Assembly (NCBI GenBank): GCA_964565425.1
Contig: CAZMEZ010000004.1
Coordinates: forward strand, 24,907-88,906
DNA length: 64,000 nucleotides
Reading direction: 5' to 3'
Source: an uncultured Planctomycetia bacterium
GTDB lineage: Bacteria; Omnitrophota; Gorgyraeia; Tantalellales; Tantalellaceae
Shown here: piece by piece, positions 1-64,000 of the stretch
Layout of the letters: every line of letters begins with the position of its first letter
How positions within the stretch are numbered: the stretch's first letter is position 1
Program-made: the position numbers and the translations under genes
The notes under the pieces: generated by a model
Seen by the model: only the letters and a program-made list of their open reading frames with translations
Databases searched by the model: none
Told to the model about the DNA's origin: nothing

Positions 1-1
1 G

Positions 2-709
2 GCGGCTTCGTCCGGGAACGTGCAGACCATACACGATAACGCTCAGGCGGCCGATCCCGCGCTGAAAGAACACCTCAGTTATGACCGGTACGGGAGGTAC
101 GGCCTTATTGACCATTTCCTCGGACGCGGGACGGACATCAGGTCTTTTTCCGGGTGTTCTTACCGGGAAGCCGGCGATTTCGTGAACGCGAAATACGGGT
201 TCGAGATCAATAAAAAGAATAAAGGCGTATCCGTTAACATGAAGAGAGAAGGCAGGGTCGATTCGTCCCGCATCTATATCGAGAAAGAGATCACCCTGCC
301 CAAAAAAGGTTCTTATTTCAGCGTCGATTATCTTATCGCCAACAGGGAGAGCGGTTCCGTTGAACTCCTTTTCGCTCCGGAATTCAACGTTACTATGCCG
401 GACTGCGATTCCGACCAGTACACCCTTGTCGCGGGGGAGAAGACCGTTCTCGGCCACCTGAGTGACCTGGTCGAAGAAAAGAGGACAGGCGGGATTCGGA
501 TAAAGGACGGTAAGGGGTTCTTTTCCTGGCAGATGAGCTTCAGCGATGATTGCATCCTCTGGCATTTTCCGGTCAAGACCGTATCCCAGTCCGAAAAGGC
601 CTATGAGCTGAATTATCAAAGCTCGGCCATAGTACCCGTGTTCTGTTTCAGGCTGGGGCCGGGGGAGGAGAAGAAGATCGGTCTCCGTTTTGATCTTGAT
701 CTGGGCTAG
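2..709 (+). CDS. C-terminal fragment of a GH57-associated alpha-amylase/4-alpha-glucanotransferase-type protein (DUF1926-like); 5' end lies outside the window
   Basis: Frame 2 is open from the window edge. The tail (LKEHLSYDRYGRYGLIDHFLG...) resembles the C-terminal domain found on GH57 enzymes. It sits in a GH57/glgC cluster. Confidence 0.45.
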   Translation, partial: AASSGNVQTIHDNAQAADPALKEHLSYDRYGRYGLIDHFLGRGTDIRSFSGCSYREAGDFVNAKYGFEINKKNKGVSVNMKREGRVDSSRIYIEKEITLPKKGSYFSVDYLIANRESGSVELLFAPEFNVTMPDCDSDQYTLVAGEKTVLGHLSDLVEEKRTGGIRIKDGKGFFSWQMSFSDDCILWHFPVKTVSQSEKAYELNYQSSAIVPVFCFRLGPGEEKKIGLRFDLDLG

Positions 710-808
710 ACCGTTACGAGGTACCCTGCGGGGCCGGCTTTGTAATAGAGACTAAAAAGAAAGCCTGGGCGGGGAGGCCGATAACTGGTTTATATAAAAA
801 GATTTCAG

Positions 809-838
809 TTGACATAAGCGAATGCGCGGCGTTAAAAT
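809..838 (+). promoter_or_regulatory. candidate sigma-70 promoter (TTGACA-18 nt-TAAAAT)
   Basis: TTGACA at 809-814 and TAAAAT at 833-838, about 70 nt upstream of the DUF4912 gene. Confidence 0.3.
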
Positions 839-903
839 TCTATTTGCGGGTAAACGATAATAACCCATAAGATATACACGAGTAAAAGTTATCATAACCG
901 GGA

Positions 904-1563
904 GTGGGGATGGAAAACTCTTTTTCGCAAGCGGGTTCTTCGCCGCATGGACGGGACGCGGGGCCGGCTTCAAGCAAGACTTTTTTGGTGAAGGACGCGA
1001 CATTTTCGATACCTCAGGGATACGGCGACAGTAAGGCGGTCCTCATGGTAAGGGATCCCTGGACCATCTTCGCTTACTGGGAGATCAAAAAAGAGGCCGA
1101 AGACAGGGTAAGGGAAGAGATAAAAAGCAGGGGGCTTACGGTTTCAAAAAGTCTGCTGCGAGTTTATGACGTTACCGGTATCGACCATGACAGCTGTTCG
1201 AATATAGCGCACGACTTCGAGCTCATGGATTTCGCCGACAGCTGGTACGTTCACGGTAAACCCGCGAGGGAGTGGGTCGCCGACATCGGCATATTGTGCA
1301 CTAATGGGGAGTTTTTCCGTCTTGTCAGGACGAACGTTGTCAGGACGCCTTCCAACCGCATATCCGACATCATCGACGAAGAATGGATGTGCCCCGAAGA
1401 CCTTTATCACAAGATGTTCCAGGTCTCTAAAGGCGTAGGCAAGAGTTCGCTCGGCATAAAAGAGCTCATAGAACGTTACCTGCGTAAATGGTTGTTCTCC
1501 GGCGGCGTAAGCTCCGGGCAGTTTGGCAGCGCTAGCTTTTTTATGGGCAGGAAGAAGAAGTAG
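904..1563 (+). CDS. DUF4912 domain protein (glycogen-cluster associated)
   Basis: Motif VRDPWTIFAYWEI is typical of DUF4912. The gene lies immediately upstream of the GH57 branching enzyme. The start is GTG 904 or ATG 910. Confidence 0.55.
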   Translation: MGMENSFSQAGSSPHGRDAGPASSKTFLVKDATFSIPQGYGDSKAVLMVRDPWTIFAYWEIKKEAEDRVREEIKSRGLTVSKSLLRVYDVTGIDHDSCSNIAHDFELMDFADSWYVHGKPAREWVADIGILCTNGEFFRLVRTNVVRTPSNRISDIIDEEWMCPEDLYHKMFQVSKGVGKSSLGIKELIERYLRKWLFSGGVSSGQFGSASFFMGRKKK

Positions 1564-1565
1564 TT

Positions 1566-3149
1566 ATGGCAAAAGGCTATTTAGCGCTGGTACTGCACGC
1601 ACACCTGCCTTTCATCAGGCATCCCGAACACGAGACCTTTCTCGAGGAAAACTGGCTGTTCGAGGCCATCACCGACACTTACATCCCGCTCATCAACGCC
1701 TTCGATAGGCTGGTCAATGACGGCGTAGATTTCCGCATAACCGTATCGCTCAGCCCCACTCTGATATGCATGATGAAGGACGAGCTTCTCGTGCAGAGGT
1801 ATCTCAATCATCTGGAAAAGATGATCAAGCTGGCCGATATGGAGGTCGAGAGAACGCGAGGCGATGAAAGGCTCCACCGGTTGGCCGTCATGTACAGCCA
1901 GCGGTTCAGGGACGCAAGGCAGGTCTTTACGGAAAAATACGGGTATGATCTTGTTTCCGCGTTCAAGAAGTTCCAGGACCTCGGAAAGGTAGAAGTAATA
2001 ACGTGCTGCGCTACCCATGGATATCTCCCGTTCATGGACCTCTACAAACCCGCGATACGGGCCCAGGTCAAGACCGCCGTAGATGTTTATAAGGAAACGT
2101 TCGGTACCGTGCCGAAGGGGATATGGCTTCCCGAATGCGCGTATCATCCGGGACATGACGATATCCTGGCCGAGTTCGGCATAAGGTATTTCTTCGTCGA
2201 GACCCACGGGGTCCTCTTCGCGACCCCCAGGCCCAAATACGGCGTCCACAGCCCCTGCCTTTGCAAGTCGGGTGTAGCCGTTTTCGGAAGGGATATGGAA
2301 AGTTCCAAGGCGGTATGGAGTTCGAAAGAAGGATACCCGGGGGATTATAATTACCGCGAATATTACCGTGATATAGGGTTCGATCTTGAATATGATTACG
2401 TAAAGCCCTTCATAAACGGCTGCGGGACGCGGGTGAACGTCGGGATAAAGTATCACAGGATAACCGGCGATACCGATCACAAGGATGTTTACGACAGGGA
2501 CGCCGCTCTCAGGACGGCTGCCGACCATGCCGGCAATTTCATGTTCAACAGGGAAAAGCAGGTCGAGCATCTCGGGGGAATAATGGACAGGTTGCCCATA
2601 ATAGTTTCGCCTTATGACGCCGAGCTTTTCGGGCACTGGTGGTTCGAAGGTCCCGAATGGCTTGAATACCTTTTCAGGAAGATGCATTATGACCAGGACA
2701 CCGTCAAGACCATAACCCCGGGCGAATACCTGAAGATATACGACAGGTACCAGGTCGTAACGCCCGCGATGTCAAGCTGGGGCTACAAAGGTTACGGCGA
2801 GGTATGGCTGGACGGGTGTAACGACTGGATATACAAGCATCTTCATAAGATAGCGGAACTCATGACAGCCGCTGTCAGGGATTATAACGCGCCCACGGAA
2901 CTAGAGGACAAGGTGCTGAAACAGATGGCAAGAGAACTGCTTCTGGCGCAATCGAGTGACTGGGCGTTCATAATGAAGACGGGCACGTTCACCGAGTACG
3001 CCGTCAAGAGGACGGTGAACCACGTAGGAAGGTTCCTTGCCCTGCACGAACAGCTCAGGAACGGTAAGATAGACATGGGACTGCTTACCGATGCGGAGAG
3101 CAAGGACAGTGTTTTCAGGAACATCGATTACAGCGTGTACGCTGGGTAA
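1566..3149 (+). CDS. GH57-family 1,4-alpha-glucan branching enzyme
   Basis: The N-terminus MAKGYLALVLHAHLPFIRHPEHETFLEENWLFEAITDTYIPL matches the conserved GH57 branching-enzyme start (xLVLHAHLPyvR...). Length is 527 aa. Confidence 0.85.
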   Translation: MAKGYLALVLHAHLPFIRHPEHETFLEENWLFEAITDTYIPLINAFDRLVNDGVDFRITVSLSPTLICMMKDELLVQRYLNHLEKMIKLADMEVERTRGDERLHRLAVMYSQRFRDARQVFTEKYGYDLVSAFKKFQDLGKVEVITCCATHGYLPFMDLYKPAIRAQVKTAVDVYKETFGTVPKGIWLPECAYHPGHDDILAEFGIRYFFVETHGVLFATPRPKYGVHSPCLCKSGVAVFGRDMESSKAVWSSKEGYPGDYNYREYYRDIGFDLEYDYVKPFINGCGTRVNVGIKYHRITGDTDHKDVYDRDAALRTAADHAGNFMFNREKQVEHLGGIMDRLPIIVSPYDAELFGHWWFEGPEWLEYLFRKMHYDQDTVKTITPGEYLKIYDRYQVVTPAMSSWGYKGYGEVWLDGCNDWIYKHLHKIAELMTAAVRDYNAPTELEDKVLKQMARELLLAQSSDWAFIMKTGTFTEYAVKRTVNHVGRFLALHEQLRNGKIDMGLLTDAESKDSVFRNIDYSVYAG

Positions 3150-3176
3150 AAAAACAGATATGAAAGGAAGGGGAAA

Positions 3177-3449
3177 ATGATAAAGAAGATAGCGAAAAGA
3201 CTTGCGAACAGGTCTTCCGCCGGTTCCAGCAAGGGCACCTGCAAGAAAGCCGCCACGAGCATGACAAAATCTTCCTCCAAGGCCAAGAAATCGACCTCGA
3301 GGAGAAAGAAGGTCAGCTGGGAGGAGTGGAACACCCTGATAGCCCAGAAGGCTTACGAGATATTCGAAAAAAGGGGCTATTCTCACGGTAACGATCAGAC
3401 GGACTGGTACGAAGCCGAAAAGATGGTCAGCAAGACCTACAAAGTCTGA
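3177..3449 (+). CDS. DUF2934 domain small protein with Lys/Ser-rich N-terminus
   Basis: C-terminal AYEIFEKRGYSHGNDQTDWYEAE is the DUF2934 signature. A GGAAGGGG RBS lies upstream. Confidence 0.5.
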   Translation: MIKKIAKRLANRSSAGSSKGTCKKAATSMTKSSSKAKKSTSRRKKVSWEEWNTLIAQKAYEIFEKRGYSHGNDQTDWYEAEKMVSKTYKV

Positions 3450-3483
3450 CAAGATCCCGTAAAGTAGCTGTTTGAAGAGACTC

Positions 3484-3522
3484 GGGCAGAGGCCCCGCGG
3501 GCTTCTGCCCTGTCTGTTTTTT
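3484..3522 (+). terminator. rho-independent terminator candidate
   Basis: A 12-bp GC-rich stem (gggcagaggccc / gggcttctgccc) with a 3-nt loop, followed by the U-rich tgtctgtttttt. Confidence 0.6.
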
Positions 3523-3542
3523 AACCGGAAAGGACGCATGTT

Positions 3543-4808
3543 ATGGCAATGCCGTCCAAAGAAGTGTTGTGCGTTATCCTCGGGGGAGGAAGAGGCTCCA
3601 GACTCTACCCCCTGACGAAGGAGAGATGCAAGCCCGCGGCGCCTCTCTTCGGGAAATACCGCCTTATAGACATACCCGTAAGTAATTGCCTTAATTCCGG
3701 GTTCAACCGGATATATATTCTCACCCAATTTCTGTCTGAATCCCTGAACAAGCATGTGAACAGGACCTACAAGATGGATCCCTTTTCGAGGGGGTTCATC
3801 GAAATAATCGCCGCAGAACAGTCGATGGAGGACACGGAATGGTTCCAGGGGACCGCCGACGCCGTGAGAAGGTGTCTTAAACACTTCAACGATCCGGCCA
3901 TAAAATACATCCTGGTTCTCTCGGGGGACCAGTTGTACAAAATGGACCTGAGGGAGATGTTCTATTATCATATTCAGAAAGAAGCCGAGGTCACGGTGGC
4001 CTGCAATCCCGTTTCAGCCGATGATGTCTCCCACTTCGGGATAATGGGGATAGGAGAGAACAATCGTATAAACAGGTTCATGGAAAAGCCCAAAGATCTG
4101 GAGCCCATAAAGGACCTGGAGATCAGAAAGGACGGAAAAAACTATTATCTCGGTTCCATGGGCATATATCTTTTCAACAAGACCACGCTTGTGGAGCTTC
4201 TCGAGAAAGACAAGAAGGTCGATTTCGGAAAAGAGATAATCCCGGAAGCGATAAAGACCAAATCGACGTCCGCGTTCCTTTTTGAGGGATACTGGCGCGA
4301 CATAGGCACGATCAAGTCTTTCTACGAAGAGAACCTCTCGCTCACGAAGGCCATACCCCCGCTCGACATGTTCGACGAGAGGTGGCTTATATTCACCAGG
4401 CCGAGATACCTTTGTCCCGCGAAATTCGAGGATAGCTGCATAGAGAGGAGTATAGTGGCGGAGGGCGCCATTATACTTTCAGCGAAGATATTACATTCCA
4501 TAATAGGCTTGAGGTTCCGAGTGAACAGCAGTTCCACCATAGAGGATACCATAGCGATGGGATCTGATTATTACGAGACGGTAGAGGAGATAGACGAAAG
4601 GGCGTCCAAAGGATTGCCCCCGCTCGGAGCGGGGAAAGACTGCCTCATAAGAAAGGCCATACTGGACAAGAACGTCAGGATAGGCGATAACGTCAGGATA
4701 ATAAACACCGAGAACAGGGAAAACTACGACGGACCGAACTATTTCATAAGGGATGGTATCGTAATAATCCCCAAGGGAGAGGTTATCCCTTCGGGGACGG
4801 TGATATAG
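3543..4808 (+). CDS. glgC: glucose-1-phosphate adenylyltransferase
   Basis: ILGGGRGSRLYPLTKERCKPAAPLFGKYRLIDIPVSNCLNSG N-terminal NTase motif plus a left-handed beta-helix C-terminus. Length is 421 aa. Confidence 0.85.
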   Translation: MAMPSKEVLCVILGGGRGSRLYPLTKERCKPAAPLFGKYRLIDIPVSNCLNSGFNRIYILTQFLSESLNKHVNRTYKMDPFSRGFIEIIAAEQSMEDTEWFQGTADAVRRCLKHFNDPAIKYILVLSGDQLYKMDLREMFYYHIQKEAEVTVACNPVSADDVSHFGIMGIGENNRINRFMEKPKDLEPIKDLEIRKDGKNYYLGSMGIYLFNKTTLVELLEKDKKVDFGKEIIPEAIKTKSTSAFLFEGYWRDIGTIKSFYEENLSLTKAIPPLDMFDERWLIFTRPRYLCPAKFEDSCIERSIVAEGAIILSAKILHSIIGLRFRVNSSSTIEDTIAMGSDYYETVEEIDERASKGLPPLGAGKDCLIRKAILDKNVRIGDNVRIINTENRENYDGPNYFIRDGIVIIPKGEVIPSGTVI

Positions 4809-4830
4809 CGCGATGTTGTGTGACGCTTTT

Positions 4831-4920
4831 GTCGTCCGTCGTCCGTCGTTCGAATTTCGGTACAGTTGGCACTTATCGCAGAGTGTAACACGGCATTCGG
4901 ATCCCGAACGACGAACGACG
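4831..4920. repeat. hairpin-forming spacer element E1 with arms built from GTCGTYC / CGAACGA heptamers
   Basis: cgtcgtccgtcgttcg (4837-4852) is the reverse complement of cgaacgacgaacgacg (4905-4920) with 1 mismatch. It is related to the element at 8347-8422. Confidence 0.8.
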
Positions 4921-4936
4921 TAAATTAGAATAACTC

Positions 4937-5512
4937 ATGAAAATACTGGGAATTTGCGGAAGTCCGAGAAAGAACGGTAATACGGAGACGCTTCTGGACA
5001 AGGCTCTTGAAGGAGCGGCCGCGTCCGGCGCCGAGACCGAAAAGGTTACAATAAGCGATCTTGATATATCGCCCATACGCGACCGGGAGTATGAGGAAGT
5101 TAACAGTGAAGGGCTTTCCGTGGTGGAAGACGATCTGAATCTCCTGATCAAAAAGATCCAGGGAGCCGATGCCGTGATAATGGCTTCACCGGTGTTCTTC
5201 GGGAGTCTTTCAACGCAAGCCAAAATGATGATCGACCGTTTTCAGTGCGTCTGGCTCGCGAAGAACATCCTGAAAAAAGACATATTCCCGGCAAGAAAGA
5301 AGGGCGCCTTCATATGCGTGGAAGCGACGGACCGGGATGATTTTTTCCAGAACGCGAAGGCCATAATCCGGCATTTTTTCGCTACCGTGAACATCGAATA
5401 CGGAGAAGAACTTTTCTGCCCCGGGTGCGATAAAAAAGGGTCGGTGCTTAAGCGCGCCGAGTGTCTCGAAAAGGCTTCAGAGCTCGGGAAAACCCTGGCG
5501 CCCGCCGCGTAA
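4937..5512 (+). CDS. flavodoxin-like NADPH-dependent FMN reductase / iron-sulfur flavoprotein family
   Basis: MKILGICGSPRKNGNTETLL start and SPVFFGSLS motif. Confidence 0.7.
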   Translation: MKILGICGSPRKNGNTETLLDKALEGAAASGAETEKVTISDLDISPIRDREYEEVNSEGLSVVEDDLNLLIKKIQGADAVIMASPVFFGSLSTQAKMMIDRFQCVWLAKNILKKDIFPARKKGAFICVEATDRDDFFQNAKAIIRHFFATVNIEYGEELFCPGCDKKGSVLKRAECLEKASELGKTLAPAA

Positions 5513-5551
5513 CGACAAAAACGCTTATTTTTTAAAAACCCGAAAAGGAGC

Positions 5552-6610
5552 ATGGACCTAATAACGGGTATCATAAAAGAAGCGTATTTCCTCCTGAACA
5601 AGATGTCCCCGTACCTCTTGTTCGGTTATCTTTTTGCCGGGATACTTCACGCTTTTATAAACACGGAAACCGTCGGCCGGCATCTCGGCAGCCGTTCCTT
5701 TTTGTCCGTGATCAAAGCTTCCCTTTTCGGTATCCCGCTGCCGCTCTGTTCCTGCGGCGTATTGCCGGCAGCCGTATCCCTCAGGAAACAGGGGGCGAGC
5801 AAGGGGGCCATCCTTTCATTCCTCATATCCACGCCAACGACCGGAGTGGATTCGATATTCGCGACGTATTCACTGCTGGGCGGTTTTTTTACGGTGTACA
5901 GGGTCATTGCTTCATTTGTCGCCGGTGTCTTTTCGGGAATACTGGCCAACCTGTTCCTGGACGAGGATCCCGCCGAGGGGCGGGAGGAAGAGAAAAAATG
6001 CAAATTTTGCGGTGAATCGGCGCCGCACCATCATACCGCCGCCCACAGGATAAAAGGCATGTTCGGTTACGCTTTCGGCGAACTCCTCGAGGATTCGGGA
6101 AGCTGGATCATCATGGGCGTGTTGATAGGGGGGCTGATATCCTATTTTCTCCCGGAAGAGTTCATACATACTTATCTCGGGACGGGATGGAAGGCCATGG
6201 TCGTGATGCTCATAGTCGGCATCCCGATGTACGTGTGCGCCAGCGGATCCATACCGATCGCGGTGGCGCTCATGCTGAAAGGCATGAACCCCGGAGCGGC
6301 GTTCGTTTTTCTCCTCGCGGGCCCCGCGACTAACGCCGTGGGGATGACGGTCGTTTCAAAGCAGATGGGGAAGAGGGCCCTAGCGCTGTATCTTTCATCG
6401 ATAGTGATCTCGAGCCTGGTGCTGGGCGGCCTGCTTGACATGACCTGGAATATCTTCAATAAGGAAGGGTTGAAGCATATCATGGAACACCAGGAGTTCA
6501 TGCCGGACTGGATCGGCATAGCTTCTTCCGTTGTCCTGGCCTCGTTGATACTTTACAACATGTTCAAGGTAAGGCTGACGCGACGGAAGCGCGCGCATAT
6601 GCACAATTGA
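5552..6610 (+). CDS. DUF318-type permease (ArsP / SO_0444-like transporter)
   Basis: Polytopic membrane protein with the CSCGVLPAAVSLRKQGASKGA motif and a His/Cys-rich loop (CKFCGESAPHHHTAAH). Confidence 0.6.
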   Translation: MDLITGIIKEAYFLLNKMSPYLLFGYLFAGILHAFINTETVGRHLGSRSFLSVIKASLFGIPLPLCSCGVLPAAVSLRKQGASKGAILSFLISTPTTGVDSIFATYSLLGGFFTVYRVIASFVAGVFSGILANLFLDEDPAEGREEEKKCKFCGESAPHHHTAAHRIKGMFGYAFGELLEDSGSWIIMGVLIGGLISYFLPEEFIHTYLGTGWKAMVVMLIVGIPMYVCASGSIPIAVALMLKGMNPGAAFVFLLAGPATNAVGMTVVSKQMGKRALALYLSSIVISSLVLGGLLDMTWNIFNKEGLKHIMEHQEFMPDWIGIASSVVLASLILYNMFKVRLTRRKRAHMHN

Positions 6611-6617
6611 ATGGGGG

Positions 6618-7139
6618 ATGGCGATGAAGGCGCTTATCGTGATGGACATGCTCAATGATTTTATCGATGAGAAGGGACCGTTGTATTGCGGCGAAGAGAG
6701 CAGGGAGATGGTCCCTTTTATCGGCAAAAAGATAGAAGAATACCGGCGTTCCGGAGATAAGGTCATCTATGTGTGCGACGCGCACGCCCCGGACGATAAG
6801 GAATTCCGTATGTTCGCCGGCCACGCCGTGAAAGGGACGAAAGGGGCGCAGGTCATTGAGGCCCTGAAGCCGGGGGCATCGGATGTGGTCATCGAGAAGA
6901 CCACGGTAAAACCTTTTTACGGGACCGGGCTGGAAAGTGCCCTTGAAGAAATAAAGCCCGAAGAGGTCGGCGTAGTGGGCGTATGCACGTCGATCTGCAT
7001 CATGGAAGTGGTGAGCGAGTTGAGGGTAAGGGGATATAAGACGGTCGTGTATCGCGAAGGCGTAGCCGATTTTGACAAAAAAGCCCATGAGTTCGCTCTC
7101 GCGCGCATGGAGAAGGTGTACGGGGCGATTGTTGAGTGA
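6618..7139 (+). CDS. pncA: nicotinamidase / isochorismatase-family cysteine hydrolase
   Basis: Asp (MDMLNDF), Lys and Cys (GVCTSICI) triad context. The gene is adjacent to nicotinate phosphoribosyltransferase. Confidence 0.7.
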   Translation: MAMKALIVMDMLNDFIDEKGPLYCGEESREMVPFIGKKIEEYRRSGDKVIYVCDAHAPDDKEFRMFAGHAVKGTKGAQVIEALKPGASDVVIEKTTVKPFYGTGLESALEEIKPEEVGVVGVCTSICIMEVVSELRVRGYKTVVYREGVADFDKKAHEFALARMEKVYGAIVE

Positions 7140-7259
7140 TGGGTGATGAGTGATGGGCAAGGCGCTGGGCGCGAGGCGCTAGTGATAAGTGATATGTAAT
7201 ACGTGATACGTACTGGGGACTGGCAACTGGGGACTGGGGACTTTTCTTGTGACTTGCAA
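7134..7259. repeat. phased heptanucleotide array (18 consecutive related 7-mers)
   Basis: gagtgat gggtgat gagtgat gggcaag gcgctgg gcgcgag gcgctag tgataag tgatatg taatacg tgatacg tactggg gactggc aactggg gactggg gactttt cttgtga cttgcaa. The array starts on the pncA stop codon. Confidence 0.9.
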
Positions 7260-7272
7260 CTAAAGGAACCGC

Positions 7273-8334
7273 ATGACAAAATGGCAATACGGGAAGAGAC
7301 TGAAGCCCTCGGTCTTTGATATACCCGTCAGGAAGATAAAGAGCGGGTGGTACAGCGACAAATATTTCGTCCGGACAAAAAAGATACTGGAAAAGGATAA
7401 TAATCACGCCCGGGCACTCATGCAGGTTTTCTGCAGGAAGGATGCCGTGGTATGCGGCCTTGACGAGGCCATAGCCGTACTTAAGCTTTGCGCCGGCAGG
7501 CCGAAAGAGCTCGTCATAAAGGCGCTGTACGACGGCGACAAGGTAAAGGCCGGCGATACGGTCATGACGATAGAGGGCGACTACGGCACTTTCGCGCATC
7601 TCGAAACGGTTTACCTGGGAGTAATAGCCAGACCGACCGCGGTCGCGACCGCTGTCAGAAAAGTGGTTAAGGCGGCAAAAGGGAAAAAAGTCCTGTTCTT
7701 CCCCGCCAGGTTCGATCACTACAGGGTGCAGACGACTGACGGGTATGCCGCTTTCATATCGGGCGCCCTGGGGGTGTCCACGGACGCGCAGGGCCTCTGG
7801 TGGGGGGAAAAGGGGCTGGGGACCGTGCCTCACGGGCTCATCGCGGCTTACGGCGGCGACACGGTAAAGGCCGCGGTCGCTTTCGACAAGTATATGCCGA
7901 AGGACATACAGAGGATAGTGCTCGTGGATTTCGAGAACGATTGCGTGGGGACATCGCTGGAGGTCGCCGAAGCTCTCGGCGACAGGTTGTGGGCGGTCCG
8001 GTTCGACACGGCCGAAGACGTCCGGGACGTGTCGGTCAAAGGCAAAGGAAAAGATTCGTACGGCGTGTGTCCCGAACTGGTTTTCCGGGCCAGAAAGGCC
8101 CTTGATGAACACGGTTATAAGAAAGTGAAGATAATAATCTCCAGCGGTTTTAACGAAGAAAAGATAAAAAGGTTCATAAGACTCAAGGTTCCCTTTGACG
8201 CGGTGGGCGTGGGGTCGGCCCTCATGCGCGAAAAGATAGATTTCACCGCCGACGTGGTCAAGGTCCACGGGAAGCCGCTCGCGAAGATAGGGAGGAAGTA
8301 TAATCCGAATCCGAGATTGAAGGTAGTGAGGTGA
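7273..8334 (+). CDS. pncB: nicotinate phosphoribosyltransferase (short, archaeal-like type)
   Basis: 353 aa, with the YSDKYF start region and GVGS near the C-terminus. It is paired with pncA. Confidence 0.7.
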   Translation: MTKWQYGKRLKPSVFDIPVRKIKSGWYSDKYFVRTKKILEKDNNHARALMQVFCRKDAVVCGLDEAIAVLKLCAGRPKELVIKALYDGDKVKAGDTVMTIEGDYGTFAHLETVYLGVIARPTAVATAVRKVVKAAKGKKVLFFPARFDHYRVQTTDGYAAFISGALGVSTDAQGLWWGEKGLGTVPHGLIAAYGGDTVKAAVAFDKYMPKDIQRIVLVDFENDCVGTSLEVAEALGDRLWAVRFDTAEDVRDVSVKGKGKDSYGVCPELVFRARKALDEHGYKKVKIIISSGFNEEKIKRFIRLKVPFDAVGVGSALMREKIDFTADVVKVHGKPLAKIGRKYNPNPRLKVVR

Positions 8335-8346
8335 CGCGTGACGGTT

Positions 8347-8422
8347 CCGTCGTTCGTCGTTCGAAATTCGGACACTAATTACAAAGCGTAATGCGATATT
8401 CGAACCCCGAACGACGGACGAC
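8347..8422. repeat. hairpin-forming spacer element E2 (same family as E1)
   Basis: cgtcgttcgtcgttcg (8348-8363) pairs with cgaacgacggacgac (8408-8422). The segment gcgatattcgaaccccgaacgacg recurs at 62021-62047. Confidence 0.8.
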
Positions 8423-8460
8423 TAGCTTGAACCGTGAACGAAAAAAACACGGAGCGCAAC

Positions 8461-9807
8461 ATGGAAAAAGAAAAAATAGTGCTACTGGTCGACGATGACG
8501 AGACGGTTTGCGGTCTTCTCGAGAAGATCGTGTCCCCGATGGTCGAAGAGAAGGTGGTCTGCGCTTTCACCGGCGCGGAAGCGAATAATATCATAAAGAA
8601 GAAGGAGCTCGCCCTCGCTATACTCGATTATAAGCTGCCCGATACGGACGGCATAGAACTGATGAAGAAGATAAAAGCCGTCGATAACGAAGTTCCCGTC
8701 GTAATAGTGACGGGCTTCGGCTCCATAGAGACGGGCGTCGAGGCGATCAAGCACGGCGCGTACGACTATCTTTTAAAACCTTTCCAGCCCGAGAAGATAC
8801 ACGCCCTTGTCAGGGGGCTCGTAAATTACAAGAAGCTCCGGGAGGAGAACCTTGCGCTCAGGGAAGAGCTTGGTTTGAGATACAGCATGGGGCGCCTGAT
8901 AGGTAAAAGCGAGAAGATACGCAAGATCTACGACCAGATCCCGAACCTCGTGAATACCGATTCGACGGTCCTCATACAGGGAGAAAGCGGAACGGGAAAA
9001 GAACTGCTCGCGAGGGCCATTCACTCTAATTCGCCGCGCAAGGACAAGCCTTTTGTCGTAGCCGACTGCACGGCGCTTGCCGAGAGTCTGCTGGAAAGCG
9101 AGCTCTTCGGGCACGAGAAAGGGTCGTTCACGGGGGCCATACGCCAGAAGATCGGGAGGTTCGAACAGGCGGATGGCGGGACGATATTCCTGGACGAGAT
9201 AGGCGATATCTCCGCGGCGGCGCAACTTAAGCTGCTCAGGGTACTCCAGGAGATGACCTTTGAAAGGGTCGGGGGCGAAGAGACCATAAAGGTCGACGTA
9301 CGCGTAATAGCCGCGACGAACAAAGACCTGGACAGGCTCATGCAGGAAGGCAAGTTCCGGGAAGACCTGTTCTACCGTCTCAGCGTTATACCCGTATACA
9401 TGCCGCCGCTTCGTGAACGAAAGGTGGATATACCGTCGCTTGCCAGGTGTTTCGTTGACCAGTTCGCGGTAAAGAACGCGAAAAAGATAGAGAACATTTC
9501 CGACGACGCGTTCAGGCTGCTTATGGATCATGACTGGCCGGGCAACATACGCGAGCTCGAGAACGCCATGGAGAGGGCGGTTGTCGTAGCCCGTGGGAAC
9601 ATTATCCAGGAAGAGGACCTTCCGCCGAAAATATACAAGCAGCCGACAGGTGCCCCGGCGAGCAGTAATTCCCTTAAGGAGAACGAGAAATTCCTGATAA
9701 GCAGGGTGCTTGCTGAATGCGGTAACAACATGCTCAAGGCCGCCAAAGAACTCGGCATTTCCCGATCCACGCTTTACGGTAAGATGAAGAAGCTGGGGAT
9801 AAGATAG
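8461..9807 (+). CDS. sigma-54-dependent response regulator (receiver + AAA+ + Fis-type HTH; NtrC family)
   Basis: Receiver domain (LLVDDD, ILDYKLPDTDG), Walker A GESGTGKE, the ESELFGHEKGSFTGA (GAFTGA-type) loop, and a C-terminal HTH. ATG 8461 has GGAG 6 nt upstream. GTG 8434 is the longest possible start. Confidence 0.85.
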   Translation: MEKEKIVLLVDDDETVCGLLEKIVSPMVEEKVVCAFTGAEANNIIKKKELALAILDYKLPDTDGIELMKKIKAVDNEVPVVIVTGFGSIETGVEAIKHGAYDYLLKPFQPEKIHALVRGLVNYKKLREENLALREELGLRYSMGRLIGKSEKIRKIYDQIPNLVNTDSTVLIQGESGTGKELLARAIHSNSPRKDKPFVVADCTALAESLLESELFGHEKGSFTGAIRQKIGRFEQADGGTIFLDEIGDISAAAQLKLLRVLQEMTFERVGGEETIKVDVRVIAATNKDLDRLMQEGKFREDLFYRLSVIPVYMPPLRERKVDIPSLARCFVDQFAVKNAKKIENISDDAFRLLMDHDWPGNIRELENAMERAVVVARGNIIQEEDLPPKIYKQPTGAPASSNSLKENEKFLISRVLAECGNNMLKAAKELGISRSTLYGKMKKLGIR

Positions 9808-9908
9808 GCGTGAGTCGTAGGTCTTGAGTGTATTCGTATTGCGTCGTGCGTATTGCGTGATGCGTATTGCGAACGTAATTATTGATTAATAGTTATTGGT
9901 TATGACAG
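9804..9908. repeat. phased heptanucleotide array (15 units)
   Basis: ataggcg tgagtcg taggtct tgagtgt attcgta ttgcgtc gtgcgta ttgcgtg atgcgta ttgcgaa cgtaatt attgatt aatagtt attggtt atgacag. The array begins on the stop codon. Confidence 0.85.
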
Positions 9909-10161
9909 ATTGCCGCGTCGCTTCGCTCCTCGCAATGACAGAAGAGGGCGACCCCAACTATTTACCATTCACGCCCTCCCTGCTCAGGCCATCCAATCCT
10001 CCCAAAACTGTACGAAAATCATACAATACCCGCCATATAGCTGTATTTCGTAATATGTTTTAAATAAAGCACTTACGAATGCATAGTGATTCATTGTGTC
10101 CGAAATGCGCACATAGCACTTTATCAGACATTTTTCGTCGAATTTACCTTCAAAAGATCTC

Positions 10162-10174
10162 TTCCGTTACGGAA
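10162..10174. promoter_or_regulatory. perfect 13-nt palindrome, candidate enhancer (UAS) site
   Basis: TTCCGTtACGGAA lies about 80 nt upstream of the sigma-54 -24 element, in an AT-rich spacer. Confidence 0.2.
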
Positions 10175-10251
10175 TTCACGATTTAATCCATTTAGTTTAA
10201 ACCATTTATAACAATTAATAATGCGTGAGTTTTAGGCCGGTATCTTCACTT

Positions 10252-10267
10252 TGGCACGGTTGTTGCA
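10252..10267 (+). promoter_or_regulatory. sigma-54 (-24/-12) promoter
   Basis: TGGCACggttgTTGCA matches the consensus TGGCACG-N4-TTGCW exactly. It lies 55 nt upstream of ATG 10322. Confidence 0.75.
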
Positions 10268-10321
10268 ACTTTATATAAGTTGAAGCAATGGAACGGTCTT
10301 TAAAAGGAAAGAGGTGACAAG

Positions 10322-10822
10322 ATGAAGATAACGGTTTACAAAATATTAATATTCACGGTGATCGCGATGGTCATGTTGAACGTAACGGCCGACGATATCC
10401 ACTCACAGGGCATCGGTTCCGCGCCTTATGCAGTCACAACGCCGAATGAACTCGCCGAATGGATGGAAAAAGATTTCAGGTATTGCCTGACTTTTCCCGA
10501 CAGGTGGCAAACCCCTGAAGAGACCATGGAGGCAGGATCAGGCGACTGCGAGGATTTTGCCACTCTCGCTTCATATGTTCTTGACCATATCGGCGTGTCC
10601 AACGAAATACTGATCGTAAAGTTCAAGGGAACGGACGCGGGGCACGTGATATGCATATGGAGAGAAACAGACGGAAGTTTCAGCTATATTTCGAACCGGA
10701 AATTGTACCGCACCGGTGAAACGGATATTAAAAAAGCGATAGAAAGGTATTACCCGGAATGGGAAAGCGCTATCCTGACGGACGGGGAAGGGATAAAACT
10801 GGGAATGATGGCCCGAGAATAA
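10322..10822 (+). CDS. small secreted protein with transglutaminase-like Cys-His core
   Basis: N-terminal signal/TM segment, then GSGDCEDFATLASYVL...GHVICIW, resembling a transglutaminase-like cysteine-peptidase core. An AAGAGGTG RBS is present. Confidence 0.4.
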   Translation: MKITVYKILIFTVIAMVMLNVTADDIHSQGIGSAPYAVTTPNELAEWMEKDFRYCLTFPDRWQTPEETMEAGSGDCEDFATLASYVLDHIGVSNEILIVKFKGTDAGHVICIWRETDGSFSYISNRKLYRTGETDIKKAIERYYPEWESAILTDGEGIKLGMMARE

Positions 10823-10852
10823 AAGAACACGGAAAGTCCATCGGCAGTAAAA

Positions 10853-10882
10853 AAGCCGGGCATGGCAGTGTCCGGCTTTTTT
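10853..10882 (+). terminator. rho-independent terminator
   Basis: aagccgg-12 nt loop-ccggctt followed by a T5 run. Confidence 0.65.
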
Positions 10883-10971
10883 GTATTGACGGCCCGAAAC
10901 GGATTTTGACATAATGATTCCAGGACGGGAGAAATTTCCGGTCCGGAACCTTTGCAAAAGGAGCCGATCTT

Positions 10972-12336
10972 ATGCCGGCGGATTACGGTATGGAAAGAAG
11001 CATGAGGCAGGTCCAGTATCTGTCCCAGCAGGCCCGGATAACGGTGCATATACTTCAGCTGCCCCTTCTTGAGCTGAGAGAGTACCTCGCGCGGGAACTG
11101 ACGGAAAATCCCATGCTCGAAGGAGACGAAGGGGAGCGGGACAGGGAGAACGTGGAGGATATCGAAAGCGCCAAAGAATACGACTTCATAACGAGAAGGT
11201 CGGGTGTTTACGACGAAGAAAGAGAAGAGAAGCGCAGGTACAGGGAAGCGCAGATAACCAAAGAAGAGACCCTCGAAGATCACCTCTTGTGGCAGCTGGA
11301 CATGTCCACCGAAGAAATAGATCACGGGATAGGGGAAGAGATTATAGGGGATCTTGACCGTAACGGATATCTCAGGTCCGATACCCGACGGATCGCCGAG
11401 AAGTTCTATGTTCCGCTCGAAAAGGTGGAGGAAATTTTGTTCCTGATCCAGGGGCTCCACCCGGCAGGGGTAGGGGCCAGGGACCTTAGGGAATGCCTTC
11501 TCGCGCAGCTGAGATCACAGGGCAAGGAAGATACCCTCGGTTACCGGATAGTGGAAACATGCCTTAAGGACCTTGAAAAAGGGGACGATGCGAGTCTCGC
11601 AAAAAAGCTTCGCGTAAAACAGGAAGATGTCGTGAAGGCCAGACAACTGATAAATTCGCTGGAACCCAAACCGGGAAGGATGTTCGCGCCCGGAGAAAGC
11701 GTTTGGGCCGTTCCGGATATAATTATCGAAAGGAAAGACGACAGGTTCAGCGTCAGCCTGAACGAACGGTTCCTGCCGAAACTGCGCCTGAGCTCTTATT
11801 ACTTAAAACTTCTGAAGGGCAAGAACGCGGATGATGATGTAAAGGGTTTTCTGGAAGAGAGGAAGACCAGGGCCCAGTGGGTGATAGAGGCGATCCTGCA
11901 AAGACGGGATACGATAAAGAAGGTCGCGGAATACATAGTGAATGTGCAGAAGGATTTTCTTGATGATCCGTGGGGCAGCGTCAAACCGCTTAAAATGGAA
12001 GAGATCGCCGAGGACCTGGGTGTAAGCAAATCGACAGTGAGCAGGGCGGTCGCGAAAAAATATGTCCAAACGGAATACGGGCTCCTGCCGCTCAAGCGTT
12101 TTTTCAGCACGGCATTGGCCGGGGAGAAGGGAGAAGATCTTTCGGCCGATCTTGTGAAGAAGAAGATCGGCGAAATGATCGCCGATGAAGACAAGCGAAC
12201 GCCGTTAAGCGATGCGGATATAGCCGGGCGGTTGGAAAAGGACGGGATAAACATAGCCCGCAGGACCGTGGCTAAATACCGCGAAGGATTGGGGATAGCC
12301 GCTCGTGGCCGAAGACGGAAAAAGCGGAAGGGCTGA
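10972..12336 (+). CDS. rpoN: RNA polymerase sigma-54 factor
   Basis: Gln/Leu-rich region I, an acidic region II, and a C-terminal RpoN box ARRTVAKYRE. An AAGGAG RBS lies 8 nt upstream. Confidence 0.9.
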   Translation: MPADYGMERSMRQVQYLSQQARITVHILQLPLLELREYLARELTENPMLEGDEGERDRENVEDIESAKEYDFITRRSGVYDEEREEKRRYREAQITKEETLEDHLLWQLDMSTEEIDHGIGEEIIGDLDRNGYLRSDTRRIAEKFYVPLEKVEEILFLIQGLHPAGVGARDLRECLLAQLRSQGKEDTLGYRIVETCLKDLEKGDDASLAKKLRVKQEDVVKARQLINSLEPKPGRMFAPGESVWAVPDIIIERKDDRFSVSLNERFLPKLRLSSYYLKLLKGKNADDDVKGFLEERKTRAQWVIEAILQRRDTIKKVAEYIVNVQKDFLDDPWGSVKPLKMEEIAEDLGVSKSTVSRAVAKKYVQTEYGLLPLKRFFSTALAGEKGEDLSADLVKKKIGEMIADEDKRTPLSDADIAGRLEKDGINIARRTVAKYREGLGIAARGRRRKKRKG

Positions 12337-12423
12337 TACGGCCGTTGTATCTCTTTCGCTCTTGTGTTAAAATAATCACCTGCCATTCGGCCATTTCACG
12401 AAGAACATACACGGAGGCATAAT

Positions 12424-13926
12424 ATGAGCGGTATTTTCGGCGTCGTTTCCAGGGGTGATTGTTCCGAAGCTCTTCTCTACGGGACGGACTACCATTCGCA
12501 TCTGGGGACCGAGTACGGCGGCATCGCCGTGCTTGGCGATGGTTTCCAGAGACAGATACACAATATAAACAACAGCCAGTTCAAATCCAAGTTTTATGAA
12601 GACTCAAAGCGCATGAAAGGCAACAAGGGCATAGGCGTCATCAGCGACAGCAATGAACAGCCGATGTACCTTAGTTCGAAGTTCGGGCCGTTCTGCATAG
12701 TAACGAGCGGTCTCATAGAGAATTCCGAAGAGCTCATGCGGAACCTCCTCAAAAAAGGCCTTTCCTTCAGCGAGATAGCCGGCGGCAGGGTGAACGTGAC
12801 GGAGCTCATAGCCAAACTTATCAGCCAGGGTGACGACCTGATAGACGGGATAGAAAGGATGTTCGATTGTATAGACGGGTCCTGTTCGCTTCTTATCCTT
12901 AACGAGGACGGGGTATATGCCGTGAGGGACCGGTGGGGCTATACCCCGCTTATTATCGGCAGGCGCGATGACGCGTGCCCTGTTAGAGGCGATGGATCTG
13001 GCGGGGATAGCGCCTCTAACTGGGCGTGGGCCGTTACATCCGAAACCAGCGCTTTTCCCAATAACCGTTTTGAGGCCGTCAAGGAACTGGAGCCCGGGGA
13101 AATAGCCCTTTTGCGCGAAAAAGGGATCGAGACCCTGAGGCCCGGGAACGGGAAAAAGCAGATATGCACTTTCCTGTGGATATACACGGGTTTCCCGGCG
13201 TCGAGCTATGAAGGCATCAATACCGAGACCGTGAGGGAAAGATGCGGCAGAGCGTTGGCCCGCAAAGATAAGGATATCGAAGTGGACCTTGTTTCCGGGA
13301 TACCGGATTCGGGTGTCGCGCACGCGCTGGGATACTCCATGGAGTCCGGCAAACCCCTCCGCCGGCCGCTCGTGAAGTACACTCCGGGATACGGCCGCAG
13401 CTATACACCGCCTTCCCAGGAGACCAGGGACCTTATCGCGACAATGAAGCTCATACCGATAAAGGATATCATCGAAGGGAACAGGATAGTCGTATGCGAA
13501 GACTCGATCGTCAGGGGCACCCAGCTCAAGAACTATACGGTGAAAAAACTCTGGGACTGCGGCGCTAAAGAGGTGCACGCAAGACCGGCATGCCCGCCTT
13601 TGATGTACCCCTGCAAGTTCTGCCTTTCCACCCGCAGCATCCACGAGCTTGCCGCGCGCAAGGCGATAAAGAGCATCGAAGGCCATGATGTCGACGATGT
13701 CCCGGAATATATCGACCATACCACGGATAAGTACCGGGAAATGGTCGAATGGATAAGGAAGGACCTTGATGTTACGACCCTGAGGTACCAGACCCTGGAC
13801 GACATGATCGACGCGGTCGGCCTGCCGAGGGAGAAGCTGTGCACCTATTGCTGGACGGGGGAATGTCCTTTGACGAAAACGCCGGAAGAGCCGCAGAAAA
13901 GACATACGGCCAAAGCCGTCGGCTAA
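12424..13926 (+). CDS. amidophosphoribosyltransferase (PurF)-like protein with Ser instead of the N-terminal Cys nucleophile
   Basis: MSGIFGV start (the canonical start is MCGI), PRTase motif VVCEDSIVRGTQLK, and C-terminal Cys clusters. A strong GGAGG RBS lies 6 nt upstream. Confidence 0.7.
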   Translation: MSGIFGVVSRGDCSEALLYGTDYHSHLGTEYGGIAVLGDGFQRQIHNINNSQFKSKFYEDSKRMKGNKGIGVISDSNEQPMYLSSKFGPFCIVTSGLIENSEELMRNLLKKGLSFSEIAGGRVNVTELIAKLISQGDDLIDGIERMFDCIDGSCSLLILNEDGVYAVRDRWGYTPLIIGRRDDACPVRGDGSGGDSASNWAWAVTSETSAFPNNRFEAVKELEPGEIALLREKGIETLRPGNGKKQICTFLWIYTGFPASSYEGINTETVRERCGRALARKDKDIEVDLVSGIPDSGVAHALGYSMESGKPLRRPLVKYTPGYGRSYTPPSQETRDLIATMKLIPIKDIIEGNRIVVCEDSIVRGTQLKNYTVKKLWDCGAKEVHARPACPPLMYPCKFCLSTRSIHELAARKAIKSIEGHDVDDVPEYIDHTTDKYREMVEWIRKDLDVTTLRYQTLDDMIDAVGLPREKLCTYCWTGECPLTKTPEEPQKRHTAKAVG

Positions 13927-13961
13927 GGATATAGGCCGTTTTGGCGGTCATGAAGCATTAA

Positions 13962-13996
13962 AGAGGGGCACACGGTATTTCAGGCGCCCCTCTTTT
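13962..13996 (+). terminator. rho-independent terminator candidate
   Basis: agaggggc-16 nt loop-gcccctct followed by tttt. Confidence 0.5.
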
Positions 13997-14032
13997 GACA
14001 TTTGACGTTGAATAACAGGATCCGGAGAACGC

Positions 14033-14956
14033 ATGGCGAGAAAGAAGCTTTTATCGGGCATTGTCCTCACGGCGTGCATTCTGGGTTTGATCCTTATGAA
14101 TGAGGCGTTCACCATGTCATCCCGCGCGAAATTCATCAATAGTGATTCCCTGATAAAGAGCAGGGACAACTCCGTTTACGACATCGATATCGGCCCCGAT
14201 GGCAGGATATACGTGCCTGATTTCCGTAACGATAATGTGCTGGTCCTTGACAGGAACCTCAACGAGATCAGGCGCATAAAGGTCCCGACGCCGCATGCTC
14301 TGGCGGTGGCGGCGGACGGGTCCCTTTACGTGGCGACGTATAAGAGCGGAAGGGTCCACAAATTCGACCCGTCGCTTAAGGAACTCAAGGGCTGGGACAG
14401 GTCGCTGGTAAGAGGTAAAAAGATAGGGCTGCCTCTTGGGGTCGATACTGATAAGGAAGGGAACCTGCTGATAGCCGATTACGCGCTGAAAACCATTATA
14501 AAAGCCGACGGCGAAGGCCGGTATATCGGGGAATTCGATACCGGGAAAATGGCCGGAGGATCGGATTTTCTGCCCCATTCCGTAATGACGGACGGGGAGA
14601 AGTTCGTTTACGCGGCGGACAGGGGAAAACAAAAGGATATTCGGGTATTCAGGATCGATGGAGGGTATGTAGGGGCATGGGGTTGCCCCGCGGTAAAATT
14701 CGACCCCCTTACCGTGCGTTTTTTGGACCATGGACTCTTATTGGTCCCGAACTACAAAGACAGCAAGTTACACCTTTTTGACCTTTCCGGAAAGTGGCTT
14801 ACCGATATCGGTTCATACGGCGATAAGCCGGGTGAATTCCTGCGTGTTACTAATCTTGTTTCCGATGGGAACGGGCATATTTACGTGGTCGAAGAGGGTG
14901 GGAACCGTATCCAGGAGATAGACATGAGCGGGCTTATCGAAACCTACCGGGATTAA
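14033..14956 (+). CDS. secreted NHL-repeat beta-propeller protein
   Basis: Signal peptide followed by repeated DGxIYVxD/ADxxN blades (GPDGRIYVPDFRNDNV, AADGSLYVATY, DKEGNLLIADY, DGNGHIYVVEEGGNRI). Confidence 0.6.
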   Translation: MARKKLLSGIVLTACILGLILMNEAFTMSSRAKFINSDSLIKSRDNSVYDIDIGPDGRIYVPDFRNDNVLVLDRNLNEIRRIKVPTPHALAVAADGSLYVATYKSGRVHKFDPSLKELKGWDRSLVRGKKIGLPLGVDTDKEGNLLIADYALKTIIKADGEGRYIGEFDTGKMAGGSDFLPHSVMTDGEKFVYAADRGKQKDIRVFRIDGGYVGAWGCPAVKFDPLTVRFLDHGLLLVPNYKDSKLHLFDLSGKWLTDIGSYGDKPGEFLRVTNLVSDGNGHIYVVEEGGNRIQEIDMSGLIETYRD

Positions 14957-15075
14957 AAGACCCCCATCCTGATTGGCCATGACCCTACCCTAATGTATCC
15001 TTACTGGGCGACCAATATTCCTCCTTTTGATTATTTAACAAAAAGCGCTTCCAAAAACCCTATCCAAAAAACAAA

Positions 15076-15104
15076 TTGACAGTATCTTATGTATTTACTA
15101 TAAT
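15076..15104 (+). promoter_or_regulatory. consensus sigma-70 promoter (TTGACA-17 nt-TATAAT)
   Basis: Perfect -35 (15076-15081) and -10 (15099-15104) hexamers with a 17-nt spacer. The -10 ends 8 nt before ATG 15113 and no SD is present. Confidence 0.65.
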
Positions 15105-15112
15105 ACTGTTCA

Positions 15113-15478
15113 ATGAATGAACACCCCTTAAAAGAGGATATATTTAAGATCCTTCGCCTGTTATCCAACCAGGAGGACATGTCCCAGCGGGACCTGTCCG
15201 GTCATCTCGACATGTCACTGGGCAAGACCAATTATCTTTTGAAATCGATGGTCCAGCGCGGTCTCATAATGGTGAAGAACTTCACTGTCAGGGACCAGAA
15301 GATGAAAAAGGTCAAATACATACTGACTACGAACGGCCTGGACGAGAAGGTCCGGTTGGCATATTACTATCTCAAAAAGAAGGAAGCGGAGTATCTGGAG
15401 CTCAAGAACGAGCTGGAGAACGGTTCGGCGGCCGTAGAGGCGGACGTGAAGCCTTTGCCCGAAAAATCAGAGGTATGA
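15113..15478 (+). CDS. MarR-family EPS-associated transcriptional regulator
   Basis: Winged helix (MSQRDLSGHLDMSLGKTNYLLKSMVQRGLIMVKNF) followed by a coiled C-terminus. It is the first gene of the glycan locus. Confidence 0.7.
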   Translation: MNEHPLKEDIFKILRLLSNQEDMSQRDLSGHLDMSLGKTNYLLKSMVQRGLIMVKNFTVRDQKMKKVKYILTTNGLDEKVRLAYYYLKKKEAEYLELKNELENGSAAVEADVKPLPEKSEV

Positions 15479-16380
15479 ACATGAAGGTATTTATTTCAAC
15501 GACGACTTTCGCGGAATACAGCAAAGAACCGCTTGAGCTCCTGCGTAAAAAGGGCATGGATTTCCGCATGAACCCGCACGGGAGAAAGCTCAACGAAGCG
15601 GAAATAGGCGATATCCTCGCCCGGCATGGATATGACGGCCTGATCGCCGGCACGGAGCCTTTGACCCGGAAAGTATTGGAAGGGGCCGGATCGCTTAAGG
15701 TCATATCCCGGGTCGGGGTGGGAACGGATAATGTGGATCTGGAAACGGCCGGGGAACTCGGGATAAAGGTCCTCAATACCCCTTCCGTCCTGGTCGATTC
15801 CGTGGCTGAACTCACCATAGGCATGATCATGTGCTGTCTGCGCAGGATCGTATCGGCGGACAGGAACGTGCGGAATAAAGCATGGAAGAAGGAGATGGGC
15901 GTGCTTTTCCGCGGCAAGACACTGGGGATCATAGGTCTGGGGAAGATAGGGAAAAGGGTCGCCCAGCTCGCGAAGGCGTTCGGGGCGAATGTTATCTTCT
16001 ATGACATCAAAAAGCTAAAAACAAGCCGGTACCGGCAGGTCAGCATGGAAAGGCTTCTGGCGGAGTCCGATATCATATCGGTCAACTCGTCCTCAAAGGA
16101 CGTCCTGATAACGGAAAAGGAAATATCAAGGATGAAAGACGGCGTGATCATCACGAACACTTCAAGGGGGTCGGCCGTTGACGAGGAAGGCCTCTATGAG
16201 GCCTTAAAAACAGGTAAGATATCGATGGCCGCGCTGGATGTTTTCAATGACGAGCCGTATCACGGCAAACTCGCCGAACTGGATAACGTGGTCATGACGC
16301 CGCACGTGGGTTCGTACGCCAGGGAGGCGCGGGTCATGATGGAGCTCGAAGCCGTGGAGAACCTGATAAGGGAATTATGA
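15475..16380 (+). CDS. D-isomer-specific 2-hydroxyacid dehydrogenase (phosphoglycerate/glycerate dehydrogenase-like)
   Basis: NAD fold GIIGLGKIGKRVA and a C-terminal TPHVGS motif. Confidence 0.8.
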   Translation: MNMKVFISTTTFAEYSKEPLELLRKKGMDFRMNPHGRKLNEAEIGDILARHGYDGLIAGTEPLTRKVLEGAGSLKVISRVGVGTDNVDLETAGELGIKVLNTPSVLVDSVAELTIGMIMCCLRRIVSADRNVRNKAWKKEMGVLFRGKTLGIIGLGKIGKRVAQLAKAFGANVIFYDIKKLKTSRYRQVSMERLLAESDIISVNSSSKDVLITEKEISRMKDGVIITNTSRGSAVDEEGLYEALKTGKISMAALDVFNDEPYHGKLAELDNVVMTPHVGSYAREARVMMELEAVENLIREL

Positions 16381-17054
16381 AGAAGGACGACGGGATGAAA
16401 ACGAATAGCGGAAAGGTCTGTTTCCTTTCTCACGTGATGAGCGAGGGCACATCGCTTTACGGAGGCGATAGATCTATCAGCCTGAGGCGGGAAAGGTCCA
16501 TCCCGCGGGGGGACCATTGCAATACGATGCGCTGGTCTTTCCCCAACCATTCCGGGACCCACGTTGACGCGCCGCTGCATTTCATGGAAACGGGGGCTGC
16601 CGTTCCCGATTTCGGGCCCGGGGACTGGGTGTTCGTCAAAGTTTTCCTGGCCGAGGTATCCGACGCGGAACCCGGCCGGATGATCGGGCGGGAAGACCTC
16701 AAAGCGCTTGCGGATTGCGAGATACTGCTCATAAGGACGGGATTTGAAAAATACCGTTCAGGGAATATTTACTGGCAGGAATCTCCGGGGCTGCGTCCGG
16801 ATCTGGCCGGGCATCTCAAACGGAGCTGTCCGTCTATAAGGGCCGTGGGAATGGATTTTATATCCGTATCAAGCCTTAAGGACCGGGAGACGGGAAGACG
16901 CGCCCACAGGTCTTTCCTGGAGAACGGCATACTGCTTATAGAGGACATGAAGCTTTCGCCGCTTGTCAAAGCGCCGAAAAAGATAGTGGTAGCGCCTCTT
17001 CTGGTCGAAGGCGCGGACGGATCTCCCTGCACGGTGTTCGCTATGGAGGAGTGA
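16377..17054 (+). CDS. putative cyclase / arylformamidase-family hydrolase
   Basis: HSGTHVDAPLHF metal-binding motif. Confidence 0.6.
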   Translation: MKKDDGMKTNSGKVCFLSHVMSEGTSLYGGDRSISLRRERSIPRGDHCNTMRWSFPNHSGTHVDAPLHFMETGAAVPDFGPGDWVFVKVFLAEVSDAEPGRMIGREDLKALADCEILLIRTGFEKYRSGNIYWQESPGLRPDLAGHLKRSCPSIRAVGMDFISVSSLKDRETGRRAHRSFLENGILLIEDMKLSPLVKAPKKIVVAPLLVEGADGSPCTVFAMEE

Positions 17055-17060
17055 AGGGGA

Positions 17061-17714
17061 ATGATGCCAAACACGGATAAATATCGTTATTTCTTTTTCG
17101 ACTTCGACGGGGTCATCGTGGACAGCCTCGGCATAAAAGCGGAGGCGTTCGGCAGCCTTTTCGAGGAGTACGGGCGGGAGGTGGTCGATAAGGTGATCGA
17201 TTACCACCTGACGAACGGCGGCGTATCGCGATACGAAAAGTTCAAATATTATTATACAAACCTGATACACGAGGAGATAACCCCTGAAATAATGGGTGAA
17301 CTGGACAGGCTCTATTCCTCGAAGGTAGTGGAAAAGGTCGTCGCGGCCGCCGAGATAGACGGTGTTGTGGATTTCATACGGCGGCGGAACGACGAAGGGA
17401 AACTGTGTTTCGTGGTTTCAGCCACGCCCCAGGAAGAGATAAGGAGGATAACCCGGCTAAAGGGCATAGACCGGATCTTCAAGGAGGTCGTCGGATCGCC
17501 GAGGAAGAAAAGCGAGAATCTGGGATATATATTGGAGAAGTATTCGATAGAGCGGGGCGAAGCCGTTTTTTTCGGCGACGCGAAGAGTGACTATGAAGCG
17601 GCGCTTGAGAACGGCGTGGATTTTATCGGTGTAGTTGACGAAAAGAACAGGGAATTGGCGCTGATCGACGGAATAACCAGGATAAGGGATTTCCGGCACT
17701 TCGGGGCGCAATAG
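17061..17714 (+). CDS. HAD-superfamily hydrolase/phosphatase
   Basis: Motif I FFFDFDGVIVDS and C-terminal FFGDAKSD. Confidence 0.7.
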   Translation: MMPNTDKYRYFFFDFDGVIVDSLGIKAEAFGSLFEEYGREVVDKVIDYHLTNGGVSRYEKFKYYYTNLIHEEITPEIMGELDRLYSSKVVEKVVAAAEIDGVVDFIRRRNDEGKLCFVVSATPQEEIRRITRLKGIDRIFKEVVGSPRKKSENLGYILEKYSIERGEAVFFGDAKSDYEAALENGVDFIGVVDEKNRELALIDGITRIRDFRHFGAQ

Positions 17715-17742
17715 GGATAAAGCATTTAAGGAGGAACACGAG

Positions 17743-18723
17743 ATGCTAAACGGCAGCACAGTACTTGTCACGGGAGGAACGGGTTCTTTCGGCAGGAAAT
17801 TCACGGAGATGGTCTTCGAAAGATACAAGCCGAAAAAACTCATCATATTCAGCAGGGACGAGTTCAAGCAGCACGAGATGTCCAAGACGTTCCCTCCCCA
17901 CGAATACCCCGTACGGTATTTTCTGGGGGATATCCGCGATAAGACCAGGCTTTACAGGGCTTTCGAAGGGGTAGATTACGTAATTCACGCCGCGGCGCTG
18001 AAACAGGTGCCGGCGCTCGAATATAACCCTATCGAAGCGGTAAGGACGAACGTCGCCGGCGCGGACAATATAGTGGACGCGGCCATCGATGTCGGCGTCA
18101 AAAAGGTCGTGGCGCTTTCCACCGATAAGGCCGTGAGCCCCATAAACCTGTACGGGGCGACAAAGCTCGTGGCGGAGAAGATATTCGTCGCGGCCAACGC
18201 TTACGGAGGGGAAAAAACCAAGTTTTCCGTAGTCAGGTACGGGAACGTGGTAGGTTCAAGAGGAAGCGTGATACCTTTTTATCTCGATCTCAAAAAGAAA
18301 GGCATAAATGAATTTCCGGTCACCGATAAAAAGATGACCCGTTTCTGGATAACGCTGGAGGAAGGCGTCGATCTGGTGCTAAAGGCGCTTGAAGAATCCG
18401 TCGGGGGCGAGGTCTTTATCCCGAAGATACCTTCGATGAAGATCGTTGACCTCGCCAGGGCGATAGACCCGGAGTGCGGGATAAAGGTAATAGGCATAAG
18501 ACCCGGGGAAAAGATGCACGAAACGCTTGTATCCGAGGACGAAGCCAGGAACGTCAGGGTATTCGACGGGTTATACGTAATGCTCCCGCAGTTCTTCGAA
18601 AAGGCGGAAGCCCATGAAAAGTACGATTCTTGTCCGCTGGTGCCGGAAGGATTTGTTTACAGGAGCGATAAGAACGACCGGTGGCTTCACGTGGACCAGC
18701 TCCATGAAATGATAAGGATGTGA
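17743..18723 (+). CDS. pseB: UDP-N-acetylglucosamine 4,6-dehydratase (inverting)
   Basis: VLVTGGTGSFGRKF, the YGATK catalytic motif, about 326 aa, adjacent to pseC. Confidence 0.85.
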   Translation: MLNGSTVLVTGGTGSFGRKFTEMVFERYKPKKLIIFSRDEFKQHEMSKTFPPHEYPVRYFLGDIRDKTRLYRAFEGVDYVIHAAALKQVPALEYNPIEAVRTNVAGADNIVDAAIDVGVKKVVALSTDKAVSPINLYGATKLVAEKIFVAANAYGGEKTKFSVVRYGNVVGSRGSVIPFYLDLKKKGINEFPVTDKKMTRFWITLEEGVDLVLKALEESVGGEVFIPKIPSMKIVDLARAIDPECGIKVIGIRPGEKMHETLVSEDEARNVRVFDGLYVMLPQFFEKAEAHEKYDSCPLVPEGFVYRSDKNDRWLHVDQLHEMIRM

Positions 18724-18727
18724 CGTT

Positions 18728-19873
18728 ATGAGGCTTATACCGTACGGCCGGCAGCATATCGACGCGAGCGACATAAAAGAAGTGGCAAGCGCGCTCGGAT
18801 CGGACTGGATAACCCAGGGACCGAGGATAAAAGAGTTCGAGGACGCGCTTTGCGGGTATACCGGGGCCCTGTACGCGGTAGCGGTATCCAACGGGACCGC
18901 GGCGCTGCATATAGCGTGCCTTGCTGCGGGCATAACAAAGGACGACGAGGCAATAACCTCTCCCATGACCTTTGTCGCTTCGGCGAACTGCGTTCTTTAT
19001 TGCGGAGGAAAACCGGTATTTGCCGACGTAAAGGAAAACACGGCGAATATCGATCCGGACCAGATAAAGAAAAAGATCACCGGTAGAACAAAAGCGATCA
19101 TACCGGTGCATTTTGCCGGACATCCCTGTGACATTGAGGAGATAAAAGGGATCGCCGACAAGCACGGTCTCATGATAATAGAGGACGCGGCGCACGCGTT
19201 AGGCGCGGAATACGGTGGCGGCAAAGTGGGATCATGCGAGCATTCCGACATGGCGATATTCAGTTTCCATCCGGTTAAGTCGATAACCACGGGCGAAGGA
19301 GGGGCGGTCCTTACCAACCGGAAGGACCTTTATGAAAAGCTTTTGATGCTGAGAGCCCACGGGATAACAAAGGATAACGGGCGGATGTCCTCCGGCGAGG
19401 GGGCCTGGTATTACGAGCAGCAGCAGCTGGGGTTCAACTACCGTATAACGGATTTCCAGTGCGTGCTCGGCCTGAACCAGCTTAAGAAACTCGAAGAGTT
19501 CGTATCCCGCAGAAGGGAGATAGCCGGCATCTATGCCCGCGGGCTGTCACGGGAAAGCGCTCTCATGCTGCCCGGCGAGGAAGGGCCCGTAAGATCGGCG
19601 TGGCATATTTACTGCGTACGCGTTAAGGACGCCGCAAAAAGAAAGCCCTTGTTCGATCATTTGAGGAAAGCGGGCATAATTCCCCAGGTCCATTATATCC
19701 CGGTGTATTTTCATCCATATTACAAAGGGCTCGGTTACGAAAAAGGCATCTGTCCTAGGGCCGAGGATTTTTACGCGCGGGAAATAAGCATACCCCTTTA
19801 CCCGGCGATGACGGATGAAGACGCGGCATATGTAATAAAGATGATCTCCAAATTCTGCGGGGAGGGAAGATGA
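18728..19873 (+). CDS. pseC: UDP-4-amino-4,6-dideoxy-N-acetyl-beta-L-altrosamine transaminase (DegT family)
   Basis: IPYGRQHIDASDIKEVASALGSDWITQGPRIKEFE start and PLP lysine context FSFHPVKSITTGEGG. Confidence 0.8.
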   Translation: MRLIPYGRQHIDASDIKEVASALGSDWITQGPRIKEFEDALCGYTGALYAVAVSNGTAALHIACLAAGITKDDEAITSPMTFVASANCVLYCGGKPVFADVKENTANIDPDQIKKKITGRTKAIIPVHFAGHPCDIEEIKGIADKHGLMIIEDAAHALGAEYGGGKVGSCEHSDMAIFSFHPVKSITTGEGGAVLTNRKDLYEKLLMLRAHGITKDNGRMSSGEGAWYYEQQQLGFNYRITDFQCVLGLNQLKKLEEFVSRRREIAGIYARGLSRESALMLPGEEGPVRSAWHIYCVRVKDAAKRKPLFDHLRKAGIIPQVHYIPVYFHPYYKGLGYEKGICPRAEDFYAREISIPLYPAMTDEDAAYVIKMISKFCGEGR

Positions 19874-20613
19874 AGGTCGGGGCGATAATACAGGCGAGAA
19901 CGACTTCGACCAGGCTTCCTCGAAAGGTGCTGAAGGAGTTGCCGCGCGGCAGCGGTATCACGGTCCTGGAACAGGTGATAAGAAGGCTAAAGAGGGCAAA
20001 GAAGCTGGATGCGATAGTAGTCGCCACCACTACGGACCGGGAAGACGACCCCATCGTCGCGATCGCGGAAAAAGAAAAAGTGGACGTTTTCCGCGGCAGC
20101 AGGGACGACGTCCTGTCCCGGTATTATCTGGCGGCGAAGGAGAACGGCCTGGACGCGGTGGTGAGAGTGACGAGCGATTGTCCGTGCATCGATCCGGCCG
20201 TATTGGATATCGTGACCGAAGCGCACGTCAGGCACGGGGTGGATTACACCTCGAACACCTTGACGAGGACATATCCGCGCGGTCTTGACGTGGAAGCGAT
20301 AAGTTTCAGCGCTCTTGAGACGGCGCACGAGAAGGCGGAGCTGAAATCGGACAGGGAACACGTTACCTCTTACATATACAGGACGCGTCCGGATTTTTTC
20401 AGCAAGAGACAGATAACGGCGCCGGAAGGGGATGACGCCTCCGCTATCAGGGCGACTTTGGACACGGAGGAAGATTACGGGCTCCTCTCCGCCGTGTTCG
20501 ATCACCTGTATCCCGAAAATGAATTTTTCGGAGTCAATGAGCTCGTGCGCTTTTTCGATAACAATCCGTGGGCAAAAAAGATAAACGAAAAAATAAACCA
20601 AAAGAAGATATGA
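19870..20613 (+). CDS. SpsF/FlmC-like cytidylyltransferase-family protein
   Basis: MKVGAIIQARTTSTRLPRKVL N-terminus. The ATGA overlaps the pseC stop. Confidence 0.6.
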   Translation: MKVGAIIQARTTSTRLPRKVLKELPRGSGITVLEQVIRRLKRAKKLDAIVVATTTDREDDPIVAIAEKEKVDVFRGSRDDVLSRYYLAAKENGLDAVVRVTSDCPCIDPAVLDIVTEAHVRHGVDYTSNTLTRTYPRGLDVEAISFSALETAHEKAELKSDREHVTSYIYRTRPDFFSKRQITAPEGDDASAIRATLDTEEDYGLLSAVFDHLYPENEFFGVNELVRFFDNNPWAKKINEKINQKKI

Positions 20614-20629
20614 CGGGCAAGGGCGTATC

Positions 20630-21253
20630 GTGAATAAGAGGGTCTCTATAATAGATTACGGGATGGGAAACCTGAAGTCCATAGCGAACGCGCTTACCGC
20701 CGTCGGGGCGGACGTAAAGGTGGCGGTATCCCCGAATGATCTTGGAGCGGCAGCCCGCATCGTGCTTCCGGGAGTTGGGGCTTTCGGCGACGGGATGAGC
20801 AGCCTTAAAGAACGCGGTTGGATGGAGGCACTGAACGAAGAGGTCATGATAAAGAAAAAAACTTTTCTCGGCGTTTGTCTCGGGATGCAGCTCCTGGCGT
20901 CGGCAAGTACGGAGCACGGGGAGCATGAAGGATTCGGGTGGATATCCGGCAGGGTGGACAAGATAAGTTCGGCCGGCGTACGAGTTCCCCATATAGGGTG
21001 GAATGACGTCAGGCTGGTCAAGAGAGAAGGGCTTTACTCGGGGATAGACGATCCACAGGCATTCTATTTCGTTCATAGTTATGTGTTCCGTCCGGATGAT
21101 CCCTCCGTTGTCAGCGGGGTATGTTCCTACGGAACGGATTTTGCGGCCAGCATAGAAAAAGAGAACATATATGCCACGCAGTTTCACCCGGAAAAAAGCC
21201 ATAAGAAGGGGCTGGCGGTATTGAAGAACTTCCTGGAGGCGCGGGGATGCTGA
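20630..21253 (+). CDS. hisH: glutamine amidotransferase, HisH paralogue (WbuY-type, glycan amidation)
   Basis: IIDYGMGNLKSIANAL, nucleophile elbow GVCLGMQLL, and C-terminal FHPEKS. Confidence 0.85.
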   Translation: MNKRVSIIDYGMGNLKSIANALTAVGADVKVAVSPNDLGAAARIVLPGVGAFGDGMSSLKERGWMEALNEEVMIKKKTFLGVCLGMQLLASASTEHGEHEGFGWISGRVDKISSAGVRVPHIGWNDVRLVKREGLYSGIDDPQAFYFVHSYVFRPDDPSVVSGVCSYGTDFAASIEKENIYATQFHPEKSHKKGLAVLKNFLEARGC

Positions 21254-22035
21254 AGAAAAGACTTATACCGGTATTGCTCCTGCAGAACGGCCTGTTGGTA
21301 AGGAGCGAGCTTTTCAAGATACACCAGATAATCGGGAACCCGATACACGAGGTGCAGAGGTTCAACGAATGGAACGTGGATGAACTGGTATATCTGGATA
21401 TCACTAAAGACGACAACTATGATCTAAGGAGAAGCGACGGCAAGGTGAAAGGCCTGGGCGACCCTTTAAGCATTCTCGACGCGGTGAGCGATACCTGTTT
21501 TATGCCGCTCACGTGGGGAGGGCGCATCCGCAGGGTCGAGGACATGAGAACGTTCATCAGCCACGGCGCGGATAAAGTGACGATCAATACGGCGGCCGTG
21601 AAGACCCCCGGTCTTATCACGCGGGGAGCCAGGACTTTCGGCAGCCAGGCGATAGTCGTCAGTATAGATGTCCTGCGTCATGCTGGCGGCAAAACGGAGG
21701 TATTCATAGAAGGCGGACGGACTCCAACGGGCAAGAGACCCGAGGGATGGGCCAAGGAAGCGGAAGACCGTGGCGCGGGAGAGATACTCCTGCAGTCGAT
21801 CGACCGTGACGGCACGGGAGAAGGTTATGATCTCGAGCTTATCGAGGCGGTATCTTCGGCCGTTACCATACCCGTGATCGCGTGTAGCGGGGTCGGGGTT
21901 TACGAACATTACCCGCAGGCCGTCAAGGCGGGAGCGTCAGCCGTAGCGGCCGCGAACATATGGCATTTTAAGGAATTGTCCGATAAGGGGGGCAAACGCG
22001 CCCTGGCGCGCGCCCAGGTCGAAATACGCACTTAA
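21247..22035 (+). CDS. hisF: cyclase-subunit HisF paralogue (WbuZ-type)
   Basis: KRLIPVLLLQNGLLVRS start and a (beta/alpha)8 HisF-like sequence. It overlaps the hisH paralogue. Confidence 0.85.
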   Translation: MLKKRLIPVLLLQNGLLVRSELFKIHQIIGNPIHEVQRFNEWNVDELVYLDITKDDNYDLRRSDGKVKGLGDPLSILDAVSDTCFMPLTWGGRIRRVEDMRTFISHGADKVTINTAAVKTPGLITRGARTFGSQAIVVSIDVLRHAGGKTEVFIEGGRTPTGKRPEGWAKEAEDRGAGEILLQSIDRDGTGEGYDLELIEAVSSAVTIPVIACSGVGVYEHYPQAVKAGASAVAAANIWHFKELSDKGGKRALARAQVEIRT

Positions 22036-22049
22036 CATAGGAGAAGTAT

Positions 22050-23249
22050 ATGTCGGTCCGGTATTGCAGCAAATGTGTCTATCCGGCTATAGCGGCTACG
22101 CCGCTCACTTTCGACGACGACGGCGTGTGTTCCGGATGCCGGGTTTCCGGTCAAAAGGACACCATCGACTGGGAAAAAAGAGGCAGGATGCTGAAGGATC
22201 TGGCGGACGGGTACAAGACGGGAAGTAACTATGATATCGTCATACCCGTCAGCGGCGGCAAGGACAGTTATTTCCAGGCCCATTATGCGGTGAAAGAACT
22301 GGGCCTTAAACCTCTTCTCGTGACCTATCACGGGAACAATTATCTCCCGGAAGGAGAGTACAACCTTTTCAGGATGAGGGAGGTCTTTGACTGTGACCAC
22401 ATAATTGTGAGGCCGAGTGTTGAAACGCTGGTCAAGATGAACCGCATAGGGTTCAAGCTCCAGGGCGACATGAACTGGCACGCGCATTGTGGCATATTCA
22501 CCGTGCCTATACAGATCGCCGTTAGATACAAAGTGCCGCTGATGATGTGGGGGGAGCACGGGTTCATGGACCTGGGGGGGATGTATTCGCACAATGATTT
22601 CGTGGAGTTCACGGCGAAATTCCGGCTTGAACACGCGCTGAGAGGATACGACTGGTACGATTTTACGGACGAAGGCCTTGAAAAACTGGGCAGGCCCGAG
22701 ATCAAGGAGGGGCTGACCGCGCGGGACCTTTTGTGGGCGCGGTACCCGGGCGACGACGAGATAGACGAGGTAGGGGTGCGCGGTATATACCTCGGTAACT
22801 ACGCGCATTGGGACGCGAACCGCCATTCCCGCATGGTAATGGAAAAATACGGTTGGAAACCGGCACAGAGAGAGTTCGAACGCACCTACAGGAAGATATC
22901 CAACCTTGACGACATGCACGAGAACGGTATCCACGATTATCTCAAATTCGTGAAATTCGGGTATGGCCGGGGCACCGACCATTCGTGCAAGGATATCCGC
23001 GCGGGCATAATGACGCGCGGGCAGGCCGTAGAAATGGTCAGGAAATACGATCACGTCAAGCCCAGGTTCGATCTGGACAGGTGGCTGAAATATGTGGACA
23101 TGACCGAAGAGGAATTCGACCATATCTGCGACACTTTCAGGGACGGACGTGTGTGGCGACAGGAAAAGGGACAATGGGTAAAAGATAACGTCTGGGGGGA
23201 ACCGTCCGCGTACGGACCGGTACACGCGACGGGTTCTTTGGTGAAATGA
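22050..23249 (+). CDS. N-acetyl sugar amidotransferase (PP-loop; WbuX/PseA-like)
   Basis: N-terminal Zn ribbon CSKC...CSGC and the PP-loop IPVSGGKDS. Confidence 0.85.
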   Translation: MSVRYCSKCVYPAIAATPLTFDDDGVCSGCRVSGQKDTIDWEKRGRMLKDLADGYKTGSNYDIVIPVSGGKDSYFQAHYAVKELGLKPLLVTYHGNNYLPEGEYNLFRMREVFDCDHIIVRPSVETLVKMNRIGFKLQGDMNWHAHCGIFTVPIQIAVRYKVPLMMWGEHGFMDLGGMYSHNDFVEFTAKFRLEHALRGYDWYDFTDEGLEKLGRPEIKEGLTARDLLWARYPGDDEIDEVGVRGIYLGNYAHWDANRHSRMVMEKYGWKPAQREFERTYRKISNLDDMHENGIHDYLKFVKFGYGRGTDHSCKDIRAGIMTRGQAVEMVRKYDHVKPRFDLDRWLKYVDMTEEEFDHICDTFRDGRVWRQEKGQWVKDNVWGEPSAYGPVHATGSLVK

Positions 23250-23273
23250 CCATATTAATAAAGGCCGAAAAGT

Positions 23274-24431
23274 ATGGATAAAACACGCAAGTTGTACGAG
23301 AAGGCCAGGAAATTGATGCCGGAGAGAAACAGGTTCCTTTCCGAAGAACCGGAGCTGCGTTTCCCGGACATCTGGCCCGTTTATTACAAAGGGGCCAGGG
23401 GGTGCGAGATAAGGGATCTCGACGACAGGCGATATGTCGATATGAGCTGCATGAACACGGGTTCATGTATCCTGGGGTACTCGGACGAGGATGTCGACGG
23501 CGCCGTGAAGGCCGTTATAGAAAAGGGATCGATGTCGACGCTTAATTGCCCCGAAGAAGTGGAGCTTGCCGAGCTTTTGTGTGGAATACATCCATGGGCC
23601 GACAGGGTCGTTTTCACCGGCGTCGAGAAAGAAGCCGCGCGCATGGCGGCCGACGCGGCAAGGGTAAAGACTGGCAGGGACACCGTCCTTTTCTGCGGTC
23701 GCCGGGACAAAGGTCCCTCCTTCGCGTATAACGATATCGAAGGTTTTCTTGAGGCGGCCGACAAGAACAAAGACAGGATAGCCGCGGTGGTGATGGAACC
23801 CGCGCGGGACCGCATGCCCGTAAAGAATTTCCTCGAGATCATAAGGGAAAGAACGCAGAAAGAGGGTACGGTCCTTATTTTCGACGAGACAGTGTCCGGG
23901 TGGCGTCTTAACCTGGGCGGGGCCCACATGGGGTTCGGCGTAAAACCCGACATGGCGATATTCTCAAAAAGCACGGGTAACGGTTATTCTGTTTCGGCGG
24001 TAATAGGAACCACGGAAGCGATGGACGGTTTTGGGGGAGCCGCTTGTCCGCCGGAAAGGATAGGGGCCGCGGCCGCGATAACGGCCATAAGAAAGATGCG
24101 AAAACATAACGTCGCGGCGCACCTGGTGGAAGCCGGAAAAACGGTCAGGGAGGGATGGAGGAAGGCGGCGGAGAGACAGGGGCTGAAAATAGAGGTAAGG
24201 GGTATTCCGCCTTTAAGCTGGTTTTCATTCTGCTATGACGGCCCCCTTGCGCCGGAATCTCTTTTTGCCCAGTTCATGCTTAAAGAGGGGTTTCTGGCCG
24301 TTAACATGTTCTGCGCTTCGTACGCGCACAAGAAAGAGGACGTGGAAAAGTATTTAAAGGCTTCGGAAGGGTCTTTCGGGGCCATAGCGAGGGCAATAGA
24401 GGAAGGGAACCCGGCTAAATACATGAAGTAG
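23274..24431 (+). CDS. class-III aminotransferase (glutamate-1-semialdehyde aminomutase-like)
   Basis: 385 aa with a class-III fold pattern. FDETVSGWR and IFSKSTGNGY form the PLP-Lys context. Confidence 0.65.
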   Translation: MDKTRKLYEKARKLMPERNRFLSEEPELRFPDIWPVYYKGARGCEIRDLDDRRYVDMSCMNTGSCILGYSDEDVDGAVKAVIEKGSMSTLNCPEEVELAELLCGIHPWADRVVFTGVEKEAARMAADAARVKTGRDTVLFCGRRDKGPSFAYNDIEGFLEAADKNKDRIAAVVMEPARDRMPVKNFLEIIRERTQKEGTVLIFDETVSGWRLNLGGAHMGFGVKPDMAIFSKSTGNGYSVSAVIGTTEAMDGFGGAACPPERIGAAAAITAIRKMRKHNVAAHLVEAGKTVREGWRKAAERQGLKIEVRGIPPLSWFSFCYDGPLAPESLFAQFMLKEGFLAVNMFCASYAHKKEDVEKYLKASEGSFGAIARAIEEGNPAKYMK

Positions 24432-24484
24432 GCGGGGTCCACTGCAGGACAAGGGAGCCGCTGAAGCCGCGGGAAAGAGGCGAT

Positions 24485-25243
24485 ATGCGCGCAGTGAAAA
24501 TAATTTTTCTTGGGACCAACGGATGGTACACGACTGAGACGGGGAATACCACGTGTGTTTTCATGGAAACGAAGGATAACTATATAGTCCTCGACGCGGG
24601 GAACGGCATTTACCGGCTTGACGAGTATGTGAAGAGCGTCGATAAACCGATCTACGTTTTCCTGAGCCATTTCCACCTGGACCATATAAGCGGGCTTCAC
24701 ATCCTGGCCAAGTTCAGATTTCCCCAGGGCATGACCATATGCGGGCACAGGGGAACAAGGGAGATCCTTGATGGTATCATGCGGCAACCGTTCACGGTCC
24801 CGCTCGAAGATATTCCTTTCAAGATCGAGGTAAAGGAAATCGAAGAAGGGGTCGCCTCGGCCTTTCCGTTCCACGTTGAGGCGCGAGAGGTCCCGCATTC
24901 CTCGATGTGCCTGGCCTACAGGTTCGAAGTAGAGGGCAGGATAGTGACGTATTGCACCGACGCGGGGTATTGCCGGGCGGCGGTAGAGTTGGCCCGGGAC
25001 TCGAACGTGCTCATAGCCGAGTGCACGTTGAAGCCCGGCGAGAAGAACGAGAAATGGCCGCATCTTAATCCCGCGGACTCCGCGAGGATCGCGCAAGAAG
25101 CGGGAGCGGAGAAACTCGTGCTCATGCATTTTGACGCCGACAATTACCGGAGCATTTATGACAGGGAAAAAGCCCAGGCCGTGGCGGAGAAGGTTTTTAA
25201 GAACACAACGGCTGCCAGGGACGGAATGGTGGTGGAGCTGTAG
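24485..25243 (+). CDS. MBL-fold metallo-hydrolase
   Basis: SHFHLDH motif and a downstream His/Asp pattern. Confidence 0.75.
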   Translation: MRAVKIIFLGTNGWYTTETGNTTCVFMETKDNYIVLDAGNGIYRLDEYVKSVDKPIYVFLSHFHLDHISGLHILAKFRFPQGMTICGHRGTREILDGIMRQPFTVPLEDIPFKIEVKEIEEGVASAFPFHVEAREVPHSSMCLAYRFEVEGRIVTYCTDAGYCRAAVELARDSNVLIAECTLKPGEKNEKWPHLNPADSARIAQEAGAEKLVLMHFDADNYRSIYDREKAQAVAEKVFKNTTAARDGMVVEL

Positions 25244-25586
25244 AGAGATCGCATAGCGCAAAGCGCATAGCGGTTCGCGATGTGCGGTTAGCGGGTCGAG
25301 AAAGTAAATAATAAGTGATACGTGATACGCAGGCTAGAGGCACGAGGCTAGAGGCACGAGGCTAGAGGCAAGAGGCAAGAGGCAAGAGGCGAAAGAAAGG
25401 CGTTGATTACGAAGATTAAGACGCAGACGATGATCTTAGATTACGAAGATCTGATCCCCGTAATCTATTTAAATCTTCGTAATCAAATTATATAGTACGC
25501 GTTATCTGTGATCATCTGTTTTAAATCTGTGCTCATCCGTGTTTTAAGGAAAAACGAACGACGAACGGCGAACAACGGACGACGAT
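25241..25586 (+). repeat. mosaic spacer A: heptamer arrays, a core element of about 100 bp, and a CGAACGA array
   Basis: The order is cgcatag words, gtgatac words, then a 14-mer/7-mer tandem at 25332-25389 (GAGG every 7 nt, 8 times). The core follows at 25389-25487, including a perfect 12-bp hairpin (gattacgaagat 25439-25450 / atcttcgtaatc 25473-25484). The spacer ends with gaacgac gaacggc gaacaac ggacgac. Confidence 0.9.
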
Positions 25587-27050
25587 ATGAAAAATAACAT
25601 GCGGGTTTATATAGTTACCGAAGGGGGCGAGGGTATCGGTTACGGACACGTAACGAGGTGCCTCTCGCTTTGCCAGGCTTTTGAAGGGGAGGGCATCTCT
25701 CCGATATTCATAATAAACGGGGATAAAAGCATTAAGAATATCATCGGCGGAAGGGACTGCGTGACGTTCAACTGGCTTAAAGAGGGGGAAAAGCTGCTGA
25801 AGATCATCGATGGTTCGGATATAACGATAATAGATTCCTATAAAGCGAGCCGCGCCATCTACGCGAAAATATCGGAACTGGCGCTTTTACCGGTCTTTCT
25901 GGACGATTACAAGAGAATAGACTATCCGGAAGGGGTCGTGCTGAACGGAGGCATCCACGCCGAAAGCCTTGCGTACCCCAGGAAAAGGGGGAAGACATAT
26001 CTTCTCGGCGCGAAATACGCTCTTTTGAGAAAAGACTACTGGAAGACCTCCGGCAAGAAGATCAGGAAGAGCGTTGAAAAGATACTCGTTACGTTCGGGG
26101 GGAGCGATACGGATAACTTTACCGCCGAGGTTCTTAAAGCGCTGGACGAGGCGTATCCGGAGATATCAAGAACGGCGGTTATAGGAAAGGCGTCCGGTAC
26201 GTCGCCCGTGGCAGGAAGGGCCGCGGGAGGCGGTACGCGGTTCGTTTTTGACGCGGATGCCGCGGAGATGAAGAAGGTCATGATGGAGGCCGATATCGCT
26301 GTCGCCGCCGCCGGACAAACCACATATGAACTTGCGGCGGTAGGTGTGCCCACGGTCGCGGTCTGCGTTGCCCCGAACCAGAAAATGAACCTTGTGAACT
26401 GGATGGAAAAAGGGTTTCGCGGCTGCGCGCTTGCCGGTCGCAGGATCCCGAAGGAGAAGGTCCTCGAAGGCGTGGAGTATTTTCTGCCTTACAAGAATAG
26501 AAGCGAATTTTATAAGAGCACCAGAGATCTTGTTTCCGCCGACGGGGCGCGCAACGCCGTAAAAGAACTGCTTGGCGCGTACGGTTCCGTTAAATTGAGA
26601 GGGGTCAAAAGGGACGATTGCCGTGATCTCTGGATATGGCGAAACCATCCCAGGGCGAGAAAATGGAGTTTTTGCCATGACGCGATAAGTTATCCCGACC
26701 ACGAAAAGTGGTTCGCCAAAAAGCTCGGGGATAGAAGGGCGCGGATATATATCGCTGAAGACATCCGCGGCCGAAAGATCGGGCAGGCGCGTTTTGAGGT
26801 GTTTCCCTCGAGCGCGATGATCAGCGTGAACCTGAACCCCATGTTCTACGGCAGGGGGTTCGGTTCAAAGGTAATAGAGGGCGCGACCCGGACCTTTCTC
26901 GAAGAAAGGCCGCAGGTAAAAGAGATAACGGCCGAGGTAAACGCGGCGAACATAGCGTCGATCAAGGCCTTTAAAAGAGCCGGATACGAGTTCTCGTCAA
27001 AGGAGCGGAAAGCCGGCGAGAACGCCGATATCTTCAAGTACAGGACCTAA
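25587..27050 (+). CDS. pseG: PseG-PseH fusion: UDP-2,4-diacetamido-2,4,6-trideoxy-beta-L-altropyranose hydrolase fused to a GNAT N-acetyltransferase
   Basis: N-terminal MRVYIVTEGGEGIGYGHVTRCLSLCQAF (PseG type) and a GT-B-like core. From about aa 335 (nt about 26589) a GNAT domain begins (RGRKIGQ...GRGFGSKVIE). Confidence 0.7.
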   Translation: MKNNMRVYIVTEGGEGIGYGHVTRCLSLCQAFEGEGISPIFIINGDKSIKNIIGGRDCVTFNWLKEGEKLLKIIDGSDITIIDSYKASRAIYAKISELALLPVFLDDYKRIDYPEGVVLNGGIHAESLAYPRKRGKTYLLGAKYALLRKDYWKTSGKKIRKSVEKILVTFGGSDTDNFTAEVLKALDEAYPEISRTAVIGKASGTSPVAGRAAGGGTRFVFDADAAEMKKVMMEADIAVAAAGQTTYELAAVGVPTVAVCVAPNQKMNLVNWMEKGFRGCALAGRRIPKEKVLEGVEYFLPYKNRSEFYKSTRDLVSADGARNAVKELLGAYGSVKLRGVKRDDCRDLWIWRNHPRARKWSFCHDAISYPDHEKWFAKKLGDRRARIYIAEDIRGRKIGQARFEVFPSSAMISVNLNPMFYGRGFGSKVIEGATRTFLEERPQVKEITAEVNAANIASIKAFKRAGYEFSSKERKAGENADIFKYRT

Positions 27051-27051
27051 A

Positions 27052-28077
27052 ATGGCGAAGAAGAAAAGATCCAACAGGTGTTTGATGGTAGCGGAGGTGT
27101 CAGCCAACCACGGCCGGAACTTAAGGCAGGCTGTGGCCATGATAAGGAAGGCGAAGGAATGCGGCGCCGACGCGGTAAAGTTCCAGACGTACACTCCGGA
27201 TACGCTTACGATCGATTCGGACAGGAGTTTCTTCAGGGTCAAACACCCCAAATGGAAGGGGCAGACGCTTTACCAGCTTTACGGGAAGGCATATACGCCC
27301 TGGGAATGGTTCGCGAAACTCAAAAAAACGGCGGATTCCGAAGGTATCATGTTCTTCTCGACCGCTTTTGACAGGACGTCGGTCGATCTTCTCGAGAAGC
27401 TCAATGTGCCCGTTCATAAAATAGCTTCGTTCGAGCTTGTCGACCTGCCGCTCATCGAGTACGCGGCAAAGACCGGTAAACCCCTGATCATGTCCACGGG
27501 CATGGCGACGAAGGCGGAGATAAAAGAAGCCGTGGATGTCGCGAGAAAGGCCGGGGCTAAGGATATAACGCTTTTAAAATGCGTGTCGAGTTATCCGGCG
27601 GAACCGCGCGAAATGAATCTCCTGACCCTGCGGGATATGAAGGAGAGTTTCGGCTGCCCGGTCGGCCTTTCGGACCACAGCATGGGGATAGGCGCATCGA
27701 TAGCCGCGGTTGCCCTGGGGGCGACCGTGATAGAGAAGCATTTTACCTTATCAAGGAAGATAAGGACGCCGGACAGCTTCTTCTCGATCGAGCCGGATGA
27801 GCTGGAAAGGCTCATCGTGAACGCGAGAATAGCGGAGAAGGCCGTGGGGAAGGTCCGTTACGGCCTTACCGGGGACGAAAAGAAGAGCAAGGCGTTCAGG
27901 CGGTCGCTTTTCGCGGTCAAGGATATAAAGAAAGGAGAAGTTCTCAACGCCGAGAACGTGAGGTCCGTGAGGCCCGCGAACGGCCTGAGCCCCAAATACG
28001 CGGACGCGGTTTACGGCAAAAAGGCGAAAAAAGGCATCAAAAAAGGCACCCCGCTGGGGTGGGAGCATATATCGTGA
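27052..28077 (+). CDS. pseI: pseudaminic acid synthase (NeuB family)
   Basis: MVAEVSANHGRNLRQAVAMIRKAKECGADAVKFQTY, GLSDHS, and a C-terminal SAF domain. Confidence 0.85.
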   Translation: MAKKKRSNRCLMVAEVSANHGRNLRQAVAMIRKAKECGADAVKFQTYTPDTLTIDSDRSFFRVKHPKWKGQTLYQLYGKAYTPWEWFAKLKKTADSEGIMFFSTAFDRTSVDLLEKLNVPVHKIASFELVDLPLIEYAAKTGKPLIMSTGMATKAEIKEAVDVARKAGAKDITLLKCVSSYPAEPREMNLLTLRDMKESFGCPVGLSDHSMGIGASIAAVALGATVIEKHFTLSRKIRTPDSFFSIEPDELERLIVNARIAEKAVGKVRYGLTGDEKKSKAFRRSLFAVKDIKKGEVLNAENVRSVRPANGLSPKYADAVYGKKAKKGIKKGTPLGWEHIS

Positions 28078-28817
28078 AGGAACTCATCAGAAATTGCCAG
28101 CATTACGGGTCCCATCATACCTTTCTTTTGAGGGGGCGGGACGGTAACGTGGTCGGGGTCGAGAAAAAGACCTTCAGCGAGACCGGGATCCGGGACCTGG
28201 ACCGTGAGGCGGAAGGACTGGAATGGTACTGCCGCCTGATCGGCAGGGACGCGTCCGAGATGATCGGTTCTTTCGAAAAGGCCGCCGGGTACGGACGGCT
28301 GGAAATAAAATACCACGACGGCGCGGTTATAACGACGCCCGCCAGTCCCGATCTTGTCAAAGGAAAGCTGAGGGCGGCGGTCGAGCATTATCTCGAGGTA
28401 TTCGGCAGGGACTCTTTCAGGTTCTCGCACGGTGATTATTTTCTCGGGAACATAGTCTACACGGGCGACAGGGTCGCCTGGGTGATAGATTGGGAACACT
28501 TCAACGACAAGCTTCCCGCGGGATATGACGCGCTGAATTGCGTAACCCAGGTATTTCTTTCCGCGCACGGGAAGAAAAGGCGGTATTCGAGGGAAAGCGT
28601 TGAATCGGCCCGCGCTCTTATCGCGAAAATATCCGAAAGAGCGGCTTTGCCGGAAGAGGCGATCTCCTCCCCGGCGCTCTGGTGCAGGAACACGGCTGCC
28701 GAACGCAGTGATGTCTGGGGAGGCCAGCACGGCAAACTTCCTCATCTTGATTATCCGCGCGAGACCTGCGCGGAGGTGGACAGGATAATAGGGGTCATGA
28801 ACGGAGGCGGGATATGA
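28074..28817 (+). CDS. APH/choline-kinase-fold phosphotransferase
   Basis: Brenner-type motif FSHGDYFLGNIVY followed by VIDWEHF. The GTGA overlaps the pseI stop. The track ORF starts at 28059. Confidence 0.5.
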   Translation: MKELIRNCQHYGSHHTFLLRGRDGNVVGVEKKTFSETGIRDLDREAEGLEWYCRLIGRDASEMIGSFEKAAGYGRLEIKYHDGAVITTPASPDLVKGKLRAAVEHYLEVFGRDSFRFSHGDYFLGNIVYTGDRVAWVIDWEHFNDKLPAGYDALNCVTQVFLSAHGKKRRYSRESVESARALIAKISERAALPEEAISSPALWCRNTAAERSDVWGGQHGKLPHLDYPRETCAEVDRIIGVMNGGGI

Positions 28818-29500
28818 AAAAAGAGATAGTAGCGCTCATACCGGTCAAGGGTTCGTCGGAACGGGTGAAAGCCAAGAACACGAGACCCTTCCACGACACC
28901 AGCCTGTATGAACTGAAGCTCAGGCATATGAAGGAAGTCGGGGGATTCGCGAACGTCATAGTGTCTTCCGAGAGCAAGGATATACTCAGGGCGGCGAAAA
29001 AGACGGGATTTGACACCCACCTCCGTGATCCTAAATATTCCACGAGCACGGTCCCCATGAGCGACGTCTATTCATATATCGCCTCCGAGATAAAGGGGGA
29101 GCATATCGCGTGGGTCAACGTTACTAACCCGCTGGCGGGGCCGGAAGTATATGAAAAAGCCATAGAAAAATATAATTCCATGGGCCCCGGGCATGACTGT
29201 CTTTTGAGCGTTTCGGAGATGAAAGAATACCTTTTCCATGACGGCAGGCCTGTCAATTTCCGTCCCAACCCGTGGCCGAGATCCCAGGACCTCCAGGACG
29301 TGTATGCCATGTCCTTCATAATAAACATCCTCAGGAGAGAGGACATGGTCAGGTGGGGTTCGTGCGTCGGCGAGAAGCCGTATTTCTTCTGCCTGGACAG
29401 GGTTACCTCGAAGGACGTGGATTTTCAGGAGGATTTCGATTTTTGCGAGACGATCTATAAGAAGCGCTGTGAAGCCGTGAAACAGGAGAGTTGCAGGTGA
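28814..29500 (+). CDS. pseF: acylneuraminate/pseudaminate cytidylyltransferase
   Basis: IVALIPVKGSSERVKAKNTRPF N-terminal CMP-NeuAc-synthetase motif. The ATGA overlaps the upstream gene. Confidence 0.75.
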   Translation: MKKEIVALIPVKGSSERVKAKNTRPFHDTSLYELKLRHMKEVGGFANVIVSSESKDILRAAKKTGFDTHLRDPKYSTSTVPMSDVYSYIASEIKGEHIAWVNVTNPLAGPEVYEKAIEKYNSMGPGHDCLLSVSEMKEYLFHDGRPVNFRPNPWPRSQDLQDVYAMSFIINILRREDMVRWGSCVGEKPYFFCLDRVTSKDVDFQEDFDFCETIYKKRCEAVKQESCR

Positions 29501-30996
29501 CGGAAATTTTGAATTTCTCACATGACCGTAACGCGCCCTTCGAGCGGTCCGCTGCCGAGCTGAGGGACACTATAGACGCCTTCGCCGTCCGTCCGGAGTT
29601 GAACGGGTTGTATGACCATTTCGAACGTGATTATTCGTTGCCGCGCGACGTGGTGAGGCAGCAGATAAGGAAATATCTTGAAAAGGCGTATGATTATAAG
29701 ACATGCCGGTTTTCGGAGGATCTCTCCACGCGAAAGATCGCCTATATGGCGCTTAGACACATAGCATATCTACTGTACGTGGTTTTCACGTCGAGAAAAT
29801 ATGGAAAGCCCCCCAAGCGGTACGAACTGATATGCGAATGGGTCCTCGAGGGCGAAGAGATCGACCGGCTTTCCAGGCTCATCGGCCTTTTCGGGCGGGA
29901 GAATGTTTTGATCACTACCCCGTGCCCGGTGAATAAGCCGGGCTATAATATCGAATATCGTCCCTCCCCCTCCGCGACCCAAACCCAAAAGCAAAGTTTT
30001 TATGTCCCCAGGCTTTATGACCGGGAAGAGACGCTCAGGGCCTTTTCCCGGGAGATGCGCGAACTTAAGGTTTACGCGGACCTCTCGCGCAGGACAGGAG
30101 TGAACCTTCTGCCGGTCGCGGGCCATATAGTTAACCAGTACCTGTATTATACCTCTATATTCAAGCATAACCGGGCTAAATACTGTATACAGGAACGCCA
30201 TTACCAGACAAGCGCCATAAAGAACTTCCTGTTCCGTAAATACGGGGGCAAGTGTTCCGCGGCCACGCAGAAGAATATCCACCAGATCTCCAACTGCGGG
30301 TTTTATTATGACGCCGATGCTTTTTTCTCCCTGGGCAACAGGACCGCGGAAAGGGCTCTTGATTACGGCGCCAGGATCGGGCAGGTCGTGCCCGTAGGTT
30401 CGCTCTTCATGGAGCACGCCTGGTTCAATGGCGCGAAAGACAAGGGCCGTCCGGATAAGAGATACGATATCGTCTACCTGGGGATAAATTTCGCGAGGGC
30501 CAAAGACAACCTGGACAGCTATGCCTCTTTCGTCGACGACTATTACGAGACCTTCAGGTGGCTGGCCAGACTTTCCAGGGAAAACCCGGCCCTCAAGATA
30601 GGTATCAAGCATCACGGGAGCAACCATATCGACGAAAAAGAGACGGATATCATAAAGGGCAGCAATATCGAAACAATAGACCAGAAATTGAATTCTTACG
30701 ATATTGGTTTCAGCTCAAGATGCGCCGTGACCTATTGTTCGACGATGGGATATGAGCTTATTGCCCACGGTCTGCCGGTCCTTTTCCTGGACCCGGACAG
30801 GAGGAACGTCACGTGGTTCTCCGAGAAAAGCCTGGTGGACAATTGCCGTGTCACCACTTATAGCCAGTTTGACAGGGCGATAAAGGACCTGCTCGGGGGC
30901 AAGAACGCGCGCATGGAGACCGATGATATCTGCCTTAACAGCGCGGACGTTTCGGGAAGGATATACGAATATTTCAGGAAAGAGGTGAAGATATAA
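29491..30996 (+). CDS. hypothetical protein; C-terminal half resembles GT-B CMP/CDP-dependent transferases
   Basis: No family recognised. IKHHGSNH ... VTYCSTMGYELIAHGLPVLFLD resembles the HP / S-T motifs of TagF, KpsS and sialyltransferase-like enzymes. The start could be GTG 29497. Confidence 0.3.
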   Translation: MQVTEILNFSHDRNAPFERSAAELRDTIDAFAVRPELNGLYDHFERDYSLPRDVVRQQIRKYLEKAYDYKTCRFSEDLSTRKIAYMALRHIAYLLYVVFTSRKYGKPPKRYELICEWVLEGEEIDRLSRLIGLFGRENVLITTPCPVNKPGYNIEYRPSPSATQTQKQSFYVPRLYDREETLRAFSREMRELKVYADLSRRTGVNLLPVAGHIVNQYLYYTSIFKHNRAKYCIQERHYQTSAIKNFLFRKYGGKCSAATQKNIHQISNCGFYYDADAFFSLGNRTAERALDYGARIGQVVPVGSLFMEHAWFNGAKDKGRPDKRYDIVYLGINFARAKDNLDSYASFVDDYYETFRWLARLSRENPALKIGIKHHGSNHIDEKETDIIKGSNIETIDQKLNSYDIGFSSRCAVTYCSTMGYELIAHGLPVLFLDPDRRNVTWFSEKSLVDNCRVTTYSQFDRAIKDLLGGKNARMETDDICLNSADVSGRIYEYFRKEVKI

Positions 30997-31943
30997 TGGC
31001 GATCGAAAAGATAACAAGCGGCAATATCTCCGAACTGAACGAACGCTTCGAGCGCTCGCTGGACTGTTATTTCGCGAACGGCGAATTGAAGCCCGAATTC
31101 ATAGAGCATGTCAAATGCCCGAACTGCGGTAAGGGGGAAGGGAGATCCTTCAGGCAGAAAAGGTTCAATTATGTCCGGTGCGATAGCTGCGGAATGGTCT
31201 ATGCCTCTCCGAGGTTCACGGAAAAGATAAACGAGGAGATCCATTCTCAGGACAAGTACGTCGAACACTTCAAGTGCAAGGTCATACCGTCCATCGATTA
31301 CAGGAGAAACGTTCTCGCCGGGAACAAATACCGGCAGCTCGCGGAGTTCTTTGACGGCCCCGGCAAGGTCCTGGATATAGGGTGCGGCCTGGGCGACGTG
31401 CTGAGCGTTTTCAAGGAACACGGGTGGGATTGCACGGGCATAGATTTCAACGATTTTGCCGTAAAATACGCCGACGAGCATTTCGGGGTAAAGATAATCA
31501 AGGAGAATATCTTCAATATCAGCACGGAAGAGCGGTATGACCTCATCATGCTGTGGGGCGTGCTCGAGCACGTCTACGCGCCGCATGAACTTTTGAAGAA
31601 GGCCAATTCGTTGCTGAAAAAAGGGGGGCTTCTTCTGGTCGAGGTCCCGTCGGCGGATTCCCTGCTGGTCAGGTACTGTGAGCAAACGGGAGCGGAGGCC
31701 CACAGGACGTTCGAGTCGGCGAGGCATATAATGCTTTTTTCGCGTAAGGCGCTCCTGGACATGTGCGGAAAAAACGGGTTTACATGCGAGAAATTGGTAA
31801 GTAACGGCCTGGATATAGCGACGCTCTCCAGGATGGACGGCCTTGGGATCCCCGAGGAGGAGACGGGGAAATTGCAGAAACTGCTCGACGACTCGCTGCA
31901 GGGTGATCTGCTCCGGGGGTTTTTCAGGAAAAAGCGCAAATAA
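30996..31943 (+). CDS. class I SAM-dependent methyltransferase with N-terminal Zn ribbon
   Basis: CPNCG...CDSCG followed by VLDIGCGLGDVL (motif I). Confidence 0.75.
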   Translation: MAIEKITSGNISELNERFERSLDCYFANGELKPEFIEHVKCPNCGKGEGRSFRQKRFNYVRCDSCGMVYASPRFTEKINEEIHSQDKYVEHFKCKVIPSIDYRRNVLAGNKYRQLAEFFDGPGKVLDIGCGLGDVLSVFKEHGWDCTGIDFNDFAVKYADEHFGVKIIKENIFNISTEERYDLIMLWGVLEHVYAPHELLKKANSLLKKGGLLLVEVPSADSLLVRYCEQTGAEAHRTFESARHIMLFSRKALLDMCGKNGFTCEKLVSNGLDIATLSRMDGLGIPEEETGKLQKLLDDSLQGDLLRGFFRKKRK

Positions 31944-31960
31944 AGGGGTATATCCGGGAC

Positions 31961-33394
31961 ATGGCGAAAATATTGCTTATACATCCGCCTTTCGGCACCG
32001 GGGACGATAAACGTCCGCCGGACATCTTTGATCCGCATTTCCCCTGGGGCCTTGGCTATATAAGCGGGACGCTTAAGAAAGAAGGATACGATATCAAGGT
32101 CTTTGACATATACGTCCACCAGTGGGACAAGGCCGAGACCCTCGAAAAACTGAAGCTCGAGGAATACGACCTCGCGCTGATAACGGCCATGGCGACGCAA
32201 TATTTATACGTGAAATGGCTGGCCGGGGAGCTCAAAAAGAACCAAAAAGTGTGTAAGGTGATCCTCGGCGGCCAGCTTGCCACGTTCAGCCATGAAGTCG
32301 TCCTCAGGAATACGGCGGTCGATATCTGCGTCATAGGGGAAGGCGACGTAACGATAGTGGATCTTGTAAAGAACATCGATACTCCTCGCAGTGTTAAAGG
32401 GATAGCGCTCGGGGATGGAGATAAAGTGCTTAAGACCGGCCCCAGGGAGCTCATCAAGGACATCGACAGCATCCCGAACCCCGCGTACGAGCTTTTCAGG
32501 ATGGATATTTACAGGACGAACAAGCTTTATATACACCATAAATCGGCGGTCCTGTACAGCGAGCGGAAAAGGCCGCACGTGATGGCGATGATCACCGGGA
32601 GGGGGTGTCCCTTCGGTTGTAATTTTTGCAGCAGGACCTTCAGGAATATAAGGATAAGGTCCGTCGAATCGATCGTGAGGGAGATAGATTTTTTCATCAA
32701 GGAATACGGCGTAGGCGGCATAAACTTCGTGGACGAACTGCTGTTCCTAAAACAGGACACGATAGACCGCCTGGCGGAAGAACTCGGGAAGAGGGGGATC
32801 CTGTGGAACGGGCAGGCGAGGGTGGATACCATAAATCTTGAACGCCTGGAATTTTACAAGAAGAACGGCCTGGTCTCCATAGGGTTCGGAGTGGAATCGG
32901 GAAGCGACCTCATGCTCGAGAAGATGAATAAGGGCATCACCAGAGAGAAGATAGAAAGGGCGATACGGAAGACGCTGGAAGCGGGCCTGCATCTCAAGAT
33001 GACGCTGATCTTCGGGTATCCGGGAGAAACCCGCGAGACCCTGGAAGAGACGGTCGACATGTTCAGGCGCCTCAGGCATCCCGGCAGGAGGTTCTGTATT
33101 TTAACTCCTTTGCCCGGGTCGAAAGTCTATGAGTCGGCGAAGGAAGAGGGATTGATCTCCGATGAGGACGAATACCTTTCCAGCATATGCGAAGGGTATT
33201 GGAGAAGGGCCGTGAACATGACGGGGTTCGGGGATGACGAATTCGAGAAGGTCCGCTCGGAGACCGAAAGGAAGATGAGGGAGAATTATAAAGAATATCT
33301 TTCATCGCTGCCTCAGGACGAGGCGCGAGAACAATATTTACTGTGTGAAGAGGATTTCGAAAAGGATTTTATCAACAGACCGAAAGTGCAGTAG
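31961..33394 (+). CDS. B12-binding-domain radical SAM protein (paralogue 1)
   Basis: N-terminal Rossmann-like B12 domain (MAKILLIHPPF...) and the CxxxCxxC motif GRGCPFGCNFCS. Confidence 0.85.
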   Translation: MAKILLIHPPFGTGDDKRPPDIFDPHFPWGLGYISGTLKKEGYDIKVFDIYVHQWDKAETLEKLKLEEYDLALITAMATQYLYVKWLAGELKKNQKVCKVILGGQLATFSHEVVLRNTAVDICVIGEGDVTIVDLVKNIDTPRSVKGIALGDGDKVLKTGPRELIKDIDSIPNPAYELFRMDIYRTNKLYIHHKSAVLYSERKRPHVMAMITGRGCPFGCNFCSRTFRNIRIRSVESIVREIDFFIKEYGVGGINFVDELLFLKQDTIDRLAEELGKRGILWNGQARVDTINLERLEFYKKNGLVSIGFGVESGSDLMLEKMNKGITREKIERAIRKTLEAGLHLKMTLIFGYPGETRETLEETVDMFRRLRHPGRRFCILTPLPGSKVYESAKEEGLISDEDEYLSSICEGYWRRAVNMTGFGDDEFEKVRSETERKMRENYKEYLSSLPQDEAREQYLLCEEDFEKDFINRPKVQ

Positions 33395-33412
33395 GGCCGG
33401 ATATCAAGGAGG

Positions 33413-34351
33413 ATGGATATGAATAACGGGAAAAACGCAAAAAAGGGCCTGAATATAATGGTGACGGGCGGGTCGGGCTTCCTCGGAAGCCATATAGCGG
33501 ACGCCTTGACGGGCGCCGGGCACAAGGTGACCATATTCGACATCAAGGAGTCGCCGCATCTCAGGGCCGGGCAGCAAATGGCCCGGGGGGATATTCTTGA
33601 CGCGGAAGAACTTGTCCGCCGGATGAAGGGCATGGACGTCGTGTTCCACCTCGCGGCGCTGGCCGACCTCGACGCGGCCTACGACAAACCCCACGAGACG
33701 ATGAAGATCAACGTCCTGGGGACGGCCAACGTGCTGGAGGCCGCCCGTATCAACAACGTGGGCCGGGTGGTGTTCGCCAGCACCATATACGTGAACAGCC
33801 GCACGGGATCGTTCTACCGGGTGAGCAAGCATTCCTGCGAGCTGCTGTTCGAGGGGTACCACGAGAGGTACGGCCTGGATTACACGATCCTCCGGTTCGG
33901 AACGCTCTACGGCCCTCGCGCCAGCGACAATAACAGCGTTTTCAGGTACCTGAAAGAGGCGCTGGATACCGGGAAAATAAAGTACAAGGGGACGGGCGAA
34001 GAGGTAAGGGAATATATTCACGTCCGCGACGCGGCCAGGATATGCGCGAAGATCCTGGACGGCGATTTCAGGGGCAAGACGCTGATCCTGACCGGCCACC
34101 ACCGCATGAGGTTGGAAGAACTCCTGAACATGGTGAAGGAAATACTCGACAGCAGGGACAGGAAGATAGAGATAACCTGCAACCCGAAGGAATCGGAATC
34201 GCATTACGTCCAGACCCCGTATTCCTACATACCCCGCGTAGGCGAAAAGATAATAACCAATACCTACTGCGATCTCGGGCAGAGCCTTGTCGAGATACTG
34301 GACGAGATCGGGTCGAAAAGGTCCCATAAAGAGATAGAGATAAAGATCTGA
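33413..34351 (+). CDS. NAD-dependent sugar epimerase/dehydratase (SDR)
   Basis: VTGGSGFLGSH and YRVSK. Confidence 0.8.
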   Translation: MDMNNGKNAKKGLNIMVTGGSGFLGSHIADALTGAGHKVTIFDIKESPHLRAGQQMARGDILDAEELVRRMKGMDVVFHLAALADLDAAYDKPHETMKINVLGTANVLEAARINNVGRVVFASTIYVNSRTGSFYRVSKHSCELLFEGYHERYGLDYTILRFGTLYGPRASDNNSVFRYLKEALDTGKIKYKGTGEEVREYIHVRDAARICAKILDGDFRGKTLILTGHHRMRLEELLNMVKEILDSRDRKIEITCNPKESESHYVQTPYSYIPRVGEKIITNTYCDLGQSLVEILDEIGSKRSHKEIEIKI

Positions 34352-34361
34352 AGGCAAAAAG

Positions 34362-36185
34362 ATGAAGAATAATAAGTTCGAGACGATTAAGAACCTGGGA
34401 TATCTGATAAAACGGAGGCCGGGAGCGCTTGCCTGGTTCACCGGTGTAATAACCCTCGCCGGTGTCCTGGAGGCCTTCGGCATAGGTCTGTTGTATCCCA
34501 TCATGAGCGTGCTGGAGGACCACGCGAAAAGAGCGGGATACGTGACGCGGGTCAATGACCTGCTGGGGACCAGCCTGACGGAAAGCGTATTCATAACCGC
34601 GCTTCTCTCGACGGCTCTTTTGCTTTTCATCCTTCGTGGCCTGTCCATAATAGGTTCGTATTACGGGCAATACCGGCTGACCGAGGGGCTGCGAATAGAT
34701 TTCCAGTCGACCATATTCACGAATGATCTGGACCAGGAATACGAATATTTCGTGAAACACAGGACAGGGGACCTGGTGCAGAAACAAATGATACACACCG
34801 AAATGGCCGGGGACGCGGTCCTGTACTCCTGCCAGATAGCCCGCAACCTTTTTACCGCCGCGTGTCTTTACGTGACGCTTTGTATCGTTTCGCTGAAAGG
34901 GGCGCTAATGCTCACGGGGATAATGGCCGTGCTGACAGTGGTAGCGCTTATAGTTTCCAAAGTGAAGATATACGCGGCTTCACAGGAACATGCCGACCTG
35001 CAGAAGAGGGCGTATTCCATCGCGGTCGAGACGATGACGGGCATAAGGCAGGTAAAGGCTTTCCTGGCCGAGCAATTCTTCTCGAAAAAATTCGGAGAAA
35101 CGATTACAAGGAAAGCCGCTATCTACAGGAAGAACGCCACCATAGGCCAGATGCCCACGCCTGTCATGCAGACGAGCGTCCTGGTGGGGGTCGTAGCGGT
35201 GCTTTTTCTCGCGTTCAGGTATAAAGGCAGCGTGAGCGGACTCCTTCCCCTGGTGGTCGTTTTCGGGGGAGGCGCTTACAGGATAATCTCTTCCGTGGCG
35301 GGACTCAACAGCAGCTTCATGCAGATAGCGCACCTCTTGCCTTCGGTGAACATAGTCGCGGACCTCTTGAAGTGGAAGCCCGTTCATGAAAACCTTGCCG
35401 GGGCGGGCCGTTTTGAAAAGGATATAGTCTTCGAGGAAGTGGAATTCTCGTACCCGAGGGAAGGGTTCAAGCTTTCCGGCATCGACCTCGAGTTCGAGAA
35501 AGGGAAATTTTACGGTATCGTGGGGTCTTCCGGCAGCGGGAAATCCACTCTGGTGGACCTTATCATAAAGTTCTATCACCCCGGGAGGGGCAGGATACTG
35601 GTCGACGGGAAGGACCTTAAGGGGATGGACGCGCGCTCCTGGCGCAAGCAGATCGGCCTCATAAGCCAGGAGACGTTCATATTTAACGGGACAATAGAGG
35701 AGAACATATCTTTCGCGGTGGACGAGGCGGAAAAGGATACAGGCAGGATAGAGGCAGCCGCGAGGACCGCCGACCTGCACGACTTTATTAAAAGCCTGCC
35801 GGAAGGTTACGGGACGATTGTGGGAGAAAGAGGCCTCACGCTCTCCGGGGGGCAGAGGCAGCGGCTCGCGATCGCGAGGGCCGTTTACAGGGATCCCGAG
35901 ATATACATATTCGACGAGGCGACGAGTTCCCTGGACACGCATTCGGAGAAAAGGATACAAGGGGCCATAGAAGAACTGAGCCGGTCAAAGACCGTCATAG
36001 CGGTGGCCCACAGGTTGTCCACGGTGGTCCATGCCGACGAGATCATCGCGATGAAGGACGGCAGGATAATGGAAAAAGGCCCTCATTCGGATCTGATGGA
36101 AAGGGAAGGTTTCTACGCCGGGCTATACACGCACCAATACTCCGCGGAACGGAGACAGAAGGAAGGGGACGCGGTAAGCTCTTAA
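34362..36185 (+). CDS. ABC transporter, fused permease/ATPase (MsbA/PglK-like exporter)
   Basis: Six-TM N-terminal half, Walker A GSSGSGKST, signature LSGGQRQR, Walker B IYIFDEATS. Confidence 0.85.
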   Translation: MKNNKFETIKNLGYLIKRRPGALAWFTGVITLAGVLEAFGIGLLYPIMSVLEDHAKRAGYVTRVNDLLGTSLTESVFITALLSTALLLFILRGLSIIGSYYGQYRLTEGLRIDFQSTIFTNDLDQEYEYFVKHRTGDLVQKQMIHTEMAGDAVLYSCQIARNLFTAACLYVTLCIVSLKGALMLTGIMAVLTVVALIVSKVKIYAASQEHADLQKRAYSIAVETMTGIRQVKAFLAEQFFSKKFGETITRKAAIYRKNATIGQMPTPVMQTSVLVGVVAVLFLAFRYKGSVSGLLPLVVVFGGGAYRIISSVAGLNSSFMQIAHLLPSVNIVADLLKWKPVHENLAGAGRFEKDIVFEEVEFSYPREGFKLSGIDLEFEKGKFYGIVGSSGSGKSTLVDLIIKFYHPGRGRILVDGKDLKGMDARSWRKQIGLISQETFIFNGTIEENISFAVDEAEKDTGRIEAAARTADLHDFIKSLPEGYGTIVGERGLTLSGGQRQRLAIARAVYRDPEIYIFDEATSSLDTHSEKRIQGAIEELSRSKTVIAVAHRLSTVVHADEIIAMKDGRIMEKGPHSDLMEREGFYAGLYTHQYSAERRQKEGDAVSS

Positions 36186-36199
36186 GGCGGGTAAAGATC

Positions 36200-37942
36200 A
36201 TGGAACGATCGGGTAAAGAACTGATAATACTTGTGGATAAGGCCGGGCTGGCGGCCGCAGGCCGTTCGCTCCTGGAAAGGTGCGATCGTGTTGCCATGAC
36301 CCCGGACGCGATACTCGCCTTAGAGGAAGAAGGTCTGTCCTTTTCCACGTTCGACGATATTTACGGGTACAGGCAGTTTCGCGAGGACAACCTAAGGATG
36401 ATGGATGAGACGGAAGACCTGTTCAGGGATCTGGACAGGAAATACAGCGCGTCTTTGGAGTATCCCCGCGCTTTTACGGGCAATATACTGTGGTTCCTGG
36501 TGTTCTTTGCCAACGCCCTTTATCTTTCGAAAGTGTGCCGGTGGGCTAAGAACAACTATACTAAGGTCCATTTGGCCGGTAGCGCTAAGTACGACAGGCC
36601 GCTCAGGATAGACCTGGATTTCTCCGAAAGGGGGCTCGCGTTCTGCGATTTTAACCGGGAACTGGCCAGCAAGGTCAGCATGCTGAGGGATGTTTTATCC
36701 CCGGATTGTTACTGGAGCGCCAATGCCCCCCAAAGGGGCGCCGGACGGCCCGTCGGTAGACAACAGCTGTTATTTTCCGCGAGGCAGACGGTCAAAAAGC
36801 CTTTAGTCAGAGCGAGAGCGTTTTTTGAAGAACATTCAGGTAAAGATAAGGATGTCATATTCGTAGTGCGGGACAGCAATGAAGTGAATTTCGTAAAAAG
36901 ACACATGGGGGATGTTGCTCTCAAGAAACCGCTCAAGAGAATGCTCGAGGACGCGTTCGAAGGGCGTTTGGAGAAGCAGGATATCGAATGCTCTTTCGAA
37001 ACAGAGATCCGGAGTTTCGCGTTGAAATGGTTCCCGGAATTCGAAAAGCGCGTCCTGGAAGCGTTCGAGGCCTATTTTGAAAAAGCGGTTCGCTGTCTCC
37101 GGGCATTTATGGACAAAGTAGAGGAAGCGTTCAAAGCGGACTCCCCGAAGGCGGTGTTCTATTCGTTTTCCCCCAACAGGGTATACGAGGACGTGCTCGC
37201 TTACGCGGCGAACGAGAGGAACATACCCGTGTTCGCTTTCTGGCATGTCGGTTCTCATGAAAAAGACAAGGATATTTACGCGAAGTACCTGGAGAGCAAT
37301 GAAAACGTGAAAATGGATGTCCTGGAGGTAAGCAAATTCTACAACCTGCATCTGGACCGGAAGAGCGGCAGGGGCAAAGGTATTTTATACTTCCCCGGGA
37401 TCTTTAATTCATACAACTACAAGGATCTCATGGTCAACGTTCCCGATAGAGCGCTTTTTGAGGTTACCAGGGACATAGTGGAGGTTGTCGGCGAGTTCGG
37501 CGCGGAGATGGATATAAAGATACACCCTAATGACGAAGAATACAATTATACGTATTTCAGCAACCTGCTGAAGGCAAAGGGGGCCGGGAACATCGGCATA
37601 CTCAGGGGATTCCCGGCGGAAAAGATAATGAAGCATTACAGTCTCTTTATATTCGATTACGCCGGGACCAGCTTGATACCGGCTGCCGGGGTTTTCGACA
37701 CGCCGGCTATATTGTATATAACCGACGATAGTGTTTTGAGGGAGAAAGCGATCCCGGACCTGGAGAGAAAGTTCCATATGGCTCGGCACAGATCCGATCT
37801 TGTGAAGCACATTAGCCTTTATGTGCAGGGAAAACTGGAAACAAAAATAACGGGTGAGCACGCTTTCCCGGCAGGGGAAGAAGCCCCTTGCGTTAAGATG
37901 GCAGGGTATGTGAAGAGCGTGATCGATACCGTAAAAACCTGA
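36200..37942 (+). CDS. hypothetical protein; possible GT-B-like transferase distantly related to 29491-30996
   Basis: No family recognised. DIKIHPND ... IFDYAGTSLIPAAGVFDTPAILYITDD has the same motif order as the other orphan. Confidence 0.25.
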   Translation: MERSGKELIILVDKAGLAAAGRSLLERCDRVAMTPDAILALEEEGLSFSTFDDIYGYRQFREDNLRMMDETEDLFRDLDRKYSASLEYPRAFTGNILWFLVFFANALYLSKVCRWAKNNYTKVHLAGSAKYDRPLRIDLDFSERGLAFCDFNRELASKVSMLRDVLSPDCYWSANAPQRGAGRPVGRQQLLFSARQTVKKPLVRARAFFEEHSGKDKDVIFVVRDSNEVNFVKRHMGDVALKKPLKRMLEDAFEGRLEKQDIECSFETEIRSFALKWFPEFEKRVLEAFEAYFEKAVRCLRAFMDKVEEAFKADSPKAVFYSFSPNRVYEDVLAYAANERNIPVFAFWHVGSHEKDKDIYAKYLESNENVKMDVLEVSKFYNLHLDRKSGRGKGILYFPGIFNSYNYKDLMVNVPDRALFEVTRDIVEVVGEFGAEMDIKIHPNDEEYNYTYFSNLLKAKGAGNIGILRGFPAEKIMKHYSLFIFDYAGTSLIPAAGVFDTPAILYITDDSVLREKAIPDLERKFHMARHRSDLVKHISLYVQGKLETKITGEHAFPAGEEAPCVKMAGYVKSVIDTVKT

Positions 37943-39649
37943 ATGGAGCGGCCTAAAATGGAAAAAATAAGAGATATACGCGAAGCTTTTGAAAGACCGG
38001 GATTGGCCCGGATAGTCGGGGCGCACGACGGGCTTACGGCGAAGCTTGTGGAGAAGAACGATTTTGACGGGGTGTGGGCGAGCGGCCTCGAGATATCCGC
38101 TTCCTACGCTATCCCCGACGCCAGCATTCTCACGATGTCGCAATACCTGGAAAGGGCCTGTGAAATGAAAGACGCGGTATCGATCCCCGTCGTCGCGGAC
38201 TGCGATACCGGATACGGCAATTCAAACAACGTGATACACATGATCAAGAAGTATGAAGCGGCGGGGATCTCCGGAGTATGCATAGAGGATAAGAGGTTCC
38301 CCAAAGTGAACAGCCTTCTCGCGGAAGGAAGGCAGGAGCTCGCTCCGATAGCCGAATTCGTGGGCAAGATAATGGCCGCGAAGAACGCCCAATGCTCGGA
38401 AAGGTTCATGGTAATAGCGAGGGTGGAAGCCCTTATAGCCGGGTGGGGGGAGCAGGAAGCCCTTCTCAGGGCCGAAAAATACGCCGAGGCCGGGGCGGAT
38501 GCCATCCTGATACATTCCAAGGCGAATACCGCCGATGAAGTCATAAGTTTCGCCCGAAAGTGGGACAGGAGGCTGCCTTTGGTCATAGTGCCTACCAATT
38601 ATCCGTCGGTCATGATGGATCTTGGTGAGAAGGAGCTGCTTGATCTGGGCATAAAAATGGTGATCTTCGCGAATCAGGGATTAAGAAGCGCTATCAGGGC
38701 CATAAACGACACTTTCGCCGAGATAAAACAGGCGGGAGGCATACATACGGTGGATGGGAAGATCGTCAGTCTTGATGAAGTTTTCCACCTGCAGGGCATG
38801 ACCGATTTCAAGAAGCAGGAGAAGGAATACCTGAAGTCGGAGAATGAAGATGTTGCCGTTATCATGCCCGCTGCCGGGAAACCGGCCCACCAGGATTCCA
38901 TCGTGCCGCTGCTCACGGACAGGCCGCTTTGCATGATAGATATCAACGGGAAGACCCTGCTTGAAAGGAATCTGAACACCCTGAAGGAATTGCGTATCAA
39001 GAACGTGAATATGGTTGTCGGCTACAAGAAAGAGAGCATCCTCAAGGGGCTCGACCTGGACGGCATAAATCTCATCACGAACGACGATTACAGGACCAAA
39101 CACCTGCTCCATTCCATCATGCTTGCCGAGCGGGAGATGAAAGACAGGACGCTTATAGTCTACGCCGACATACTGTTCGATAAGAATCTCGTCAGCAGGA
39201 TCCTGGGTCTCAAGGAGGACATAGTCCTGGTGGGGGATAACACCTACAAGAAGTATGGGAAACGCAACAAGAAACTCGAGCTGATCAAAACATCCGAACC
39301 CATGACCACCGGCAAACGGGAGATCGCCAACGACGAACTTTTTAGCGTGGAGAGGATCGGCAGGGAAGTGGACGAGGCACCCTCGAATTTTGAATTCGCG
39401 GGCATAGCTTATTTGTCAAGGAAAGGGACGCAGTCGCTGAAAAGACTTTATTGCGAAAGGAAAAAAGAATTGGAAGGCGGGGACGAAAGGTTCCATGAAG
39501 CCGGGGGTTTCGACCAGGCGTCATTTACGGATATAATACAGGAAGCGATCGACAGCGGGATTTCGGTAAAGGTGTTGCCCGTGAATTCCGGTTGGATGGA
39601 GATACATGAATTCGAGGATTACAGGTTCGCCTGTGAAAAGATAAAGTAA
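37943..39649 (+). CDS. pepM: phosphoenolpyruvate mutase fused to a C-terminal nucleotidyl(cytidylyl)transferase domain
   Basis: IVGAHDGLTAKL, ADCDTGYGN and the diagnostic EDK-x5-NS motif (EDKRFPKVNS, nt 38285-38314). From about aa 303 (nt about 38849) an NTase fold begins (VAVIMPAAGKPAH...). Confidence 0.85.
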   Translation: MERPKMEKIRDIREAFERPGLARIVGAHDGLTAKLVEKNDFDGVWASGLEISASYAIPDASILTMSQYLERACEMKDAVSIPVVADCDTGYGNSNNVIHMIKKYEAAGISGVCIEDKRFPKVNSLLAEGRQELAPIAEFVGKIMAAKNAQCSERFMVIARVEALIAGWGEQEALLRAEKYAEAGADAILIHSKANTADEVISFARKWDRRLPLVIVPTNYPSVMMDLGEKELLDLGIKMVIFANQGLRSAIRAINDTFAEIKQAGGIHTVDGKIVSLDEVFHLQGMTDFKKQEKEYLKSENEDVAVIMPAAGKPAHQDSIVPLLTDRPLCMIDINGKTLLERNLNTLKELRIKNVNMVVGYKKESILKGLDLDGINLITNDDYRTKHLLHSIMLAEREMKDRTLIVYADILFDKNLVSRILGLKEDIVLVGDNTYKKYGKRNKKLELIKTSEPMTTGKREIANDELFSVERIGREVDEAPSNFEFAGIAYLSRKGTQSLKRLYCERKKELEGGDERFHEAGGFDQASFTDIIQEAIDSGISVKVLPVNSGWMEIHEFEDYRFACEKIK

Positions 39650-39662
39650 GGGGAAAAAGGAT

Positions 39663-41213
39663 ATGGCCAGGAAAGGAAAGATTTTGATCATGTCCCCGAA
39701 CCTCAAAGGGGTGAAAGGCGGCGTCAACCGTATCCAGCCGAGCCTCGGCGTGGGGTATCTGGCGGCGGTCCTCGAGAGAGAGGGGCATGAGGTCCACATA
39801 CGCGACACGGCGCTCGAAGGGCACGGCAATGAAGTGCTTCTGGAGGACGGGAAGACGATCATGAGGGGGGAATCGGACGCCGAGATCGCGAAATACGTCT
39901 CATCCCTCGGTCCGGATATCGTGGGGATCTCGGTCCTTTTTTCCAATCTCGCGGAACATGCCCATAAGATCGCGAAGATCGTAAAGGAAACGGATCCGGA
40001 TATCAAAGTCGTCATGGGCGGCAATCACATAACCAATTCCGCCCGGGACTATATCTATGCCCTTACGCCGGGAAACGAAGATTCGAATCTCGGCAGGATC
40101 TTTTCCGATATGGAAGACCGTAATATCGATTACGCCATGGCCGGCGAATGTGATTTCCAGTTCGCGGAACTGGTGGACGCTTTATTGAACAAAAAGGACC
40201 CGAAAAACATCGCCGGACTTGTTTACAGGAAGCCCGGGTGCGGGACGCCGGACGCGAACGTTACGGTCAATCCCAATTTCTCGGACAGGCCGGATATAAG
40301 GAGATTGCCGCATCCCGCGCGGCATCTCATGAACATGGAAGGATATTTCAAAATAGATCTTTTTCATTCGACCAAATCGCATTCGGAAAGGGTCCTCAAC
40401 GTCATGGCGGCGCGGGGTTGCCCGGAAAAGTGCGCTTTTTGCACCACTCCTTCTACGTGGGGCAACAGGATCAGGTGGAGGGATCCCCTGGATATTTACG
40501 AGGAGATCGTCTCATGCGTCGAAAGATACGGCATCGGAGAGATCCAGTTTGAGGACGATACGTTAACAAGCAGCAAAGCGCACATAATGGACCTGTGCGA
40601 ACTCATGGAACCCCTGGGCATCCCGTGGTGTACCCCGAACGGGACGAAGGTCAATTATTACATGGAACACCAGCTCGAGATGTTCAGGAGAATGGCGAAG
40701 GCCGGATGCTACCAGGTAACGTTCGGGTGTGAAAGCGGAGTGCAACGGGTACTTGACCGGATAGTCCGCAAGAATCTGCGTATCGAACAGATACCGCGCG
40801 CCATAGATAACGCTAAAAAAGCCGGCCTTTTGGTGCATACCTTCTGGATCGTCGGGTTCCCGGGCGAGACCAGGCGGGAGATGGAAGAGACCGTGGAATT
40901 CGCCGCACGGGCCGGAGCTGACAGTTATTCTATATCCACTTTCTCGCCTTTGCCCGGCACGCCCATTTACAGGCAGGTCGTAAAGGAGAATCTCTGGTGG
41001 GACCCTGAAGTCAGGACGAAAGACATGCTTTTCAGGAATTCCCTTATCAGGGTCGACGAGTTCAGCGGTCCGGAGGAATTCCAGGCGTGGGTGGACGAGA
41101 AGAACGCCCATCTTAACGGTCTACTTGAAGAAAAGGACCCGGAGCGGGCGAAATGGGTGCGCGAGAGCAATGCGAGACGCCTCAGGCACGAGGCGAAGTT
41201 CAAATATACCTGA
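39663..41213 (+). CDS. B12-binding-domain radical SAM protein (paralogue 2; Fom3/PhpK-like by context)
   Basis: B12-domain N-terminus and ARGCPEKCAFCTT. It is wedged between pepM and ppd. Confidence 0.8.
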   Translation: MARKGKILIMSPNLKGVKGGVNRIQPSLGVGYLAAVLEREGHEVHIRDTALEGHGNEVLLEDGKTIMRGESDAEIAKYVSSLGPDIVGISVLFSNLAEHAHKIAKIVKETDPDIKVVMGGNHITNSARDYIYALTPGNEDSNLGRIFSDMEDRNIDYAMAGECDFQFAELVDALLNKKDPKNIAGLVYRKPGCGTPDANVTVNPNFSDRPDIRRLPHPARHLMNMEGYFKIDLFHSTKSHSERVLNVMAARGCPEKCAFCTTPSTWGNRIRWRDPLDIYEEIVSCVERYGIGEIQFEDDTLTSSKAHIMDLCELMEPLGIPWCTPNGTKVNYYMEHQLEMFRRMAKAGCYQVTFGCESGVQRVLDRIVRKNLRIEQIPRAIDNAKKAGLLVHTFWIVGFPGETRREMEETVEFAARAGADSYSISTFSPLPGTPIYRQVVKENLWWDPEVRTKDMLFRNSLIRVDEFSGPEEFQAWVDEKNAHLNGLLEEKDPERAKWVRESNARRLRHEAKFKYT

Positions 41214-41234
41214 TCTTACAAAGGATGATCGAAG

Positions 41235-42392
41235 ATGATAGATTGTTCGGATTTTTTTGAAGCGCTTAAAAACAGGAACCTGGCCTTTTTCACGGGCGTT
41301 CCGGATTCTTTGCTCAAGGATATCTGCGCCTGTATTTCCGATAATACGGGACCGGGAAACAACATCATCGCGGCGAATGAAGGGAACGCCGTCGCTTTGG
41401 CTGCCGGTTATCACCTGGCTACAGGAGAGATAGGCACCGTATACATGCAGAATTCAGGGCAAGGGAACGCGGTCAACCCCTTGACCTCCCTGGCGGACCC
41501 CGACGTTTACGGGATACCCATGCTGATGATCATCGCCTGGAGGGGTGAACCCGGAGGGAAGGACGAACCGCAGCATCTTAAACAGGGAAAGATCACATTG
41601 GAGATGCTCGACACCCTTAATATTCCTTATTCTGTTTTGCCGGAGGACACGATGGGATCCGGGAAGGTCCTGGATAGAGCTGTTGGATATATGGGGGACA
41701 AAAAGGCTCCGTACGCGTTGATCGTCAGGAAGGGCATTTTTGGGCCATATGTTACGCGGGACGTTGATATGCCGACCGGCGGACTTATGAAAGAAGAAGC
41801 GCTTAAACTCGTGGTCGGGAGTGTAGGGGAGCGGGACGTGATCGTCTCCACGACGGGAACGACCTCGAGAGAACTCTTCGAGCACAGGAAAGAGATCAAA
41901 GAAGGCCAGGGGAGGGATTTCTTGACAGTCGGTTCCATGGGGCATGCTTCCTCCATTGCTTTGGGGATAGCGCTCAGGAAGAAGGAACGGGATATTTATT
42001 GTCTGGACGGCGACGGGGCGGCCATCATGCACATGGGAGCGCTCGCCGTTATAGGCGACCAGTGCCCCCAGAACTTCAGACACATCATTTTTAATAACGG
42101 GGCCCATGATTCCGTGGGAGGGCAACCGACTGCCGGGTTCAGGATCGATTTTCCGGCTATCGCCATGGCTTGCGGGTACAAGGCGGCATTCAAGGCGGAA
42201 AACGCGGAGGAGATAGTGGAAAAGATGTCTTTATTGCGGGAGATTGACGGCCCGGCCCTGTTGGAAATAAGGGTAAGGAAAGGCTCGAGAAAGGACCTGG
42301 GACGTCCTTCGGTATCGCCGGTAGAAGGGAAAAAAGCTTTTATGGATTTTTTGTTCGAAAAGGATAAAGATCGCCAATCTCCGGAGGGATAG
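41235..42392 (+). CDS. ppd: phosphonopyruvate decarboxylase
   Basis: MIDCSDFFEALKNRNLAFFTGVPDSLLK start typical of Ppd/AepY, and the ThDP motif GDGAAIMHMG...NNGAHDS. Confidence 0.8.
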   Translation: MIDCSDFFEALKNRNLAFFTGVPDSLLKDICACISDNTGPGNNIIAANEGNAVALAAGYHLATGEIGTVYMQNSGQGNAVNPLTSLADPDVYGIPMLMIIAWRGEPGGKDEPQHLKQGKITLEMLDTLNIPYSVLPEDTMGSGKVLDRAVGYMGDKKAPYALIVRKGIFGPYVTRDVDMPTGGLMKEEALKLVVGSVGERDVIVSTTGTTSRELFEHRKEIKEGQGRDFLTVGSMGHASSIALGIALRKKERDIYCLDGDGAAIMHMGALAVIGDQCPQNFRHIIFNNGAHDSVGGQPTAGFRIDFPAIAMACGYKAAFKAENAEEIVEKMSLLREIDGPALLEIRVRKGSRKDLGRPSVSPVEGKKAFMDFLFEKDKDRQSPEG

Positions 42393-43513
42393 TGTTGAAT
42401 TATCGCATGCCGACGAACATAAATTTTGGTAAAGATTGCCTGGCCGGTCTGGCCGATGTTATCGCGCCTGGCCCGGCGGGGAAAGTCCTTGTTTTCACGG
42501 GAACAGGATCGGCTAAAATTTCAGGCGCTCTTGACCGTATAACCGGGATATTGTCCGGGTGCAACCCGGTCTTTTTTGAAGGTATAGAGCCCGATCCCGC
42601 CTTAGAGAGCCTGGAAAGAGGCATAGAAGTGTGCAGGCGGGAGGTCCCGGACCTCATCATAGCGGTCGGCGGAGGCAGCGTTATCGATTACGCGAAAGCG
42701 GTTTCCGTCCTGGCGGGGGAAGAAGGGGAAGTGTCGGATTTCTTCAGGGGCGGACGGAAACTAAAAGGCGGCAGGGCCGCGTTTATCGCGGTCCCGACCA
42801 CTTTCGGCACTTCGAGCGAGATAACCCCTTACGCGGTGATGACCGATACGGTAAACGGTATCAAGATCACCCTGGAAGACGCGAGCATATTCCCGGACCG
42901 GGCGTTCATTGACCCGAAATTTACCTTGACGATGCCGGAAGAGCTCGTGGCCGCCTCCTGCGCGGATCTCCTGTCCCACGCTGTCGAGGCGTACTGGAAC
43001 GTGAACGCCACGGAACTCACGGATATTTTCGCGTTGCAGGCCATAAGAACTTTCATGGGATCCTACAAGCGGACGTTCGAATCCCCCGCCGATACGGCAG
43101 CCAGGGGAAGGATAGTCCTGGCGGGCATATGCGCCGGATTGGCTTTTTCGAACACCAGGACAACGGCGTGCCACTCCATCTCATATCCGATGACCGCTGT
43201 CTTCGGCGTGCCTCACGGCATGGCATGCGTTTTAACGCTGGGCGAGATGCTGGAGTTCAATTCGACGGCTAGCGGGGAAAAGCTCCTGGCGTTGTGCGGC
43301 GCCATGGATTGCGGTGATGTGCGGGAAGCGAAACAGAAAATAGGATCTATCCTGAAAGATCTGCGCATTAAAACAAGATTAAGGGATTACGGCCTGAAAA
43401 AGGGCGATCTTGCCCTTATCCTGGACAAGGGGTTCACCCCGGAGAGGATGGCGAACAATCCCGGTAAGGTCACCAGGGACGACCTGGAAAAAATGCTGGA
43501 GAGGATATATTGA
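42392..43513 (+). CDS. iron-containing (group III) alcohol dehydrogenase; phosphonoacetaldehyde reductase by context
   Basis: GGGSVIDYAKA and the metal His cluster HSISYPMTAVFGVPHG. The start is uncertain (GTG 42392, TTG 42395 or ATG 42407). Confidence 0.7.
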   Translation: MLNYRMPTNINFGKDCLAGLADVIAPGPAGKVLVFTGTGSAKISGALDRITGILSGCNPVFFEGIEPDPALESLERGIEVCRREVPDLIIAVGGGSVIDYAKAVSVLAGEEGEVSDFFRGGRKLKGGRAAFIAVPTTFGTSSEITPYAVMTDTVNGIKITLEDASIFPDRAFIDPKFTLTMPEELVAASCADLLSHAVEAYWNVNATELTDIFALQAIRTFMGSYKRTFESPADTAARGRIVLAGICAGLAFSNTRTTACHSISYPMTAVFGVPHGMACVLTLGEMLEFNSTASGEKLLALCGAMDCGDVREAKQKIGSILKDLRIKTRLRDYGLKKGDLALILDKGFTPERMANNPGKVTRDDLEKMLERIY

Positions 43514-45000
43514 TGAAGAGACCCGAACAATTCAAGGTGCTGCTGGTCCTGGCTAACGGCTACATGGACTCACTGATACCGCCGAACATCTCGCTCTTGT
43601 CGGCCTACCTGAAGAGAGAAGCTTTCCAGGTAAGGCTTTTCGACACCGTTTTTTATAAAACAAAGGAAAAAACAGGCGACGATGTCCGGTATGAAACGCT
43701 GCAGGTCAAATCGGCTAACGTGGCCGAGTATGGCGTTACGCGCAAAGACGGTGACCTGATCGGGGATTTCAGAAAAGCCGTACTGGAATACGAACCTGAC
43801 CTCGTAGCGCTGTCGACGATAGAGGCTACGCATCCCCTGGGCATGTCGCTCCTGCGGAGCATAAGCGATATCGAGGTTGAAAAAATAGTAGGGGGGATAT
43901 ATACCACTATCAGCCCGGATGAAGTGATAAATGAAGATTGCGTCGATATCATCTGTATCGCTGAAGGGGACAACGCGCTGATCGAGCTGTGTCACAGGAT
44001 GAGGAAGGGAGAGGATTATTCCGATATCCGGAACCTGTGGGTAAAAAAGAACGGTTCGGTGTCCCGGAATGAACTGGCCACCCCCGTAGATATAAATAAA
44101 ATGCCCTTCCAGGACTGGTCGATATTCGACAAAAAACGTCTGTACAAGTCCATGGGGGGAAGGGTCAATATCACGGGATGCATCGAGCTGAACAGGGGAT
44201 GTCCTTATAACTGTACTTACTGCTGCAACGCGAAATTGCATGAACTGTACGAGAACAGGTTCTACCGGGAGCGGGATGTGAAGAACTTCGTGGCGGAAGT
44301 TGTGGAAAAAAAGGAAAAATACGACCTGGGTTATGTCTATGTAGCCGCCGAATCTTTCTTGACGACAAGAGAAGAAAGGTTCGAAGAATTCATCAAGCTG
44401 TACGGGGACGTGAAGATCCCGTTCTGGGTGCAGTCAAGGCCCGAGGCGATCCGGGAAGAAAGGATAGTCAAACTGGGATCCGTCGGCTGCGAGGGTTTGA
44501 GCGTAGGGGTCGAGAGCGGTAACGAGGAATACAGGAGGGACGTGTTGAACAGGAGGATGAGCAACGATGATATCGTCAGGGCGTTCAAGGTCCTGAGCAG
44601 GCATCCGGAGATCAGGAATTGCGCGAACAGCGTGATCGGGTTCCCCGACGAGACCAGGGGGCATATCTTTGAGACCATAGAATTGATCAAGAGGGTGCAG
44701 CCGAGGAACGTGATGGTCCACATATTCAACCCCTACAGGGGCACCAAACTGCACGATATATGCGTGGAAAAAAATTACCTGTCGAAGGACAGTCTGTGCG
44801 GGGACTACAGGATGGACGTGGCCATTGAGAATCCCAACCTGACCAAAGAAGAGATCAGGGGATTGCAGAGGACGTTCGCGTTATACGTGAGGTTCCCGGA
44901 GAACCGTTATAAGGAAATAGAACGCGCCGAGAAATTCGACAAAGAGGGTAATGAGTTGTTCGGGAAATTAAGCGTGGAATTCAAAAGCAAGTATTTATGA
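43513..45000 (+). CDS. B12-binding-domain radical SAM protein (paralogue 3)
   Basis: B12-domain N-terminus and NRGCPYNCTYCCN. ATG 43513 overlaps the ADH stop by 1 nt (the track gives TTG 43510). Confidence 0.85.
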   Translation: MKRPEQFKVLLVLANGYMDSLIPPNISLLSAYLKREAFQVRLFDTVFYKTKEKTGDDVRYETLQVKSANVAEYGVTRKDGDLIGDFRKAVLEYEPDLVALSTIEATHPLGMSLLRSISDIEVEKIVGGIYTTISPDEVINEDCVDIICIAEGDNALIELCHRMRKGEDYSDIRNLWVKKNGSVSRNELATPVDINKMPFQDWSIFDKKRLYKSMGGRVNITGCIELNRGCPYNCTYCCNAKLHELYENRFYRERDVKNFVAEVVEKKEKYDLGYVYVAAESFLTTREERFEEFIKLYGDVKIPFWVQSRPEAIREERIVKLGSVGCEGLSVGVESGNEEYRRDVLNRRMSNDDIVRAFKVLSRHPEIRNCANSVIGFPDETRGHIFETIELIKRVQPRNVMVHIFNPYRGTKLHDICVEKNYLSKDSLCGDYRMDVAIENPNLTKEEIRGLQRTFALYVRFPENRYKEIERAEKFDKEGNELFGKLSVEFKSKYL

Positions 45001-45019
45001 TACCGCGAAGGATCTATCG

Positions 45020-45739
45020 ATGAAAGCAGTTATAGTAGCGGCAGGAAGATCGAGCAGGTTGTATCCATTGACCCTGGACACGCCGAAACCTCTCCTGGAG
45101 GTCAACGGCAGGTCCATCATCGAGCGTTCCATTTCCAATCTTCGCCGGAACGGCATAGACGAGATCGGGGTAGTGGTCGGCTATCTGCGGGAACGGTTCC
45201 TTGAAGCGCTGAAGGACGGGGTGACGTTCATCGATAACCCGCGTTACGCGACCACGAACAACATGGCTTCCCTCTGGTATGCCAGGGATTTCGTGGGGGG
45301 TGACGAGTTCGTGTATCTGCACGGGGACGTAGTGTACCACCCGGACATACTTGAAGATTGCCTGAGGTGCGACGGTGATATCACCCTGATGGTCGACAAA
45401 AAGAAGTGCGACGAAGAGGACATGAAGGTAAGGGTTGCGGGTGACCGCTTCCTGGGATCCAGCAAGGACATACCGGTGAATGAGTCCTACGGGGAGTGGA
45501 TAGGGATCGCTAAATTTTCCGCCAAGGGCGGGAGCCTGGTATTCAGCGAAATAGACAAGGTGCTGGACGACGGGAAGAACAACGCTTATGACACCTATGC
45601 TTTTACGGGACTGGCCATGCGGGATCACCCGATAGATATCTGCCATACGCGGGGCTTGTCCTGGGTCGAAATAGATTTTCCGGAAGAACTGGAAAGAGCA
45701 AAGAAGATATGCCTGGCCATGGAGAAAGAGGGGGAATGA
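45020..45739 (+). CDS. LicC-like sugar/alcohol-phosphate nucleotidyltransferase
   Basis: MKAVIVAAGRSSRLYPLTLDTPKPLLEVNGRSIIE NTase signature. Confidence 0.8.
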   Translation: MKAVIVAAGRSSRLYPLTLDTPKPLLEVNGRSIIERSISNLRRNGIDEIGVVVGYLRERFLEALKDGVTFIDNPRYATTNNMASLWYARDFVGGDEFVYLHGDVVYHPDILEDCLRCDGDITLMVDKKKCDEEDMKVRVAGDRFLGSSKDIPVNESYGEWIGIAKFSAKGGSLVFSEIDKVLDDGKNNAYDTYAFTGLAMRDHPIDICHTRGLSWVEIDFPEELERAKKICLAMEKEGE

Positions 45740-46653
45740 TGAGGTCCTTGAAGGATATCAGGAAAATGCAGTACGAGTATCATTACGAACATGAGATGTG
45801 CCAGTTCTTCAGGGATTGGAAGAAGGCCCCGTACTCGTATTTCAGGGGTATCATGTGGATGGAGATGAGCTCGTTCGTCGTTTATATCCTGCAGAGAACG
45901 AAGGTCACGCCCAATGCCCTCTCGGTCGCTTATTGCCTGTCCGGATTGGCCGGCGGGGTCCTGCTGGCTATCCCGATGAAGGCGACCATCCTTGCCGCTG
46001 TCTTTGTGTTCTTTTTTAAGGCGATATTCGACTGGTGCGACGGCTTGCTCGCGCGCGTAACGCGCAAATTCTCTCTTGTAGGGGATATACTGGATTGCTA
46101 CGGTGCCATTTTGGGAGCCATGGGGCTTGAGATAGGACTGGGATTCTATGTAGCCCACAGATCCGGCATGGCCCTGTATTACTATCTTATACCTCTTATT
46201 CCCTTATTTTTCTTTGGTAAGCTGCACTCGTTCGTGTTTCACATATTTTACAAGAACTATATTACGACCCCGAGATTGAAGGAACTTTTCGGCAAACAGG
46301 CGCGGGATCACGCGGCACAGGCCGCCGGCAGCGGTCCGGAAAAGGTCCTTAGCGGGGGGTTCGAAAAAATAAGGAATTTCATCAACAATTTTCTGGATCA
46401 TCGTTCCAGGACCATAGATCTTATATGCCTGTTGCTTTTGGTGGAGCAGTTCACGCCCGTTTTCGTCACATGGATAGTGTTCCTGGGGTTTGTGATCAAG
46501 GAATTTCTGTTGTTCTCGGCTTCGTTCTATGTCGTAGCGAGGCGCGGGTGGGCGGAAAAAGAGATGGAAAAGAAACTTGCAGAGATATCGGGATCTTTCC
46601 CGCGGGGGGCGGAAAAGAGCGGCGCCGAAGTTCCGGTATCGCCGGAGGAGTGA
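45736..46653 (+). CDS. CDP-alcohol phosphatidyltransferase-family membrane protein (variant motif)
   Basis: Multi-TM protein. The motif FDWCDGLLAR-x8-G-x3-D-x3-A (nt 46030-46107) matches D-x2-DG-x2-AR-x8-G-x3-D-x3-D except that the last Asp is Ala. The ATGA overlaps the upstream gene (the track gives 45709). Confidence 0.6.
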   Translation: MMRSLKDIRKMQYEYHYEHEMCQFFRDWKKAPYSYFRGIMWMEMSSFVVYILQRTKVTPNALSVAYCLSGLAGGVLLAIPMKATILAAVFVFFFKAIFDWCDGLLARVTRKFSLVGDILDCYGAILGAMGLEIGLGFYVAHRSGMALYYYLIPLIPLFFFGKLHSFVFHIFYKNYITTPRLKELFGKQARDHAAQAAGSGPEKVLSGGFEKIRNFINNFLDHRSRTIDLICLLLLVEQFTPVFVTWIVFLGFVIKEFLLFSASFYVVARRGWAEKEMEKKLAEISGSFPRGAEKSGAEVPVSPEE

Positions 46654-46660
46654 TCAATCC

Positions 46661-47701
46661 ATGAACATAGAAAATCTGATAGACAGCCCGTTGAAAAAGG
46701 AAGGGGATATATGGTACGGCCCCGAGGGCGGGTACTGGTCCAACCTGGAGAGGTCCAAGAGTGAGATCTATCTGAAGGACCTGGAGGCCCTGGGTTCGAT
46801 GGAGACCATGAAAAAATATTTTCCGCAGCACGGGGACGTCATTTCCCTGAAAAGGATGGGCGGGGCCGCGACACTTGACCTTGCCCCGGGCGAAAAGGTG
46901 CTTGACGCGGGTTGCATGTGGGGAGCGCTCGCGGTGCCGCTTGCCAGGACACGGGCGGAGGTCATTGCGGTCGACCAGACCAGGGAAAGCATGCTGTTCC
47001 TGGCCAAAAGAAAGGAAGAAGAGGCCCTGGAGAACCTGCACCTGGTGTGCGGCGACCTGAAGGAAATAAAATTCAGGGAGAAGATTTTCGATAAAGTGAT
47101 CGTGAACGGCGTGCTGGAATGGGTCCCCGAAACGCAAACGGTCGAGGTGGGGAATTTTATCAGGCGGAAAAATCCTTTCCTCGAGAACCTGAAACTCCTC
47201 TTCTCGAAGCGGGAGAGAAAGGATTCCCCGAGGGAAAAACAGCGTCGTTTCCTGGGTAAGATACAAAGGGCGCTCAAGGATGACGGCACCCTTTACCTGG
47301 CGATAGAGAACAGGTACGATGTTTTTTATTTCTTCGGTATTCCCGAACCGCATTGCGGGATCAGGTTCATTTCGCTCTTGCCGCGGTGGGCGCAGGACAT
47401 CCTGTCGCTGCTCCTCAGGGGGAGGAGGTTCAGGTTGTGGACTTATTCGAAAAAGGAACTGGAGGACCTGTTGCGCGCGTCCGGGTTCTCGAAAATAAAG
47501 TTCCATTACGCTTTTCCGGATTATAAGGAACCGGAGCAGGTCTTGACGGATGAAGGGATGGAACTCTTCAGGTATTGCAAATCCGCGGGAGATAAGCCGT
47601 TCTATAAAAAGGCCGTCCTGCGGTTTATCGAGGAAGTCGTGTTCAAAAGGATGAAACTGACGTTCTTCGCGCCGAGCTTTATCGTGCACGCGGAGAAGTG
47701 A
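46661..47701 (+). CDS. class I SAM-dependent methyltransferase
   Basis: VLDAGCMWGALAVPLA motif I. The internal ATG 46661 avoids overlap with the upstream gene (the track gives 46577). Confidence 0.7.
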   Translation: MNIENLIDSPLKKEGDIWYGPEGGYWSNLERSKSEIYLKDLEALGSMETMKKYFPQHGDVISLKRMGGAATLDLAPGEKVLDAGCMWGALAVPLARTRAEVIAVDQTRESMLFLAKRKEEEALENLHLVCGDLKEIKFREKIFDKVIVNGVLEWVPETQTVEVGNFIRRKNPFLENLKLLFSKRERKDSPREKQRRFLGKIQRALKDDGTLYLAIENRYDVFYFFGIPEPHCGIRFISLLPRWAQDILSLLLRGRRFRLWTYSKKELEDLLRASGFSKIKFHYAFPDYKEPEQVLTDEGMELFRYCKSAGDKPFYKKAVLRFIEEVVFKRMKLTFFAPSFIVHAEK

Positions 47702-47865
47702 TAAGCAATAAGTGATAGGTGATAGGTAATACGTGGGCGAAAGGCTAGAGGCGAAATTGATTACGAAGATTTTGAAGTAGACGATAATCTTAGATTACGA
47801 AGATGTAATCTCCGCGATCTCATTTAAATCTCGTAATCAACGAAAAACGAATAACGCAATACGAA
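47698..47865 (+). repeat. mosaic spacer B: GTGATAR words, core element and NAACGAA words
   Basis: gtgataa gcaataa gtgatag gtgatag gtaatac, then the core at 47743-47841 (53 nt at 47743-47795 identical to 61580-61632), then caacgaa aaacgaa taacgca atacgaa. Confidence 0.9.
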
Positions 47866-47918
47866 TTTAGCCGGGATCTTAAAGTTTACGGCTTACAGCT
47901 GACAAAGAAAGGTATGAT

Positions 47919-48803
47919 ATGAATATATTCGTGACGGGAGCGGCGGGCATGCTGGCCGAGGATGTAGCGAAGGTCTTTCGGAAAGAAGGACACCGGCTTA
48001 TTTTGACGGACATCAACAAGAGGCTCCCCGATATTGAAGCGCTGGATGTCGCCAATGACGCGGAAGTGCTTCGCCGGATAGAAGAGGCCCGCCCGGATTA
48101 CGTGTTCCACCTGGCGGCGGAAACGAACGTTGACCTCTGCGAGGAAGACCCGGAGCACGCTTACAGGGTGAACGTCAAAGGCACCGGCAACATCGCGCGC
48201 GCTTGCGGCCAGACCGGCGCGGCCATGCTCTATATCTCCAGCGGCGCCATTTTCGACGGGAAAAAAGACGCGCCGTACACGGAGGACGACAAGCCCGCCC
48301 CCGTGAGCGTGTACGGCCGCACCAAGCTTGAGGGGGAATACGAGGTAAAGGGTCTTTTGGAAAAATATTTCATTGTCCGTGCCGGATGGATGATAGGCGG
48401 ATGGGAACTCGATAAGAAGTTCGTGTACAAGATCGTCCGGCAGCTTAAAGAAGGCAGAAAGGAACTCAGGGTCGTGTCCGATAAGTTCGGAAGCCCCACT
48501 TTTACATGGGATTTCGCCGCGAACCTGATGGACCTGGTGAAAAGCGGCAAATTCGGGCTCTATCACATGGCGAATAAAGGCACCTGTTCGCGTTACGATA
48601 TCGCCGTAAAGATCGTGGAATTCATGGGGCTTAAGGGTAAGGTAAAAGTGACCCCGATAAGTTCGGACGAGTTCCCTCTGCCGGCGCCGCGGGCGCGTTC
48701 AGAGATGATAGAGAACCGGAACCTTGAAAAGCTCGGGATAAATAATATGCCGCGCTGGGAGGGATCACTGGCAAGGTATATCAGGGAGAATAAAGACAAG
48801 TAA
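47919..48803 (+). CDS. RmlD-like NAD(P)-dependent sugar-nucleotide reductase (dTDP-4-dehydrorhamnose reductase family)
   Basis: IFVTGAAGMLAEDV, YGRTK, 294 aa. Confidence 0.75.
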   Translation: MNIFVTGAAGMLAEDVAKVFRKEGHRLILTDINKRLPDIEALDVANDAEVLRRIEEARPDYVFHLAAETNVDLCEEDPEHAYRVNVKGTGNIARACGQTGAAMLYISSGAIFDGKKDAPYTEDDKPAPVSVYGRTKLEGEYEVKGLLEKYFIVRAGWMIGGWELDKKFVYKIVRQLKEGRKELRVVSDKFGSPTFTWDFAANLMDLVKSGKFGLYHMANKGTCSRYDIAVKIVEFMGLKGKVKVTPISSDEFPLPAPRARSEMIENRNLEKLGINNMPRWEGSLARYIRENKDK

Positions 48804-48823
48804 GGAGACATTGTTACCGGAAC

Positions 48824-49759
48824 ATGAAGTTTTCGATCACCATACCTTTATTTAACGGCGCGAAATTCATAGCGAATACGCTTGATTCGGTCCTGGCGCA
48901 GACATACAAGGATTATGAAGTGATCCTGGTCAACGACGGTTCACCGGATAACATCGGTGAAGTGGTCCGCGAATACATGGGCGCGCACCCCGAAACGCGT
49001 TTTATTTACGTGGAGCAGGAGAACCGCGGGTTGGGAGGGGCGAGGAACACCGCCATAAAGCACGCTTCCGGCGATATCATAGCGATCCTGGACCAGGATG
49101 ACATCTGGTACCCGGAAAAGCTGGAGAGGGTGGCGTATATATACCGGCAGTCCCCCGAAGTCGACGTTGTATGCCACGGCCAGATAGTGCGCCGGGACGG
49201 GAAGGTGGTGCGCATTTTCGATCCCGGTCCGGACAACAATATTCACCGGAGGCTGCTCTTTGTCGATAACATGCTTTCCACCTCGGCTACGACCTTCAGG
49301 AAAGCCATTATAGATGAAATAGGGGGTTTTTCGGAGGACAGGGAGAACTTTCATTTCGCCGAGGACTATGACCTTTGGCTGAGGATGGCGGATAAAGGAT
49401 ACAAGTTCCGTTTCACCGGCGAGATCCTCGGCGAATACAGCGAACATGATTCTAATTTTTCACATAATCTGGAAGTGATGCTGGATAGCGAGATAAACGT
49501 TTTATTGAAACATTATAAGTCCTTTAAAAGCAAGAACTTAAAGGATATTTACCTGATGAGGAGGAACCTCGCGGTGGTATATTTCCGCATCTCGAGAAAA
49601 TATTTCCGGCAGAAACGCGCTCTTTACGGTCTCGGATACCTGACAAGGGCTTTCCTGCAGGACCCGTTTTTTATCGTGACATACACACCGCATTACATCG
49701 AGAAGTTAATGCGCAAAAGGGATCCGGAGATCTCGCTCGGAGAAGAATTCCGATCATGA
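48824..49759 (+). CDS. family 2 glycosyltransferase
   Basis: SITIPLFNGAKFI, VNDGSPD, and a DQDD (DxD) motif. Confidence 0.85.
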   Translation: MKFSITIPLFNGAKFIANTLDSVLAQTYKDYEVILVNDGSPDNIGEVVREYMGAHPETRFIYVEQENRGLGGARNTAIKHASGDIIAILDQDDIWYPEKLERVAYIYRQSPEVDVVCHGQIVRRDGKVVRIFDPGPDNNIHRRLLFVDNMLSTSATTFRKAIIDEIGGFSEDRENFHFAEDYDLWLRMADKGYKFRFTGEILGEYSEHDSNFSHNLEVMLDSEINVLLKHYKSFKSKNLKDIYLMRRNLAVVYFRISRKYFRQKRALYGLGYLTRAFLQDPFFIVTYTPHYIEKLMRKRDPEISLGEEFRS

Positions 49760-51228
49760 AAATATTGTTCGTTTATCCGGGATATATCGTTAGAGAAGTG
49801 CCGCTTAACGTGATGTACGTGAGCGCGGCTATTGAAAAAGCCGGGCACCAGAGTCGTCTCTTTCACTTCAGTCCTTACCGCAGGCTTACCTGGACCAAGG
49901 ATGTCGCGGAAAGGATCGAAGAAGGTTTTCTGGAGATGATGAACGATTTCAAGCCGGATCTCGTGGCCTTCTCGGTAATGGTCCAGGATTATAACATAAC
50001 GAAATGGCTCTCCTGGCTTGCGCGTGATCGTTACAAATTACCGGTGGTATGGGGAGGCATACAGCCTATCCTTGAGCCCGACCGGAGCATAAGCGAACCC
50101 GAAGTGGATTACATATGCACGGGCGAGGGAGAGAGGGTATTCCCGGAATTCCTTGACCGGCTCCAGAGGGGCAGAGGATCGATGGAAGTGCCGGGTATCT
50201 GGGGCAAAGACGCCTCGGGAACGGTTTACCGCAACGGCCGGCCGGACTTGATCGAGGACCTGGATGAATTGCCGTTCCCGAACAGGGATCTTTTTGAGCC
50301 CGGGTATTACCGCGCGGAATTGACCGGGGCTAATATCCTCACGGCGCGCGGATGTCCTTTTCCCTGCAGCTTCTGCCAGAACAAGGCGCTGATAGAGACT
50401 TACAGGGGTAAAGGGAAGTTCATACGCTACAGGAGTTTTGATAACGTGTTCCGTGAGATGGAAGAGGTCATTGAAAAATACCAGGCGCCGTCATTCTATT
50501 TTTCCGACGAAATGTTCACGCTTAATAAGCAACGGGCGCTGGATTTCTGCCGGGAATACAAAAACCGCATCAATAAACCTTTTATGGTGCAGACCCGCGC
50601 TGATTACGTGGACGAAGAACTGGCGCGCGCTTTGAGCGGAGCCGGATGCGCAATGGTTAACATGGCCATCGAAAGCGGAAACGAACATATACGGAACAAT
50701 GTCCTCAAAAAGAGCATACCGACGGAAAAGATAATGCGCGCTTATAAGCTTATGGACGATTACGGCATGATGTCCAGCAGTTTTAACATGATAGGCGTGC
50801 CGGGGGAGACTTTAGATACCATCTGGGATACCATCGAGATAAACAAAAAGCTTAAACCGGACCGTATATTGTGCTCCATATTCATGCCCCTGCCGGGCAC
50901 CGAACTCGGTGATTACTGCAAAAAGACCAGGCTGATAACGGAGGATGTGGCGGAGACTACGAATTATTATTCACAGGTCACTATCAGGAATCCCAACCTG
51001 TCGGCGCGGACGCTTATCGGTTACCAGGGGTTTTTCGACTGGTTCGTGCTTCTCCCGACCAAATTCCACGGGCTGGTGCATGTTCTGAGGATGATCTATC
51101 AGGGGCTTGTTACGCCGAAAATACCCAAAAACCCGATAAAAAGGAAACTGAGGGAAATGATCGTTGAGGCGGTGTACCAGATGAAAGCTTATCTGCCTCA
51201 AAAGAAATTTCACGCTAAAACGCGTTAG
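49756..51228 (+). CDS. B12-binding-domain radical SAM protein (paralogue 4)
   Basis: B12-domain N-terminus and ARGCPFPCSFCQN. The ATGA overlaps the GT2 gene. Confidence 0.85.
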   Translation: MKILFVYPGYIVREVPLNVMYVSAAIEKAGHQSRLFHFSPYRRLTWTKDVAERIEEGFLEMMNDFKPDLVAFSVMVQDYNITKWLSWLARDRYKLPVVWGGIQPILEPDRSISEPEVDYICTGEGERVFPEFLDRLQRGRGSMEVPGIWGKDASGTVYRNGRPDLIEDLDELPFPNRDLFEPGYYRAELTGANILTARGCPFPCSFCQNKALIETYRGKGKFIRYRSFDNVFREMEEVIEKYQAPSFYFSDEMFTLNKQRALDFCREYKNRINKPFMVQTRADYVDEELARALSGAGCAMVNMAIESGNEHIRNNVLKKSIPTEKIMRAYKLMDDYGMMSSSFNMIGVPGETLDTIWDTIEINKKLKPDRILCSIFMPLPGTELGDYCKKTRLITEDVAETTNYYSQVTIRNPNLSARTLIGYQGFFDWFVLLPTKFHGLVHVLRMIYQGLVTPKIPKNPIKRKLREMIVEAVYQMKAYLPQKKFHAKTR

Positions 51229-51244
51229 TGAGCAGGGATATCTT

Positions 51245-52591
51245 ATGGCAAAAGTACTTTTAATATCACCGCCGTTCTACAGGCTGATGAGGAGCCATTA
51301 TAACGGCCTGGACCTGGGGCTTTCTTACATAGCTTCTTTTCTCAGGCGCGGCGGCCATGAGGTCGTCATATATAACGCCGATTTTTACGACGACGACCAT
51401 TACCTGGACCAGAGGCGGCTTTTCGCCAATTTCGATCATTTCAAGATCGCCCTGGATAACCTGGAACATCCGATCTGGAGAGAAGTCCGGTTCGCGATAG
51501 GGGATATCGCTCCCGACTTCATCGGCATACAGGTCTATACCGGGACCTTCATCAGCGCCGGGAATGTAGCCGCTATAGCCAGGGAGGTGGACCCCGTCGT
51601 GAAGATAATAGCGGGCGGGACCCATCCGACGCTTGACCCCGCGGGCACCATCAAGTCAGGGGTATATGATTACGTGGTCAGGGGTGAAGGCGAGCAGGTC
51701 ATGCTGGATATAGCCAACAACGCGGATCCCCGCGGGATCAAAAGCCTGACGTTCATAGACAGTGACGGGAAGGTCGTGAACAACGATCACAACGGGTTCA
51801 TCGAAGACCTCGATTCGCTCCCATTCCCTATGAGGGACGGGTTTTATCCCGCGAAGGGTAAGGTGGACGTGGGCGCCGTCATCACGTCCCGTGGCTGTCC
51901 TTTTGAATGCACTTATTGCGCTTCACCGCGGATATGGGAGAGGAAAGTGCGGTACAGGAGCGTCGATAACGTGCTGGCGGAGCTGGAATACATGGTCAAG
52001 GCCCGCGGCGTTGAGCTGGTCAGGTTCCAGGATGACACCTTCACCCTCAATAAGGCAAGGACCATGGAAATACTGGACAAGATGATGACAAAAGGGCTTA
52101 ACGTCAAGTGGCTCTGCGATACCAGGATAGACGTTCTGGACGCAGAGATGCTCAGGATGATGAAACGGTCGGGGTGCGTCAGGCTTAAGACCGGCGTGGA
52201 ATCCGGAAGCGATAAGATACTTAAGAAGATAAAAAAAGGCATCTCGGTCGACCAGGTCAAAAAAACCGTAAAACTTATAAAGAACACGGGCATACCCCTG
52301 ACGGCATATTTCATGATAGGTTTTCCCGGAGAGACGGACGAAGACATTAGAAAGACGATAGGGCTCGCCGACGAGATCAACGCTGATTACAACAGCTTGA
52401 GCATCGTCGCGCCATATTTCGGCACGCAGGTTTACAAAGACCTCATTGATTCGGGGTTCGATTTTACGAAGCCGCACTGGGAATATTTTTACCACCAGAG
52501 CAAGGAGATGATACTCAACGCGAATATTTCCAAGCATCTTATAGACGAATTTTTCAGTCTTAACGAAAAAAGCAGGGAAGGAAGAATATGA
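51245..52591 (+). CDS. B12-binding-domain radical SAM protein (paralogue 5)
   Basis: MAKVLLISPPF start and SRGCPFECTYCAS. Confidence 0.85.
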   Translation: MAKVLLISPPFYRLMRSHYNGLDLGLSYIASFLRRGGHEVVIYNADFYDDDHYLDQRRLFANFDHFKIALDNLEHPIWREVRFAIGDIAPDFIGIQVYTGTFISAGNVAAIAREVDPVVKIIAGGTHPTLDPAGTIKSGVYDYVVRGEGEQVMLDIANNADPRGIKSLTFIDSDGKVVNNDHNGFIEDLDSLPFPMRDGFYPAKGKVDVGAVITSRGCPFECTYCASPRIWERKVRYRSVDNVLAELEYMVKARGVELVRFQDDTFTLNKARTMEILDKMMTKGLNVKWLCDTRIDVLDAEMLRMMKRSGCVRLKTGVESGSDKILKKIKKGISVDQVKKTVKLIKNTGIPLTAYFMIGFPGETDEDIRKTIGLADEINADYNSLSIVAPYFGTQVYKDLIDSGFDFTKPHWEYFYHQSKEMILNANISKHLIDEFFSLNEKSREGRI

Positions 52592-53748
52592 AGATGGAGA
52601 TACCGTTACTGAGACTTCAGTACGATGAAGACGACATAAGCTATATAAGGAAAGAGATCGAGAAGGTCCTGAAGAGCGGATACCTCACCATGGGTTCCAG
52701 GGTAAGGGAATTCGAGGAAAGGTTCGCCGATTTTTGCGGGGTAAAGTACGCTGTCGCCACCAATTCCGGGACCAGTTCCATCGAGATAATACTGCGGGCG
52801 ATAGGGGTAGAGGGCTCCACCGTCATAGTCCCGTCCAACACCTACATGGCCACGCCCATCGCGGTGGTGAAAGCGGGCGGGAGAGTGATCTTCGCCGAAT
52901 GCCGCAGGGACGATTTTCAGCTGGACCCGGACGATATCGAAGGGAAGATACAGTCCGATACGAAAGGGGTGATCATAGTGCACATAGGCGGCATCATTTC
53001 TCCGCATTTCGACAGGATAAAAGAGATATGCGAGAAAAGAGGCCTCTTTCTGATCGAGGACGCCGCGCACGCCCATGGAGCGACGATAGACGGCAGGATG
53101 GCGGGATCTTTGGCGTTTGCCGGATCCTTTTCGTTCTACCCCACGAAGGTCCTTACTACCGCTGAAGGCGGCATGATGACCACGGATAGCGGGGAACTTT
53201 ACAAAAAAGCGCTTATTCTCAGGGAGCACGGTAAGGCCGACCATGATTTTAACGTCCATACGGAGTTCGGGGACAACTGGAGGTTCAGCGAGATACACGC
53301 CGTTCTGGGGATAAGACAGATGGAAAAAGCCGGATGGATCCTTGACGAAAGACGGAAGATAGCGAGATTCTATGATGAGAGATTGGCGGGAGCTGAAGGG
53401 ATCAGGCTCCTCGGCATCCCTTCCAACATAGAACCCTCTTATTACAAGTATATCGTCTATCTGGATGACAGGCTTAAGAGGGACGAGTTGAAAACGCTCA
53501 TGAAGGAAAGATACGGAGTTTCGCTCACAGGGGAAGTGTATTCAGACCCGTGTCACAGTCAGCCGGTATTCAGGAAATACCCGGATAAAATAGCGAACCG
53601 GGAAGATGACAGATTCCCCGAAACGGAGTACGTGTGCAGGCAGCATATATGCCTGCCGTTGTATCCCGGCCTTTCGGAGAAGGAAGCGGAATATGTGGTA
53701 TCGTCCCTTAAGGAGGCAGTGAATGAATGTCTTGATAACAGGCGGTAG
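52588..53748 (+). CDS. DegT/DnrJ/EryC1/StrS-family sugar aminotransferase
   Basis: PLP-Lys context FSFYPTKVLTTAEGG. Confidence 0.85.
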   Translation: MKMEIPLLRLQYDEDDISYIRKEIEKVLKSGYLTMGSRVREFEERFADFCGVKYAVATNSGTSSIEIILRAIGVEGSTVIVPSNTYMATPIAVVKAGGRVIFAECRRDDFQLDPDDIEGKIQSDTKGVIIVHIGGIISPHFDRIKEICEKRGLFLIEDAAHAHGATIDGRMAGSLAFAGSFSFYPTKVLTTAEGGMMTTDSGELYKKALILREHGKADHDFNVHTEFGDNWRFSEIHAVLGIRQMEKAGWILDERRKIARFYDERLAGAEGIRLLGIPSNIEPSYYKYIVYLDDRLKRDELKTLMKERYGVSLTGEVYSDPCHSQPVFRKYPDKIANREDDRFPETEYVCRQHICLPLYPGLSEKEAEYVVSSLKEAVNECLDNRR

Positions 53749-54592
53749 CGGTTTTATAGGCAGCCATGTGGTGGATAAACTCATGGAAGCGGGGTATAAA
53801 GTGCGCGTGCTTGACGTCAAAGCGCCTTATCGCGATGACGTGGAGTTCATGAAGGGAGATGTCCTTTCGAGGCCGGTCCTGGCCAAAGCCCTGAACGGCA
53901 TGGAGGTCGTCTATCATTTAGCGGGTTTTTCCGATATAAACCTCGTGAAAGGCGATCCGGTCCGGACGATAGAATCCAATATTCTGGGCACGGCCTATCT
54001 TCTCGAAGAATGCCGTAAAGCGGGGGTGAAACGTTTTCTTTTCGCGAGCAGCGTTTACGCGCACAGCCGGAAAGGTCACCTCTATACGACCTCAAAACTT
54101 TCCTCGGAGATGCTTTGCGGGGATTACAACACCCTTTACTCCCTCCCGTATACCGTTCTGCGGTATGGCACCGCTTACGGGCCCCGGAGCCGCGAAGCCG
54201 ACGTCATATCGATCTTCGTTGAAAGGGCGCTCAAGGATCAGGATCTGGTCATCCATGGTTCCGGCGGCCAGAAAAGGAATTTTATATATGTCGAGGACAT
54301 GGCATCGGGAAGCGTAGCGGCATTAAAAAAGGGGGGCGAGAATAAAACGTATGTTTTCGCGGGCACCGAGACCGTTTCTATCCGGAGCCTGGCTGAGATC
54401 GTGAAGGGCGAAATAAATGACCGGGTGAAGATACTGTTGGATGTTTCCGGGGAAAGGGAGGACGATTACCAGGGCGAGCTCGATGGCCTGGAAAAGACCA
54501 TCGCCGAGTTGGACTGGACGCCGGCGACTTCCCTGCCGGAGGGTATACGGAAGTACGGCGAGTGGTACAGCAGCAAGTATTCGTTGAAATGA
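53723..54592 (+). CDS. NAD-dependent sugar epimerase/dehydratase (SDR)
   Basis: ITGGSGFIGSH and YTTSK. It overlaps the upstream gene by 26 nt. Confidence 0.8.
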   Translation: MNVLITGGSGFIGSHVVDKLMEAGYKVRVLDVKAPYRDDVEFMKGDVLSRPVLAKALNGMEVVYHLAGFSDINLVKGDPVRTIESNILGTAYLLEECRKAGVKRFLFASSVYAHSRKGHLYTTSKLSSEMLCGDYNTLYSLPYTVLRYGTAYGPRSREADVISIFVERALKDQDLVIHGSGGQKRNFIYVEDMASGSVAALKKGGENKTYVFAGTETVSIRSLAEIVKGEINDRVKILLDVSGEREDDYQGELDGLEKTIAELDWTPATSLPEGIRKYGEWYSSKYSLK

Positions 54593-54614
54593 AAAACGCA
54601 GAGGCTCCTGAAAA

Positions 54615-55760
54615 ATGAAGATATGTTACTTGTCGAGCGTTCTTACCGTGCATGACAGGAGATTCCTCGTCGGATTGTCAAAGAGGAACACGGAGGTATG
54701 TCTCGTCACTTATTATGAAAACGACCTGCCCGCGGGCATGACCGCTATACCGGGGGTGAGGATAATACATCGCAGACCCAGGTATTTCCGCGATTTTCAG
54801 AAATATCTGTTCGCCGCCAAGGCGAGCGATTTTCGCGGCGTCCTCAGGGAGGAAAGGCCCGATATTATCCATGGAGGATACGCGTGGAAAGACGGGCTTC
54901 TGGCGGCGCTTTCGGGTTTTCACCCTTATCTCCTGATGCCGTGGGGATCGGATATACTGCAGGAACCCGGGAAGTCAAGGATATGCCGCTGGATGGTGAG
55001 TTACGCGATCGGCAAGGCGGATGCTATTGCCTGCGACTGCCGGGCCGTCAAAGAAAGGATCATGGAATTGGCGGATTATCCCGGGGAAAAGATAAAGATC
55101 TTTCCCTGGGGTATCGATCTAAGCCTTTTCAAACCCGCCGCCGGCATATCCGGGGTCAGGAAGAAATTGGGATGGGAAGATAGCAAGGTCATCATCTCGA
55201 CCCGTTCGTTCTATCCGGGATACGCCGTTGATACTCTCATCGCGGCCTTGCCCGGAGTTCTTTCGGCGGAACCTTCCGCTAAGATGCTGCTGGTGGGCGC
55301 GGGGCCGGAAGAGGGCAGATTGCGTAAAATGGTAGAGGAAAAAGGACTGGACGACGCGGTCCACTTCGCGGGAAAGATCTCGAACCCGGATATGCCGGAC
55401 TATCTGAAAGCCGCTGATATTTATGTTTCAAGTTCCGCGACCGACGGCACTTCGATAAGCCTGCAGGAGGCTATTGCCTGCGGCCTGCCGGTCGTGGTTA
55501 ACGACGTGCCGGCCAACCTTGAATGGGTAGAGGACGGGGTGAACGGCCTTGTCGCCAGGATAGGAGACAGCGGGGAACTTGCCGACAGGATGATCCGGCT
55601 TCTGAAGGATCAGGTGATGCGGGGATCCATGAGCGAGAATAATCTTCGCCTCGCGAGGGAAAGGGCTGATTGGGAAAAAAACTTTGACGAATTGCAAAAG
55701 GTTTACGCGGGACTCGTCGAGTCTTTCGCGAAAAAGAAAGAGGCCGCCCGGGCGCGCTGA
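54615..55760 (+). CDS. GT-B (family 4/1) glycosyltransferase
   Basis: C-terminal nucleotide-binding pattern SSSATDGTSISLQEAIACGLPVV (E-x7-E type). Confidence 0.8.
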   Translation: MKICYLSSVLTVHDRRFLVGLSKRNTEVCLVTYYENDLPAGMTAIPGVRIIHRRPRYFRDFQKYLFAAKASDFRGVLREERPDIIHGGYAWKDGLLAALSGFHPYLLMPWGSDILQEPGKSRICRWMVSYAIGKADAIACDCRAVKERIMELADYPGEKIKIFPWGIDLSLFKPAAGISGVRKKLGWEDSKVIISTRSFYPGYAVDTLIAALPGVLSAEPSAKMLLVGAGPEEGRLRKMVEEKGLDDAVHFAGKISNPDMPDYLKAADIYVSSSATDGTSISLQEAIACGLPVVVNDVPANLEWVEDGVNGLVARIGDSGELADRMIRLLKDQVMRGSMSENNLRLARERADWEKNFDELQKVYAGLVESFAKKKEAARAR

Positions 55761-55811
55761 AATTTCGAAGCTGTTATATATTACGGGGGGAATTATTTTT
55801 GGCGGAGGGCC

Positions 55812-55839
55812 TTTAACTTTTTAAAATTAACGGTATAAT
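55812..55839 (+). promoter_or_regulatory. candidate internal sigma-70 promoter (TTTAAC-16 nt-TATAAT)
   Basis: It lies in the only spacer longer than 100 nt inside this block. AAAGGAGAG plus the GTG start follow. Confidence 0.35.
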
Positions 55840-55872
55840 AAAACATCAAAAAAAAAGAAAAAGGAGAGTGGC

Positions 55873-56859
55873 GTGACGAAGATAGGCGTAATAGGCGCCG
55901 GTTACTGGGGGAAGAACCTGGTGAGGAACTTTTATCAGCTCGGGGCGCTTTCCGCGGTGTGCGATACGCGTGAGGAAGCCCTGGAAAAGCTGAAGAAAGA
56001 TTATGCCGATGTCAGGCTGGCGCAATGCAAGGATGACCTGTTGGATGACGGGGATATAGACGGTGTCGTCATCGCGTCTCCCGCCGCGCTCCATTACGGG
56101 CTCGCGAAAGAGGCGCTCGAGAAGGGGAAACACGTGTTCGTGGAGAAACCGCTCGCCTTGAACATACAAGAGGGCGAGGAGTTGGTGCGGTTGTCCGGGA
56201 AAAAGAAAAAAACGCTTATGGTCGGGCACATACTCCAGTATCATAATGCCGTTATAAAGCTGAAAGAGCTGGTGGACGGCGGCGAACTGGGAAAGCTCCG
56301 TTATATTTATTCCAACAGGCTGAATATAGGAAAGATACGGACGGAAGAGAACATACTTTGGAGTTTCGCGCCGCATGACATATCGGTAATACTGATGCTG
56401 CTCGGGGAATCTCCCGAATCGCTGTTCACCACGGGCGGCACTTATCTGCAACACAACGTAGCGGACGTTACCATGACGAACATGAGTTTTTCCGACGGCG
56501 TCAGGGCGCACATATTCGTTTCATGGCTGCATCCTTTTAAAGAGCAGAAGCTGGTTGTGGTAGGGGACAGGAAAATGGCCGTCTTTGACGATATGACGGA
56601 GGAGAAACTTTTTTTGTATCCCCATAAAGTGGAATGGAAGAACAGCGTGCCGGTGGCCTCGAAGGCCGGGAAAGAAGCGGTTCCTTTCGATATGGTCGAG
56701 CCGCTCAGGGCCGAATGCCGGCATTTTATCGATTGCATGGAAAAAGGCGGGACGCCAAGAACGGACGGCAAGGAGGGCCTCAGGGTCCTCGGGGTCCTTC
56801 AGGCCTCGCAGGAATCGCTGGATAATTCAGGGAAGCTTATCCGTTTTTCAAGAGCCTGA
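55873..56859 (+). CDS. Gfo/Idh/MocA-family sugar-nucleotide oxidoreductase (WbpB-like)
   Basis: IGVIGAGYWGKN Rossmann start. GTG start with a strong RBS. Confidence 0.8.
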   Translation: MTKIGVIGAGYWGKNLVRNFYQLGALSAVCDTREEALEKLKKDYADVRLAQCKDDLLDDGDIDGVVIASPAALHYGLAKEALEKGKHVFVEKPLALNIQEGEELVRLSGKKKKTLMVGHILQYHNAVIKLKELVDGGELGKLRYIYSNRLNIGKIRTEENILWSFAPHDISVILMLLGESPESLFTTGGTYLQHNVADVTMTNMSFSDGVRAHIFVSWLHPFKEQKLVVVGDRKMAVFDDMTEEKLFLYPHKVEWKNSVPVASKAGKEAVPFDMVEPLRAECRHFIDCMEKGGTPRTDGKEGLRVLGVLQASQESLDNSGKLIRFSRA

Positions 56860-56871
56860 CAGGGGGATTAA

Positions 56872-57444
56872 ATGGATCATTTTGTTCACGGATCTTCTTA
56901 CGTTGACGAAGGCGTAGAAATAGGAAAAGGCACGAAGATATGGCATTTTTGCCACATCATAAAGGGGTCCAGGATAGGCAAGGACTGCAAGATAGGGCAG
57001 AACGTGGTAATAGGCCCCGACGCGACAGTGGGGAACAACTGTAAGATACAGAATAACGTTTCGGTCTACACGGGCGTTACGCTTGAAGACGACGTCTTTT
57101 GCGGGCCTTCCATGGTATTCACGAACGTTTATAACCCCAGGAGCGCGGTTCCCCGCATGCGCGAGTTGAAAGAAACTCTAGTGAAAAAAGGCGCGACCAT
57201 CGGAGCGAATTCCACGATAGTGTGCGGGAACACCATAGGCCGGCATGCCTTTATAGGCGCCGGGGCGGTAGTGATAAAAGACGTTGCCGATCACGCCCTC
57301 GTGGTCGGCAATCCGGCGCGACAGGTCGGATGGATGTGCGAATGCGGCGTAAAGCTCGAATTCGCCGGCGAGAAGAGCGCGTGTCCGGCATGCGGTGTGA
57401 AATACGAAAAGAAGGAAGGCGCCGTAAAAAAGGAAGGAAAATGA
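56872..57444 (+). CDS. left-handed beta-helix N-acetyltransferase (WbpD-like)
   Basis: Hexapeptide repeats ([27 protein letters not shown] ...). Confidence 0.8.
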
Positions 57445-58184
57445 GCGTAGACAGGATCACATTACTGGGGTGCCCTATCGATAACCTGTCTATCGGGGAG
57501 ATGACTTCCGTTGTCGACGGCTTCATTAAAAGCAGAAAGCCCCACCAGTACGTGGCCATAAACGCCGACAAGATCGTCAAGATGCGCAAGGATCCCGAAT
57601 TCAGGGATATTATAATGCAGAGCGACCTCAATATAGTCGATGGCCAGCCGCTGGTGTGGGTTTCGAAGTTGTTCGGCAGGCCGGTAAAACAAAGATACGG
57701 GGGGCTCGATATAATGGACGCCCTGATACCCAGGGGTTACGGGGTCTATTTCCTGGGCGCCGAAGAAGATGTTATAAAAGAAGTCGTCGATAAGTACCGG
57801 AACTTGTATCCGGATATGAAGCTTGCCGGCTGGCGGAACGGCTATTGGTCGGAAGACGAGGAGAAGGGCGTGGTGGAGGGGATAAAGAGGTCGTCCCCCG
57901 ATATCCTTTTTTTCGCCATGAGCTCGCCGAAAAAAGAAAAATTCCTGAAAAAATATTTGAAAGAAATGAAAGTGCCTTTTGTCGCCGGTGTAGGAGGGGC
58001 GTTCGACATAGTAGCCGGCAAGACGAAACGCGCTCCGAAATGGATGCAGGACACCGGGCTTGAATGGCTGTTCCGCGTCATGCAGGAACCGAGGCGCCTG
58101 TGGAAAAGATATCTGGTAGGGAATGCCGGGTTCATATGGATAGTCCTGAAGGATTTCATCGGAATAGAAAGGCCACGGGTATGA
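57441..58184 (+). CDS. WecB/TagA/CpsF-family glycosyltransferase
   Basis: [12 protein letters not shown] start and VDGQPLVW motif. ATG 57441 overlaps the upstream stop (ATGA). The Arg-rich track extension from 57222 is rejected. Confidence 0.8.
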
Positions 58185-59383
58185 CAGGAAACGCGCTCGT
58201 CGCGCTGAAGAAAAGAGTAATGCCCGAAGAGGCGCCTTACAGATATTTTATTATCTCCGGTATATTTTTTTTCGTGTTCCTTTGCGGGCTCCATTTCGCG
58301 TCGGGACGTTCCCTGTGGCTGGACGAAAGGTCCATACTTGAGAACATCACGATGCTCCAGCCGCATGAACTTCTGGGTCCATTGAGGCATTCCCAGGCAT
58401 TTCCGCATCTTTACCTCTTTGCCGTGCAGAGCGTCTCAAGAGTCTTTGATTACAGCGTTTACAGTCTTCGGGTGATACCCTTTATATTGATGTTATGCGC
58501 ATTCTATACCTGGCTGCGCCTTTTTAAAAAGGAAGAAGGCGCGGGCCTGAACTATACGCTTTTTATCCTTGCCTGGTGCGGTTCACACCTAATGTCGTAT
58601 TACGCGGCTGAACTGAAACAGTATTCAGGGGACGTCCTCATCGCGGCGCTTTTCTCCATTTTTATACTGGATCAAAGAGAACAGCTGAGAGATCAGGAGA
58701 TACGTCCTTTATCGGCGCTTAAATATCTCGCGATGCCCGCGCTGGTGCTTTTGTCCTACACGGCGAATTTTTTCGTCCTGATCCCTTTGTATAATCTCAT
58801 TTTAAGTATAAAGGGTAACCGGAAGAACGTCCTGTATGCCTGTATCTATTTCGTATCCACGGCCGCGTTCATGAGCGTGTCCTATTTTTATGACGCCAGG
58901 CACGCCCGGGTGGTGGAAGATTTCCCCGTTTACTGGAATGATTATTTTATATTAACCGGTTCCTTCCCCGAATTCATACAGTCTTTCAGCGAGGGGTTCA
59001 GGAACGTTTTCGTAAGGTGGTTCGTAGAGACAAGCCTGGTTCGGCGCGTAATGACGATATTCCTCCCTTTCGCGGTCTATTTTCTGGCGGTACCGGGGTA
59101 CAGGCGCTTCAGGGAGGATAAGTTCAGGTTGTTGTCATTAAGGACCATTATCCCCGCCGTTCTTATCGGCATGATGATCGCGGGAGTCCTCAAATATTAT
59201 CCCTTTACGGGGACAAGAGTTACGCTTTTCATAGCCCCGTTTATCTTCTATTCCATAATAAAGGGGATGGAGACCGTCAAGCCAAGATTCCCTCTGGCCT
59301 ATAAAGGGCTGGTATCCGTGTACGTTCTTACCCTGATCTCCACGTCGGTGTACGTGACGCTCAGGTATCTTGCGTTATATTAG
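58181..59383 (+). CDS. polytopic membrane protein, possible GT-C-fold glycosyltransferase
   Basis: About 11 hydrophobic segments, with a DE in the first loop (LWLDERS) as in ArnT/PMT-like enzymes. ATGA overlap start (the track gives 58064). Confidence 0.35.
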   Translation: MTGNALVALKKRVMPEEAPYRYFIISGIFFFVFLCGLHFASGRSLWLDERSILENITMLQPHELLGPLRHSQAFPHLYLFAVQSVSRVFDYSVYSLRVIPFILMLCAFYTWLRLFKKEEGAGLNYTLFILAWCGSHLMSYYAAELKQYSGDVLIAALFSIFILDQREQLRDQEIRPLSALKYLAMPALVLLSYTANFFVLIPLYNLILSIKGNRKNVLYACIYFVSTAAFMSVSYFYDARHARVVEDFPVYWNDYFILTGSFPEFIQSFSEGFRNVFVRWFVETSLVRRVMTIFLPFAVYFLAVPGYRRFREDKFRLLSLRTIIPAVLIGMMIAGVLKYYPFTGTRVTLFIAPFIFYSIIKGMETVKPRFPLAYKGLVSVYVLTLISTSVYVTLRYLALY

Positions 59384-59782
59384 TCCCTGGTTTCCAGTTG
59401 CCAGTCCCCGGTAAAATTCACAAGATACCAGATACTAGATACAAACTTCATTCCCGCTACTCATCACCTATCGCGTATTATGTATTACTTACTTTGTACG
59501 TCCCTTTAGCCCCTCGCCTTTAGCCTCGTTACTCGTCGTTCGTTTTTCGTCGTTCGTCGTTCGTTGTTCGTTAAAACACGGATGATCACTGATATTGCGT
59601 ATTACGTGAGTTGATCGCGGAGATTTAAATGGGATTACGGAGATTACATCTTCGTAATCTAAAAGAGGGTGTCAAACTGCAAATCTTCGTAATCAACGCC
59701 TTTCTTCCGCCTTTATCCTTTAACCTTTATCCTTTAACCTTTATCCTTTAACCTTTATCCTTTAACCTTCATCCTTGCCTCA
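59381..59782 (-). repeat. mosaic spacer C: same word families and core as A/B/D but in inverted orientation
   Basis: tagtccc tggtttc cagttgc cagtccc ... gtcgttc gtttttc gtcgttc gtcgttc gttgttc, then the core (reverse complement) at 59610-59711, then the 14-mer cctttatcctttaa repeated 4.6 times at 59710-59774. Confidence 0.9.
59502..59659. repeat. left arm of the long inverted repeat bracketing the priming transferase gene
   Basis: 59570-59659 is the reverse complement of 61418-61507 with 1 mismatch in 90 nt. The match extends to 59502 with two short indels. Confidence 0.9.
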
Positions 59783-59853
59783 TTGCCCTGCGCCAAGCCC
59801 CATGCTCCATACCTGTCCGCTGGACGCCGGACGCTGCCCGCTGAACTAAACCG

Positions 59854-59882
59854 TTGCATCAAATCCCCATTAGCGATAAACT
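59854..59882 (+). promoter_or_regulatory. candidate sigma-70 promoter (TTGCAT-17 nt-TAAACT)
   Basis: Located inside the IR-bracketed segment, about 50 nt upstream of ATG 59930. Confidence 0.25.
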
Positions 59883-59929
59883 ATTATAATATTGCTTATG
59901 GCACAAACATATGTAAACGGCAGGAAGAG

Positions 59930-61342
59930 ATGATAAAACCGACAAAAAAGATATATCCCGTATATTTCCTCGTGGATATCGCCATAATAAGCCTGTGCTT
60001 CATCGCATCTTACCTGGTGAGGTACAATTCTCCCGATGAGATATTCCGCGAGGCCTATTTTCCGAACCTCGAAGGCTATTCTTTTGTCTTTCTGCTTTGG
60101 ACAACGTTCATAGTCATTTCCTTCAAGAGGCGGAATCTTTACATGACGGACAGAAGCCTGAACATACCGCGGGAGATGTTCAGGGTGATAATAAGCGTTT
60201 TTTATACCGGGATCCTGATAGGCGCGGTGATATTCTTCGCCCAGTACAAGTTCTTTTCGCGCCAGGTATACCTGACGAGTTTTGTTTCATTGGCGGTTTT
60301 CCTGAGCCTCTGGCGTATCATAAAGAGGCTTATCCTTAGGAAACTTATAGCCGAGGGTTATCATAACGTCAACGTGCTTGTGGTCGGCATCGGCCGGGTA
60401 GGAAAGATAATCCTGGAAGAGATAAAAAAGACGCCCTGGGTCGGTCTCAGGGCAGCAGGTGTCCTGGACGATTTCGTAGAGGGCAAGATCGAAGGGGTGC
60501 CTGTCCTGGGCAGGCTTGATGATTTCCCCGTGGTGGCTAAAAAGTATTTTATCGACGAAGTCATAGTTACTATACCATCGGAGAAAATAGCGGTTTCCGG
60601 GATAATACGCCAGGCGAAACAGATGCGGCTCGGCGTGAAGGTCGTCCCCGAGAACTTCGAGGAACCGCTCCCGGTCTTAAACATAAATTATCTGGGGGTC
60701 ATACCGCTTCTGACCTACAAGGAGAGGCGACATCACCCGGCGGAATTCGCGATGAAACGCTTCGTCGATTTTATTTTATCTTTCCTGCTCCTGGCGGTAA
60801 CGGCTCCCGTGTTCGCGGTCATAGCCGTCCTGATAAAGATCGATTCCAAAGGCCCCGTGTTCTATGTCCAGAAGAGAGTGGGGTTCAAGGGGAAGAAATT
60901 CAGTTTCTACAAGTTCCGTTCGATGGCCGCGGGCGCCGACAAAATGAGGGTGGAGCTTTCGGAAAAGAACGAGGTCAAGGACGGCGTTATATTCAAGATC
61001 AGGGAAGATCCCCGCGTCACGCGCGTCGGTAAGGTTCTGAGAAGATACAGTCTGGACGAACTCCCGCAGCTCATCAATGTCCTGCGCGGCGATATGAGCC
61101 TCGTGGGGCCGAGACCGCCGCTCGCCGACGAGGTCGAAAAATACAGCCCCGCGCACATGCAGAGGCTTTCCATAAGGCCCGGCATGACCGGCCTCTCCCA
61201 GATAAGGGGAAGAAGCGAACTCACCTTCCAAAGATGGGTAAAATGGGACCTCTGGTACATAAACAACTGGTCCATAGGCCTGGACCTCCAGATAATCCTG
61301 AGGACGATACCGGCGGTGCTAAGGGGCGAGGGAGCGTATTGA
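59930..61342 (+). CDS. polyprenyl-phosphate glycosylphosphotransferase (WbaP/EPS priming sugar transferase)
   Basis: N-terminal TM bundle, a central NAD-like linker ([10 protein letters not shown]), and a C-terminal bacterial sugar transferase domain ([10 protein letters not shown] ... [22 protein letters not shown]). ATG 59930 has a GGAAGAG RBS (the track gives 59783). Confidence 0.85.
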
Positions 61343-61704
61343 GGGTATCGCATAGCGCTAAGCGCATAGCGGGTTAAGTGATGCGTGATACGCAGGCTAA
61401 AGGCAAGAGGCGAAATTGATTACGAAGATGTAATCTCCGTAATCCCATTTAAATCTCCGCGATCAACTCACGTAATACGCAATATCAGTGATCATCTGTG
61501 TTTTAACGAACAACGAACGACGAACGACGAACGACGAAAAACGAACGACGAGTAACGAGGCGAAAGGCTAAAGGCGAGGGGCTAGAGGCGAAATTGATTA
61601 CGAAGATTTTGAAGTAGACGATAATCTTAGATCGCGAAGATCCGATCTCCGTAATCCCATTTAAATCTCCGCGATCAACATAATGAACCCAAGACCCAAG
61701 ACTA
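61343..61704 (+). repeat. mosaic spacer D: two core copies (61395-61467 and 61580-61679) separated by CGAACGA and AGG-ending heptamers
   Basis: It reads as 51 successive related heptamers from 61344 to 61700 (catagcg ctaagcg catagcg ... aacgaac aacgaac gacgaac gacgaac gacgaaa aacgaac gacgagt aacgagg cgaaagg ctaaagg cgagggg ctagagg ... acccaag acccaag). Confidence 0.9.
61418..61588. repeat. right arm of the long inverted repeat
   Basis: Reverse complement of 59502-59659 (see the left-arm entry). Confidence 0.9.
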
Positions 61705-61962
61705 ATGAATAAATACTGCGTTTATATCGTGAAATGCAGGGACAACACATTCTATGCCGGGTGTACGAATAACCTGGAAAAGCGTATCAAGGCACATAAC
61801 GAAGGAAAGGGCGCGAAGTATACCAGGGGCAGGATCCCGGTAAAACTGGCATATGTTCTGGAATGCAGGGGCCATAAAGACGCGTTGCGCGCGGAGAGGG
61901 ACATCAAAAAGCTTACCCGGAAACAGAAAGAGAAGCTTGTAAGGGAGTTAAGTGATAGGTGA
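61705..61962 (+). CDS. stand-alone GIY-YIG nuclease-domain protein (UPF0213-like)
   Basis: YCVYIVKCRDNTFYAGCTNNLEKRIKAHNEGKGAKYTRGR is the GIY-YIG core. Length is 85 aa. Confidence 0.8.
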   Translation: MNKYCVYIVKCRDNTFYAGCTNNLEKRIKAHNEGKGAKYTRGRIPVKLAYVLECRGHKDALRAERDIKKLTRKQKEKLVRELSDR

Positions 61963-62094
61963 TGAGGCGAAGGTTAAAGGTTAAAGGTTAAAGGGCCCGA
62001 TAAACCGGGCAACTACGGTTTACGATATTCGAACCCCGAACGACGAACGATGGATTACGACTCACGATTCACGACTTACGATTCACGATCATAA
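61963..62094 (+). repeat. heptamer-built spacer (GGTTAAA x3, half E element, TYACGAY x5)
   Basis: ggttaaa x3 at 61972-61992, gatattcgaaccccgaacgacg at 62024-62045 (matching 8396-8417), and ttacgac tcacgat tcacgac ttacgat tcacgat at 62055-62089. Confidence 0.85.
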
Positions 62095-62835
62095 ATGAGC
62101 AAAATATCCCTCTTTATTCCCATCTTTAACGCCTCAAGACTCATCAGGGATGACCTTAGAAAATGTTATGACGCTTTGCTGCGGCTGGGCGACGATTTTG
62201 AGATCGTTCTCGTCGACGATAATTCGACTGATGAGTCGTACAGGTTCCGGCGCGTGATCGAGAGGGCAAGACAGGCGACGGGCAGGGAGATAAAGTATCT
62301 TTCGTATGATAAGGGGCCCTCGCGCAGGGAGAACCTTGCCAGGTCTTTCTATGCCGCCAGGTACGATATCATCGCTTTCATGGATGCCGACCTTTCCTGT
62401 GATGTCTCTTTTCTCATTAAAGCGATAGACCTCTTGAAAAAAGAGTCAGCCGACATCGTGACGGGCAGCCGCTACGTCAGGGGCGCCAGGGTCCGGCGCC
62501 GGCCCCTCAGGAGGATCTTCAGTTTTTTCTATAACTCCTCGCTCAGGATGCTTTTCAACTCGCGGATAAAGGACCACCAGTGCGGGCTTAAGATTTTCCG
62601 CAAAGATAAGGTAATGCCCCTCATCGATGAAATGGGGTATGATGAAAAATTCGTCAGAGGCTGGTTTTGGGATGCCGAACTTCTGATACGTTCACAGAAG
62701 GCGCGTCTCAAAGTGGTCGAGATGCCCGTTGAATGGCATTACGCGGATACGAGCACTTTTGATTTCAGAAGAGAAGTGAGGTGTCTCCGGTCCATAGTCA
62801 GGCTCAGAAAGGAACTCGGCCGTATTCGTCAGTAA
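62095..62835 (+). CDS. family 2 glycosyltransferase, polyprenyl-phosphate sugar synthase type (ArnC/GtrB/DPM1-like)
   Basis: ISLFIPIFNAS, VLVDDNSTDES, FMDADLS (DxD). Short soluble GT2 next to a GT-C gene. Confidence 0.75.
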   Translation: MSKISLFIPIFNASRLIRDDLRKCYDALLRLGDDFEIVLVDDNSTDESYRFRRVIERARQATGREIKYLSYDKGPSRRENLARSFYAARYDIIAFMDADLSCDVSFLIKAIDLLKKESADIVTGSRYVRGARVRRRPLRRIFSFFYNSSLRMLFNSRIKDHQCGLKIFRKDKVMPLIDEMGYDEKFVRGWFWDAELLIRSQKARLKVVEMPVEWHYADTSTFDFRREVRCLRSIVRLRKELGRIRQ

Positions 62836-62839
62836 TAAT

Positions 62840-64000
62840 ATGAATATCTTATCTGTGTTGAGGAGTTTTACCGGTAGAGACGGCAGATCGCTCGTTGTTC
62901 TGTTCTTTGTTCTTTATTTCTTTCTGGGGTTGGCGGTCTTTGACGACTACGGTGTCTCCTGGGACGAGGATTTTTCGAGATCCAACGGAGAAGTTTCCGT
63001 CAAATACGCCCTTTACGGGGATGAACGGCTCTTCGCGCACTGGGAGAAATATCACGGACCGGTTTTTGAGATGTTCCTGTATCTTATGGAAAAGGCCCCG
63101 GGGATAACCGAAAACCCCAGAGCAGCTTATCTCATGAGGCACCTGGCCACTTTCCTGCTCTTTTATGCCGGGATGTGGTTCTTTTATCTTTTGTGCAAGC
63201 GCAGGTTCAGGAGCCGGAAGGTCGCTCTTTTGGGGTGCGTGTTTCTCTTGATAAGCCCCCGTATTTTCGCTCATTCTTTCTATAATTCAAAGGACATAGC
63301 TTTTCTATCCCTTTTTATTATAAGCATTTACACGCTTTTGCGGTATCTGGACAAAAAGACATTTTTCAGGGCATCGATCCATGCGCTGGTCTCGGCCCTC
63401 TTGATCGATGTCCGGATAATGGGCCTTATCATTCCGGTCTTTACCCTGGTCTTTGCCGCTTCCGATCTATGCATGAAAGGAGTAACGCGGAAGAGACGAC
63501 AAGCCGGCAGCCTGTTCTTGTACGCGGTTTTCCTGCCGTCCTTAGTCGTGCTATTCTGGCCCACGTTGTGGTCCGATCCTCTGGGGAATTTCATACAAGC
63601 CATCAAACAGATGAAGAGTTTTCCCTGGGAGGCGCCCGTTTTATATTTGGGAGAATATGTGAGAGCCACTAACCTGCCGTGGCATTATATTCCCGTGTGG
63701 CTTGTCATAACGACACCGGTCCTGTACACGTTATTTTTCCTTGCGGGCTGTTCCGTCGAGATAAGGTCCATGCTGAAAGGGTGGGGCGGCTTCTACCGCG
63801 AGAGAAGGGAAGACCTTATATATCTCTTGTGGTTCTTCCTGCCCCTGGTTACCGTAATAGGCGCCGGCACGGTCCTTTACGATTCATGGAGGCACATGTT
63901 CTTTATCTATCCCGCGTTCTTGATATTATCTCTCGTGGGGATGGTATCGATGTACGATTACGTCAGGCGCGTGTTGAGCGGTCGGAATTTTCAATCGTTC
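62840..64000 (+). CDS. GT-C-fold membrane glycosyltransferase (ArnT/PMT family 39/83-like); 3' end lies outside the window
   Basis: This ORF is not in the supplied track because it has no stop. ATG 62840 is followed by 387 open codons to the window end. It is polytopic, with a first-loop VSWDEDF acidic motif. Confidence 0.6.
   Translation, partial: MNILSVLRSFTGRDGRSLVVLFFVLYFFLGLAVFDDYGVSWDEDFSRSNGEVSVKYALYGDERLFAHWEKYHGPVFEMFLYLMEKAPGITENPRAAYLMRHLATFLLFYAGMWFFYLLCKRRFRSRKVALLGCVFLLISPRIFAHSFYNSKDIAFLSLFIISIYTLLRYLDKKTFFRASIHALVSALLIDVRIMGLIIPVFTLVFAASDLCMKGVTRKRRQAGSLFLYAVFLPSLVVLFWPTLWSDPLGNFIQAIKQMKSFPWEAPVLYLGEYVRATNLPWHYIPVWLVITTPVLYTLFFLAGCSVEIRSMLKGWGGFYRERREDLIYLLWFFLPLVTVIGAGTVLYDSWRHMFFIYPAFLILSLVGMVSMYDYVRRVLSGRNFQSF

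Follow-up and report, generated by a model that had tools for sequence, protein, structure and literature searches.

Heptanucleotide arrays in an intra-operon spacer and in dispersed elements of intergenic DNA assigned to Candidatus Omnitrophota

The segment at positions 7134–7259 of the stretch of DNA analysed here (64 kb in all, and referred to as the window) is made up of five short heptanucleotide arrays, which together fill the intra-operon spacer between genes for an isochorismatase-family hydrolase and a nicotinate phosphoribosyltransferase (NAPRT). We consider it likely, with a probability of about 0.7, that these are microsatellites of the type known as STRR sequences or long simple sequence repeats (LSSRs), and that they have expanded the spacer through slippage together with dispersed copying. 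A known, unexplained kind of bacterial repeat is thus extended to a new phylum, Omnitrophota. Judged by its gene sequences, the host is a non-cyanobacterial, sigma-54-encoding member of Candidatus Omnitrophota (PVC group): the nearest named homologues of the window proteins are from this group, the synteny is common to Omnitrophota contigs, and the genes flanking the arrays and their order are Omnitrophota-like. The original prediction of a non-cyanobacterial host encoding rpoN and an enhancer-binding protein is borne out by these homologues and by the location of both genes, rpoN at 10972–12336 and the sigma-54 enhancer-binding protein gene at 8434–9807.

Heptad arrays of the isochorismatase–NAPRT spacer and of the window

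The upstream hydrolase gene (6618–7139, + strand; Pfam PF00857, E = 3.5e-34) ends in a TGA stop codon (7137–7139) that lies within the first heptad unit, GAGTGAT, and the downstream gene (7273–8334, + strand; Pfam PF02749) has the NAPRT name borne by its homologues in metagenome-assembled Omnitrophota genomes. TRF resolves four arrays within the segment, GTGATGG, AGGCGCT, GTGATAC and ACTGGGG, and all five are described here as read on the + strand. Array 1 (7134–7157) consists of about three GTGATGG-type units with unit distances of 1 and 1 (TRF 7136–7157, period 7, 3.1 copies), and array 2 (7158–7182; TRF 7160–7182) of about 3.3 AGGCGCT or GGCGCGA units. Array 3 (7182–7211; TRF, repeat family D10) has 4.3 units of GTGATAY or GTAATAC, and this module is present again at 25305–25329, 47695–47735 and 61375–61393, with 84–92% identity by blastn to 47711–47735 and 25305–25329. 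Array 4 (7212–7242; TRF) has 4.4 ACTGGGG units and a degenerate inverse copy at 59384–59413 (inverted repeat I10, 84%), and related ACTGGNN arrays are present in the relatives L037 and L042; its word is, as had been proposed, the exact reverse complement of STRR1 (CCCCAGT), with an exact STRR1 dimer at 7226–7242. Array 5 (7243–7259) has two units, CTTGTGA and CTTGCAA, and the same 16-mer is found in L037 at 3760–3775 (16/16 identical). Between array 5 and the ATG at 7273 lies a conserved ribosome-binding region, AAAGGAACCGC (7260–7272, + strand), which is the only part of the spacer common to the closest relative and is unpaired in the predicted fold.

The letters quoted for this segment in the original prediction match the sequence, and neighboring 7-mers are indeed alike, as 13 of the 17 pairs differ at three or fewer positions; shuffles of the segment give a mean of 1.6 similar neighbor pairs, and a maximum of 8 in 20,000. 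The proposition that it forms 18 units without a phase slip does not hold, since the four module junctions have distances of 4–6, which is random-like, and the register of the GTGAT motif shifts by 4 between 7136 and 7182. Phase continuity across different heptad words carries no meaning. We also considered whether 7134–7259 is a structured RNA and dropped this reading, because the predicted fold of the spacer is no better than that of shuffles (z = -0.9 and 0.0 for the + and - strands, respectively). A hairpin role therefore cannot apply to this spacer, and its array is probably close to neutral filler.

The period-7 signal extends to much of the intergenic DNA. In 17 pooled spacers (3,555 nt) the lag-7 identity is 0.382, compared with 0.261 +/- 0.007 for shuffles (shuffle maximum 0.285; z = 16.6) and 0.239 +/- 0.007 for length-matched coding samples; lags 14 (0.354) and 21 (0.309) are also elevated, and the remaining lags are at 0.24–0.29. 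The 4,043 nt of intergenic sequence, just 6.3% of the window, hold 23 of the 25 period-7 arrays found by TRF, and about 17% of intergenic bases lie in such arrays. These data confirm both the heptad words in the spacers and the lack of a comparable pattern in coding DNA. The further claim that spacers longer than 100 nt are heptadic stands in part: eight spacers (4809–4936, 7140–7272, 8335–8433, 25244–25586, 47702–47918, 59384–59782, 61343–61704, and 61963–62094) have lag-7 z values of 4.6–10.3, but five (710–903, 10823–10971, 13927–14032, 14957–15112, and 63670–64000) have no lag-7 signal. Spacer 9808–10321, taken as a whole, has z = 3.2. There are about 11 word families in the window, of which ACTGGGG is the only one with G-runs, and the arrays are short, with 2–10 imperfect units and with many different words concatenated per spacer.

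No promoter-like or terminator-like sites above chance were found in the array spacers. Classic terminators are located in non-array spacers (3450–3542, 10823–10971, and 13927–14032), and spacers with canonical terminators or promoters lack heptads. Words containing TGGCA or TTGCA were considered as parts of sigma-54 promoters and rejected, as they have the wrong spacing; the only true match is at 10252–10267.

Dispersed elements and turnover among relatives

The arrays form the modules of two kinds of dispersed element, composite and hairpin, and several spacers have these modules in a common order and in either orientation, a feature overlooked in the original prediction. The composite element, of about 150–340 nt, has five copies in the window with a conserved module order, and has a hairpin core formed from the 12-mer GATTACGAAGAT and its complement; the five composite copies and the three copies of the hairpin element are 82–96% identical. 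Copy A (25244–25586, + strand) contains, in order, CGCATAG, GTGATAC, about 10 units of AGGCTAG/AGGCAAG, the hairpin core, and ACGAACG arrays, the last of which reaches the ATG at 25587. The PseG/GNAT protein beside this copy is 47% identical to its best relative, so that there is no orthologous spacer. Copy B (47702–47870, + strand) has the same module order with three AGGC units and is 85.9% identical to 61551–61700. Copy C (59384–59782, - strand) is inverted, with inverted repeat I1 having 157-nt arms that are 90% complementary; it also carries the inverse ACTGGGG module (59384–59413) and a CCTTTAT/CCTTTAA array at 59710–59776 (4.8 copies of a 14-nt repeat, 98% matches by TRF). Copies D1 and D2 are partial and in tandem (61343–61704, + strand), and include an ACGAACG array at 61506–61551 and an AGGCGAA array at 61558–61593.

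The stems of the hairpin element are inverted heptad arrays. At 4831–4920 (+ strand) the 5' arm has GTCGTCC/GTCGTTC heptads and the 3' arm CGAACGA heptads (inverted repeats I12 and I22), and a second copy (8345–8422, + strand), with CGTCGTT and AACGACG arms, has a predicted fold of -36.8 kcal/mol (z = -3.9 for the + strand and -4.1 for the - strand). Alignable copies are 4831–4920, 8340–8426, and L037 128–218, the element proper spanning 130–215 in L037. A second hairpin family, TGTGTCA, has two copies with 86% identity in the L037/L047 genome. The spacer 61963–62094 (+ strand) has an AAGGTTA array that is the inverse of 59710–59776, half of a hairpin element, and a GATTCAC/GACTCAC array (TRF; I14–I20, D7). 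Many other arrays consist of unique words outside any recognizable element, such as those at 62053–62089 and at 9830–9871 (+ strand), the latter being a GTATTGC/GTCGTGC array with a 14-nt repeat (TRF period 7 and 14, 91% matches) situated shortly past the point where the gene for the enhancer-binding protein stops.

Predicted folds with z values of -2 to -6.5 were obtained for 8335–8433, L037 2432–2549, L040 7189–7312, L040 8420–8565, and L042 7520–7640. The antisense strands of the hairpins fold equally well or better than the sense strands, and inverted DNA duplication thus fits as well as an RNA function. Compensatory pairs number zero in the composite core and two in the hairpin element, the copies being too few for covariation. 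Rfam 15 gave zero matches at the gathering threshold across the whole window, and permissive Rfam scans of 7100–7300 and 59384–62094 returned eukaryotic and archaeal families that score far below gathering and are probably chance matches.

Evidence of length change comes from comparing the reverse complement of 59496–59705 with 61386–61580. The two are 96.5% identical over 170 nt, and the arrays common to both are set apart by exactly two 7-nt indels, one an ACGAACG unit and the other a unit of the AGGC array. The number of AGGC units is about 10 in copy A versus 3 in copies B and D1, and the 14-nt higher-order repeats at 25331–25390 and 59710–59776 are 95–98% perfect (TRF). That the spacers grow by slippage or by duplicating 7-nt units had been proposed from the outset, and the two 7-nt indels and the near-perfect 14-nt repeats support this directly; as read from these indel patterns, they point to slippage.

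Among ten sampled Omnitrophota lineages, four have period-7 arrays, and the words are largely different between them, even in orthologous spacers. Array-positive and array-negative lineages are 86–93% identical in a housekeeping enzyme and their synteny is conserved. Two array-free relatives, L001 and L004, have isochorismatase–NAPRT spacers of 19 and 34 nt, respectively, compared with 118–146 nt in L037 and L040, where clear period-7 arrays differ in their words from one another; NAPRT proteins can be 93% identical and the words of the orthologous spacers completely different. In L042 the spacer is at least 115 nt, or 181 nt when taken from the start codon homologous to that in the window, and the clear arrays of this relative are in other spacers. 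The intergenic lag-7 identity is 0.45 in L037 versus 0.25–0.29 in L001, L002, and L004. Three word families, ACTGGNN, CGAACNN and GTGATNN, are common to several species but in non-orthologous spacers, and this sharing could reflect selection for particular words. Two pairs of independent assemblies are effectively the same (L037/L038, 100% identical; L040/L041, 99.99% identical), and are uninformative on allelic unit number. The contigs of relatives end inside heptad elements.

Relation to known repeats

Intergenic heptanucleotide repeats are reportedly known since 1990, when Mazel et al. are said to have described the STRR sequences of heterocystous cyanobacteria. The arrays in the window resemble STRRs in being tandem heptanucleotides (TRF; lag-7 z = 16.6) located between genes or cistrons, in having several unrelated word families per genome, in having inverse arrays that are predicted to form hairpins between cistrons, and in that ACTGGGG, when read on the opposite strand, gives the STRR1 unit. 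They differ in their host, which is an omnitrophotan of the PVC group with sigma-54 rather than a cyanobacterium, and in that arrays of 2–10 units with many different words are concatenated within single spacers. STRR families have a high genome-wide copy number, in the order of 100 for each family, and the copies described here are those in 64 kb of a 95.9-kb contig. By unit sequence, STRR1 is represented by the one 4.4-unit array (7212–7242) and by its degenerate inverse at 59384–59413, and neither STRR2 (TTGGTCA) nor STRR3 (CAACAGT) occurs in the window, L037, L040, or L042. STRRs are described in PMC4692102 and PMC2670836, and for their hairpins between cistrons a stabilizing effect on transcripts has been suggested (PMC2670836).

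In the survey of LSSRs from 2007, as it is cited by later authors, heptanucleotides are the most abundant class of long bacterial microsatellite and polymerase slippage is proposed as their origin (Mrazek 2007, via PMC4679880, PMC4692102). According to the same citing papers, LSSRs are tandem repeats of 5–11-nt units, dominated by 7, that are enriched in non-coding DNA and sporadic in phylogenetic distribution. The arrays described here are similar in that the tracts are longer than composition predicts (spacer z up to 10.3; 13 of 17 similar neighbor pairs versus a shuffle maximum of 8), the 7-nt unit predominates (no lags other than 7, 14, and 21 are elevated), and units that are not a multiple of 3 are kept from genes. 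They are distinguished by lying in dispersed composite elements and by their patchiness among very close relatives, and the survey is older than the Omnitrophota genomes.

Three other groups of heptanucleotide repeats merit comparison. The GGGAATC and GGGGA(T/C)T repeats of Xanthomonas and Nostoc (Rehm et al. 2015, PMC4692102) are likewise intergenic, with some inverted pairs, much length and sequence variation among close relatives, and no tie to a particular gene function, but they constitute one G-rich, G-quadruplex-capable family, whereas of the roughly 11 families in the window ACTGGGG alone has G-runs. The TAACTGA repeats of marine Beggiatoaceae, some cyanobacteria, and Bacteroidetes (MacGregor 2015, PMC4679880) are also heptamers directly 5' of start codons, with 2–6 copies in spacers where a canonical ribosome-binding site is often missing, and are distributed sporadically across phyla; there, however, one word dominates, whereas the arrays here also start at stop codons and form predicted hairpins. 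In Geobacter metallireducens (PMC2700814), elements of 4–5 tandem heptanucleotides are multicopy and dispersed in a non-cyanobacterial genome, and have been proposed to be regulatory, but each family has a fixed length and one consensus (GGACCGG, MTYCTGA), and some copies are inside genes, whereas the words and unit numbers vary here and the arrays avoid genes. Neither GGGAATC nor GGGGATT repeats were found in the motif check, and there are no tandem TAACTGA repeats at one or fewer mismatches per 14 nt.

The REP, BIME, and REPIN elements of proteobacteria are short dispersed extragenic hairpins with proposed roles in mRNA stability, and REP/REPIN elements are reportedly the subject of work by Bertels and Rainey in 2011. 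The elements in the window are similar in being dispersed imperfect palindromes in extragenic DNA that form predicted hairpins, and in forming composite mosaics that lie in either orientation between co-directional genes. In contrast, REP-type elements have no internal 7-nt periodicity and are moved by RAYT transposases, whereas the stems here are tandem heptads and no RAYT gene was found in the window. Two other classes were considered and rejected: the units are 7 or 14 nt, head-to-tail and without spacers, as opposed to CRISPR arrays with 24–48-nt repeats and unique spacers, and there is neither an integrase nor core sites as for integron attC sites, the flanks being syntenic housekeeping genes.

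Formation of the arrays and alternative accounts

We know of no established function for intergenic heptanucleotide repeats, nor of a reason for the 7-nt unit. A plausible mechanism is that the arrays form and change length by strand slippage in 7-nt steps, and in 14-nt steps once two variant units alternate, and, as their unit length is not divisible by 3, they would last only where there is no reading frame. As modules recur in dispersed elements, slippage in situ is only half of the story; the pattern shows that ready-made array blocks are also copied between spacers within larger dispersed repeats, so that different spacers come to share words in a common order. Transcription of the arrays as part of polycistronic mRNAs is probable, and where inverse arrays face each other they would form long stem-loops that, by analogy with the cyanobacterial STRR hairpins, may stabilize or process the message. 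The slippage account gives no reason for units of 7 nt in preference to units of 5, 6, or 8. We can only tentatively suggest that a lineage-specific trans-acting activity makes and spreads the heptads, which may be some feature of an enzyme of replication or repair, or else a protein that recognizes a 7-nt register.

It is rather unlikely that the arrays are selected cis-acting elements, serving either as multivalent sites for an RNA- or DNA-binding protein (S1-, Csp-, or CsrA-like candidates, as proposed for the TAACTGA repeats) or as unstructured A/C-rich leaders that tune downstream translation. Sense-strand CGAAC-type arrays end 50 nt or less upstream of a start codon in six of seven cases in three genomes, but this positional bias is weak, as everything in a short spacer is near the start codon. 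Several downstream genes (at 25587, 61705, and 62095) have no obvious Shine-Dalgarno sequence, word families recur across species, similar proposals have been made for Beggiatoaceae and Nostoc, and the same two spacers are filled in all four array-positive lineages despite complete word turnover. However, that turnover leaves wholly different words in orthologous spacers of genomes with 93% identical NAPRT proteins, the copies of the elements face either way with respect to transcription, and syntenic relatives keep the same operons with array-free spacers of 19–34 nt, indicating that the arrays are dispensable. A 'three-frame stop' function was considered and rejected, as stop codons are not significantly enriched (179 in the arrays versus 166 +/- 10 in shuffles).

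We regard as improbable that non-autonomous mobile elements (MITE-, REP-, or REPIN-like), moved by a transposase encoded elsewhere, carry the arrays as passengers, such that transposition rather than slippage is the main cause. The five composite and three hairpin copies, in both orientations and 82–96% identical, are in keeping with mobility, as are the second hairpin family dispersed in the L037/L047 genome, the breaks of relatives' contigs within elements, and the spacers themselves, which are insertions relative to array-free relatives. Yet the five composite copies align without common termini, their ends dissolving into variable arrays, and neither definable terminal inverted repeats nor target-site duplications were found when filled and empty orthologous spacers were compared. 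Pfam matches for 59 of the 60 ORFs of the gene model revealed no transposase, integrase, or reverse transcriptase in the 64-kb window, and none of these 59 ORFs matched a RAYT (IS200/IS605-like Y1) transposase. Scanning genome contigs for the composite-core motif yielded 29 loci, none with heptads and each a chance match in an unrelated taxon, the hairpin motif had a single chance match in the metagenome contigs, within coding DNA, and there is no real match in viral contigs, plasmids, or phages, so that the elements do not appear to be phage- or plasmid-borne. Moreover, many unique-word arrays are not tied to a recognizable element, and the exact 7-nt indels and near-perfect 14-nt repeats reflect growth in place as well.

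A role as contingency loci, in which unit number phase-varies surface-glycan genes and the 157-nt inverted repeats invert the sugar-transferase gene, is very improbable. The richest arrays are in a polysaccharide cluster around the initiating sugar transferase (59783–61342), which the inverted repeats bracket, and copies differ in unit number, but arrays are equally present beside housekeeping genes (glgC, FMN reductase, and NAPRT), 23 of 25 are intergenic with none between recognizable -35 and -10 boxes, and the imperfect, short arrays (2–10 copies) differ from typical hypermutable tracts. There is no nearby gene for a site-specific recombinase, and there is no variation within the strain pairs, which are themselves effectively identical. 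Chance, misassembly (for which repeats are a classic source), or recent acquisition from cyanobacteria, as the identity of one of about 11 word families with STRR1 might suggest, is extremely unlikely, given the z of 16.6 against shuffles, the imperfect and diverse units that collapsed or chimeric assemblies do not yield, the agreement of independent assemblies, with those of relatives reproducing such arrays, the absence of STRR2, STRR3, TAACTGA, and GGGAATC, the roughly estimated 5% probability of one match by chance between about 11 families and three named heptamers, and the Omnitrophota-like flanks and synteny.

The microsatellite reading, with slippage and dispersed copying, has practical consequences for metagenome-assembled Omnitrophota genomes, as the arrays break assemblies and mislead gene callers, which extend ORFs into them. 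The trait is on in some lineages and off in near neighbors with the same gene order, and this contrast provides a clean comparative design for finding the driver of heptad formation. If a lineage-specific trans-acting activity is responsible, a similar activity would underlie the STRRs of cyanobacteria and the heptamer repeats of Xanthomonas and Beggiatoaceae, and the contrast in gene content between array-positive and array-negative lineages could reveal the determinant, and why the unit is 7.

Heptanucleotide periodicity in the intergenic spacers

Lag-7 identity pooled over 17 spacers of the window is 0.382, compared with 0.261 ± 0.007 for shuffled sequence (z = 16.6) and 0.239 for length-matched samples of coding DNA; lags 14 and 21 are likewise elevated, and all remaining lags are at background. 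Tandem Repeats Finder (TRF) identified 25 period-7 arrays in the whole window, 23 of them within the intergenic DNA (4,043 nt, 6.3%), confirming both the 7 nt periodicity and its exclusion from genes, as the original prediction had it. Four of the arrays lie in the flagged segment at 7134-7259, which reads as originally quoted, and in that frame 13 of the 17 adjacent 7-mer pairs differ at three positions or fewer (shuffles: mean 1.6, maximum 8 in 20,000 trials). Heptads are present at all of the other loci that had been named, although the wider view that long spacers are built this way holds for only about half of them, as the per-spacer lag-7 test found no heptads in spacers 710-903, 10823-10971, 13927-14032, 14957-15112 and 63670-64000.

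The flagged spacer contains five heptad modules, followed by the ribosome-binding region AAAGGAACCGC and the ATG of the nicotinate phosphoribosyltransferase (NAPRT) gene (7273-8334); the TGA stop codon of the upstream isochorismatase-family gene (6618-7139) falls within the first heptad. The modules are GTGATGG (7134-7157, about 3 units), AGGCGCT (7158-7182, about 3.3 units), GTGATAY (7182-7211, 4.3 units), ACTGGGG (7212-7242, 4.4 units), and CTTGTGA/CTTGCAA (7243-7259, 2 units). The ACTGGGG array is, as claimed, the exact reverse complement of the cyanobacterial STRR1 unit (CCCCAGT). The description of 18 units without a phase slip is, however, meaningless across different words; the four module junctions show random-like distances of 4–6, and the GTGAT motif common to the first and third arrays shifts register by 4. 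Neither promoter-like nor terminator-like sites were found in this spacer, an Rfam search of it gave no match, and on neither strand does its predicted fold exceed that of shuffled sequence (z = -0.9 and 0.0).

The best named homologues of the adjacent NAPRT (84-88% identity) are from genomes that carry the label Candidatus Omnitrophota or Omnitrophica. This phylum belongs to the PVC group, and the gene order around NAPRT is common to the window and the Omnitrophota homologue contigs. Nearly all window genes are on the + strand. Both rpoN (10972-12336) and a sigma-54 enhancer-binding protein gene (8434-9807) are encoded, as noted originally; cyanobacteria are not known to have sigma-54. The sole perfect sigma-54 promoter consensus in the window (TGGCACGGTTGTTGCA, 10252-10267) sits between these two genes, 55 nt upstream of a transglutaminase-like gene at 10322. 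A very large surface-glycan gene cluster, all on one strand, spans 17743-62835 and includes nonulosonic-acid genes (NeuB, 27052-28077; a PseG/GNAT fusion, 25587-27050; cytidylyltransferases), a phosphonate branch (PEP mutase, 37943-39649; TPP decarboxylase, 41235-42392; Fe-alcohol dehydrogenase, 42392-43513), and five B12-binding radical SAM enzymes.

Dispersed elements and growth by 7-nt steps

A point absent from the original prediction is that the arrays are modules of dispersed repeats. Repeat searches and alignment revealed five copies of a composite element in the window in both orientations, at 25244-25586, 47702-47870, 61343 to ~61560, ~61545-61704 and, inversely, 59384-59782, all with the module order CGCATAG, GTGATAY, AGGCNAG arrays, a non-heptadic core, and an ACGAACG array. 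The core consists of GATTACGAAGAT and its complement, and is predicted to fold into nested hairpins. A second, REP-like family (REP, repetitive extragenic palindrome) consists of hairpins in which inverse heptad arrays make up the two arms of the stem (CGTCGTT ... AACGACG). Copies lie at 4831-4920, at 8345-8422 (the latter with fold z ~ -4 on both strands) and also in L037, a contig of a relative. Searches of genome, metagenome, viral, plasmid and phage collections gave no true match to the composite core or the hairpin motifs. The flagged spacer draws on the same word vocabulary as the composite element: its GTGATAY block matches 47711-47735 (92%) and 25305-25329 (84%) and its ACTGGGG block matches 59384-59413 inversely (83%), with zero matches for a coding control in the same search. 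Array blocks have been copied between spacers within these longer repeats.

The proposal that spacers grow by slippage or duplication of 7 nt units gains direct support from near-identical copies. The reverse complement of 59496-59705 is 96.5% identical to 61386-61580 over 170 nt when two 7 nt indels are allowed, and in the shared arrays the exact differences are one ACGAACG unit and one 7 nt unit of the AGGC array, which has about 10 units in one composite copy and 3 in others. At 25331-25390 and 59710-59776 a 14 nt pair of variant heptads is repeated with 95-98% perfection (TRF), a signature of recent tandem amplification, and alignment shows that in the inverse copy an entire array was altered in concert, from AGGCTAG/AGGCAAG to AAGGTTA/AAGGATA. 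The original interpretation as a whole is upheld, with the dispersed composite and hairpin elements added to it.

Two opposite-facing composite copies also form 157 nt inverted repeats (59503-59659 and 61418-61574, 90% complementary ungapped) bracketing an initiating sugar-transferase gene (Bac_transf, 59783-61342), which could in principle permit inversion of that gene by homologous recombination. Heptad arrays lie on both sides of a stand-alone GIY-YIG nuclease gene (61705-61962, 85 aa). An 84% homologue on L047 (689-1021), from the same metagenome as L037, is flanked by heptad elements and has different neighbour genes, with homology ending at the ORF boundaries; the gene may be mobile, either landing in or bringing array-rich DNA. 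The motif GTCATTGCGAGG..CGAAGC..GCAATC directly follows the L047 ORF (972-1021) and in the window stands alone on the - strand at 9893-9942 (78% over 50 nt), in the 514 nt spacer after the enhancer-binding protein gene, where it may be a relic of a second GIY-YIG insertion.

Patchy distribution and turnover in relatives

Words turn over fast between close relatives. In the closest, represented equally by L037 and L038 (NAPRT 93% identical to the window's; intergenic lag-7 0.45), the isochorismatase-to-NAPRT spacer is 118 nt long with different words, and the ribosome-binding region is the sole part conserved with the window; this L037 spacer holds a hairpin whose stem of ~28 bp has one TGTGTCA and one AACACAT arm (z = -3.9 and -6.5). 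The window words CTTGTGA/CTTGCAA and ACTGGTT/ACTGGCA occur there 3' of NAPRT, in a different spacer and order. The L040/L041 spacer (88%; 146 nt) has different words again, and these contigs carry TAAGCGK and CGAACCA arrays; L042 (86%; spacer of 115 nt or more, 181 nt when the homologous start codon is used) carries arrays in other spacers (CAGAAGA x8, inverse GTTAGTT and AACTCAC arms, ACTGGTT/ACTGGAA). No arrays were found in the sampled DNA of L001-L003 (89%; spacer 19 nt) or L004-L007 (87%; 34 nt), nor in ~8-20 kb each of L043, L044, L045 and L046 (87%, 86%, 84% and 77%), whose spacers are not orthologous. Array-positive and array-negative lineages are intermixed in the NAPRT tree. The flagged array has no significant fold, is dispensable in relatives and is most simply near-neutral filler.

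Short-read contigs of relatives terminate within heptad arrays (L037 at 3828, L038 at 1484, L047 at 1046), and ORF calls run into arrays at loci including protein records P0006 and P0244 and L040 7233-7883, giving overcalled products (NAPRT 375 aa vs 353; GIY-YIG 110 vs ~85; FMN reductase 216 vs ~190). The heptad repeats degrade both assembly and annotation in the host lineage. A distinct repeat type, a 99 nt intergenic unit in tandem duplicate (95% identity), is present at L040 2311-2602.

Origin and affinities of the arrays

We favor the reading, at a probability of roughly 0.7, that these are heptanucleotide microsatellites of the STRR (short tandemly repeated repetitive) or LSSR (long simple sequence repeat) type. 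The 7 nt indels would arise by strand slippage during replication or repair, an origin proposed by Mrazek, as summarised in PMC4679880 and PMC4692102, and blocks could move between spacers by recombination, gene conversion or a transposase. The arrays are probably transcribed within operons, because the relatives' spacers are only 19-34 nt and because no promoter or terminator signals were found in the array spacers, whereas non-array spacers have canonical ones: classic intrinsic terminators (GC-rich stem and U-run; 3484-3520, 10850-10885, 13960-13998) are present only in heptad-free spacers, and a perfect sigma-70 promoter (TTGACA-17-TATAAT, 15076-15104) is in another. Facing inverse arrays form predicted stem-loops (z = -2 to -6.5) that may act on mRNA stability or processing, a role already proposed for the STRR hairpins that separate hupS from hupL (PMC2670836).

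That the arrays are instead regulatory binding sites or translation leaders seems unlikely: CGAAC arrays are positioned just 5' of start codons in six of seven sense-strand cases and word families are common to several species, but the arrays are dispensable, their words turn over, and copies occur in both orientations. Somewhat less likely still is a purely transpositional origin, as the elements lack defined ends and target-site duplications, and a scan of 59 of the 60 gene-model ORFs in the window revealed no gene for a transposase, an integrase or a reverse transcriptase. Phase variation of the glycan genes is improbable, since the arrays also adjoin housekeeping genes and occupy neither promoters nor reading frames. 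Artefact, chance or cyanobacterial import is excluded for practical purposes by the statistics, the Omnitrophota context and the identical arrays in independent assemblies of relatives, which rule out misassembly; the lone STRR1 match among ~11 word families has, on a rough estimate, a ~5% probability by chance.

The preferred microsatellite reading places the arrays within a kind of repeat that is old and already known, of which Omnitrophota provide a further case. They behave like cyanobacterial STRRs and match the LSSR class, with a shared unit length, multiple word families, non-coding location, hairpins from inverse arrays and high variability between relatives. Strictly speaking they are not STRRs, as their host is no cyanobacterium and only one of the three named STRR units is present; in the features compared they agree with the LSSR class. 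REP/BIME mosaics are similarly dispersed extragenic hairpins, but here tandem heptads form the stems, and the scanned window ORFs include no RAYT transposase, the kind that moves REP elements. In the literature library searched, no paper connects intergenic repeats of heptamer or tandem type with Omnitrophota. The dispersed elements and the direct 7 nt indels enrich the confirmed observation, and the patchy presence of arrays in near-identical gene neighbourhoods within a single phylum provides a workable way to find what causes the 7 nt unit.

Follow-up and report, generated by a model that had tools for sequence, protein, structure and literature searches.

A probable operon for a tailored, exported pseudaminic acid-type sugar that appears to combine a Pse cassette with a second conserved module

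The CMP-pseudaminic acid (CMP-Pse) pathway of H. pylori and C. jejuni consists of PseB, PseC, PseH, PseG, PseI and PseF. In Campylobacter, where PseA is associated with Pse5Ac7Am, amidination occurs at the CMP-sugar stage (PMC5378307). The closest published gene set to the one described here is the Legionella pneumophila serogroup 6/12 O-antigen locus, which encodes a GNAT protein, PseG, a class-III 'GSA aminomutase', a cytidylyltransferase, HisF, HisH, DegT, CapD and NeuB, as well as an 'LPS biosynthesis protein' that is presumably similar to N-acetyl sugar amidotransferases (NASAT); the sugar is not established in that paper (PMC3694923). The NASAT family has defined motifs (PMC10607449) and is represented by WbuX/WbuY/WbuZ of E. 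coli O145, AglX/Y/Z of Methanococcus maripaludis, WbpG and LpNASAT (PDB 8WEX). In the WbuX/Y/Z-type systems, the PP-loop enzyme is accompanied by the glutaminase HisH and by a barrel protein resembling HisF; they are predicted to convert N-acetyl to acetamidino groups, and the substrates differ (FucNAc, ManNAc3NAcA, Leg). Tannerella forsythia ATCC 43037 uses a Pse core for a non-flagellar glycan with both N positions tailored (Pse5Am7Gra); its PseF has diverged strongly and does not act on plain Pse5,7Ac2, no pseA or ptmG (legA) homologue was found and the genetic basis of Am and Gra is unassigned (PMC5378307). The B. subtilis sps genes encode the cytidylyltransferase SpsF and the PseG-like SpsG in a pathway that yields legionaminic acid (PMC7439481), and in the Vibrio B9-25K2 Pse cluster a bifunctional gene joins an SpsF-like enzyme to an aldo-keto reductase after PseC (PMC7371886).

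We analyzed a stretch of 64,000 nucleotides (the window) and compared its genes with these systems (Table 1). [quoted passage not shown] However, PseH and PseG are fused in the window, no protein reaches the PseF cut-off, two distant CTP_transf_3 enzymes occurring instead, and the amidotransferase, unlike PseA, has HisH and HisF paralogues of its own. Flagellin and Maf genes are absent from the surroundings of the cluster, which has an ABC transporter and appears to serve an exported glycan. The L. pneumophila locus likewise has an ABC exporter but differs in having an aldo/keto reductase, in keeping GNAT and PseG as separate genes, and in lacking an MBL hydrolase and a kinase (PMC3694923).

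Table 1 Features of the operon. Bits are NCBIfam scores unless another source is named; curated cut-offs are in parentheses.
Feature	Coordinates	Strand	Evidence
Promoter-like site, perfect sigma-70 consensus TTGACA-17-TATAAT	15076..15104	+	probable operon start
Small winged-helix (MarR/HTH_24) regulator	15113..15478	+	Pfam HTH_24 E 4e-9
CT2 module, upstream half (three genes)	15475..17714	+	NCBIfam and Pfam
D-2-hydroxyacid dehydrogenase	15475-16380	+	
Cyclase-family protein	16377-17054	+	
HAD phosphatase	17061-17714	+	
PseB, inverting UDP-GlcNAc 4,6-dehydratase/5-epimerase	17743..18723	+	TIGR03589 496.6 bits (407.75)
PseC, PLP aminotransferase	18728..19873	+	TIGR03588 499.8 bits (423.5)
CT1, CTP_transf_3 family cytidylyltransferase, KdsB-like N-terminal motif	19870..20613	+	Pfam CTP_transf_3 83.5 bits
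HisH-type glutaminase subunit	20630..21253	+	TIGR01855 242.1 bits (105.4); motifs GVCLGMQ, FHPEKS
WbuZ/AglZ-type HisF paralogue, ammonia-channel partner	21247..22035	+	best match WbuZ 248.7 bits (299.7)
N-acetyl sugar amidotransferase (NASAT; WbuX/PseA family)	22050..23249	+	TIGR03573 317.7 bits (203.2)
AT3, short class-III (GSA-aminomutase-like) aminotransferase homologue without lid loop	23274..24431	+	Pfam Aminotran_3
MBL-fold hydrolase (RNase Z/phosphodiesterase-like)	24485..25243	+	Pfam Lactamase_B_2 79 bits
Spacer, 343 bp	25244..25586	.	tandem repeats of four different heptamers, plus one 21-mer repeat
PseG (aa 1 to ~330) fused to PseH-like GNAT (aa ~336-482), 487 aa	25587..27050	+	NCBIfam, Pfam, PDB
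PseI, pseudaminic acid synthase	27052..28077	+	TIGR03586 466.0 bits (340.25)
Small-molecule kinase, APH/eukaryotic-like kinase fold	28071..28817	+	start set by L084 alignment
CT2, NeuA/PseF-like cytidylyltransferase	28814..29500	+	PseF model 61.1 bits (205.7), sole NCBIfam match
unk501, GT-B-fold protein; candidate transferase (or NeuC-like hydrolase/epimerase)	29497..30996	+	
Rest of CT2 module	30996..37942	+	syntenic in L084

We consider it likely that a single long operon, which begins at ~15.1 kb, extends to 45.7 kb or beyond and has the interval from pseB to CT2 as its core, makes and exports a glycan with tailored pseudaminic acid. All ORFs named in the first-pass annotation were found on the + strand where it had placed them, but it had passed over AT3, the MBL-fold hydrolase and the APH-fold kinase within the interval, as well as the repeat-rich spacer and the wider 30-kb operon context. 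The genes lie on one strand with operon-like spacing (4-nt overlaps or gaps of 1-53 nt). This tight spacing, together with E-values between 1e-140 and 1e-150 for three of the enzymes, excludes a chance assembly. The promoter-like site is the sole 12/12 match in 14900-31000; since the total number of sites does not exceed that of shuffles, reading it as a promoter is suggestive only. Homologues of the winged-helix regulator are found 5' of PseB in seven other loci (L001, L006, L007, L009, L010, L019 and L034). The spacer, the sole long gap within the operon, matched no Rfam family.

Domains were called from NCBIfam bit scores relative to curated cut-offs, plus Pfam. PseB, PseC, PseI, HisH and NASAT passed, while PseG, the PseH-like GNAT, the HisF paralogue and both cytidylyltransferases were best matches below the cut-offs. 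The earlier recognition of six canonical Pse functions is confirmed; the PseG, PseH, WbuZ and cytidylyltransferase steps rest on best hit and context. PseB carries the TDK...YxxxK signature (read as STDKA...YGATK). PseC scored 248.7 bits with the LegC model and PseI 316.5 bits with the NeuB model (cut-off 399.65); no second NeuB-type synthase was found in the window. The LegB, LegC and NeuB models scoring far lower than their Pse counterparts, a Pse-type rather than Leg- or Neu-type set is supported by sequence, from which stereochemistry is not readable.

In the fusion protein, the PseG model matched aa 5-268 (143.8 bits, cut-off 153.55) and the PseH model aa 339-482 (48.4 bits, cut-off 93.1), with a GYGH motif at aa 18-21 and PDB matches to PseG (3HBM, aa 7-277) and to the GNAT protein MJ1062 (aa 328-479). 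Pfam placed the GNAT domain at aa 336-467, in agreement with the start at about aa 335 given before. The fusion had also been singled out as noteworthy, but it is not new: the homologue search found the same architecture in more than 50 proteins of ~490 aa, and public annotation already has it as a common fusion with a standard NCBI product name.

The proposed acetamidino trio proved to be a genuine NASAT set. The amidotransferase has a PP-loop motif (SGGKDS at aa 68) and the tetracysteine Zn motif (CxxC...GxCxxC at aa 6-30) shared with the WbuX, AglX, WbpG and LpNASAT systems, and it matched LpNASAT (PDB 8WEX) with an E-value of 1.4e-34; HisH retains its Cys-His-Glu triad. The HisF paralogue falls below both the WbuZ and AglZ cut-offs and has a Leu aligned with HisF Asp11, as do 10 of 11 NASAT-linked paralogues. 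The amidino genes behave like a cassette that can be exchanged, since in the two close relatives L002 and L003 (PseC ~90% identical) the corresponding spot has a different NASAT paralogue (34% identical) and lacks HisH/HisF.

By homology, PseB would convert UDP-GlcNAc to a 4-keto-6-deoxy L-sugar, PseC would aminate C4, the GNAT domain would N-acylate this amine (the PseH step), the PseG domain would take off UDP, and PseI would form Pse5Ac7Ac from the hexose and PEP. One of the two CTP_transf_3 enzymes would form the CMP-sugar. NASAT may then use ATP to activate an N-acetyl carbonyl, as other PP-loop enzymes do, with glutamine ammonia delivered via the HisH/WbuZ-like pair to give the acetamidino group, probably on the CMP-sugar by analogy with Campylobacter and at N5 or N7. 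The more specific Pse5Ac7Am-like product suggested at first is overstated, as the N7 position is not obtainable from sequence and the amidino group of T. forsythia is on N5 (PMC5378307).

We surveyed 45 genome loci in which an AT3 homologue is flanked by 8 kb or more on either side. PseB was found in 31 and PseC in 28 (each at 300 bits or more), a NeuB/PseI-type synthase in 36, PseG in 27, a CT1-type gene in 36, a cytidylyltransferase directly beside AT3 in 32, and an aldo-keto reductase within 2.5 kb in 22. Across many phyla, CT1 co-occurs with PseB, PseC, PseG, PseI and the class-III aminotransferase. Fusions join parts of this cassette, namely AKR-CT1 (L009, L010, L012 and L048; this type also in PMC7371886), GNAT-AT3 (P0185) and PseG-GNAT (the window). 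Compared with its 436-aa family, AT3 of the window lacks 33 aa (YHGW and the lid loop) and the last 12 aa, and has VEKEA in place of TGGEA; L002 and L003 share the lid-less form (dN/dS 0.21). An MBL hydrolase homologue follows AT3 in L002 and L003 only, and the window's enzyme scored up to 126 bits with RNase Z models, below cut-off. The kinase belongs to a family of ~184 representatives with invariant HGDxxxxN and DWE motifs; Pfam APH matched 38 of 50, and the family profile matches APH-type kinases in the PDB.

Which cytidylyltransferase makes CMP-Pse is less clear. The first-pass annotation took CT2 as the CMP-synthetase and CT1 as a second enzyme, yet neither reaches the PseF cut-off and synteny ties CT1 to the Pse genes. 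It is quite possible that CT2 is indeed the CMP-Pse synthetase and that CT1 works with AT3 on something else, for instance the activation of another intermediate. CT2 alone has a full-length match to the PseF model and matches NeuA structures in the PDB (28-35 bits), and it sits after PseI and before the GT-B protein. CT1 gave only weak KdsB-type matches in NCBIfam and 135.8 bits with PDB 6OEW, a 'cytidylyltransferase'. Some genomes have CT1 fused with an aldo-keto reductase, and since several CT1 loci (L001, L008, L041, L043 and L117) repeatedly show a NeuA/PseF-like enzyme at their far end, CT1 may not be the CMP-Pse synthetase. However, the PseF score of CT2 is far under the cut-off, its relatives also accompany non-Pse nonulosonate cassettes, and in 33 of the 45 loci a single CTP_transf_3 gene, nearly always CT1-type, lies within 10 kb. 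In B. subtilis, Vibrio and the window, a cytidylyltransferase directly follows the PseC-type aminotransferase as a proposed NeuA/PseF replacement, a likeness of CT1 to SpsF in gene position, and the SpsF mutant phenotype is compatible with a CMP-nonulosonate synthetase (PMC7439481).

The sugar itself could also be another one. We regard it as unlikely that the product is a non-pseudaminic 5,7-diamino nonulosonate, a different stereoisomer or one with an extra amino group, made by a separate, uncharacterised branch that the triad of aldo-keto reductase, CT1 and the class-III aminotransferase would define. Such a branch is favored by the retention of the triad beside PseB/C/G/I-type genes in dozens of genomes, and it recalls the Kdo8N pathway in combining an oxidoreductase with an aminotransferase and a cytidylyltransferase. 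The synthase in many of these loci scored just 120-260 bits against the window's PseI, we found no paper giving the triad a function, and the B. subtilis Leg pathway uses PseG-like and SpsF-like enzymes (PMC7439481). In the window, however, PseB, PseC and PseI all exceed Pse-specific equivalog cut-offs, no Aldo_ket_red Pfam match occurred among the cluster proteins scanned, and AT3 no longer has its lid loop, its phosphate-binding motif or the Tyr that stacks on PLP; with these losses, the role that the triad has elsewhere is probably reduced or changed here. It is still less probable that the trio has a different N-acetylated substrate within the same glycan, perhaps a 2,3-diacetamido uronic acid of the kind that WbpG and AglXYZ amidinate. 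WbpB/WbpE/WbpD-like genes (GFO oxidoreductase, DegT aminotransferase and hexapeptide acetyltransferase) are present at 52588-57444 of the window, and the trio is carried by just 4 of the 45 loci and so is not integral to the Pse cassette. The TIGR03573 description covers several different sugars. The literature likewise has the family acting on several (PMC10607449). However, Pse and Leg are well-known targets of the family (PseA, PtmG, LpNASAT), and the trio sits between CT1 and AT3 within the Pse block, with ~30 kb separating it from the uronic-acid genes. L002 and L003 have NASAT genes in the same place, and further NASAT genes adjoin Pse genes in L001, L027, L029, L034, L052, L068 and L081.

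The flanks of the Pse genes belong to another conserved unit. Homologues of the upstream half adjoin CT2 and unk501 in seven metagenome loci (L091, L092, L098, L099, L106, L110 and L111), and an unk501 homologue follows CT2 in at least 20. Many metagenome loci have unk580, HAD, SDR and 2-hydroxyacid dehydrogenase genes before CT2, and unk501 and a methyltransferase after it; CT1 and AT3 are absent from these. The companions of CT2 include the GT-B-fold protein, a methyltransferase, HAD phosphatase, dehydrogenases and phosphonate genes. Downstream of unk501, the window encodes a SAM methyltransferase, a B12-radical SAM enzyme, an SDR epimerase/dehydratase, an MsbA/HepA-type ABC exporter and unk580 (conserved K-x-H-P). 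L084 keeps this backbone with a different nonulosonate cassette.

The operon may therefore be read as a mosaic of two modules, which would explain the presence of two cytidylyltransferases. A Pse cassette of a type known from many phyla (PseB, PseC, CT1, AT3, PseG-GNAT and PseI), without its usual aldo-keto reductase, with a lid-less AT3 and with an MBL hydrolase and the amidino trio gained, lies between the two parts of the CT2 module. Its upstream neighbours are the 2-hydroxyacid dehydrogenase, cyclase and HAD genes, and those on the downstream side are the genes for the kinase, CT2, the GT-B protein, methyltransferase, SDR, ABC exporter and unk580. The CT2 module, followed by phosphonate-biosynthesis genes, probably tailors and transfers the sugar. 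The cluster is a real, fairly ordinary bacterial set for a sialic-acid-like surface sugar. Its most likely product, as predicted from the genes, would be an acetamidino pseudaminic acid that is further tailored and exported; because AT3, the MBL hydrolase and the kinase have no assigned roles, the real product may differ from every described Pse derivative.

The first-pass annotation had reported a set of pseudaminic acid (Pse) pathway genes, and this observation was confirmed by equivalog-level matches to NCBIfam models, by agreeing motifs and by the match of the N-acetyl sugar amidotransferase (NASAT) to structure 8WEX. PseB, PseC, PseI, HisH and NASAT all scored above the cut-offs of their models. 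PseB was assigned from its sequence as an inverting UDP-GlcNAc 4,6-dehydratase/5-epimerase, a short SDR defined by TDK and YxxxK: the motifs STDKA...YGATK are present, and the protein scored 496.6 bits with TIGR03589 (cut-off 407.75) and 60 bits with the LegB model. PseC scored 499.8 bits with TIGR03588 (cut-off 423.5) and 248.7 bits with the LegC model (cut-off 420). PseI, the sole NeuB-type synthase in the window, scored 466.0 bits with TIGR03586 (cut-off 340.25) and 316.5 bits with the NeuB model (cut-off 399.65). The gene set was correct as far as it went, but three genes had been skipped, encoding an aminotransferase homologue (AT3), an MBL-fold hydrolase and a small kinase.

PseG and a GNAT domain were found to be fused in one 487-aa protein. 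The PseG part (aa 5-268) matched the full length of TIGR03590 with 143.8 bits (cut-off 153.55), contains GYGH at aa 18-21, near the N-terminus, where these GT-B-fold UDP-sugar hydrolases have their catalytic His, and matched C. jejuni PseG (3HBM) over aa 7-277 with an E value of 0.0023. The GNAT part (aa 339-482) spans positions 5-152 of the 156-position PseH model TIGR03585 with 48.4 bits (cut-off 93.1), and Pfam places the domain (Acetyltransf_3) at aa 336-467. The fusion had been presented as a highlight of the locus, but it is routine and not new. We found 223 homologues, and more than 50 among the 120 matches listed share the architecture (about 460-517 aa, at least 94% query coverage, with GNAT). 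The closest named relatives are Omnitrophota (about 47% identity), which also dominate the relatives of the GT-B-fold protein unk501 and the best genome matches of AT3; the DNA thus probably comes from an uncultivated, Omnitrophota-like bacterium.

Features of the Pse locus and its surroundings (window positions)
Feature	Position	Strand	Remarks
Genes upstream of the operon	8434-14956		Sigma-54-dependent response regulator, sigma-54 factor, PurF/AsnB-like amidotransferase, ScyF-like protein
Sigma-70 consensus	15076-15104		Perfect match
Dehydrogenase, cyclase and HAD genes	15475-17714	+	
PseB	17743-18723	+	
PseC	18728-19873	+	
CT1	19870-20613	+	Cytidylyltransferase
HisH	20630-21253	+	
HisF paralogue	21247-22035	+	WbuZ-like
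NASAT	22050-23249	+	
AT3	23274-24431	+	Class-III aminotransferase, glutamate-1-semialdehyde aminomutase (GSAM) type
MBL-fold hydrolase	24485-25243	+	
Spacer	25244-25586		Four heptamer arrays and a 21-mer repeat
PseG-GNAT fusion	25587-27050	+	
PseI	27052-28077	+	
Small kinase	28071-28817	+	APH-type by Pfam and family profile
CT2	28814-29500	+	Cytidylyltransferase
unk501	29497-30996	+	GT-B fold
unk580	36200-37942	+	580-aa protein, end of CT2 module
PEP mutase fused to nucleotidyltransferase	in 37943-45739		TIGR02320 303 bits, slightly below cut-off
Phosphonopyruvate decarboxylase	in 37943-45739		476 bits, above cut-off 312
Phosphonate-type Fe-alcohol dehydrogenase; further NTP transferase	in 37943-45739		
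Two B12-radical SAM enzymes	in 37943-45739		One closest to P-methyltransferase family
B12-binding radical SAM genes	31961, 39663, 43510, 49756, 51245		
WbpB/E/D-like genes	52588-57444		DegT aminotransferase, SDR, GT4 glycosyltransferase, GFO/MocA oxidoreductase, hexapeptide acetyltransferase
Other heptamer arrays	7212, 9830, 59533, 59710, 61506, 61970, 62053		

NASAT contains SGGKDS at aa 68 and CSKC...GVCSGC at aa 6-30; its family is defined by the PP-loop motif SGGxDS together with a tetracysteine motif, CxxC...[GN]xCxxC (PMC10607449). The protein scored 317.7 bits with TIGR03573 (cut-off 203.2) and matched the L. pneumophila structure 8WEX with an E value of 1.4e-34. HisH (242.1 bits with TIGR01855, cut-off 105.4) has the Cys-His-Glu triad of class-I glutamine amidotransferases, with the motifs GVCLGMQ and FHPE. 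The HisF paralogue scored below all cut-offs, best with WbuZ (248.7 bits, cut-off 299.7), then with AglZ (222.4 bits, cut-off 310) and HisF (220.8 bits, cut-off 294.55). When NASAT-linked HisF paralogues are aligned with a reference HisF, 10 of 11 have Leu or Gln in place of Asp11 (Leu in the window) and keep Asp130. This pattern fits a protein that acts as a partner and not as a cyclase proper.

Homology indicates that UDP-GlcNAc is converted to Pse5Ac7Ac by PseB, PseC, the two domains of the PseG-GNAT fusion and PseI. The sugar would then be activated with CMP by one of the two cytidylyltransferases, CT1 or CT2. The ATP-dependent PP-loop enzyme would convert N-acetyl to acetamidino, using ammonia released from glutamine and supplied through HisH and the HisF-like barrel. 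In Campylobacter, amidination appears to happen on the CMP-sugar (PMC5378307). One may speculate that the product is tailored further by methylation, phosphorylation and possibly phosphonate, that unk501 or unk580 transfers it, and that it leaves the cell via the MsbA/HepA-type ABC transporter.

The ambiguity of calling Pse or legionaminic acid from genomes has been stressed by others. The O-antigens of L. pneumophila serogroups other than Sg1 may contain 4-epilegionaminic acid. PseG-like and SpsF-like enzymes act in a legionaminic acid pathway of B. subtilis (PMC7439481). For the O-antigen locus of L. pneumophila Sg6/Sg12, the genes listed are those of the Pse cassette with CT1 and AT3, along with HisF, HisH and an "LPS biosynthesis protein" (PMC3694923). 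The target of the trio of HisH, HisF paralogue and NASAT could, in place of Pse, be a 2,3-diacetamido sugar, whose synthesis is suggested by a group of genes in the window similar to those of the WbpB/E/D pathway for 2,3-diacetamido uronic acids. The sequence is best read as specifying a Pse-type sugar that carries an acetamidino group, on either N5 or N7, in agreement with the main inference of the first-pass annotation.

AT3 differs markedly from its relatives. Members of its family are usually 436 aa long, and the window copy is without 33 residues (YHGW...GVP) and the last 12 residues. When a full-length relative is aligned to Synechococcus GSAM, YHGW...GVP falls on the Tyr-His-Gly and the lid loop of the active site. 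Where the PLP-phosphate binder should be, VEKEA stands instead of TGGEA; the Schiff-base Lys (FSK) and the FDE motif are retained. Class-III PLP sites are recognized by a Schiff-base Lys, an Asp to N1, a Gly-Thr/Gly-Gly phosphate binder, a stacking Tyr and a lid loop, and AT3 does not have this full set; its top NCBIfam score was 189 bits against a cut-off of 486. The same short form was found on two JGI metagenome contigs, 82% identical (L002, 2361-3518; L003, 2691-3848), and dN/dS was 0.21, compared with 0.13-0.18 in neighboring genes. A decaying pseudogene was thereby ruled out, since dN/dS is near that of the neighbors and the form recurs in three independent assemblies. It follows that selection maintains AT3 and that its short form did not arise during assembly; the protein may serve as a subunit that is non-catalytic or has been re-purposed. 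Besides the window, only L002 and L003 have the MBL-fold hydrolase gene 3' of AT3. The kinase belongs to a family of about 184 representatives that keeps HGDxxxxN, DWE and an N-terminal Lys; 38 of 50 members match Pfam APH, and a profile built from 50 relatives matches APH-type kinases in PDB.

An AT3 alignment, searched against genomes sampled at one per species, uncovered 80 loci in highly diverse bacteria and archaea, and cassette genes were counted in the 45 loci with at least 8 kb on each side of AT3. Homologues scoring at least 300 bits were found for PseB in 31 and for PseC in 28 of these 45, a NeuB/PseI-type synthase in 36 and PseG in 27. A CT1-type cytidylyltransferase was present in 36 of the 45, some cytidylyltransferase directly adjoined AT3 in 32, and an aldo-keto reductase (AKR) lay within 2.5 kb of AT3 in 22. 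The usual order is PseB, PseC, AKR, CT1, AT3, PseG (with or without GNAT) and PseI. Gene fusions tie the parts of the cassette together: AKR-CT1 in loci L009, L010, L012 and L048, GNAT-AT3 in P0185, and PseG-GNAT in the window. An AKR-CT1-type fusion also occurs in a Vibrio Pse cluster, whose authors suggest that the SpsF-like domain replaces NeuA (PMC7371886). The set of AKR, CT1-type enzyme and class-III aminotransferase was observed inside Pse-type clusters of many phyla, including archaea and gut Lachnospiraceae (L004-L083, L117/L118). No published function for AT3, AKR or the AKR-CT1-AT3 set was found in the literature.

The amidino trio is an exchangeable cassette. It was present in only 4 of the 45 well-flanked loci. 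In L002 and L003, which share about 90% PseC identity with the window, this position is taken by another NASAT paralogue (34% identical, with both motifs), and neither HisH nor HisF lies beside it. In L001, an Omnitrophota relative, two NASAT and two HisF paralogues lie beside one HisH (13040-17628), and therefore both N-acetyl groups might be amidinated there. Acetamidino cassettes are swapped between close relatives.

CMP-Pse synthetase function is plausible for CT1 and CT2 because both are members of Pfam CTP_transf_3, but neither belongs to the PseF equivalog. CT2 scored 61.1 bits with the PseF model, well under the cut-off of 205.7, and CT1 gave no PseF match at E <= 1e-5, matching only KdsB-type models in the N-terminal half. 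CT2 is more PseF/NeuA-like than CT1. Near AT3-type cassettes CT1 is usually the lone cytidylyltransferase gene, with exactly one CTP_transf_3 gene in 33 of the 45 well-flanked loci; several CT1 loci (L001, L008, L041, L043 and L117) have a further, NeuA-like enzyme at their far end. The earlier description of CT2 as "the" CMP-synthetase and of CT1 as a "second" enzyme is unsupported as stated, given the low PseF score of CT2 and the place of CT1 as the usual cassette enzyme. That a synthetase may require a tailored substrate has a precedent in T. forsythia PseF, which showed no activity with plain Pse5,7Ac2 (PMC5378307). We found no paper citing 6OEW, the PDB entry closest to CT1.

A scan of metagenomes with CT2 identified 33 loci, none containing CT1 or AT3. 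In these loci CT2 is followed by an unk501 homologue and then usually by a methyltransferase; in many, unk580, a HAD phosphatase, an SDR and a 2-hydroxyacid dehydrogenase precede CT2, with phosphonate genes a few kb away. In the window, the region upstream of PseB contains the dehydrogenase, cyclase and HAD genes, and PseI is followed by those for the kinase, CT2, unk501, methyltransferase, radical-SAM enzyme, SDR, ABC exporter and unk580. The two halves of the CT2 module thus flank the Pse block. In L084 (CT2 74% identical) the downstream order is kept and another nonulosonate cassette lies upstream, with a PseF-like cytidylyltransferase, PseG, a NeuB-methyltransferase fusion that scores higher with the NeuB than with the PseI model, a hexapeptide acetyltransferase and DegT. 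The two cytidylyltransferases can be read as two conserved modules joined. No family could be assigned to unk580. An invariant K-x-H-P in unk580 falls within a stretch that weakly matches Pfam polysialyltransferase (E 0.055), and the protein could be a nonulosonate transferase or polymerase, which we offer only as a lead. Profile comparison by hhalign showed no relationship between unk580 and unk501 (probability 8.6%), and single-sequence PDB searches with unk501, unk580 and the kinase returned nothing useful.

Coding is almost wholly on the + strand in the window. Genes from 15113 to 45739 are consecutive, with 4-7 nt overlaps or short gaps, the sole exception being the 343-bp spacer ahead of the PseG-GNAT gene. 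The sigma-70 consensus lies directly ahead of the first gene of this run; total site counts in promoter and terminator scans were no better than in shuffled sequence. Short heptanucleotide tandem arrays were observed in many intergenic spacers, the heptamer differing from site to site, and no Rfam family or known RNA element was matched in 14000-31500. Recent horizontal transfer was ruled out by composition, since GC is even across the locus (0.50-0.55). Among the upstream genes, the ScyF-like protein scored 59 bits with the NCBIfam model "scytonemin biosynthesis PEP-CTERM protein ScyF" (cut-off 350), and the PurF/AsnB-like amidotransferase scored 798 bits against a gene adjoining the same wHTH-PseB arrangement in Omnitrophota locus L010. 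The downstream phosphonate-biosynthesis block is similar to the first, nucleotide-activated part of fosfomycin-type pathways; in L091, L099 and L111, too, these genes come after the CT2 module. The five B12-binding radical SAM genes in this 64-kb window suggest that sugars or phosphonates are extensively methylated at C or P.

It is conceivable, if rather unlikely, that the AKR-CT1-AT3 triad adjoining PseB/C/G/I-type genes represents an undescribed nonulosonate branch, of which the window would be a derived form making a new Pse-like product. Such a branch might involve, for example, further oxidation and transamination, or amine epimerisation, on a nucleotide-linked intermediate, and the derived form would comprise the lid-less aminotransferase homologue under purifying selection, the MBL-fold hydrolase and the second cytidylyltransferase. 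The locus adds little to the core Pse pathway; of more interest are the AKR-CT1-AT3 set and the reduced version of it, without lid loop, that the window contains. Nonulosonic acids shape how hosts, phages and other cells recognize bacterial surfaces, and little is known of the enzymes that tailor these sugars. The AKR-CT1-AT3 set, widespread in Pse-type clusters, is a sensible target for enzymology.

Follow-up and report, generated by a model that had tools for sequence, protein, structure and literature searches.

A palindromic repeat core of about 85 nt occurs in five copies, one of them inverted, in a 64-kb stretch of DNA (the window) that its flanking proteins place in a MAG of Candidatus Omnitrophota. 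The explanation that we prefer, with a probability of about 0.55, is that the core is a lineage-restricted palindromic spacer repeat, of the kind represented by REPINs, BIMEs, and MITEs that lack target-site duplications, and that it has recently multiplied within one species. The core belongs to a new repeat family restricted to one lineage; it is one of several hairpin families within a genus-wide spacer architecture based on heptamers, rather than a conserved regulator of the glycan locus in which its copies lie. The main rival explanation is that the core is an array of protein-binding sites. Readings as a structured RNA, as an inversion switch, or as an artefact of assembly are less likely.

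Anatomy and Copies of the Repeat Core

A long copy has the order TTG-R1-(22 variable nt)-R2-(3 nt)-R3'-(7-8 nt with ATTTAAAT)-R4'-AA(C), where R is the 12-mer GATYRCGRRGAT and R3' and R4' are its reverse complement. The spacings of these 12-mers are 34, 15, and 20 nt, and the limits of the core can be tightened to TTGATTACG...RATCAA(C). The two direct and two inverted 12-mers make up a nested hairpin, in which R2-N3-R3 is a 27-nt near-perfect palindrome extended by R1 and R4; the pairing of R1 with R4' and of R2 with R3' is predicted to give about 29 pairs in two stacked helices. The short copy, D1, has one forward and two inverted 12-mers and is missing the other forward 12-mer along with the variable stretch, a form that would arise by deletion between the two direct 12-mers. 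In copy C, the variable stretch is of another type (TTGCAGTTTGACACCCTCTTTTA). The positions of the copies and of the associated features are given in Table 1.

Table 1. Positions, within the 64-kb window, of the core copies, their flanking modules, and neighbouring features.
Feature	Position	Strand	Remarks
Core A, long form	25403-25486	+	Covariance model 98 bits
Core A, direct 12-mers	R1 25405-25416; R2 25439-25450	+
Core A, inverted 12-mers	R3 25454-25465; R4 25473-25484		R3 = ATCCCCGTAATC; R4 perfect
Core A, palindrome ATTTAAAT	25467-25474
Core B, long form	47757-47841	+	R4 with 1-nt deletion; 100 bits
Core C, long form	59610-59697	-	Inverted relative to the genes; 101 bits
Core D1, short form	61416-61467	+	52 bits
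Core D2, long form	61594-61679	+	R2 is the variant GATCGCGAAGAT; 105 bits
Purine-rich 7-nt tandem array, AGGCTAG/AGGCAAG	25331-25402	+	Abuts the left end of core A
Equivalent arrays at B, D1, D2	47735-47756; 61394-61415; 61558-61593
Equivalent array at C	59698-59779	-
Right-hand module, ..TACGC..TATCNGTGATCATCYGTGTTTTAA, then (CGAACGA)n array	25487-25586	+	At A
Right-hand module at C	59503-59609	-
Right-hand module at D1	61468-61557
Upstream modules, (CGCATAG)n-GGGTTAAG-(GTGATRC)n	61348-61393	+
Same upstream modules	25249-25329
GTGATAG part of upstream modules	47702-47735
C/D1 inverted repeat, left arm	59503-59659	-	157 nt; 90% complementary
C/D1 inverted repeat, right arm	61418-61574
Third hairpin family	4820-4925; 8335-8430
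ACTGGGG array	7212-7242
MarR/wHTH gene	15113-15478	+	Begins the glycan locus
Sugar-transferase promoter, TTGCAT-N17-TAAACT	59854-59882	+	Sigma-70-like; context, not repeat
Priming sugar-transferase gene	59930-61342	+

The earlier note on this DNA had proposed a dispersed family of five copies, and three lines of evidence agree that the family is real. Firstly, when as many as two mismatches are allowed, the 12-mer GATTACGAAGAT has 23 matches in the window compared to 6.75 +/- 2.35 in shuffled sequences (none of 100 shuffles reaches 23), and all nine exact matches lie inside the five copies. Secondly, a strict degenerate pattern of about 30 nt across R2, R3, and ATTTAAAT, namely GAAGATNNNATCNNCGNNATN{1,3}ATTTAAAT, finds only these five copies, with 0 expected. 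Thirdly, a covariance model built from the copies gives them scores of 52 to 105 bits, while the next unrelated match has E > 1; even with its filters off, the model detects no further diverged copies in the 64 kb. The coordinates that the note gave for the copies were borne out on reading of the four regions, and its finer observations proved exact: the left end ggcgRaagaaaggcgttgattacgaagat is common to A and C, and R2 and R4 of copy A are perfect reverse complements. All five copies are intergenic, although this position says little by itself since only 5.9% of the window is non-coding. Pairwise identity between cores is 75-86%, except that C and D1 are 97% identical (96.8% across their common part).

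Flanking Arrays and Mosaic Copies

The repeated unit is larger than the 100 bp of the earlier note, for it takes in shared 7-nt arrays and a shared right-hand module. A purine-rich array, with the units AGGCTAG, AGGCAAG, and AGGCGAA, stands directly before every one of the five copies. The right-hand module is common to A, C, and D1 and is absent at B and D2. Before A and D1 lie, in addition, (CGCATAG)n and (GTGATAC)n arrays, and the order of these upstream modules is identical in a sister species, where they follow its GIY-YIG gene; in the window, the end of core D2 is separated by 26 nt from the ATG of a GIY-YIG gene (61705-61962), which encodes a protein of 85 aa. Copy C is inverted together with its arrays.

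The earlier description of the copies as a BIME-like mosaic is supported, since identity among them forms a patchwork. B and D2 share 53 identical nt (47743-47795 and 61580-61632), which make up the left part of B, flanking array included. This mosaic similarity, which runs into the flanks, points to exchange between copies.

The arrays are part of a wider pattern. A period of 7 is the sole tandem period detected in the window, it is found in non-coding DNA only, and the arrays often run up to a start codon. One of them, ACTGGGG, is the reverse complement of the STRR1 unit CCCCAGT. The window also holds a third hairpin family, which is kept at orthologous positions in the sister species and is therefore older.

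Searches for Known Families and Signals

The expectation that the element belongs to no recognised RNA or repeat family was confirmed. Rfam gave no match to the whole window at the gathering score and, at E <= 1, only two implausible eukaryotic matches to the copies, both far below the gathering scores; a blastn search in distant mode against plasmids and phages gave no match either. A single pattern matching all five copies was scanned against 185,579 species genomes, the JGI metagenomes, and viral contigs. In the genomes and JGI metagenomes, the scan returned chance matches only, in the coding DNA of unrelated Omnitrophica and Endomicrobium contigs, and in the viral contigs, it returned none. 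A full-text literature search found no paper on such repeats, or on heptamer arrays, in Omnitrophota.

The copies contain no sigma-70-like promoter at a consistent position and no intrinsic terminator on either strand. Ordinary L-shaped terminators and good TTGACA-N17-TATAAT promoters are present in other spacers of the window. No good sigma-54 promoter lies near the copies; the single good site in the window, at 10252-10267, is far off. A coding role was rejected: a 56-aa open reading frame across D1 is not conserved in the other copies, the frames shift, and there are stops in B. The IHF consensus, compared by eye or pattern, does not fit. The JUMPStart/ops octamer GGCGGTAG occurs four times in the window, each time inside coding sequence and never in a copy. 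An integron attC site was also excluded: the ends of the core, 5' GTTGATY...RATCAAC 3', have the opposite polarity to RYYYAAC...GTTRRRY and match it imperfectly, the central loop is 3 nt, and the window has no integrase. According to Pfam, none of the 57 window proteins scanned is a transposase, RAYT, Y1 transposase, recombinase, or integrase, nor is there a NusG paralogue among them.

Related Species and the Glycan Locus

The copies lie in a glycan locus of the region from about 15 to 63 kb, where all genes are on the plus strand. Six spacers of the locus measure 60 nt or more, and copies are present in four of them. The statement of the earlier note that every copy marks a boundary between transcription blocks goes beyond what was observed. 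The locus includes genes for nonulosonic-acid synthesis (PseB/PseC-like, NeuB, and cytidylyltransferases), a phosphonate branch (PEP mutase, TPP decarboxylase, and Fe-alcohol dehydrogenase), B12/radical-SAM enzymes, RmlD, glycosyltransferases, and a priming transferase.

About 45 kb of sequence from three samples (L009-L014 and L016-L018) represent the sister species, with around 90% protein identity. Its gene order is the same, its spacers contain heptamer arrays, and it has some modules in common with the window: CGCATAG-GGGTTAAG, AAGGTTA arrays, and ..ACTACGGTTTACGATATTCGAACCCC(GAACGAC)n. This sequence covers the orthologues of spacers A (L014 and L016), B (L012), and C and D (both L011), and in all of the 45 kb there is neither a GATYRCGRRGAT 12-mer nor a match to the covariance model. 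A 24-bit match in L011 turned out to be a different hairpin that resembles the core in structure only. In place of the core, the sister species has an unrelated hairpin, which is built from inverted arrays of TGTCA heptamers and is present in at least seven copies; this family has no copies in the 64-kb window. These hairpins sit, among other places, at the orthologues of junctions A, C, and D and in the spacer after the isochorismatase gene; the orthologue of junction B has arrays only. The two species have three of six occupied spacers in common, compared to about 2.7 expected by chance. This chance-level overlap led us to reject a site-by-site replacement of one hairpin by the other and suggests independent colonisation.

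In more distant relatives (L004, L005, and L008, at 77-78% protein identity), the spacers around the sugar-transferase gene measure 104 nt and 33 nt and have no 12-mers, no 7-nt arrays, and no hairpins. The promoter of this gene, which lies downstream of the position of copy C, is conserved in four genomes (that of the window and those of relatives), and the insertion that includes copy C extends no further to the right than this promoter. Since it is conserved in all four, copy C is an insertion upstream of a self-sufficient promoter.

These observations do not support a link, implied by the earlier note, between the element and the way in which the glycan locus is organised: the sister species has the spacers of junctions A, B, and C but no core in them, the sugar transferase keeps its own promoter, and the native promoters lack the 12-mer. 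They also bear on the main rival explanation, in which a sequence-specific DNA-binding protein, be it a regulator of the glycan locus or a nucleoid or segregation protein, would recognise GATYRCGRRGAT, with R2-N3-R3 as a 27-bp palindromic operator and R1 and R4 as auxiliary half-sites. Each element contains one 12-mer four times over, conserved in sequence beyond the needs of pairing; R2 and R3 form a near-perfect dyad, and all copies seen in the 64 kb belong to one glycan locus that begins with a MarR/wHTH gene. The use of one 12-mer four times, which is more than structure alone needs, hints at a sequence-specific protein. However, no 12-mer is found in the recognisable promoters of the locus (15076-15104 and 59854-59882), and the promoter of the MarR-like gene itself has a different dyad, ACAGTAT/ATACTGT. 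About 70 nt separate R1 from R4, each of them a half-site on its own, and this arrangement suits a hairpin better than operators; copy C is in inverted orientation, with an independent, conserved promoter downstream of it; and in the sister species, these genes and spacers are present but the sites are all missing. On balance, an array of binding sites is an unlikely explanation.

Other Readings of the Repeat

A broader reading, which we consider quite improbable, is that a genus-level lineage has a spacer "grammar" in which species-specific hairpins are the cargo of a new homing or conversion system. The order of this grammar may be stop codon, (CGCATAG)n, (GTGATAC)n, purine-rich AGG arrays, hairpin, (CGAACGA)n-type arrays, start codon. 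The hairpin may be copied from spacer to spacer with no target-site duplication and no need of a classical transposase, and the enzyme could be encoded by the small GIY-YIG nuclease gene, a candidate suggested by the repeats that lie on either side of it in both species. The GATTACGAAGAT core and the TGTCA hairpin of the sister species would then be interchangeable cargo, and the system would also shape expression within operons.

The folding of the copies raises the question of an RNA function. The earlier note had expected the inverted 12-mers to give a hairpin, and every copy does fold better than its shuffles, with z-scores of -2.7 to -6.7 on the better-folding strand. This strand is, in all five copies, the one antisense to the usual orientation of the element, which as RNA is the more stable by 4-11 kcal/mol (-33.4 vs -27.4, -27.3 vs -23.3, -32.9 vs -21.5, -19.7 vs -9.7, and -27.1 vs -16.6 kcal/mol), since positions mismatched as A.C on one strand become G.U on the other. 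A small structured RNA, antisense or cis-acting, might therefore be read from the strand with the G.U-tolerant hairpin. Against this, the asymmetry depends on about three independent substitutions, so that its chance probability is around 1 in 8, and the other two hairpin families of the lineage fold without strand preference; the asymmetry hints at a functional RNA but does not amount to evidence for one. The weaker version of the fold would, at four of the five copies, be the one in the sense mRNA. Moreover, among the 29 pairs in the five copies, no compensatory double change was found, and the loops and the 22-nt stretch vary whereas the stems are fixed in sequence, which is the reverse of the usual pattern in functional RNAs. 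The lack of a promoter or terminator on either strand, the lack of an Rfam match, and the absence of the core from the sister species also speak against this explanation, which is decidedly improbable.

The arms of the long inverted repeat formed by C and D1 bracket the priming sugar-transferase gene and its own promoter, an arrangement that could let the gene flip and so give phase variation of the glycan. In the hix and gix sites of serine invertases, half-sites surround a short spacer, of 2 nt in the hix type, and the twelve-base half-sites of the core around their short spacer recall these. The spacer here is 3 nt, however, and since the conserved promoter of the gene lies inside the C-D1 segment, flipping would not turn the gene off. 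The window has no recombinase gene (Pfam), A, B, and D2 have no nearby inverted partner, and the two hairpins that flank the same gene in the sister species are in direct orientation. An inversion site is thus very improbable.

It is equally improbable that repeats in the MAG caused false joins and that the apparent boundaries are chimeric junctions: contigs of the sister species do break exactly in these repeats (arrays or hairpins form the ends of L009 and L010), and the D1-D2 tandem stands where that species has a Fer4-Cupin cassette, but relatives that were assembled independently agree in their gene order over junctions A, B, and C, an independent 1.1-kb Logan contig from the same strain reproduces the spacer 4809-4936 base for base, and D1 and D2 differ in their flanks and internal variants, which a collapsed repeat would not.

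Mode of Spread and Possible Effects on RNA

To return to the preferred reading of a recently multiplied spacer repeat, we infer that the core would have spread recently, inside one Omnitrophota species, into spacers that already existed and beside a purine-rich 7-nt array. Copies exchange segments, arrays included, and recombination or gene conversion, acting through the array flanks that the copies have in common, would, as a means of both spread and homogenisation, be at least as likely as classical transposition. The lack of target-site duplications, the constant array context, and the mosaic similarity that extends into the arrays together suggest that recombination or conversion is a serious alternative. 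Another possibility is a trans-acting enzyme encoded elsewhere in the genome.

Since the genes of the locus are co-directional and the element lacks both promoter and terminator, its transcription as part of polycistronic glycan mRNAs is most likely. There, a stem-loop of about 29 pairs could act as a processing or stability signal, by analogy with the Correia/NEMIS, ERIC, and REP elements, which are documented as signals of this type.

Implications

Well-studied bacteria commonly have small palindromic repeats in their spacers; to our knowledge, the spread and the role of these repeats are largely unexplained. They have so far been undescribed in Omnitrophota, a phylum of uncultured, ultra-small bacteria. 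The two sister species offer a natural comparison, with genes, spacers, and heptamer arrays in common and hairpin families that are mutually exclusive, and this exclusiveness shows a rapid turnover of hairpin families within each species. Spacers with heptamer arrays, known in Cyanobacteria, Beggiatoaceae, and some Bacteroidetes, are extended to a further phylum. On the practical side, the repeats interrupt assemblies made from short reads in this lineage, and they could be of use in telling strains apart. The more interesting lead is the modular heptamer "grammar", with its species-specific hairpins and with a GIY-YIG gene nested among the repeats.

Comparison with Known Repeat Systems

The closest resemblance is to the REP/BIME/REPIN elements, which, like the core, are short, extragenic, and palindromic, form species-specific families, and have a mosaic build. 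They occur both singly and in tandem clusters, as does the core at D1-D2, and a REPIN, like the core, consists of two inverted halves around a less conserved spacer and gives a hairpin of about 100 nt. REPINs are REP doublets that form hairpins and that are mobilised by RAYT transposases (PMC3116915). The core has the extragenic palindromes of 20-40 nt in inverted doublets that are typical of this class. However, a GTAG-like head at the foot of the palindrome, where a RAYT recognises and cleaves its target, is absent from all copies on both strands (GTAG is confined to the variable stretches of copies B and D2, and is not found in A, C, D1, or any minus strand), and so the core is not a classical REP. 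It also differs from a REPIN in that each half is made of two direct 12-mers and is not itself an imperfect palindrome, in that it is always embedded in 7-nt tandem arrays, and in that no RAYT gene is found within the 64 kb; typically, a cognate RAYT (Y1 transposase) gene is flanked by copies, of which a genome has tens to hundreds.

Like a MITE, the core has terminal inverted repeats, with outer arms (G)TTGATYRCGRAGATTT and AAATCTYCGYRATCAA(C) that give about 16 pairs. No target-site duplication is seen (the flanks are GCG/ATT, AAA/CGA, GCG/CTC, AAA/CTC, and AAA/CAT), so the core is not a classical MITE. No parent IS or transposon with the same ends was found in the window or in the genome, metagenome, viral, plasmid, and phage searches.

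The Correia/NEMIS elements of Neisseria and the ERIC elements of enterobacteria, reportedly characterised by De Gregorio, Di Nocera, and colleagues, are intergenic repeats of about 100-150 bp with terminal inverted repeats, which are co-transcribed with their neighbours; their long hairpins are targets of RNase III or RNase E and alter mRNA stability in a manner that depends on orientation. The core resembles them in its intergenic position, terminal inverted repeats, and long hairpin, and by analogy might resemble them in its behaviour as RNA. Correia elements have a TA duplication, whereas the core has no target-site duplication; nor does it have an internal IHF site, promoter hexamers, or a known related autonomous IS.

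In the BOX elements of Streptococcus pneumoniae, which are intergenic modular mosaics with a predicted stable structure, modules of 45-60 nt vary in number. Short and long forms coexist in BOX as in the core, but the sequence and the logic of the modules are unrelated, the core being built of 12-mers among 7-nt arrays.

Arrays of heptamers near start codons are known as STRR in Cyanobacteria, and Beggiatoaceae, some Cyanobacteria, and Bacteroidetes have them as TAACTGA repeats; the role after transcription that has been proposed for them is unproven (PMC4679880). For the heptamer repeats of Nostoc, effects on expression have been reported in a preprint (bioRxiv 10.1101/2022.06.06.494920). The flanks of every copy are arrays of this type, with 7-mers in intergenic head-to-tail tandem, though here many different heptamers follow one another in a fixed order, in contrast to the one dominant unit of STRR and TAACTGA arrays. 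The core itself has no period of 7 and is therefore not an STRR.

A further likeness is to the SDRs, reportedly described in Nostoc and Anabaena by Elhai et al. in 2008 (cited in PMC3116915). SDRs are single palindromic units of about 21-27 nt that have no known transposase, are nested in other repeats, and differ between close relatives. The core shares with them its small palindromes with no known transposase, its place within heptamer-rich spacers, and its difference between close relatives; it is distinguished from their single units by its form, a nested double palindrome of 85 nt.

The Priming Sugar-Transferase Gene and the Glycan Locus

The priming sugar-transferase gene of the glycan locus is flanked, together with its promoter, by a 157-nt inverted repeat, the arms of which are 90% complementary. 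An inversion between the arms is possible in principle, and it would leave the gene unsilenced. The promoter-like sequence upstream of the gene, TTGCAT-N17-TAAACT, is kept in all four genomes compared.

The locus itself pairs genes for NeuB-type nonulosonic-acid synthesis with a phosphonate branch (a PEP mutase, a TPP-dependent decarboxylase, and an Fe-alcohol dehydrogenase), the two together at window 27052-28077 and 37943-43513. Several B12/radical-SAM enzymes are encoded there as well. This make-up suggests a surface glycan decorated with phosphonate. Four copies of the ops octamer GGCGGTAG are present, against about two expected for both strands together; all four are on the plus strand within coding sequence, and they are probably due to chance.

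The GIY-YIG Gene and Other Hairpin Families

In both the window and the sister species (about 90% protein identity), a gene for a stand-alone GIY-YIG nuclease (85 aa) lies between repeat-filled spacers. The N-termini differ (MNKYC.. in the window versus MKGKRKGKYY..). In the sister species, the gene is preceded by a Fer4+Cupin cassette, which is absent from the window, its place being occupied by the D1-D2 tandem of the hairpin core.

The sister species has a dense hairpin family of its own, in which TGTCA/TGACA heptamer arrays stand in inverted orientation; about 45 kb contain at least seven copies, and the window has none. Short-read contigs of the sister species break off in repeats of this family. 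A third family has the left arm (GTCGTYC)n-GTTCGAAWTTCGG and the right arm CGATATTCGAACCCC(GAACGAC)n. In contrast to the GATTACGAAGAT core, this family is conserved in the sister species, where it occupies the orthologous GlgC/FMN-reductase spacer.

What looks like a gap of 393 nt separating glgC from the branching-enzyme gene contains a 90-aa DUF2934 gene, annotated in sister-species contigs L017 and L018, and is therefore mostly coding. Further along, sigma-54 features (an activator gene, a promoter, and rpoN) are grouped in window 8434-12336; this cluster is unconnected with the GATTACGAAGAT repeat.

Coordinates of the features discussed (window unless a contig is named; L011, L014, L017, and L018, sister species; L004 and L008, more distant relatives)
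Feature	Position	Remark
157-nt inverted repeat	59503-59659, 61418-61574	
TTGCAT-N17-TAAACT	59854-59882; L004 ~9925-9953; L008 ~9917-9945; L011 ~335-363	
ops octamer	24979, 26336, 53741, 57264	
GIY-YIG nuclease gene	61705-61962; L011 2719-3051	
TGTCA/TGACA hairpins	L011 ~230-290, 1868-1950, 2615-2690, 7548-7625, 9685-9757; L014 4690-4760; L018 6750-6824	
Third hairpin family	4820-4925, 8335-8430; L017 8650-8830; L018 4380-4560	
Third family, right arm alone	62023-62045	
DUF2934 gene	3177-3449	
NtrC-type sigma-54 activator gene	8434-9807	
Sigma-54 promoter TGGCACGGTTGTTGCA	10252-10267	perfect match; ahead of small transglutaminase-like gene 10322-10822
rpoN	10972-12336	
7-nt arrays	4831-4920, 7136-7242, 8348-8422, 9830-9871	
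7-nt arrays (continued)	25250-25390, 25554-25585, 47708-47866	
7-nt arrays (continued)	59423-59776, 61349-61702, 61970-62089	
ACTGGGG arrays	7212-7242, 59384-59413	second inverted

Heptamer Arrays in Spacers

Tandem arrays of 7-nt units fill many spacers of the window, and the units are of many different sequences. Seven is the sole tandem period detected in the window, where such arrays were never found in coding DNA. The sister species shares this trait, and relatives at 77-78% identity have no such arrays; in the literature, we found no description of spacers of this kind for Omnitrophota. One of the units, ACTGGGG, is the reverse complement of CCCCAGT, which we take to be the unit of the cyanobacterial STRR1 repeat.
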